DNA of 23,446 nucleotides, from IMG/VR virus record IMGVR_UViG_2698536392_000022, positions 1 to 23,446 of that record; one strand, given 5' to 3'. Shown here one piece after another: positions 1 to 23,446 of the stretch. The notes under the pieces are model-generated. The model made no database searches. It had not been told where the DNA came from and saw only the letters and a list, made by a program, of their open reading frames with translations. The translations under genes and the position numbers were made by a program. The stretch is from a virus. Taxonomy: Duplodnaviria; Heunggongvirae; Uroviricota; Caudoviricetes. Positions within the stretch are counted from its first letter, which is position 1, and the number at the start of each line of letters is the position of its first letter.

Positions 1-942
1 TTAAGTTAATTTTAATGAATGGTACTCTATCGAGCTGATTGTAGATGCGATATATTTACGATCATTTACAGAGAGTATTGCCGCTAGTAGACGACATACC
101 AGAGCCTGCATTTGTAGCAATATATCGCTACCATATTGACAATCATTGATACTAGAGAAACCAAGCGGTTGCCCATTAAAAATGGCTTCATGAAAATTAT
201 CATTGCGTATAACTGAAACATTACATTCATCTGTTGCCCATGACGGGATTTTTACACCGTAATTTTCGCACATCCAATATACTCTATTTTGATGAGATGG
301 TTTTTTCTCTTTAATGACTTTATCCCTTTCATCCCATGCTATAGCAAAACAGCAATCAAGAGCCATATAAAGATACTGGAATTTCTCAAAGGAAAGGTAT
401 AGTGGGTTATGTGATAGGAATAGGGAGTGTATCACCGCAGCTATTCTTTTAATGGAGCGATCATCTTTTTGTTTGTCTTTTATATAGTTAAGTGCTAGCT
501 CTATTACTTCTTTTTCAGAGCATCCAACGAGAATAAAGTCAGTTAACTTAGTGGGCTTGATAGTGGTTGCATCAAGAAAACCAGCGTCAGTGGTTGTCAA
601 TCTTATACCCTTGAAAAAAGAGAGGCACCACACAACAAAGTTGAGAGTTTCTAACGAGGATGTGTTTTTTAATTTTAGTGTGTGCGTTTTGGGCATGCCG
701 AATACTCGGTAACTATAAGGCATTGTGCATGTGTCACCATTAAGGTTATATACCTTTCGATTCCCAGGGTATATCCAACCATTAACAACGTTTTTATCAT
801 TGTTAATACGTTCCACTTTCTCAATAAGACCGGGTAAAGTACGCAAAGAAAATTGTTCAGTCTCAATGTTAACTTCTACTGGATAGTATCCAAACTCCGA
901 AATAATCTCATTTGGTTGCTGTTCATCAACTTCACCTTGCAT
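1..942 (-). CDS. Hypothetical protein, 313 aa, AT-rich cargo gene at the cos-proximal (old/tin-equivalent) position
   Basis: Complete ORF with ATG at 942..940 and stop at 3..1. GGAG Shine-Dalgarno 6 nt upstream on the minus strand. About 30% GC against about 52% in neighbouring phage genes. No family recognised by eye. Confidence 0.7.
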   Translation of the reverse strand: MQGEVDEQQPNEIISEFGYYPVEVNIETEQFSLRTLPGLIEKVERINNDKNVVNGWIYPGNRKVYNLNGDTCTMPYSYRVFGMPKTHTLKLKNTSSLETLNFVVWCLSFFKGIRLTTTDAGFLDATTIKPTKLTDFILVGCSEKEVIELALNYIKDKQKDDRSIKRIAAVIHSLFLSHNPLYLSFEKFQYLYMALDCCFAIAWDERDKVIKEKKPSHQNRVYWMCENYGVKIPSWATDECNVSVIRNDNFHEAIFNGQPLGFSSINDCQYGSDILLQMQALVCRLLAAILSVNDRKYIASTISSIEYHSLKLT

Positions 943-1180
943 AACTTTCTCCGTTCAAAAACAGGCACGATAATTCTCGTAAGCCTATCATGTTCGCAAA
1001 GTATCCATACCTGTGGATTTTGTAAATTTAAGTTGATTTGTCATTAAATAAGCCGTTGCATGCAACAAGTGAATGTTTTTGCATGCGTCGGGGATGTCCG
1101 TTCAGGCTGCGTGCGGTCAGGACTGGTGCGGATCCATAGTATCTATGCAACTGCATTAAAACCGCCCCATGAAGCGGGCG

Positions 1181-1199
1181 GGCGAGGCGGGGAAAGCAC
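1181..1199. other. cos: Phage cos site (19-nt cohesive end, P2-type)
   Basis: Sequence GGCGAGGCGGGGAAAGCAC matches the P2 cohesive end as I recall it. It lies about 170 bp beyond the 3' end of portal gene Q, as in P2. Flanked by a short dyad (ccgccc / gggcgg). Confidence 0.6.
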
Positions 1200-1341
1200 T
1201 GCGCGCTGGCGGTGGTGCTGATTTTATTTTTTCAGCGTCTGAGCGCGTCGTGGCGGCGTTTAGTCTGCCCGTTGGGGTGTTGGTGTGTTTGCGGGATGTT
1301 TTGTGCGGTGGTGAGCGTGTGAGGGCGTGATGACGGGCTGT

Positions 1342-1363
1342 AAAAAAGCCGCCCGCAGGCGGC
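1342..1363 (-). terminator. Putative intrinsic terminator downstream of Q (minus strand)
   Basis: GC stem gccgcc / ggcggc with a 4-nt loop at 1348..1363. On the minus strand it is followed by a run of six T (1342..1347). Sits 5 nt after the Q stop. Confidence 0.5.
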
Positions 1364-1368
1364 GATGT

Positions 1369-2403
1369 TCAACCGTTGTCAGTGTCCAGTGAGTAGTTTT
1401 TAAAGCGGATGACCTCCTGACCAAGCCAGCCGTTTATCTCGCGGATCCTGTCCTGTAACGGGATAAGCTCATTGCGGACAAAGACCTTTGCCACTTTCTC
1501 AATATCACCCAGCGACCCGACGTTCTCCGGCTTGCCGCCCATCAACTGAAAGGGGATGCGGTGCGCGTCCAGCAGGTCAGCGGCGCTGGATTTTTTGATA
1601 TTAAAAAAATCGTCCTTCGTTGCCACTTCACTGAGCGGGATAATTTTAATGCCGTCGGCTTTCCCCTGCGGGGCATAGAGAAACAGATTTTTAAAGTTAT
1701 TGCGGCCTTTCGACTTAACCATGTTTTCGCGAAGCATTTCGATATCGTTGCGATCCTGCACGGCATCGGTGACGTACATGATGTATCCGGCATGTGCGCC
1801 GTTTTCGTAATACTTGCGGCGGAACAGCGTGGCCGACTCATTCAGCCAGGCAGAGTTAAGGGCGCTGAGATATTCCGGCAGGCCGTACAGCTCCTGATTA
1901 ATATCCGGCTTCAGCAGGTGAAACACGGAACCGGGCGCGAAGGCTGTCGGCTCGTTGAAGGACGGCACCCACCAGTAAACATCCTCTTCCACACCACGGC
2001 GGGTATATTTTGCCGGTGAGGTTTCCAGTCTGATGACCTTACCGGTGGTGCTGTAACGCTTTTCCAGAAACGCATTACCGAAAACCAGAAAATCCAGCAC
2101 AAAGCGGCTGAAATCCTGCTGGGAAAGCCACGGATGCGGGATAAATGTCGAGGCCAGAATATTACGTTTGACGTAAATCGGTGAACTGTGATGCACGGCA
2201 GCACGCAGGCTTTTTGCCAGACCGGTAAAGCTGACCGGTGGCTCATACCATCTGCCGTTACTGATGCATTCGACGTAATCCAGAATGTCACGGCGGTCGA
2301 GTACCGGCACCGGCTCACCAAAGGTGAATGCCTCCATTTTCGGGGCGCTGGCGGTCATTTTTTTTGCCGCAGGTTGCGGTGTTTTCCCTTTTTTCTTGCT
2401 CAT
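1369..2403 (-). CDS. Q: Portal protein (P2 gpQ-like), 344 aa
   Basis: ORF of 344 aa, the length of P2 gpQ. Position next to cos and 1-nt overlap (ATGA) with the upstream P gene. Confidence 0.93.
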   Translation of the reverse strand: MSKKKGKTPQPAAKKMTASAPKMEAFTFGEPVPVLDRRDILDYVECISNGRWYEPPVSFTGLAKSLRAAVHHSSPIYVKRNILASTFIPHPWLSQQDFSRFVLDFLVFGNAFLEKRYSTTGKVIRLETSPAKYTRRGVEEDVYWWVPSFNEPTAFAPGSVFHLLKPDINQELYGLPEYLSALNSAWLNESATLFRRKYYENGAHAGYIMYVTDAVQDRNDIEMLRENMVKSKGRNNFKNLFLYAPQGKADGIKIIPLSEVATKDDFFNIKKSSAADLLDAHRIPFQLMGGKPENVGSLGDIEKVAKVFVRNELIPLQDRIREINGWLGQEVIRFKNYSLDTDNG

Positions 2404-4175
2404 CAGTAAAACTCCAGAATGGTGGATGTCAGCGGGGTGCTGATACCGGCGGTGAGTGGCTCATTTAACAGGGCGTGCATGGTCGCCCAGGCGAGGTCGG
2501 CGTGGCTGGCTTCCTCGCTGCGGCTGGCCTCATAGGTGGCGCTGCGTCCGCTGCTGGTCATGGTCTTGCGGATAGCCATAAACGAGCTGGTGATGTCGGT
2601 GGCGCTGACGTCATATTCCAGACAGCCACGGCGGATGACGTCTTTTGCCTTGAGCACCATTGCGGTTTTCATTTCCGGCGTGTAGCGGATGTCGCGCGCG
2701 GCGGGATAGAACGAGCGCACGAGCTGGAACACGCCGACACCGAGGCCGGTGGCATCAATACCGATGTATTCGACGTTGTATTTTTCGGTGAGTTTGCGGA
2801 TGGATTCCGCCTGAGTGGCAAAGTCCATGCCTTTCCACTGGTGACGCTCAAGTATTCTGAATTTGCCACCGGCCACCACCGGCGGTGCCAGTACCACGCA
2901 TCCGGCGCTGTCTCCACGGTGTGACGGGTCGTAACCAATCCATACCGGACGTGAGCCGAACGGATTGGCGGCAAACGGCGCATAGTCTTCCCATTCTTCC
3001 AGCGTGTCGACCATGCAGCGTTGCAGTTCCTCGAACGGGAACACCGACGCCTTGTCGTCAACAAATTTACACATGAACAGGTTTTTAAAATCGTCGGCGC
3101 TGTTTTCACGTTTGAGCTGCTCAATGTCGAACAGCGTGCAGCCGCCTTTCAGGGCGTCCTCAATGGTGACAATCTGCCGCCACTGGCCGTCCGCACAGAG
3201 AAGCCCACCGGCAAGGGCGTTATGACTGACGTCGATTTCCACGCGTTCGGCGGCGCTGGCGCGTCCCCGGTTGAACAGTTCACCTGACCAGAACGGGTAG
3301 GCGTCGTGCGCCAGCGTGGACGGGGTGGAGAAATAGGTCGAACGCAGGTGACTCTGTGAGGCCATACCTGATGCCACCTTACGCAGTACCTGAAAATTCG
3401 GGATCCAGAAAATCTCGTCGACGTACAGGTCGCCGTTATGGCTCTGTGCGGTGTTGGAGTTGGTGCCGAGAAAAATCAGTTTTGCGCCGTTATTGCCCAG
3501 GACAATCGGGTCACCGGTCAGGTCAACGTCAACCAGACGGGCAAAGGCGATGATGTATTCGCGGAACACATACGCCTGCGTTTTACTGGCCGACAGAAAA
3601 ATCTGGTTATGGCCGGTTTTCAGGGCGCGCAGCAGCGCCTCGCGGGAAAAATAAAACGTTGCGCCAATCTGGCGGGATTTCAGGATATCGCGGATGCGGT
3701 GCTCAAGCCCGGCACGATACCAGTGCAACTGATAGTCGAAAGACTGCTCAAAGAAAATCTGCTCCAGCTTTTCGATGGCCTCGTCACTGAAAAAATTCTT
3801 TTTCGGTTTGCGACGCCCGCCTTTGTTGCGGTTAGCGACGTTCGGATTAAGGTCTGCCTCGTTGCCGGTCTGGCTGTAGCGGTTTACCCGTGCCAGTCGT
3901 TCAATCTGGCGTCCCAGCAGGTCAATTTCCTTGAAATCACCGCCGGTTTTCTGCGGTTTGATGATGATCTGGGTCAGCCGCGCTTCCAGACTCATTTCGA
4001 CACGGCTGATGGGGGCAACGCTGTCCCAGCCGTCGCGCTGTTTCCAGTTCTGCACCGTCGGGCGTTTCATCTGCAACATGGCGGCAATCTGCGGCACGGA
4101 AAACCCCTGCCAGTACAGCAGCGCCGCCTGACGAGGCGGGTCGTGTAAAAGAGTGGTGTCTGTGGTGATGGTCAT
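2403..4175 (-). CDS. P: Terminase large (ATPase) subunit (P2 gpP-like), 590 aa
   Basis: Start set at the ATG at 4175..4173 (MTITTDTTLLHD...), which matches my recollection of the P2 gpP N-terminus. The ORF-track start 30 nt upstream is a TTG. Confidence 0.92.
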   Translation of the reverse strand: MTITTDTTLLHDPPRQAALLYWQGFSVPQIAAMLQMKRPTVQNWKQRDGWDSVAPISRVEMSLEARLTQIIIKPQKTGGDFKEIDLLGRQIERLARVNRYSQTGNEADLNPNVANRNKGGRRKPKKNFFSDEAIEKLEQIFFEQSFDYQLHWYRAGLEHRIRDILKSRQIGATFYFSREALLRALKTGHNQIFLSASKTQAYVFREYIIAFARLVDVDLTGDPIVLGNNGAKLIFLGTNSNTAQSHNGDLYVDEIFWIPNFQVLRKVASGMASQSHLRSTYFSTPSTLAHDAYPFWSGELFNRGRASAAERVEIDVSHNALAGGLLCADGQWRQIVTIEDALKGGCTLFDIEQLKRENSADDFKNLFMCKFVDDKASVFPFEELQRCMVDTLEEWEDYAPFAANPFGSRPVWIGYDPSHRGDSAGCVVLAPPVVAGGKFRILERHQWKGMDFATQAESIRKLTEKYNVEYIGIDATGLGVGVFQLVRSFYPAARDIRYTPEMKTAMVLKAKDVIRRGCLEYDVSATDITSSFMAIRKTMTSSGRSATYEASRSEEASHADLAWATMHALLNEPLTAGISTPLTSTILEFY

Positions 4176-4205
4176 GAATACCTCGCCGTGATGAATACAC
4201 GGCAA

Positions 4206-4348
4206 GGCTACTGAGTCGCGCCCCGCGATTCGCTAAGGTGCTGTTGTGTCAGTGATAAGCCATCCGGGACTGATGGCGGAGGATGCGCATCGTCGGGAAA
4301 CTGATGCCGACATGTGACTCCTCTAATCACTATTCAGGACTCCTGACA
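4206..4348. promoter_or_regulatory. Divergent P/O intergenic region, expected site of the two Ogr-dependent late promoters
   Basis: Inference from P2 organisation (divergent late operons PQ and ONMLXYK). I could not find a clean TGT-N12-ACA activator site by eye. Confidence 0.35.
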
Positions 4349-5203
4349 ATGGCAAAAAAAGTCTCAAAATTCTTTCGTATCGGCGTTGAGGGTGACACCT
4401 GTGACGGGCGTGTCATCAGTGCGCAGGATATTCAGGAAATGGCCGAAACCTTTGACCCGCGAGTCTACGGTTGCCGCATTAACCTGGAACATCTGCGCGG
4501 CATCCTGCCTGACGGTATTTTTAAACGTTATGGCGATGTGGTCGAACTGAAGGCCGAAAAGATTGACGATGATTCGGCGCTGAAAGGCAAATGGGCGCTG
4601 TTTGCGAAAATCACCCCGACCGATGACCTTATCGCGATGAACAAGGCCGCGCAGAAGGTCTATACCTCAATGGAAATTCAGCCGAACTTTGCCAACACCG
4701 GCAAATGTTATCTGGTGGGGCTGGCCGTCACCGATGACCCGGCAAGCCTCGGCACGGAATACCTGGAATTCTGCCGCACGGCAAAACACAACCCTCTGAA
4801 CCGCTTCAAATTAAGCCCTGAAAACCTGATTTCAGTGGCAACGCCCGTTGAGCTGGAATTTGAAGACCTGCCTGAAACCGTGTTCACCGCCCTGACTGAA
4901 AAGGTGAAATCCATTTTTGGCCGCAAACAGGCCAGCGATGACGCCCGTCTGAATGACGTGCATGAAGCGGTGAGCGCTGTTGCTGAACATGTGCAGGAAA
5001 AACTGAGCGCCACTGATCAGCGCCTCGCTGAGATGGAAACCGCCTTTTCCGCACTTAAGCAGGAGGTGACTGACCAGGTGGATGAAACCAGCCAGGCATT
5101 CACCCGCCTGAAAAACAGTCTCGACAGCACCGAAAGTCTGACCCAGCAGCGCCGCAGCAAGGCCACCGGCGGTGGCGGTGACGCCCTGATGACGAACTGC
5201 TGA
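4349..5203 (+). CDS. O: Capsid scaffolding protein (P2 gpO-like), 284 aa
   Basis: Start at the ATG at 4349 (MAKKVSKFFRIGVEGD...), which matches the P2 gpO N-terminus and length. The upstream in-frame ATG at 4283 lacks a Shine-Dalgarno. Confidence 0.9.
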   Translation: MAKKVSKFFRIGVEGDTCDGRVISAQDIQEMAETFDPRVYGCRINLEHLRGILPDGIFKRYGDVVELKAEKIDDDSALKGKWALFAKITPTDDLIAMNKAAQKVYTSMEIQPNFANTGKCYLVGLAVTDDPASLGTEYLEFCRTAKHNPLNRFKLSPENLISVATPVELEFEDLPETVFTALTEKVKSIFGRKQASDDARLNDVHEAVSAVAEHVQEKLSATDQRLAEMETAFSALKQEVTDQVDETSQAFTRLKNSLDSTESLTQQRRSKATGGGGDALMTNC

Positions 5204-5261
5204 CCGGCGTCAGCCAGTCCGGGAAAACCTTCACGATTAACCCTTAATTTCAGGAAAAACT

Positions 5262-6335
5262 ATGCGCCAGGAAACCCGATTTAAATTTAATGCCTACCTG
5301 TCCCGTGTTGCCGAACTGAACGGCATCGACGCCGGTGATGTGTCGAAAAAATTCACCGTTGAACCGTCGGTCACCCAGACCCTGATGAACACCATGCAGG
5401 AGTCCTCTGATTTCCTGACCCGCATCAACATTGTGCCGGTCAGCGAAATGAAAGGGGAAAAAATTGGCATCGGTGTCACCGGCTCCATCGCCAGCACCAC
5501 CGACACCGCCGGTGGCACCGAGCGTCAGCCGAAGGACTTCTCGAAGCTGGCGTCAAACAAGTACGAATGCGACCAGATTAACTTCGATTTTTATATCCGC
5601 TACAAAACGCTGGACCTTTGGGCGCGTTATCAGGATTTCCAGCTCCGTGTCCGTAACGCCATTATCAAACGCCAGTCCCTTGATTTAATCATGGCCGGTT
5701 TTAACGGCGTGAGGCGTGCCGAAACCTCTGACCGCAGCAGTAACCAGATGCTGCAGGATGTGGCGGTCGGCTGGCTGCAGAAATACCGCAATGAAGCCCC
5801 GGCGCGCGTGATGAGCAAGGTTACTGACGAGGAAGGTCACACGACCTCTGAGGTCATCCGCGTGGGTAAGGGCGGTGATTATGCCAGCCTCGATGCACTG
5901 GTGATGGATGCGACCAACAACCTGATTGAGCCGTGGTATCAGGAAGACCCTGACCTTGTGGTGATTGTGGGGCGTCAGCTACTGGCGGACAAGTATTTCC
6001 CCATCGTCAACAAGGAGCAGGACAACAGCGAGATGCTGGCCGCTGACGTCATCATCAGCCAGAAACGCATCGGTAACCTGCCGGTGGTACGCGTCCCGTA
6101 CTTCCCGGCGGATGCGATGCTCATCACAAAGCTGGAAAACCTGTCCATCTACTACATGGATGACAGCCATCGCCGCGTGATTGAGGAAAACCCGAAACTC
6201 GACCGCGTGGAGAACTACGAGTCAATGAACATTGATTACGTGGTGGAAGACTACGCCGCCGGTTGTCTGGTGGAAAAAATTAAGGTCGGTGATTTCTCCA
6301 CACTGGCTAAAGCGACCGCAGAGCCGGGAGCGTAA
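5262..6335 (+). CDS. N: Major capsid protein (P2 gpN-like), 357 aa
   Basis: 357 aa as in P2 gpN. AGGA Shine-Dalgarno upstream of ATG. Position between O and M. Confidence 0.93.
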   Translation: MRQETRFKFNAYLSRVAELNGIDAGDVSKKFTVEPSVTQTLMNTMQESSDFLTRINIVPVSEMKGEKIGIGVTGSIASTTDTAGGTERQPKDFSKLASNKYECDQINFDFYIRYKTLDLWARYQDFQLRVRNAIIKRQSLDLIMAGFNGVRRAETSDRSSNQMLQDVAVGWLQKYRNEAPARVMSKVTDEEGHTTSEVIRVGKGGDYASLDALVMDATNNLIEPWYQEDPDLVVIVGRQLLADKYFPIVNKEQDNSEMLAADVIISQKRIGNLPVVRVPYFPADAMLITKLENLSIYYMDDSHRRVIEENPKLDRVENYESMNIDYVVEDYAAGCLVEKIKVGDFSTLAKATAEPGA

Positions 6336-6338
6336 CCG

Positions 6339-7082
6339 ATGACGAGTCCCGCACAGCGCCACATGATGCGGGTCTCGGCAGCGATGACCGCGCAGCGGGA
6401 AGCCGCCCCGCTGCGACATGCAACTGTCTATGAGCAGATGCTGGTTAAGCTCGCCGCAGACCAGCGCACACTGAACGCGATTTATTCAAAAGAGCTGAAG
6501 GCCGCGAAAAAACGCGAACTGCTGCCGTTCTGGTTGCCGTGGGTGAACGGCGTGCTGGAGCAGGGCAAAGGTGCACAGGATGACATTCTGATGACGGTCA
6601 TGCTGTGGCGTCTGGATACCGGCGATATTGCCGGTGCGCTGGAGATTGCCCGTTATGCTCTGAAGTACGGTCTGACCATGCCGGGTAAACACCGCCGTAC
6701 CCCGCCGTACATGTTCACCGAGGAGGTAGCGCTTGCGGCCATGCGCGCTCACGCTGCCGGTGAGTCTGTGGATACCCGCCTGCTGACGGAGACCCTTGAA
6801 CTGACCGCCACGGCTGACATGCCTGATGAAGTGCGCGCAAAGCTGCACAAAATTACCGGTCTGTTTCTGCGTGACGGTGGTGATGCCGCCGGTGCGCTGG
6901 CTCACCTGCAACGTGCGACACAGCTCGACTGTCAGGCAGGCGTCAAAAAAGAGATTGAACGACTGGAGCGGGAGCTGAAACCGAAGCCGGAGCCGCAGCC
7001 CAAAGCGTCCCCCCGCGCCCCGCGTAAGACCCGGAGCGTGACACCGGCAAAACGTGGACGCCCGAAAAAGAAAGCCAGTTAA
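6339..7082 (+). CDS. M: Terminase small subunit (P2 gpM-like), 247 aa
   Basis: 247 aa as in P2 gpM. Lys/Arg/Pro-rich basic C-terminal tail. GGGAG Shine-Dalgarno. Confidence 0.9.
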   Translation: MTSPAQRHMMRVSAAMTAQREAAPLRHATVYEQMLVKLAADQRTLNAIYSKELKAAKKRELLPFWLPWVNGVLEQGKGAQDDILMTVMLWRLDTGDIAGALEIARYALKYGLTMPGKHRRTPPYMFTEEVALAAMRAHAAGESVDTRLLTETLELTATADMPDEVRAKLHKITGLFLRDGGDAAGALAHLQRATQLDCQAGVKKEIERLERELKPKPEPQPKASPRAPRKTRSVTPAKRGRPKKKAS

Positions 7083-7181
7083 CAACCGAATGCGCCCCGC
7101 GCCAGGGCGGCACGCCGGTCAGTGATGGTGAATCACCTGACGCTGTACCGGCGTCCACCGCCCGACTTTTCAGAGGTAGTC

Positions 7182-7688
7182 ATGATGACGCTGATTATTC
7201 CGCGAAAGGAGGCTCCCGTGTCCGGTGAGGGTACGGTGGTCATCCCGCAACCGGCAGGCGACGAGCCGGTGATTAAAAACACGTTCTTTTTTCCCGATAT
7301 CGACCCGAAGCGCGTCCGGGAACGTATGCGCCTTGAGCAGACCGTCGCCCCCGCCCGTCTGCGTGAGGCCATCAAGTCAGGCATGGCGGAGACGAATGCG
7401 GAGTTGTACGAGTACCGCGAACAGAAAATTGCCGCCGGTTTTACGCGTCTGGCGGACGTTCCGGCGGACGACATCGACGGTGAAAGTATCAAATTTTACT
7501 ACGAGCGCGCCGTGTGTGCGATGGCGACCGCGTCGCTTTATGAGCGTTACCGCGGCGTGGATGCCAGTGCGAAAGGAGACAAGAAGGCCGACAGCATTGA
7601 CAGCACCATAGATGAGCTGTGGCGGGATATGCGCTGGGCAGTGGCGCGCATCCAGGACAAGCCGCGCTGCATCGTGAGTCAAATCTGA
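7182..7688 (+). CDS. L: Head completion/stabilisation protein (P2 gpL-like), 168 aa
   Basis: Start at ATGATG 7182 (MMTLIIPRKE...) with GAGG Shine-Dalgarno. The ORF-track start at 7122 is a GTG. Stop overlaps the X start (TGATG). Confidence 0.88.
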   Translation: MMTLIIPRKEAPVSGEGTVVIPQPAGDEPVIKNTFFFPDIDPKRVRERMRLEQTVAPARLREAIKSGMAETNAELYEYREQKIAAGFTRLADVPADDIDGESIKFYYERAVCAMATASLYERYRGVDASAKGDKKADSIDSTIDELWRDMRWAVARIQDKPRCIVSQI

Positions 7689-7891
7689 TGAAGACCTTTG
7701 CGCTACAGGGCGACACGCTCGACGCCATTTGTGTCCGGTATTACGGGCGCACTGAGGGCGTGGTTGAGACCGTGCTCGCCGCAAATCCGGGACTGGCTGA
7801 ACTGGGTGCGGTGCTGCCACACGGCACCGCCGTCGAACTGCCCGACGTTCAGACCGCGCTCGTGGCTGAAACTGTCAATCTGTGGGAGTAA
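7688..7891 (+). CDS. X: Tail protein X (P2 gpX-like), 67 aa
   Basis: ATG at 7688 overlapping the L stop. MKTFALQGDTLDAICVRYYG... and 67 aa as in P2 gpX. Confidence 0.85.
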   Translation: MKTFALQGDTLDAICVRYYGRTEGVVETVLAANPGLAELGAVLPHGTAVELPDVQTALVAETVNLWE

Positions 7892-7894
7892 CGC

Positions 7895-8176
7895 ATGACA
7901 GCAGAAGAAAAAAGCGTCCTGTCGCTTTTCATGATTGGGGTGCTGATTGTTGTCGGCAAGGTGCTTGCCGGTGGTGAACCCATCACCCCGCGTCTGTTTA
8001 TCGGGCGCATGTTGCTCGGTGGTTTTGTCTCGATGGTTGCCGGTGTTGTTCTGGTGCAGTTTCCTGACCTGTCACTGCCTGCGGTGTGCGGCATCGGCTC
8101 CATGCTGGGTATCGCCGGTTATCAGGTAATTGAGATTGCCATTCAGCGCCGCTTTAAGGGCAGGGGGAAACCGTAA
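7895..8176 (+). CDS. Y: Holin (P2 gpY-like), 93 aa
   Basis: 93 aa with hydrophobic membrane segments and a charged C-terminus. GGGAG Shine-Dalgarno. Immediately precedes the endolysin gene. Confidence 0.9.
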   Translation: MTAEEKSVLSLFMIGVLIVVGKVLAGGEPITPRLFIGRMLLGGFVSMVAGVVLVQFPDLSLPAVCGIGSMLGIAGYQVIEIAIQRRFKGRGKP

Positions 8177-8673
8177 TGCCGGTAATTAACACGCATCAGA
8201 ATATCGCTGCCTTTCTCGACATGCTGGCCGTGTCCGAAGGGACGGCGAATCATCCGCTGACGAAAAACCGGGGCTATGACGTGATAGTCACCGGAGTGGA
8301 CGGAAAGCCGGAAATCTTCACCGACTACAGTGACCACCCGTTCGCACATGGCCGACCGGCGAAGGTGTTTAACCGTCGCGGTGAAAAATCCACGGCCTCC
8401 GGTCGCTATCAGCAGCTTTACCTGTTCTGGCCGCATTACCGCAAACAGCTTGCCCTGCCGGATTTCAGTCCGTTGTCACAGGACAGACTCGCCATTCAGT
8501 TGATCCGCGAACGCGGTGCGCTGGATGACATCCGGGCGGGGCGCATTGAGCGCGCCATTTCACGCTGTCGCAATATCTGGGCGTCCCTGCCGGGTGCCGG
8601 TTACGGTCAGCGTGAGCATTCACTGGAAAAACTGGTCACCGTCTGGCGTACCGCTGGCGGCGTACCGGCTTAA
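8176..8673 (+). CDS. K: Endolysin / lysozyme (P2 gpK-like), 165 aa
   Basis: 165 aa as in P2 gpK. Start overlaps the Y stop (TAATG). Position in the lysis cassette. Confidence 0.92.
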   Translation: MPVINTHQNIAAFLDMLAVSEGTANHPLTKNRGYDVIVTGVDGKPEIFTDYSDHPFAHGRPAKVFNRRGEKSTASGRYQQLYLFWPHYRKQLALPDFSPLSQDRLAIQLIRERGALDDIRAGRIERAISRCRNIWASLPGAGYGQREHSLEKLVTVWRTAGGVPA

Positions 8674-8687
8674 ACGGAGTAAACACC

Positions 8688-9122
8688 ATGAAGAAATTAT
8701 CCCTTTCACTGATGCTGAACGTGTCGCTGGCGCTGATGCTGGCACTGTCCCTGATTTACCCGCAGAGCGTGGCCGTCAGTTTTGTCGCTGCCTGGTCGAT
8801 TCTGGCGACGGTTATCTGTGTGGTTGCCGGTGGTGTCGGCGTGTACGCCACTGAGTATGTGCTGGAACGCTACGGGCGGGAGCTGCCGCCGGAATCGCTG
8901 GCCGTGAAGATTGTCACGTCGCTGTTTTTGCAGCCGGTGCCGTGGCGCAGACGGGCGGCGGCTCTGGTGGTGATGGTGGTGATGGTGGTGACGTTTATCT
9001 CGCTGGTCGCTGCCGGGTGGATTTTTACCGCGCTGATTTATCTCGTGACGTCGGTGTTCTTCCGGCTGATACGTACGGCCTGCCGTCAGCGTTTTGAGGG
9101 GCGGGAACCATGTCAAAGCTGA
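8688..9122 (+). CDS. lysA: Lysis timing membrane protein LysA-like, 144 aa
   Basis: Strongly hydrophobic multi-segment protein following K. GGAG Shine-Dalgarno. Position as P2 lysA. Confidence 0.85.
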   Translation: MKKLSLSLMLNVSLALMLALSLIYPQSVAVSFVAAWSILATVICVVAGGVGVYATEYVLERYGRELPPESLAVKIVTSLFLQPVPWRRRAAALVVMVVMVVTFISLVAAGWIFTALIYLVTSVFFRLIRTACRQRFEGREPCQS

Positions 9123-9535
9123 TGATTGTGCTGGTCGTGTTGTTATCGCTGGCGGTGGCGGGGCTGTTTCTGGCGAAGCATGAAAACGCCAGCCTGCGCG
9201 CCTCGCTGGACAGGGCGAACAGCGTCGCCAACGGGCAGCAGACGACCATCACCATGCTGAAAAATCAGCTTCATGTTGCCCTCACCAGAGCAGACAAAAA
9301 CGAGCTGGCGCAGGTGGCACTGCGTCAGGAACTGGAAAACGCCGCGAAGCGTGAAGCACAGCGCGAGAAAACCATCACGAGGTTACTTAATGAAAACGAA
9401 GATTTTCGCCGCTGGTACGGCGCTGACCTGCCTGATGCTGTGCGCCGGTTGCACCAGCGCCCCGCCTGCGCAGACGCCAGTGATTGTCGCCAACGCCTGC
9501 CCGAAAGTGAGCCTTTGCCCGATGCCGGGCAGTGA
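9110..9535 (+). CDS. lysB: LysB-like (Rz-type inner-membrane spanin), 141 aa
   Basis: N-terminal transmembrane segment followed by a coiled-coil-like charged region. 141 aa as in P2 LysB. Confidence 0.85.
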   Translation: MSKLMIVLVVLLSLAVAGLFLAKHENASLRASLDRANSVANGQQTTITMLKNQLHVALTRADKNELAQVALRQELENAAKREAQREKTITRLLNENEDFRRWYGADLPDAVRRLHQRPACADASDCRQRLPESEPLPDAGQ

Positions 9536-9680
9536 CCCGCAGACGAACGGCGATTTAAGTGCCGATATCCGGCAGCTTGAGAACGCGCTGGCGCGCTGTG
9601 CCAGCCAGGTAAAAATGATTAAACACTGTCAGGACGAAAACGATGCTCAAACCCGACAGCCTGCGCAGGGCGCTGACTGA
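9390..9680 (+). CDS. lysC: LysC-like (Rz1-type outer-membrane lipoprotein spanin), 96 aa, embedded out of frame in lysB and overlapping R
   Basis: ATG at 9390 in the +1 frame of lysB. Product begins MKTKIFAAGTALTCLMLCAGC, a signal peptide plus lipobox (LCAGC), and is Pro-rich. Confidence 0.75.
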   Translation: MKTKIFAAGTALTCLMLCAGCTSAPPAQTPVIVANACPKVSLCPMPGSDPQTNGDLSADIRQLENALARCASQVKMIKHCQDENDAQTRQPAQGAD

Positions 9681-10110
9681 TGCCGTCACGGTGCTGAAAA
9701 CTAACCCCGATATGCTGCGGATATTCGTGGATAACGGGAGTATTGCCTCCACGCTGGCGACGTCGTTGTCATTCGAAAAGCGTTACACGCTCAATGTGAT
9801 TGTGACCGACTTTACCGGTGATTTTGACCTGCTCATCGTGCCGGTGCTGGCGTGGCTGCGGGAAAATCAGCCCGACATCATGACTACCGACGCAGGCCAG
9901 AAAAAGGGCTTCACGTTTTATGCAGACATCAACAATGACAGCAGCTTTGATATCAGCATCAGCCTGATGCTGACCGAGCGCACGCTGGTCAGTGAGGTTG
10001 ACGGCGCACTGCATGTGAAGAATATCCCGGAACCCCCGCCGCCGGAGCCGGTCAACCGCCCGATGGAGCTTTATATCAATGGCGAACTGGTGAGCAAGTG
10101 GGATGAATGA
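9643..10110 (+). CDS. R: Tail completion protein (P2 gpR-like), 155 aa
   Basis: 155 aa as in P2 gpR. AGGA Shine-Dalgarno. Gene order. Confidence 0.9.
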   Translation: MLKPDSLRRALTDAVTVLKTNPDMLRIFVDNGSIASTLATSLSFEKRYTLNVIVTDFTGDFDLLIVPVLAWLRENQPDIMTTDAGQKKGFTFYADINNDSSFDISISLMLTERTLVSEVDGALHVKNIPEPPPPEPVNRPMELYINGELVSKWDE

Positions 10111-10555
10111 GTTTAAGCGTTTTGAAGACCGGCTGACCGGATTGACTGAATCGCTGTCACCGTCAGGGCGTCGGCGACTGAGTGCCGAACTGGCGAAGCG
10201 CCTGCGGCAGAGTCAGCAGCGTCGGGTGATGACACAGAAAGCCCCGGACGGCAAACCCTACGCGCCACGCCAGCAGCAGAGCGCCAGAAAAAAGACTGGT
10301 CGTGTTAAGCGAAAAATGTTTGCGAAACTTATCACCAGTCGTTTTTTGCATATCCGCGCCAGCCCGGAACAGGCATCAATGGAGTTTTACGGCGGGAAGT
10401 CACCGAAAATCGCCAGTGTGCATCAGTTCGGTCTGTCGGAAGAAACCCGGAAAGACGGTAAGAAAATTGATTATCCGGCGCGTCCTCTGCTCGGCTTTAC
10501 CGGTGAGGATGTGCAGATGATTGAAGAGATTATCCTGGCTCACCTTGAGCGTTAG
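10103..10555 (+). CDS. S: Tail completion protein (P2 gpS-like), 150 aa
   Basis: 150 aa as in P2 gpS. Overlaps the R stop. Gene order. Confidence 0.9.
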   Translation: MNEFKRFEDRLTGLTESLSPSGRRRLSAELAKRLRQSQQRRVMTQKAPDGKPYAPRQQQSARKKTGRVKRKMFAKLITSRFLHIRASPEQASMEFYGGKSPKIASVHQFGLSEETRKDGKKIDYPARPLLGFTGEDVQMIEEIILAHLER

Positions 10556-10585
10556 TTTTATCCAGGCAGAGGCTGATGCGCAATT

Positions 10586-10620
10586 AAACATTGAGCGGCT
10601 GTGCTGGTCGCTCAATGTTT
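10586..10620. terminator. Putative bidirectional intrinsic terminator between convergent S and orf30-like genes
   Basis: Perfect 12-bp inverted repeat aaacattgagcg / cgctcaatgttt (10586..10597 and 10609..10620) with an 11-nt loop. The A/T ends of the arms give a U-tract in both directions. Confidence 0.5.
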
Positions 10621-10626
10621 AGAGGA

Positions 10627-11412
10627 TTATGAGTGGTTTTTATTTGATGATTTGTATTCTACAACTTTTTTATTGGCGTAAAGGAATTTTGTATATGACA
10701 GAAGTATAACCAGACCTGAAGTGAAATAGACGAGGGATATTATTAATAATGTTTTTCTGTGGCTGTTATTATCTTTAATCTCCTGACTTAACCATTCGGA
10801 GTCCTCCTCGTTTAGCTGTAAGAGCTTATTGCAGGCGATTGCAGGAAGTGTGTCTGTTACAAAAGTGTTCTGCAGTCTCTTGCAATCGGCAATGCTAAAA
10901 GCTTTATAGAACTTATCTGTTTTATTGTCGGAGAACAAAAGAACCTTGTCATTATAAACATGGTACATCATATTTTTATATGGTATGGCTATGGCATCCT
11001 CTACTATGGCAGATTGCTCGTTGTGTATGCAACATGCGAAGGTAATATAAAGAATTCCGGCCAGGACTGCACTCATTGTTTTTGTGATGCATGGCGGTTC
11101 TGTTATGTCTCCCCAGAAGCGAGTAAGGAAAAAATCCGATGTTTTTAGTTTTCCATCAATCAACCCCTGCTGTATCATTTTCACATCTTTGATGCCTGAT
11201 ACATTGATTCCGTTAATTATTTTAAATAGTTGAATGTCGCGCCACTCGCGGTCCAGTCTTTTTAATTTTTTATCTGAATATCCAAATTTGAAATAATGTG
11301 CAATAAGCCTCATAAGGTTACTTTTACCAAAGCTAAAAAATGCTAATACTACAAAGACCAAAAGATACAAGACGATTAGCTCCCACACATTAGTCACATT
11401 ATAGCTGACCAT
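10627..11412 (-). CDS. Hypothetical membrane protein at the P2 orf30 position, 261 aa from the ATG start, antisense to the late operons
   Basis: ATG at 11412..11410 with a strong AAGGAG Shine-Dalgarno 6 nt upstream on the minus strand. The longer ORF-track form starts at a TTG. AT-rich. Hydrophobic segments near both termini. Confidence 0.7.
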   Translation of the reverse strand: MVSYNVTNVWELIVLYLLVFVVLAFFSFGKSNLMRLIAHYFKFGYSDKKLKRLDREWRDIQLFKIINGINVSGIKDVKMIQQGLIDGKLKTSDFFLTRFWGDITEPPCITKTMSAVLAGILYITFACCIHNEQSAIVEDAIAIPYKNMMYHVYNDKVLLFSDNKTDKFYKAFSIADCKRLQNTFVTDTLPAIACNKLLQLNEEDSEWLSQEIKDNNSHRKTLLIISLVYFTSGLVILLSYTKFLYANKKVVEYKSSNKNHS

Positions 11413-11495
11413 TACGCTCTCCTTGAATGTTGTCTGGTGGTTCTGCAAATGAATCCAGATAGCATAACTTTTATATATTGTGCAATCTCACATGC

Positions 11496-12131
11496 ATGAA
11501 CACTCTCGCAAATATTCAGGAACTCGCGCGCGCACTGCGCAACATGATTCGCACCGGCATTATCGTCGAAACCGACCTTAACGCCGGTCGCTGCCGCGTG
11601 CAGACCGGCGGCATGTGCACCGACTGGCTTCAGTGGCTGACCCATCGCGCAGGACGTTCGCGCACATGGTGGGCACCTTCCGTGGGGGAACAGGTGCTGA
11701 TTCTGGCCGTGGGTGGTGAACTTGACACGGCGTTCGTTCTGCCGGGGATTTATTCCGGCGATAACCCCGCGCCGTCTGCGTCGGCGGATGCCCTGCATAT
11801 CCGTTTCCCTGACGGGGCGGTGATTGAGTATGAACCCGAAACCAGTGCACTCACGGTAAGCGGAATTAAAACGGCCAGCGTGACGGCTTCTGATTCTGTT
11901 ACTGCCACTGTGCCGGTGGTCATGGTGAAAGCGTCAACCCGCATCACCCTGGACACACCGGAGGTGGTCTGCACCAACAGGCTGATTACCGGCACGCTGG
12001 AAGTACAGAAGGGCGGGACGATGCGTGGCAACATTGAACACACCGGCGGTGAACTCTCATCAAACGGGAAGGTACTGCATACCCATAAACACCCCGGCGA
12101 CAGCGGCGGCACAACCGGGAGTCCTCTATGA
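11496..12131 (+). CDS. V: Baseplate spike/assembly protein (P2 gpV-like), 211 aa
   Basis: ATG at 11496 (MNTLANIQELARALRNM...) matches the P2 gpV N-terminus and length. The ORF-track start is an upstream TTG. Confidence 0.9.
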   Translation: MNTLANIQELARALRNMIRTGIIVETDLNAGRCRVQTGGMCTDWLQWLTHRAGRSRTWWAPSVGEQVLILAVGGELDTAFVLPGIYSGDNPAPSASADALHIRFPDGAVIEYEPETSALTVSGIKTASVTASDSVTATVPVVMVKASTRITLDTPEVVCTNRLITGTLEVQKGGTMRGNIEHTGGELSSNGKVLHTHKHPGDSGGTTGSPL

Positions 12132-12475
12132 CAGCGCGTTATCTCGGAATGAATCGCAGTGATGGCCTGACTGTCACTGACCTTGAACATATCAGCCTGA
12201 GTATCGGCGATATCCTGCGCACACCTGTCAGCTCACGGGTGATGCGTCGTGATTACGGCTCGTTGCTGGCGTCAATGATTGACCAGCCGCAGACTCCGGC
12301 GCTTGAGTTGCAGATTAAGGTCGCCTGTTACATGGCAGTGCTGAAATGGGAACCCCGCGTCACCCTGTCATCCGTCACCACTGAGCGCAGTTTTGACGGG
12401 CGAATGACGGTCACGTTAACCGGCCAGCACAACGACACCGGCCAGCCACTTTCGTTAACCATCCCTGTGAGTTGA
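12128..12475 (+). CDS. W: Baseplate protein (P2 gpW-like), 115 aa
   Basis: 115 aa as in P2 gpW. Start overlaps the V stop (ATGA). Confidence 0.9.
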   Translation: MTARYLGMNRSDGLTVTDLEHISLSIGDILRTPVSSRVMRRDYGSLLASMIDQPQTPALELQIKVACYMAVLKWEPRVTLSSVTTERSFDGRMTVTLTGQHNDTGQPLSLTIPVS

Positions 12476-12479
12476 AACC

Positions 12480-13388
12480 ATGCCGATTATCGACCTGAAC
12501 CAGCTACCCGCACCGGATGTGGTCGAGGAGCTGGACTTTGAAACCATTCTTGCCGAACGCAAGGCGACACGGATTTCCCTTTACCCGGAAGACCAGCAGG
12601 AGGCGGTCGCCCGTACCCTGACACTGGAATCTGAGCCTCTCGTCAAACTGCTGGAGGAAAATGCTTATCGTGAGCTTATCTGGCGTCAGCGTGTGAATGA
12701 GGCTGCGCGGGCGGTGATGCTGGCCTGTGCCGCCGGTAATGACCTTGATGTGATTGGTGCCAATTACAACACCACGCGCCTGACTATCACCCCGGCAGAT
12801 GATTCGACCATTCCGCCGACACCGGCAGTGATGGAATCTGACACCGATTATCGTCTGCGTATTCAGCAGGCTTTTGAGGGCTTAAGCGTCGCCGGGTCAG
12901 TGGGAGCCTATCAGTATCATGGTCGCAGTGCTGACGGGCGTGTCGCGGATATTTCTGTCACCAGTCCGTCTCCTGCCTGTGTCACCATCTCTGTGCTGTC
13001 ACGTGAAAATAACGGCGTCGCATCCGAAGACCTGCTGGCTGTGGTGCGTAACGCCCTTAATGGCGAGGACGTCAGGCCGGTGGCCGACCGCGTGACCGTG
13101 CAGTCTGCCGCCATCGTTGAATACCAGATAAACGCCACGCTTTACCTTTACCCTGGTCCCGAAAGCGAACCCATCCGCGCTGCCGCTGTGAAAAAGCTGG
13201 AAGCGTATATCACGGCACAGCACCGGCTGGGGCGCGACATCCGTCTGTCTGCCATTTATGCCGCTTTGCATGTGGAAGGTGTGCAGCGTGTCGAACTGGC
13301 TGCACCACTGGCCGACATCGTGCTCAACAGTACGCAGGCGTCTTTCTGTACCGAATACCGCGTCGTGACCGGAGGCTCGGATGAGTGA
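12480..13388 (+). CDS. J: Baseplate wedge protein (P2 gpJ-like), 302 aa
   Basis: 302 aa as in P2 gpJ. Gene order. Confidence 0.92.
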   Translation: MPIIDLNQLPAPDVVEELDFETILAERKATRISLYPEDQQEAVARTLTLESEPLVKLLEENAYRELIWRQRVNEAARAVMLACAAGNDLDVIGANYNTTRLTITPADDSTIPPTPAVMESDTDYRLRIQQAFEGLSVAGSVGAYQYHGRSADGRVADISVTSPSPACVTISVLSRENNGVASEDLLAVVRNALNGEDVRPVADRVTVQSAAIVEYQINATLYLYPGPESEPIRAAAVKKLEAYITAQHRLGRDIRLSAIYAALHVEGVQRVELAAPLADIVLNSTQASFCTEYRVVTGGSDE

Positions 13389-13911
13389 TTCGCGACTGCT
13401 GCCGACCGGCTCATCACCGCTTGAAGTTGCTGCCGCAAAAGCCTGTGCGGAAATTGAAAAAACGCCGGTCAGGATTCGTGAACTGTGGAACCCGAATACC
13501 TGTCCGGCAAATCTGCTGCCGTGGCTGGCGTGGGCGTTTTCGGTCGACAGGTGGGATGAAAAGTGGCCGGAAGCGACAAAACGCGCCGTTATCCGCGATG
13601 CCTATTTCATCCACTGTCATAAGGGCACTATAGGTGCAATCCGGCGTGTGGTGGAGCCGCTCGGCTATCTCATCAACGTGACGGAGTGGTGGGAAAACAG
13701 TGACCCGCCCGGCACCTTCCGGCTTGATATTGGTGTACTGGAAAGCGGTATCACAGAGGCAATGTATCAGGAAATGGAACGGCAGATTGCTGATGCCAAA
13801 CCTGCAAGCCGCCACCTTATTGGCCTGAACATTACCCGGGACATTCCCGGCTACCTGTTCGCCGGTGGTGTGGCTTATGACGGCGATGTAATTACGGTTT
13901 ACCCCGGATAA
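13381..13911 (+). CDS. I: Baseplate protein (P2 gpI-like), 176 aa
   Basis: 176 aa as in P2 gpI. Overlaps the J stop. Confidence 0.9.
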   Translation: MSDSRLLPTGSSPLEVAAAKACAEIEKTPVRIRELWNPNTCPANLLPWLAWAFSVDRWDEKWPEATKRAVIRDAYFIHCHKGTIGAIRRVVEPLGYLINVTEWWENSDPPGTFRLDIGVLESGITEAMYQEMERQIADAKPASRHLIGLNITRDIPGYLFAGGVAYDGDVITVYPG

Positions 13912-13921
13912 GTGAGGAATA

Positions 13922-16240
13922 ATGAGCACAAAATTCAGAACCGTTATCACCACTGCCGGTGCAGCAAAGCTGGCAGCGGCAACCGCACCGGGAGGGCGGA
14001 AGGTCAACATTACCACGATGGCCGTCGGGGATGGCGGTGGTAAATTGCCTGTCCCGGATGCCGGACAGACCGGGCTTATCCACGAAGTCTGGCGACATGC
14101 GCTGAACAAAATCAGTCAGGACAAACGAAACAGTAATTATATTATCGCAGAGCTGGTTATTCCGCCGGAGGTGGGCGGTTTCTGGATGCGTGAGCTTGGC
14201 CTGTACGATGATGCGGGAACGTTAATTGCCGTGGCGAACATGGCCGAAAGTTATAAGCCAGCTCTTGCCGAAGGCTCAGGGCGTTCGCAGACCTGCCGCA
14301 TGGTCATCATCGTCAGCAGTGTGGCCTCAGTGGATCTGACCATTGACACTACAACGGTGATGGCAACGCAGGATTACGTTGATGACAAAATTGCAGAGCA
14401 CGAACAGTCACGACGTCACCCGGACGCCTCGCTGACCGCAAAAGGTTTTACTCAGTTAAGCAGTGCGACCAACAGCACGTCTGAAACACTGGCCGCAACG
14501 CCGAAAGCGGTAAAGGCCGCCTATGACCTTGCTAACGGGAAATATACTGCGCAGGATGCCACCACGGCGCGAAAAGGCCTTGTTCAGCTCAGTAGTGTGA
14601 CCAACAGCACGTCTGAAACGCTCGCCGCAACGCCGAAAGCGGTAAAGGCAGCATATGACCTTGCTAACGGGAAATACACTGCACAGGACGCCACCACCGC
14701 GCGAAAAGGCCTTGTTCAGCTCAGTAGCGCCACCAACAGCGATTCTGAAACGCTTGCGGCAACACCAAAGGCGGTTAAGACAGCGTATGACCTTGCTAAC
14801 GGGAAATACACTGCACAGGATGCCACCACTGCGCGAAAAGGTCTTGTCCAGCTCAGTAGCGCCACCAACAGTGATTCTGAAACCCTCGCGGCAACGCCAA
14901 AAGCAGTGAAGTCTGCCTATGACAATGCTGAAAAACGTCTTCAGAAAGATCAGAACGGTGCGGATATTCCGGGAAAGGATACCTTTACGAAAAATATCGG
15001 TGCCTGTCGTGCTTATAGCGGCGCTTTGAGCACTGAAGCCGGAAACTGGACAACCGCTCAGTTTATTGAATGGCTGGATTCCCGTGGTGCATTTAATCAT
15101 CCGTACTGGATGTGCAAAGGCTCCTGGTCATATGCAAATAACAAAATCATTACGGATACCGGATGTGGTGATATCCACCTGGCTGGTTGTGTAGTCGAGG
15201 TCATGGGAACTAAATCTGCAATCACTATCCGAGTGACCACGCCGACAACATCAAGCGGTGGCGGTACAACCAGCGCACAATTCACTTACATTAATCATGG
15301 GGACGGCTACTCCCCCGGCTGGCGTCGTGACTGGAATCGTCAGGGCGACTCAATGACCGGAACGATTAATCAGGATGGCGGAAGCCAGAATGCCTATATG
15401 TCTACGGCCTTATGTTCAGGCACCAGAGGCGGCAAAAAATATCTCAGAAAGTTTCGTGGTGGAGAAGGAGATACTATCTGGCATGAAACAGTTCAGGGCG
15501 GGGTAGTTCGCTGGGCGACTGGTAATACTGATACTCAGGAAGAATTATCACTCAGCTCCGCTTATGGTCTCCGTTCAAGAGGTGAGATTACATCACTCAG
15601 TGCTAATGGTCTGCGCATCGCTTATGGCAATTATGGATTCTTTATCAGGAATGATGGCGGCAGCACATATTTAATGCTGACGGCCTCTGGCGATAAATTT
15701 GGGACATGGAACGGCTTAAGACCGCTGACTATCAATAACGCCAATGGCGGAGTGTCAATGGGGCATGGCCTGAGTGTTACAGGTGATATTGTCTCAAGTA
15801 CCAAAGTACGTGCCGGTAGCGGGAAAAAGTTCACGGTCAGCAGCAGCAATACATCCACGAAGGAAGCCGCATTCAATTTGTGGGGAAACTCAAGTCGTCC
15901 TGTGGTGGCTGAATTAGGTGATGATGCAGGCTGGCATTTTTACAGTCAGAGAAATACAGATAACAGCATCACTTTTGCTGTTAACGGGCAGGTATCACCA
16001 TCTAATTATAGTAATTTTGATTCACGCTATGTCCGGGATATCCGGCTTGGTGGTGCTGCCACATACAAACCTGCGAACAATGGCATGACATGGACACATC
16101 AGGCACCGTCCGGGTGTGTATATTCCGGCATTATTGTTCAGGATACCGGCTCAAACTCTGCCGATAACATTGGTGGCGTATATTACAGACCGGTTCAGAA
16201 ATACATTAACGGGACATGGTACAACGTGGCGCAGGTATAA
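13922..16240 (+). CDS. H: Tail fibre protein (P2 gpH-like), 772 aa, with internal tandem repeats
   Basis: N-terminus MSTKFRTVITTAGAAKLAAATAPG... is gpH-like and the C-terminal end ...YINGTWYNVAQV is fibre-like. Longer than P2 gpH (669 aa as I recall) because of extra 44-aa repeats. Confidence 0.92.
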   Translation: MSTKFRTVITTAGAAKLAAATAPGGRKVNITTMAVGDGGGKLPVPDAGQTGLIHEVWRHALNKISQDKRNSNYIIAELVIPPEVGGFWMRELGLYDDAGTLIAVANMAESYKPALAEGSGRSQTCRMVIIVSSVASVDLTIDTTTVMATQDYVDDKIAEHEQSRRHPDASLTAKGFTQLSSATNSTSETLAATPKAVKAAYDLANGKYTAQDATTARKGLVQLSSVTNSTSETLAATPKAVKAAYDLANGKYTAQDATTARKGLVQLSSATNSDSETLAATPKAVKTAYDLANGKYTAQDATTARKGLVQLSSATNSDSETLAATPKAVKSAYDNAEKRLQKDQNGADIPGKDTFTKNIGACRAYSGALSTEAGNWTTAQFIEWLDSRGAFNHPYWMCKGSWSYANNKIITDTGCGDIHLAGCVVEVMGTKSAITIRVTTPTTSSGGGTTSAQFTYINHGDGYSPGWRRDWNRQGDSMTGTINQDGGSQNAYMSTALCSGTRGGKKYLRKFRGGEGDTIWHETVQGGVVRWATGNTDTQEELSLSSAYGLRSRGEITSLSANGLRIAYGNYGFFIRNDGGSTYLMLTASGDKFGTWNGLRPLTINNANGGVSMGHGLSVTGDIVSSTKVRAGSGKKFTVSSSNTSTKEAAFNLWGNSSRPVVAELGDDAGWHFYSQRNTDNSITFAVNGQVSPSNYSNFDSRYVRDIRLGGAATYKPANNGMTWTHQAPSGCVYSGIIVQDTGSNSADNIGGVYYRPVQKYINGTWYNVAQV
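14441..14925 (+). repeat. In-frame tandem repeat in H, period 132 bp (44 aa), about 3.7 copies
   Basis: Units start at 14441, 14573, 14705 and 14837 and encode KG(F/L)(T/V)QLSS(A/V)TNS(T/D)SETLAATPKAVKxAYDLANGKYTAQDATTAR. Copies differ at a few mostly synonymous or conservative positions. Confidence 0.88.
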
Positions 16241-16243
16241 TTT

Positions 16244-16771
16244 ATGCAGCATTTGATAAATATAACGGTGGGTAATCCAAAAACAGTTGAACAATATCAA
16301 TTGACAAAGGACTTTGATGTCGTCTGGTTTTTTACAGAAGATGGTAAGAACTGGTACGAAGAACAAAAGTATTTTGCTGATGACACGATAAAAATAGCGT
16401 ACGACAAAGATAATATCATCCGCTATGTGGAAAAGGATGTGACAGCTATCAGACCGGATGGATTAAGTGTTGTTGAAGTGGCGGATATTACTGCTAACCG
16501 ACGGGCGGACATTTCAGGGAACTGGATGTTTAAGGACGGCAAAGTGATTAAACGCATTTATACGGCAGAGGAATTACAGCAGCAGGCAGAAATTCGGAAA
16601 GCCAGACTTCTTGCAGATGCTGAATCCGTGATTTTGCCGCTGGAGCGCGCTGTCAGGTTGAACATGGCAACAGAGGAGGAGCGCACACGGCTGGAGGCTT
16701 GGGAACGCTACAGCGTTGTGGTCAGTCGTGTGGATCCTGCAAATCCTGAATGGCCGGAAATGCCGCAATAA
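16244..16771 (+). CDS. G: Tail fibre assembly chaperone (P2 gpG-like), 175 aa
   Basis: 175 aa immediately downstream of H. Length and position as P2 gpG. Confidence 0.88.
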
Positions 16772-16957
16772 GTTGTATGAACTCTGGTGTGAGCTTACAT
16801 ATCTATGGCACAGAGTAAAGCCTAATCTGACAGTCCGCTCTGTGCCAGGAGCGGAAGTTGCCAAGAGAACTCTTGCAAAGGTATGATAACGTAGGTGCTA
16901 AATAATCATGAACCATAATAAATTAAAGGTTTTTAAGTTAACTCTATGGCGTTTCTT

Positions 16958-16986
16958 TTGCATGATGATTTTTTATTTATTATATA
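16958..16986 (+). promoter_or_regulatory. Candidate sigma-70 promoter for the Z/fun-locus cargo gene
   Basis: TTGCAT (16958..16963), a 17-nt spacer, then TATATA (16981..16986), inside an AT-rich leader about 65 nt upstream of the ATG at 17053. Confidence 0.35.
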
Positions 16987-17052
16987 AAGCTTAAATATAC
17001 ATAATATTTAGCTTCATTTTTTTAGGTATTTTAAAGATTTAGAGGAATGTGA

Positions 17053-18396
17053 ATGGCTACTTATGCTTCTTATTTACCAGAATCACAAATTATCACTTTG
17101 TGCAAGGATTTCCCAGCGTTTACTGATCCTGAAAAATTAGATGGATTCATTAATCCAGAACAGTTTGGCGTGTTTTTTCATGAGTGGATTCATTTTCTTC
17201 ACAATATTTCCACAATTAATGGGTTTTCTATTTTTTGCACGCAAAACATCCTGTGGTCTAATTTTCGCTGGGCAATGGACAATCAGGATGTATGTCTTGG
17301 TTCAAATGACATGGATCCAGCACATATCGAATCAAACAAAAATTTTCTCAGTTACATTCGTTCCAATAGGAGTCTGCATAAATGTAACTTACCTTATTAT
17401 GTAAAAGTAAACGACTTGTATTTTGAGGATGCAATAATCCATGACATGGAGGTTGCTGACGGTAGTGTTATATGTACATCATTAATAAAGTGTAGAATTT
17501 CTCATTCTGAAAACAAATACGATCTAGATTTAGGCGTGCTTGAAATACTTGAATCCGCAGCTTTTATGCTTGAATGTAAGTGTATTAATGCGATGAATGG
17601 CTTCCCTCAAGAGGCACCCTTTTATCCGTATCATACTATCAAAGGCTTAGCAGCGAAAATTGCTCCGTCATTAAATGATGAAGATATTATTTGTTGTATG
17701 TTAGCTTCTTTGCAATCTAATAACCCTCCCCAAGTATTATTCAATCTACTACATAAATGTGAATTATTACATTCTGATTGTAGGTATGAACATCTAGTGG
17801 CGGAGGTGAAAAAACAATTAAGCGAACAAGATCAAATAATAAGCGAGTCACTTAATCAAATAATTCAAATGATTCCTGTTGATGAACCGATGGGAAACTT
17901 TATCAAGCTTACTCTTAACAGAATAAGTAACAATTTGAACTATAGAAAGCAAAAACCGTTTTTTGAGTTAGATATAATAAAAAAAATAGCAGAAAAAACT
18001 GAGTTTATGAATGAAGTAATACAGAAATTCGGTGGTTGCACTATCATCCAGGTAAGACATGGAGATGATAATGAACCACAGCGTGATATTATGTATGACT
18101 TTTGCTTACCTGAAAATAATGATTCAATTTTATTTGGTTCGAAAATGCTACGCGCTTGTTTTCACTTTATATTTATTCACTTTAAACTTTCTGGTGAAAT
18201 CATGAAGACAGAAGAATTAAATATTTCGCCGCGTAATAAATGCCCATTTTATACTGTTTGCTGTGCATCAATTCGAGCTAATAATAGTAATATCTGCGCT
18301 GAATCCCCTTGGAAATCAATGTCTATTGATGACAACAAAGGTTGTTATTATGCAGCAGCGATTAAAGCTACTAACCCACCAGTTTTGCCGGATTAA
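17053..18396 (+). CDS. Hypothetical protein, 447 aa, cysteine-rich with HExxH motif, cargo gene at the Z/fun-equivalent position
   Basis: ATG at 17053 preceded by AGAGGA Shine-Dalgarno with a 6-nt spacer. About 33% GC. 20 Cys residues. HEWIH at residues 43..47 (nt 17179..17193) with a further His at residue 50. No signal peptide. Followed by an intrinsic terminator. Confidence 0.8.
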   Translation: MATYASYLPESQIITLCKDFPAFTDPEKLDGFINPEQFGVFFHEWIHFLHNISTINGFSIFCTQNILWSNFRWAMDNQDVCLGSNDMDPAHIESNKNFLSYIRSNRSLHKCNLPYYVKVNDLYFEDAIIHDMEVADGSVICTSLIKCRISHSENKYDLDLGVLEILESAAFMLECKCINAMNGFPQEAPFYPYHTIKGLAAKIAPSLNDEDIICCMLASLQSNNPPQVLFNLLHKCELLHSDCRYEHLVAEVKKQLSEQDQIISESLNQIIQMIPVDEPMGNFIKLTLNRISNNLNYRKQKPFFELDIIKKIAEKTEFMNEVIQKFGGCTIIQVRHGDDNEPQRDIMYDFCLPENNDSILFGSKMLRACFHFIFIHFKLSGEIMKTEELNISPRNKCPFYTVCCASIRANNSNICAESPWKSMSIDDNKGCYYAAAIKATNPPVLPD

Positions 18397-18531
18397 GAAT
18401 AGTGTTCTTTCTGATAAATATAAAATATTTAAGGTCAGGTCTGCTTATCGCTCAAAGCAGACTGTCAGATTTGATAACGTTTGGGCTATGTAAACCGTCA
18501 GTTGGAAAATGAGTGAGTGCAAGTCAGGACA

Positions 18532-18558
18532 GGCGGGCGGATTGCCCGCCTTTTCTTT
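18532..18558 (+). terminator. Rho-independent terminator downstream of the 447-aa cargo gene
   Basis: Stem ggcgggc / gcccgcc (18532..18538 and 18544..18550), 5-nt loop, then TTTTCTTT (18551..18558). Confidence 0.6.

Positions 18559-23446: not shown

What the first reader, a model, noticed from the sequence alone, without database searches (positions are those of the whole stretch)
1..1180. Cargo gene at the cos-proximal hotspot (P2 old/tin position), first gene of a unit reading out of the window
In a P2 prophage the right-end accessory genes (old, tin) lie just across cos from Q. Here that position holds an AT-rich 313-aa ORF of unrecognised family, transcribed away from cos, with start at 942 and stop at the window edge. 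Its composition contrasts sharply with Q and P. Any partner genes of a multi-gene system would lie to the left, outside this window.
Basis: partly seen in the sequence, partly recalled or inferred. Interest (0 to 1): 0.7.

Follow-up and report, generated by a model that had tools for sequence, protein, structure and literature searches.

The report
Orphan HEPN nuclease at P2 hotspot
The AT-rich gene next to the packaging site of this P2-like prophage is a complete, stand-alone gene for a predicted RNA-cutting (HEPN) protein with an unknown sensor-like front half, most likely a one-gene anti-phage defence that has been flagged by a machine-learning screen but never tested.

Summary
A 313-codon ORF runs from 942 to 1 on the minus strand, at 37% GC against 52-60% for Q and P. 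It starts 239 bp from the P2 cos site (1181-1199) and has the position and orientation of P2 old.

In intact relatives it is the only gene on its strand. It ends at a hairpin shared with the converging A operon. In the source genome the DNA to the left is that operon's tail, interrupted by IS2.

Neighbours differ in every lineage but are often defence genes (Gabija, DUF4238, AbiH, TIR, type I R-M, GmrSD). DefensePredictor lists this protein cluster as a predicted novel defence gene (log-odds 9.7), untested.

Best reading: a single-protein HEPN abortive-infection RNase, analogous to ApeA, HepS and DARNA but a member of none.

The parts
1..942 (-). Complete CDS of the 313-aa protein (start codon 942-940, stop 3-1). 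RefSeq WP_001620979.1; 'ORF313' of P2-EC67; PHROG 5937.
   Evidence: dN/dS is about 0.27. The exact protein is on 565 contigs.
517..942 (-). N-terminal alpha/beta domain (residues 1-142), an orphan fold and the putative sensor or regulatory module. It contains the invariant residues H87, G112, R114, D124 and D135, and the family's most conserved block (residues 106-135).
4..516 (-). C-terminal helical HEPN domain (residues 143-313), with an insertion between the core helices.
187..207 (-). Catalytic HEPN motif R246-N247-D-N-F-H251-E252 (Rx4H), in helix 242-256.
   Evidence: R246, N247, H251 and E252 are invariant in 39 sequences down to 43% identity. H251 is invariant, and R246 and N247 are at least 90% conserved, in 33 sequences down to 23% identity. 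Helix position.
220..321 (-). Hypervariable patch (residues 208-241) in the HEPN insertion just before the catalytic helix. It retains the conserved H217, R220, P233 and W235.
   Evidence: Identity here is only 35-42% to enterobacterial relatives that are 80-91% identical in residues 11-142.
943..1150 (-). The gene's own 5' region, which travels with it as part of the cassette. It holds a Shine-Dalgarno GGAG at 949-952, a weak sigma-70-like site at 1044-1017, and a GCATGC-containing inverted repeat at 1053-1068 / 1076-1091.
   Evidence: The last 190 bp or so are conserved even in the Salmonella 186-like phage copy. Promoter scan: 9/12 match, not above shuffles. Inverted repeat. No tandem repeats of the RNA-antitoxin type. 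The cassette's right boundary is where ORF-less P2 phages begin to match, about 1130-1147, and where the P2 reference itself begins to match, about 1150.
1162..1181 (-). GC-rich hairpin followed by a T run, abutting cos. It would insulate the cargo gene from read-through of the late Q-P transcript.
   Evidence: The sequence is shared with the P2 reference.
1181..1199 (+). cos, the 19-nt cohesive end of P2.
   Evidence: The linear phage genome VB-YPM-4 ends at window position 1180.
1348..1363 (-). Terminator-like hairpin after portal gene Q (context).

Best explanation
The gene is a self-contained, single-gene lysogenic-conversion cassette that occupies the place of old/tin in a P2-like prophage.

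Its product is a two-domain protein. The C-terminal HEPN domain is a metal-independent endoribonuclease with an R-N-x3-H active site. HEPN enzymes normally form this site across a homodimer. The tightly packed N-terminal domain of unknown fold, together with a variable insertion in the HEPN domain, keeps the nuclease silent until infection by another phage supplies a trigger.

Once activated, it cuts cellular RNA, most probably tRNA anticodon loops as ApeA, HepS, DARNA and PrrC do. This stops translation and aborts the infection, protecting the lysogen population and the prophage.

Shown here:
- The gene is intact, under purifying selection, stand-alone and mobile between elements.
- It has a HEPN fold and a conserved catalytic motif.
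- Its neighbours are enriched in defence genes.

Inferred:
- RNase activity.
- A defence phenotype.
- An abortive-infection mode.

Speculative:
- tRNA as the target.
- The N-terminal domain or the residue 208-241 patch as the sensor.
- The nature of the trigger. The very high conservation of residues 106-135 hints at a conserved small ligand in an inter-domain pocket, as in ApeA. The variable patch hints instead at a phage protein.
For: - **Position and orientation:** identical to P2 old/tin.
- **Stand-alone gene:** it has its own conserved 5' region, and the DNA beyond the window holds a convergent hairpin.
- **Catalytic motif:** R246, N247, H251 and E252 are conserved across the family, which comprises 648 clusters with a uniform length of about 300 aa.
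- **Purifying selection:** dN/dS is about 0.27.
- **No conserved partner, but repeated defence neighbours:** Gabija and a DUF1016 nuclease; DUF4238, a validated defence (with PMC9122126); DUF3800, AbiH and TIR in a tmRNA island, and type I R-M plus GmrSD.
- **Carriage on several kinds of mobile element:** an opposite-strand moron in a P22-portal-type prophage, integrase/resolvase and TniB elements, and conjugative plasmids.
- **Machine-learning prediction:** DefensePredictor Table S10 lists a 313-aa E. coli protein whose cluster representative is WP_001620979.1, with log-odds 9.68 (cutoff 4), as a 'Predicted novel defense gene'.
- **Compatibility with its carrier:** the viable phages vB_YpM_46 and VB-YPM-4 carry an identical copy, so the gene does not block its own phage. 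This parallels HepS and Gifsy-1 (PMC13043305).
Against: - No sequence method links the family to HEPN or to any defence model: Pfam, NCBIfam, PADLOC, PDB profile search and hhalign all fail. Foldseek is weak. The HEPN call therefore rests on a predicted structure plus a short motif.
- No experiment exists. The gene was not among the units cloned by Rousset 2022 or DefensePredictor.
- DefensePredictor validated only 45% of its cloned predictions.
- A different 'putative HEPN' from the P2 hotspot appears in Rousset's table of additional tested systems, not among the validated ones.
- The promoter match is not above chance.
- The carrying prophage in the source genome is degraded: A is truncated, cox is frameshifted and there are two IS elements.
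- In Aeromonas the flanks are housekeeping genes.
Confidence: 0.6

Rival explanations
1. It is an addiction or stabilisation toxin, not an immune protein. On this view a HEPN RNase is held in check by an unrecognised antitoxin (a small protein or RNA), and its role is to keep the prophage or island in the cell.
For: Minimal HEPN proteins (HepT) are classic TA toxins and are the best structural matches. The gene is carried on many mobile elements, including plasmids. A small XRE-type HTH gene lies just upstream in one Pseudomonas contig.
Against: No MNT or other conserved neighbour appears in any of 11 contexts. In P2-like phages nothing is co-transcribed with it. There are no tandem repeats of the type III antitoxin kind. 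The 42-codon upstream ORF is not conserved. The extra 140-aa domain suggests built-in regulation.
Confidence: 0.1
2. It serves the phage's own life cycle or acts in counter-defence. For example, it could be an RNase that degrades host or competitor RNA during lytic growth, or one that destroys host immune RNAs.
For: It is found in plaque-forming P2-like phages, and it sits next to the packaging site.
Against: Most family members lie in non-phage islands next to host defence genes. The gene is dispensable: about 98% of the E. coli P2-like cos/Q regions that matched lack it. It occupies the old/tin lysogenic-conversion slot and is transcribed opposite to the early operon.
Confidence: 0.1
3. It is a HEPN-fold protein that is not a nuclease. 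It could be a ligand-binding or regulatory protein, since many HEPN domains are non-catalytic, or the fold assignment could be wrong, leaving the function unrelated to RNA cleavage.
Confidence: 0.12
4. One reading: the ORF is the first gene of a multi-gene defence operon whose partners lie to the left of the window.
For: The window ends at the stop codon, so nothing inside the window excludes it.
Against: In the source genome and in intact phages, the next genes to the left are on the opposite strand and belong to the A operon, with a hairpin in between. No co-directional downstream gene is conserved in any lineage.
Confidence: 0.03

Closest known systems
ApeA (Gao_Ape; Gao et al. 2020; bioRxiv 10.64898/2026.01.26.701840)
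   Same: Both are single-gene defences with a C-terminal HEPN domain bearing insertions and an N-terminal region without known homologs. In both cases the closest structural match of the HEPN domain is HepT (5yep/7ae8 for ApeA; 7ae2/5yep here). ApeA is also found in P2 and P4 hotspots (Rousset 2022 tables). One family member carries a UniProt 'Apea-like HEPN' label.
   Different: ApeA is about 580 aa with three domains (N, Mid and a split HEPN) and forms decamers or dodecamers. This protein is 313 aa with two domains. The PADLOC ApeA model and Pfam HEPN_Apea match neither it nor any of about 70 relatives. The tRNA target and the dinucleotide trigger are unknown here.
HepS of Salmonella prophage Gifsy-1 (Nature 2026, PMC13043305)
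   Different: HepS is a single-HEPN-domain protein (a 218-residue chain in 9oik) with no extra N-terminal domain. There is no sequence similarity. The HepS trigger, siphovirus tail-tip protein J, is not established here.
DARNA / PD-T7-3 (bioRxiv 10.64898/2026.02.22.705581)
   Same: Both are single-protein HEPN abortive-infection systems in which a non-catalytic domain would sense the trigger. DARNA is a tRNA anticodon nuclease.
   Different: The domain order is reversed: DARNA has the HEPN at the N terminus and a 300-aa Pds5-like C-terminal domain that binds ssDNA, for 456 aa in total. PADLOC gives no hit.
HepT-MntA type VII toxin-antitoxin
   Different: HepT is about 130-140 aa and is always paired with an MNT nucleotidyltransferase antitoxin. 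No such partner is present in any context here, and this protein has an extra 140-aa domain.
P2 Old and Tin
   Same: Same locus, strand and orientation, with the same role expected (lysogenic-conversion exclusion genes transcribed from a promoter just inside cos).
   Different: The proteins are unrelated. Old is an ABC-ATPase plus TOPRIM nuclease, and Tin is a different protein again.

Membership tests
HEPN superfamily | Up-and-down four-helix-bundle core fold | tested here: met
HEPN superfamily | Conserved Rx4-6H motif (commonly R-[NHD]-x3-H) on the catalytic helix | tested here: met
   R246, N247 and H251 are invariant in A1. In A2, H251 is invariant and R246 and N247 are at least 90% conserved. 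The motif lies in helix 242-256, before the last long helix 267-289.
HEPN superfamily | Detectable by a sequence profile (Pfam HEPN clan models) | tested here: not met
   No Pfam hit for about 70 members at E up to 1-10. The PDB profile search and hhalign were negative.
HEPN superfamily | Homodimer with a composite active site, and RNase activity | not testable with these tools
   No multimer prediction or biochemistry was available.
ApeA (Gao_Ape) | Match to the ApeA / HEPN_Apea models | tested here: not met
   PADLOC (which includes ApeA) and Pfam give no hits. The UniProt label on P0092 could not be reproduced.
ApeA (Gao_Ape) | Architecture of about 580 aa with N, Mid and split-HEPN domains | tested here: not met
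   The protein is 313 aa with two domains, and the family is uniformly 290-325 aa.
ApeA (Gao_Ape) | Single-gene system | tested here: met
   No conserved neighbour in 11 contexts.
HepT-MntA toxin-antitoxin | Adjacent MNT nucleotidyltransferase antitoxin gene | tested here: not met
   None in any context examined.
Type III TA / AbiF-like (RNA antitoxin) | Tandem repeat array upstream of the toxin gene | tested here: not met
   TRF finds only a weak 15-nt x2 repeat at 1102-1131, and there are no direct-repeat families.
P2 A-Q (old/tin) hotspot cargo | Lies between gpA and gpQ next to cos, and is variable among otherwise similar phages | tested here: met
   The hotspot definition is from PMC9122126.
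P2 A-Q (old/tin) hotspot cargo | Own promoter active in the lysogen | tested here: inconclusive
   The 5' region is conserved, but the sigma-70 match is no better than in shuffles. No expression data are available.
Validated anti-phage defence system | Experimentally shown protection | not testable with these tools
   Only an ML prediction exists (log-odds 9.68, Table S10 of PMC13092281). The gene is not in the tested sets.

The most novel reading that the evidence does not exclude
The family is an unnamed, widespread (648 clusters), minimal two-domain immune protein. Its orphan N-terminal fold would be a new kind of infection sensor, allosterically gating a HEPN RNase within only about 310 residues. 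The sensing logic (a conserved inter-domain pocket plus a hypervariable patch next to the active site) would differ from that of ApeA, HepS and DARNA.
Probability: 0.3. Interest if true: 0.65.

Novelty: new variant of a known kind. Interest (0 to 1): 0.5.

Why it matters
Single-protein HEPN systems (ApeA, HepS, DARNA) are currently the clearest models for how one polypeptide both senses infection and executes abortive infection. Each solved case has revealed a different trigger: dinucleotides, a tail-tip protein, and SSB-bound ssDNA.

This family is smaller than ApeA or DARNA. It is invisible to current domain and defence-finder models. It is widespread in Gammaproteobacteria, with some beta- and alphaproteobacterial plasmid copies, and it is carried by viable model-type P2-like phages of E. 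coli and Yersinia. That makes it an easy experimental target.

It also gives a worked example of the share of P2-like phages (19% in the 2026 P2/P4 study) that have no recognisable defence gene at their hotspot. The finding is not surprising in kind, however, because cargo at this hotspot is expected to be defensive.

Tried and rejected
- **Sequence-family searches:** Pfam, NCBIfam and PADLOC on the query and on about 70 relatives gave nothing. The only NCBIfam line (E 0.014, 15 bits against a cutoff of 243) is noise.
- **PDB sequence searches:** phmmer and profile searches returned only spurious RNR-R2 N-terminal hits at E of about 0.02.
- **hhalign:** comparison of the family profile with two single HEPN sequences taken from DefensePredictor tables gave a probability below 1%.
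- **Foldseek against PDB:** no hit with E at or below 0.001.
- **AFDB50 fold search:** the library was not available.
- **Rousset 2022's tested 'Putative HEPN' from the P2 locus (pFR103):** it is a different protein.
- **The original ORF313 description (Odegrip et al. 2006):** not held in the library.
- **Upstream 42-codon ORF (1156-1028):** rejected as a partner gene because it is truncated to 22 codons in the Salmonella copy.
- **RNA-antitoxin repeats:** rejected.
- **DUF3850/ASCH plus the 68-aa ORF to the left as partners:** rejected. They are on the opposite strand and belong to the A operon (orf91 in P2), and they are replaced by ORF73/ORF226 or by DinI in other carriers.

Full report
**1. 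Observation**

The window begins with the stop codon of a 313-codon ORF on the minus strand, running from the ATG at 942-940 to the TAA at 3-1.
- The gene is 36.7% G+C, the whole window is 52.1%, and the neighbouring Q and P genes are 52-60%.
- The 19-nt P2 cohesive end GGCGAGGCGGGGAAAGCAC occurs once, at 1181-1199. It is identical to the annotated cosR of P2.
- The finding's end coordinate of 1180 is therefore the last base before cos. The linear genome of Yersinia phage VB-YPM-4 ends at exactly that base.
- Portal gene Q (1369-2403) and terminase P (2403-4175) follow on the minus strand.
- In P2 itself, old and tin are on this same strand. They are transcribed leftward from starts about 150 bp inside cosR and converge on the A-orf91 operon.

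**2. What lies to the left**

The window is 100% identical to E. coli 2013C-4830 (NZ_CP027325.1).
- There the ORF is annotated WP_001620979.1, hypothetical protein.
- The next features to the left are an IS2, a 69-aa ORF, a DUF3850 gene and a truncated replication gene A, with the A-operon genes on the plus strand.
- Alignment with the intact free phage vB_YpM_46 shows that IS2 is inserted in the 68-aa ORF of the A operon, about 165 bp beyond the ORF313 stop. ORF313 and the inverted repeat between the convergent genes are untouched.
- In vB_YpM_46 the ORF is the only minus-strand gene between A and the right genome end.
- In P2-EC67 it converges on ORF73/ORF226.
- In Salmonella diarizonae it sits in the same Q|A slot of a 186-like phage (CI repressor, Fil, CP76), converging on DinI.

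So the gene is a single-gene cassette, not the head of an operon.

The 190 bp or so upstream of the start codon move with the gene, including a GGAG Shine-Dalgarno and a GCATGC-containing inverted repeat at 1053-1091. This region is better conserved than the synonymous sites of the coding region. Homology to ORF-less P2 phages starts only at about 1130-1150. The sigma-70 consensus match at 1044-1017 is no better than chance, so the promoter remains inferred.

**3. The protein**

Pfam, NCBIfam and PADLOC give nothing. PHROG 5937 (unknown function) matches end to end.

The family is large.
- There are 260 word-indexed homologs.
- The exhaustive profile search finds 648 clusters at 50% identity. 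They are almost all 290-325 aa and match across both halves.
- Members come from Enterobacterales, Aeromonas, Pseudomonas, Acinetobacter, Stenotrophomonas, Lysobacter and Rheinheimera, and from Burkholderia and Bradyrhizobium plasmids.

Conservation and selection:
- In 39 sequences down to 43% identity, R246, N247, H251 and E252 are invariant.
- In 33 sequences down to 23% identity, H251 is invariant and R246 and N247 are at least 90% conserved. H87, G112, E186, G261 and R284 are also invariant there.
- R-N-x3-H is the canonical HEPN active-site motif (Anantharaman et al. 2013, PMC3710099).
- dN/dS against two enterobacterial variants is 0.27.

Structure:
- The AlphaFold2 model is confident (pLDDT 82.6, pTM 0.84). 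It has a beta-rich domain at about residues 10-140 and a helical domain at 143-300. The motif lies in helix 242-256, followed by a long helix at 267-289.
- Foldseek is weak, but its only sensible hits are also HepT.

Two further features:
- Residues 106-135 and 166-195 are the most conserved blocks.
- Residues 208-241, an insertion just before the catalytic helix, are only 35-42% identical to relatives that are 80-91% identical in the N-terminal domain. This points to a locally fast-evolving or recombined patch.

**4. Context elsewhere**

No neighbour is conserved, but defence genes recur.
- **P. aeruginosa:** an island with DUF932 and ParB, and a Gabija pair 3 kb away, plus DUF1016.
- **Acinetobacter seifertii:** the gene lies directly after a DUF4238 gene. 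DUF4238 is a single-gene defence validated from this same P2 hotspot (PMC9122126).
- **Providencia:** a tmRNA-site island with an integrase, DUF3800, AbiH and a TIR protein, and a second site beside type I R-M and GmrSD.
- **Stenotrophomonas:** near TniB.
- **P. viridiflava:** an integrase/resolvase element.
- **Buttiauxella:** an island with HNH, SNase and a DNA methylase.
- **Acinetobacter guillouiae:** an opposite-strand moron inside the structural module of a P22-portal-type prophage.
- **Aeromonas:** a small insertion after an AlkZ-like gene, among housekeeping genes.

Abundance:
- Among sequenced phages, only six distinct P2-type enterobacterial phages carry it (seven records including a RefSeq duplicate), and five plasmids do.
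- In E. coli, 50 of 5,426 complete genomes hold most of the query, out of 2,161 that match its conserved cos/Q end.

**5. Literature**
- Rousset et al. 2022 defined the A-Q hotspot and tested eight further systems from it. Their 'Putative HEPN' (pFR103) is a different protein.
- The 2026 P2/P4 study reports that 19% of P2-like phages have no recognisable defence gene at the locus, and it tested only P4 unknowns.
- DefensePredictor (Science 2026, PMC13092281) lists, in Table S10, a 313-aa E. coli protein whose cluster representative is WP_001620979.1. Table S10 holds predicted, uncharacterised clusters of the E. coli pangenome. The mean log-odds is 9.68 (cutoff 4), and no homology to known defence is recorded. 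The protein is absent from the tables of cloned units.
- So the family has been computationally flagged, but not named, analysed or tested.
- Mechanistic precedents are ApeA, HepS and DARNA. All three are single HEPN proteins that cleave tRNA anticodon loops after sensing, respectively, deoxydinucleotides, a tail-tip protein and SSB-bound ssDNA.

**6. Interpretation**

The best explanation (confidence about 0.6) is a stand-alone HEPN RNase immune protein of the abortive-infection type, carried as lysogenic-conversion cargo.
- It works like ApeA, HepS and DARNA but is a member of none. The ApeA and other defence models do not match, and both the size and the domain organisation differ.
Each is weakened by the context data, and the multi-gene unit is refuted by the leftward sequence.
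- The main weakness is that the HEPN assignment depends on a predicted structure plus a short motif, and no experiment exists.

**7. Verdict**

This is a real, intact and mobile single-gene cassette. It is a new variant of a known kind of system. Interest is moderate, at 0.5: it is a very tractable candidate with an orphan sensor domain, but it is unsurprising in kind for this hotspot and has already been flagged by an ML screen.

Noticed in passing
window 10627-11412 (-): A second AT-rich accessory ORF of 261 aa (about 40% GC against 57-61% in the flanks). It lies on the opposite strand between the S-like (10103-10555) and V-like (11478-12131) genes, which is the P2 orf30 variable locus. It has no Pfam or PADLOC hit and is annotated hypothetical (WP_024245775.1).
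   Followed up: partly
window 17053-18396 (+): A third AT-rich accessory ORF of 447 aa (about 33% GC). It lies between the tail-fibre genes (13922-16771) and the sheath gene (18655-19845), which is the P2 Z/fun position. It has no Pfam or PADLOC hit, so it is another uncharacterised candidate cargo gene.
   Followed up: partly
L001 (NZ_CP027325.1) 3300-11750, left of the window: The prophage carrying the window is degraded: cox is frameshifted, there is an IS3-family insertion in the early region, gene A is truncated, and an IS2 sits in the 68-aa ORF next to ORF313. The HEPN gene is nevertheless intact and 100% identical to the copy in the viable phage vB_YpM_46.
   Followed up: partly
window 1053-1068 / 1076-1091: An inverted repeat containing two TTGCATGC cores 21 bp apart (GTTGCATGCAAC is itself a 12-bp palindrome). 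It lies in the conserved 5' region of the gene, and the cores are retained in the Salmonella 186-like copy. It is a possible operator or RNA structure.
   Followed up: no
window 220-321 (-), residues 208-241: A hypervariable patch inside the HEPN insertion. It is about 40% identical between variants whose N-terminal domains are about 90% identical, which suggests diversifying selection or segmental recombination next to the active site.
   Followed up: partly
P0092 (Acinetobacter tianfuensis homolog): [quoted passage not shown] The current Pfam (2025 copy) gives no HEPN_Apea hit for it or its relatives even at E up to 10, so the label could not be reproduced.
   Followed up: yes
L001 9942-10594; L003 7269-7927; P2 orf91: A DUF3850/ASCH-domain gene, plus a small ORF of about 68 aa, follows gene A on the plus strand in P2, vB_YpM_46 and the source prophage. 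Other ORF313 carriers have ORF73/ORF226 or DinI in that place. The hotspot therefore has two independently variable halves that converge on one hairpin.
   Followed up: partly
L011 5907-7957; L017 5561-7951; L018 5663-7951; L008 6684-8963: In four unrelated lineages the homolog lies 80-220 bp downstream of a co-directional gene of about 340-400 aa, from a different family each time: DUF4238, DUF3800, GmrSD_C and AlkZ-like. This is probably defence-island stacking and not a partnership, but the regularity is notable.
   Followed up: no

What the first reader, a model, noticed from the sequence alone, without database searches (positions are those of the whole stretch)
14441..14925. Tandem 44-aa repeat array in the tail fibre shaft
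Three full copies and one partial copy of a 132-bp in-frame unit sit in H. The copies are nearly identical, which suggests recent expansion by slipped or unequal recombination. The minus-strand 214-aa ORF at 14456..15100 is a shadow of this repeat.
Basis: seen in the sequence. Interest (0 to 1): 0.4.

Follow-up and report, generated by a model that had tools for sequence, protein, structure and literature searches.

The report
Old four-unit tail-fibre repeat array
The tail-fibre gene of this P2-like E. coli prophage really does carry four tandem 44-residue units, but they belong to a known phage tail-fibre repeat family and form an old array with a fixed unit order, so the finding is ordinary.

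Summary
The repeat is real. Gene H (13922-16240, +) carries a 132-bp, in-frame tandem array: three full units and a fourth that leaves the repeat after 33 codons (14429-14944). All four match Pfam PF03406, the "phage tail fibre repeat". The window is a P2-like prophage of E. coli. The array lies between the conserved N-terminal domain of gpH, taken by analogy to be the baseplate anchor, and the exchangeable distal part.

"Nearly identical, hence recent expansion" fails. The units are 91-93% identical as protein but only 74-87% as DNA. Between units dS is 0.46-1.3 and dN/dS about 0.05-0.12, whereas the flanking N-terminal domain shows dS of about 0.08 against P2-type relatives. Each unit matches the unit at the same position in 47 other four-unit arrays (92-97%) better than its own neighbours.

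Relatives carry 1-6 units. Four is the commonest number in a sample biased towards close relatives. A few relatives do hold 100% identical neighbouring units, so unit gain happens in the family but not here.

The same unit occurs singly in lambda Stf, P1 S (annotated as a 132-bp repeated element) and Mu S.

The minus-strand 214-aa ORF is an in-register antisense shadow.

Verdict: already known, low interest.

The parts
13922..16240 (+). Gene H, the P2-type tail-fibre protein (772 aa)
   Evidence: ORF list and translation. Pfam PF12571 + 4x PF03406 + PF21446. 100% identical to the RefSeq 'tail fiber protein' WP_032206236.1.
13922..14374 (+). N-terminal tail-collar fibre domain (aa 1-151), the conserved proximal part of H; its role as baseplate anchor is inferred, not tested
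   Evidence: PF12571, E = 3e-58, residues 1-151. 97-98% nt identity to P2, Wphi, fiAA91-ss and others.
14429..14560 (+). Repeat unit 1 (aa 170-213), unit type A, found only at the first position
   Evidence: HMM stretch 170-213. Mean 96.7% nt identity to unit 1 of 47 four-unit relatives and 74-87% to the other units in this gene. Type A appears only at position 1.
14561..14692 (+). Repeat unit 2 (aa 214-257), unit type D, found almost only at the second position
   Evidence: Mean 92.3% identity to unit 2 of relatives; the same position is the best match in 87% of loci. Type positions.
14693..14824 (+). Repeat unit 3 (aa 258-301), unit type B; this is the type present twice in most five-unit relatives
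   Evidence: Mean 95.0% identity to unit 3 of relatives. Five-unit arrays are mostly A-D-B-B-C.
14825..14944 (+). Repeat unit 4 (aa 302-341), the terminal unit, type C. It follows the repeat for 33 codons (to nt 14923) and then runs into the distal module (...AVKSAYDNAEKRLQKDQNGADIP).
   Evidence: HMM stretch 302-341, profile positions 1-40. This unit and its continuation align with Mu tail fibre S residues 113-180. Mean 93.6% identity to unit 4 of relatives.
14456..15100 (-). 214-aa antisense shadow ORF, judged not to be a gene
   Evidence: In exact codon register with H. It stays open because H codons 180-402 hold no TTA, CTA or TCA. Its stop is the TTA Leu codon of unit 1. Only one sub-threshold Pfam hit (E 0.22, 12 bits vs cut-off 25.4). 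Not annotated in RefSeq. Interrupted in 18/46 four-unit relatives.
14655..14909 (+). 84-aa off-frame ORF inside the array, also a by-product of the repeat
   Evidence: ORF list. No Pfam match.
16244..16771 (+). Gene G, the tail-fibre assembly chaperone, directly downstream of H
   Evidence: PF02413 Caudo_TAP, E = 2.5e-33. RefSeq 'tail fiber assembly protein'.
12480..13911 (+). Baseplate genes J (12480-13388) and I (13381-13911), upstream of H
   Evidence: PF04865 Baseplate_J and PF09684 Tail_P2_I. Same order as P2 V-W-J-I-H-G.

Best explanation
The feature is an old array, with a fixed unit order, of four units of the known 44-residue "phage tail fibre repeat" (Pfam PF03406). It lies in the proximal part of the P2-type tail-fibre protein gpH, between the conserved N-terminal domain and the exchangeable distal part that is taken to bind the receptor.

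Shown:
- The four units are four distinct unit types in a fixed order.
- Their protein sequence is under purifying selection.
- The same order recurs in many E. coli prophages and in phages isolated in culture.

Inferred:
- In the trimeric fibre each unit contributes one structural module, so the number of units sets the length or reach of the proximal shaft.
- Because the same conserved unit ends the constant part of many unrelated fibre genes (lambda Stf, P1 S, Mu S), it also serves as the shared sequence at which distal modules are swapped.
- Units are occasionally gained or lost by unequal crossing-over. This window shows no sign of a recent event of that kind.

The minus-strand ORF is a by-product of the array's codon content repeated over four units.
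For: - Repeat and family: (PF03406, four stretches, 255 bits against a cut-off of 22).
- Gene identity and neighbours.
- Age and selection: between units dS is 0.46-1.33 and dN is 0.045-0.154. The N-terminal domain shows dS 0.07-0.09 against six P2-type relatives.
- Units match by position: each window unit averages 92-97% identity to the same position in 47 four-unit arrays (37 distinct sequences) and 73-87% to other positions. The best match is the same position in 87-100% of loci (single cases).
- Unit types are tied to position. The window's order A-D-B-C is shared by 42 arrays. Five-unit arrays are mostly A-D-B-B-C, and three-unit arrays are A-D-C or A-B-C.
- Unit number in relatives runs from 1 to 6. 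It tracks the distal module: 1-2 units before ...VMDETNKK (17 loci) and 3-5 before ...DNAEKRLQKDQNGADIP (60 loci).
- The array is stable. The 40 best complete E. coli genomes listed nearly all span exactly 2319 nt, at 97-100% identity. The exceptions are a 2318-nt and two 2309-nt matches, none differing by a whole unit.
- Position at a junction in unrelated fibres: single units occur in lambda Stf, P1 S, Mu S, Stx-phage fibres, HP2 and Gifsy-2. In Mu the boundary of the invertible G segment lies 59 bp after the unit. P1 annotates it as the 132-bp "repeated element a1".
- Recent unit gain does occur in relatives: 100% identical neighbouring units in L008, L020, L023 and L069.
Against: - No three-dimensional evidence for the unit was obtained. 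The AlphaFold2 monomer model of aa 151-364 had a mean pLDDT of 50 and pTM of 0.30.
- PDB entries for Mu S contain the unit in their sequence. I could not check whether it is resolved, and the in situ Mu study modelled only the N-terminus of the fibre (PMC11915804). The module and length idea is therefore inference.
- The link between unit number and distal module could reflect shared ancestry rather than function.
- High dS between units could partly come from units imported from diverged phages by recombination, rather than from age in one lineage.
- The samples of relatives are biased. The 80 viral loci are those most similar to the window's N-terminal domain. The 120 proteins are ranked by score, which favours more units.
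- This prophage copy looks defective, so its H gene may no longer be in use in this host.
Confidence: 0.78

Rival explanations
1. One reading: the array expanded recently in this lineage by replication slippage or unequal recombination between nearly identical units.
For: Unit number does vary among relatives, from 1 to 6. Some relatives have 100% identical neighbouring units (L008 units 2-4; L020, L023, L069). Units 1-3 here are 91-93% identical as protein.
Against: The DNA of the units is only 74-87% identical. Between units dS is 0.46-1.33, against about 0.08 for the flanking domain versus P2-type relatives. Every unit has a closer counterpart at the same position in other phages. The A-D-B-C order is shared by 42 arrays. 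The same 2319-nt gene length appears in nearly all of the 40 best complete E. coli genomes.
Confidence: 0.04
2. The array is a fast-switching contingency locus: unit number changes at high frequency within a phage population to vary fibre length or host range.
For: Unit number is polymorphic across the family. In-register exact matches of 21-35 nt exist between units. That is near the minimal length for RecA-dependent recombination, which is general knowledge and was not tested here.
Against: Units are diverged and tied to position. Nearly all of the 40 best complete genomes at 97-100% identity keep the 2319-nt length, and none differs by a whole unit. Within each distal-module class the unit number is narrow, with four strongly commonest.
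Confidence: 0.05
3. The unit number is an assembly artefact, from collapse or expansion of a repeat.
For: Many database homologues are "partial" proteins that end at contig edges, so short-read assemblies do break in or near tail-fibre genes.
Against: The units differ at 13-26% of positions, so reads place them unambiguously. The identical 2319-nt gene is present in the complete genome of E. coli 2012C-4227, and a 2318-nt, 100% identical match is present in 2013C-4830. Near-identical copies of the same length occur in dozens more complete genomes.
Confidence: 0.01
4. The minus-strand 214-aa ORF (14456..15100) is a real overlapping gene.
For: H codons 180-402 contain no TTA, CTA or TCA codon. 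That gives an open antisense run of 223 codons. It is longer than in synonymous-codon shuffles (mean 114, sd 29; 0.4% reach it). It remains unlikely (P about 0.004) if the repeat is counted once. An ATG start is present.
Against: This is the antisense frame that is in codon register, the frame most prone to shadow ORFs. The product is itself a 44-residue repeat rich in Arg, Cys and Phe, with only one sub-threshold Pfam hit (E 0.22, 12 bits vs cut-off 25.4). In 18 of 46 four-unit relatives the frame is broken by codons that make antisense stops. RefSeq annotates nothing there. Other unannotated antisense ORFs of 199-236 aa occur elsewhere in the window.
Confidence: 0.02

Closest known systems
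Pfam PF03406 (Phage_fiber_2, 'phage tail fibre repeat'; InterPro IPR005068)
   Same: All four units match the 42-position profile end to end (best stretch positions 1-41; whole protein 255 bits against a cut-off of 22). Same unit length and same core, KG-x-x-QLS-x-AT-x-S-x-SETLAATPKAVK.
   Different: Nothing essential. The family is defined by sequence only. [quoted passage not shown]
Bacteriophage P2 gpH (NC_001895, 669 aa)
   Same: Same gene position (V-W-J-I-H-G). The N-terminal domain is 96.8% identical in DNA. Unit 1 is 98% identical.
   Different: P2 has two units (types A-E), and the second leads into ...VMDETNKKAPLNSP. The window has four units (A-D-B-C) leading into a distal module like that of Mu S/S'.
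Phages with the same four-unit array: Yersinia phage vB_YpM_46 and Escherichia phage vB_EcoM-12474III
   Same: Four units at the same residues (170-341). vB_YpM_46 is 96.6% identical over 92% of H. 12474III has four units. Both were isolated as phages in culture, so the four-unit design works in viable phages.
   Different: The distal ends differ: 12474III H is 642 aa, the window's is 772 aa.
Phage P1 tail-fibre gene S, 'repeated element a0/a1' (GenBank AF234172)
   Same: The annotated element a1 is exactly 132 bp and encodes YTAQDASTTQKGLVQLSSATNSDSETMAATPKAVKSIKDLADTK. That is the same unit in a shifted register, preceded by a 36-bp partial copy, a0. It is 76% identical in protein to a window unit.
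   Different: P1 has one full and one partial unit. DNA identity to the window's units is only 57-66%. The phage is unrelated (Punavirus) and has an invertible C segment.
Phage Mu tail fibre S/gp49 (PDB 5YVQ, 8JU3, 9KI1) and lambda side tail fibre Stf
   Same: Each has a single unit at the end of the constant part. In Mu, residues 113-156 match the unit profile (E = 8e-24), and the G-segment boundary lies 59 bp downstream. Lambda has TTRKGIVQLSSATNSTSETLAATPKAVKVVMDETNRK. The window's sequence after unit 4 continues to align with Mu S' and then Mu S.
   Different: One unit rather than an array. Different N-terminal anchors and different virion types.

Membership tests
Pfam PF03406 Phage_fiber_2 repeat | A match to the family HMM above the curated gathering score | tested here: met
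   255.4 bits against a cut-off of 22, E = 1.5e-77, four stretches. A profile built from the window's own units finds four stretches at aa 170-341.
Pfam PF03406 Phage_fiber_2 repeat | Found in phage tail-fibre proteins | tested here: met
   The host protein has the PF12571 N-terminal domain and is followed by a PF02413 chaperone gene. RefSeq names it a tail fiber protein.
P2-type tail fibre gpH (Peduovirus) | N-terminal tail-collar fibre domain homologous to that of P2 gpH | tested here: met
   PF12571, E = 3e-58. 96.8% nt identity to P2 H codons 1-165.
P2-type tail fibre gpH (Peduovirus) | Gene order J-I-H-G within a P2-like late operon | tested here: met
   Pfam hits for J, I, H and G. P2 annotation. 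The window is 95-96% identical to P2-like phages over 81-85% of its length.
P2-type tail fibre gpH (Peduovirus) | Forms the trimeric tail fibre on the virion and binds the host receptor | not testable with these tools
   Needs virions. This prophage copy also appears defective: the tape-measure gene is a pseudogene and only a fragment of gpD remains.
Recently expanded tandem repeat (VNTR-like or slippage product) | Units nearly identical at DNA level, closer to one another than to units elsewhere | tested here: not met
   74-87% identity between units, against 92-97% to the same position in other arrays. Between units dS is 0.46-1.33.
Recently expanded tandem repeat (VNTR-like or slippage product) | Unit number differs among otherwise near-identical genomes | tested here: inconclusive
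   Unit number is 1-5 among loci whose N-terminal domain is at least 98% identical. But it tracks the distal module, and nearly all of the 40 closest full-length matches keep 2319 nt, none differing by a whole unit.
Antisense shadow ORF | Lies in codon register on the opposite strand of a well-supported gene, has no homologue family, and is not conserved as an open frame | tested here: met
   Register offset 0. Interrupted in 18/46 relatives. Only one sub-threshold Pfam hit (E 0.22, 12 bits vs cut-off 25.4). Not annotated. Caveat: the open run is longer than the codon-shuffle expectation.
T4 gp12 short-tail-fibre N-terminal repeats (considered from memory as a structural analogue) | Detectable sequence or profile similarity between the unit and the gp12 N-terminal repeats | tested here: not met
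   T4 gp12 gives no PF03406 hit at E <= 0.1. hhalign of a 22-unit profile against gp12 residues 1-250 gives probability 0.5%, with seven columns aligned.

The most novel reading that the evidence does not exclude
The fixed order of four diverged unit types, and the strict pairing of unit number with distal module (1-2 units before the P2-type module, 3-5 before the Mu-S'-type module), might reflect selection on fibre geometry, with unit number tuning proximal shaft length to the distal module or to the depth of the host surface layer. The strong synonymous divergence between units might itself be favoured because it protects the array from recombinational collapse. Under that reading the array would be a natural, modular length ruler that could be used to engineer P2-type fibres and tailocins.
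Probability: 0.2. Interest if true: 0.35.

Novelty: already known. Interest (0 to 1): 0.12.

Why it matters
It matters little for discovery. The unit is a curated Pfam family. The 132-bp element is already annotated in P1. The same four-unit array sits in many sequenced E. coli prophages and in cultured P2-like phages.

Three practical points follow:
- The minus-strand 214-aa ORF should not be annotated as a gene.
- Protein-level near-identity of repeat units should not be read as recent expansion without looking at synonymous sites.
- The array marks the natural joint between the constant and the exchangeable parts of P2-type fibres, which is where chimeric fibres for host-range engineering are most plausibly joined.

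Tried and rejected
- Structure prediction. An AlphaFold2 monomer of aa 151-364, with a 39-sequence alignment, gave mean pLDDT 50 and pTM 0.30, with all-helical low-confidence segments. I judged it unusable and ran no fold search.
- T4 gp12 as a structural analogue. I recalled a similar K-G-x-x-x-L motif in the N-terminal repeats of T4 gp12. Pfam finds no PF03406 in gp12 and hhalign gives 0.5% probability, so I rejected the link. One paper lists PDB 5IV5 chain A as a 22%-identical, partly disordered template for PF03406 (PMC8078820). I could not verify what that chain is.
- PDB sequence search with unit profiles. It finds only Mu S constructs. Whether the unit is ordered in those entries could not be checked.
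- Literature. The 1992 P2 tail-fibre paper (PMC206541) and the P2 review (PMC4836473) are not held. A search for the lambda junction motif MDETNR found nothing. Three searches failed on terms shorter than three characters.
- Antisense ORF as a gene. It has only one sub-threshold Pfam hit (E 0.22, 12 bits vs cut-off 25.4) and is not conserved. The codon-avoidance statistic (P about 0.004) is noted but outweighed.
- Defence-system search. PADLOC and Pfam scans of three neighbouring cargo ORFs found nothing.
Full report
**What the window is**

The 23.4-kb window is the late-gene region of a P2-like (Peduovirus) prophage of Escherichia coli.
- It is 95-96% identical over 81-85% of its length to P2, fiAA91-ss, P2_AC1 and the vB_EcoM-12474 phages.
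- The tail-fibre gene is 100% identical to a chromosomal gene of E. coli 2012C-4227, annotated "tail fiber protein".
- The ORF 13922-16240 (+, 772 aa) has the N-terminal tail-collar fibre domain PF12571 (aa 1-151), four stretches of PF03406 "phage tail fibre repeat", and a PF21446 trimerisation domain.
- It is flanked by J (PF04865) and I (PF09684) upstream and by the tail-fibre assembly gene G (PF02413) downstream. This is the P2 order V-W-J-I-H-G.

**Checking the observation**

- Tandem Repeats Finder reports one strong array at 14468-14923: period 132, 3.5 copies, 88% matches, no indels, score 660.
- The repeat finder shows three 226-nt copies in register, 132 nt apart.
- The period equals 44 codons in the frame of H.
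- In the Pfam register the units are aa 170-213, 214-257, 258-301 and 302-341 (nt 14429-14944). The fourth follows the repeat for 33 codons and then continues as ...AVKSAYDNAEKRLQKDQNGADIP.

The statement that the copies are nearly identical holds only for the protein.
- Units 1-3 are 91-93% identical in amino acids.
- Most differences fall at third codon positions.
- The longest in-register exact matches between units are 21-35 nt.

**Is it a recent expansion?**

No. Four lines of evidence agree.
- Divergence. Nei-Gojobori estimates between units give dS 0.46-1.33 and dN 0.045-0.154, excluding the four junction codons. The N-terminal domain just upstream shows dS of only 0.07-0.09 against P2, Wphi, P2_AC1, fiAA91-ss, 12474III and L011. 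The units are thus far older than the split of these phages, or were assembled from already diverged sources, and their protein sequence is under purifying selection.
- Match by position. Each window unit is closest to the unit at the same position in other phages. Examples are unit 1 against P2 unit 1 at 98%, unit 3 against fiAA91-ss unit 2 at 96%, and unit 4 against fiAA91-ss unit 3 at 94%. Across 47 four-unit arrays from viral contigs (37 distinct sequences), mean identity to the same position is 96.7, 92.3, 95.0 and 93.6%. Identity to other positions is 73-87%. The best match is the same position in 100, 87, 98 and 100% of loci.
- Unit types. Average-linkage clustering of all units at 10% distance gives types tied to position. 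The window reads A-D-B-C, an order shared by 42 arrays. Five-unit arrays are mostly A-D-B-B-C. Three-unit arrays are A-D-C or A-B-C. P2-type arrays are A-E. One-unit genes carry a type F.
- Stability. Of the 40 best complete E. coli genomes, at 97-100% identity, 37 span exactly 2319 nt. The other three span 2318 or 2309 nt, so none differs by a whole unit. This also rules out an assembly artefact.

| Source | Units found |
|---|---|
| Named phages P2, Wphi, P2_AC1 | 2 |
| P37, fiAA91-ss | 3 |
| Window, 12474III | 4 |
| Two E. coli contigs | 5 |
| One E. coli contig | 6 |
| 120 best-scoring database proteins | 3-6 |
| 77 usable viral contigs, N-terminal domain at least 98% identical | 1 (5 loci), 2 (12), 3 (2), 4 (46), 5 (12) |
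| 22 species-representative genomes of other Enterobacterales | 1-4 |

- Both large samples are biased. The viral set holds the 80 loci most similar to the window's N-terminal domain. The protein list is ranked by score, which favours more units.
- Unit number tracks the distal module completely in the viral set. There are 1-2 units before ...VMDETNKKAPLNSP (17 loci) and 3-5 before ...DNAEKRLQKDQNGADIP (60 loci).
- A few relatives do carry 100% identical neighbouring units: L008 units 2-4, L020, L023 and L069. In-register gain of a unit therefore happens in the family, but the window's array shows no such event.

**Where else the unit occurs**

- A tblastn search with one unit finds it in 423 phage records. 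P2-like phages carry several copies. Lambda Stf (orf-401), P1 S, Mu S, many Stx-phage fibres, HP2 and Gifsy-2 carry single copies.
- In P1 the GenBank record annotates a "repeated element a1" of exactly 132 bp, preceded by a 36-bp partial "a0". Translated, a1 is the same unit in a shifted register.
- In Mu the single unit (S residues 113-156; E = 8e-24 to the unit profile) ends 59 bp before the boundary of the invertible G segment. That is the end of the constant part of S.
- After unit 4 the window's H continues to align with Mu S' (aa 334-487) and then with the Mu S/P2 tip (aa 518-771).
- The unit therefore marks the joint between the constant and exchangeable parts in several unrelated fibres. 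This fits the classical picture of horizontal exchange of tail-fibre segments (Haggard-Ljungquist et al. 1992, cited from the reference list; the paper itself is not held).

**How it most likely works**

Shown: the array is coding, under purifying selection, ordered by position and widespread, and it sits between the conserved N-terminal domain and the distal module.

Inferred:
- In the trimeric fibre each unit forms one serial module of the proximal shaft, so unit number sets length.
- The conserved core of the unit supplies the homology for swapping distal modules and, rarely, for gaining or losing a unit by unequal crossing-over.

I could not obtain structural support.
- The AlphaFold2 monomer model was unusable (pLDDT 50).
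- The only PDB sequences holding the unit are Mu S constructs, whose ordered regions I could not inspect. The in situ Mu study built only the N-terminus of the fibre (PMC11915804).
[quoted passage not shown] It tentatively assigns it a globular appearance in rotary-shadowing images (PMC3368898).
- A link I recalled to the N-terminal repeats of T4 gp12 was tested and not supported.

**The minus-strand ORF**

- ORF 14456..15100 is in exact antisense codon register with H. In that frame, stops arise only from the sense codons TTA, CTA and TCA.
- H codons 180-402 contain none of these, and the ORF's stop is the TTA Leu codon of unit 1.
- Its product is itself a 44-residue repeat and has only one sub-threshold Pfam hit (E 0.22, 12 bits vs cut-off 25.4).
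- RefSeq annotates nothing there.
- In 18 of 46 four-unit relatives the frame is interrupted, often at the homologous Leu codon of units 2-4.
- Unannotated antisense ORFs of 199-236 aa occur elsewhere in the window.
- One caveat: the open run of 223 codons is longer than in synonymous-codon shuffles (0.4% reach it). It is still unlikely (P about 0.004) if the repeat is counted once. I read this as local codon usage multiplied by the repeat, not as evidence for a gene.

**Verdict**

The feature is a member of a known repeat family in a known gene, in an arrangement already present in sequenced phages and many prophages. Interest is low.

Noticed in passing
window 17053-18396 (+), 10627-11448 (-), 1-942 (-): Three cargo ORFs of 447, 273 and 313 aa have no Pfam and no PADLOC match. 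They sit where P2-like phages carry variable accessory genes: between G and FI (the P2 Z/fun position), between S and V, and upstream of Q. RefSeq calls all three hypothetical. They could be uncharacterised lysogenic-conversion or anti-phage genes.
   Followed up: partly
window about 20853-23146 (RefSeq copy L002 26932-29225): The prophage looks defective. RefSeq marks the tape-measure gene T as a pseudogene with an internal stop and a missing C-terminus. Only a C-terminal fragment of gpD follows, and no gpU is annotated. Outside the window the replication gene A is a pseudogene next to an IS2. The H gene here may be a fossil in this host.
   Followed up: partly
window 14921-16240 (H aa 334-771): The distal part of H is a mosaic. 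Residues 334-487 align closely with the Mu S' part of PDB 8JU3 (239 bits). Residues 518-771 align with Mu S (PDB 5YVQ) and end in the P2-like ...KYINGTWYNVAQV. The fibre thus joins segments related to both orientations of the Mu G-segment fibre.
   Followed up: partly
L116 (P1, AF234172) 347-514; L117 (Mu) 401-564: P1's GenBank record already annotates a 132-bp 'repeated element a1' plus a 36-bp 'a0' that correspond to this unit. In Mu the G-segment boundary lies 59 bp after its single unit.
   Followed up: yes
L115 (lambda NC_001416) 1-447, minus strand: Lambda's annotated 'orf206b' hypothetical protein lies antisense to stf (orf-401) and overlaps the lambda copy of the unit. It is probably the same kind of antisense shadow ORF as in the window.
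   Followed up: no
window 14459-15127 (H codons 180-402): The sense codons TTA, CTA and TCA are completely absent across 223 codons, although they make up 25% of Leu and 32% of Ser codons in the rest of H. P is about 0.004 even when the repeat is counted once. Relatives do use these codons there. The local codon-usage difference is unexplained.
   Followed up: partly
L008 (E. coli GCA_964048345.1) 3001-7617: A more distant P2-family prophage has five units, of which units 2-4 are 100% identical in DNA. Its fibre gene is followed by an invertible-looking segment with oppositely oriented Collar-domain ORFs and a resolvase/invertase gene. It is a genuine example of recent unit expansion.
   Followed up: partly
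L101 (Vagococcus sp. WN89Y) and L106 (Chryseobacterium sp. 18061): Enterobacterial-type P2 H genes, 74-79% identical in the N-terminal domain, turn up in assemblies labelled Vagococcus and Chryseobacterium. This most likely reflects contaminated or mislabelled assemblies.
   Followed up: no
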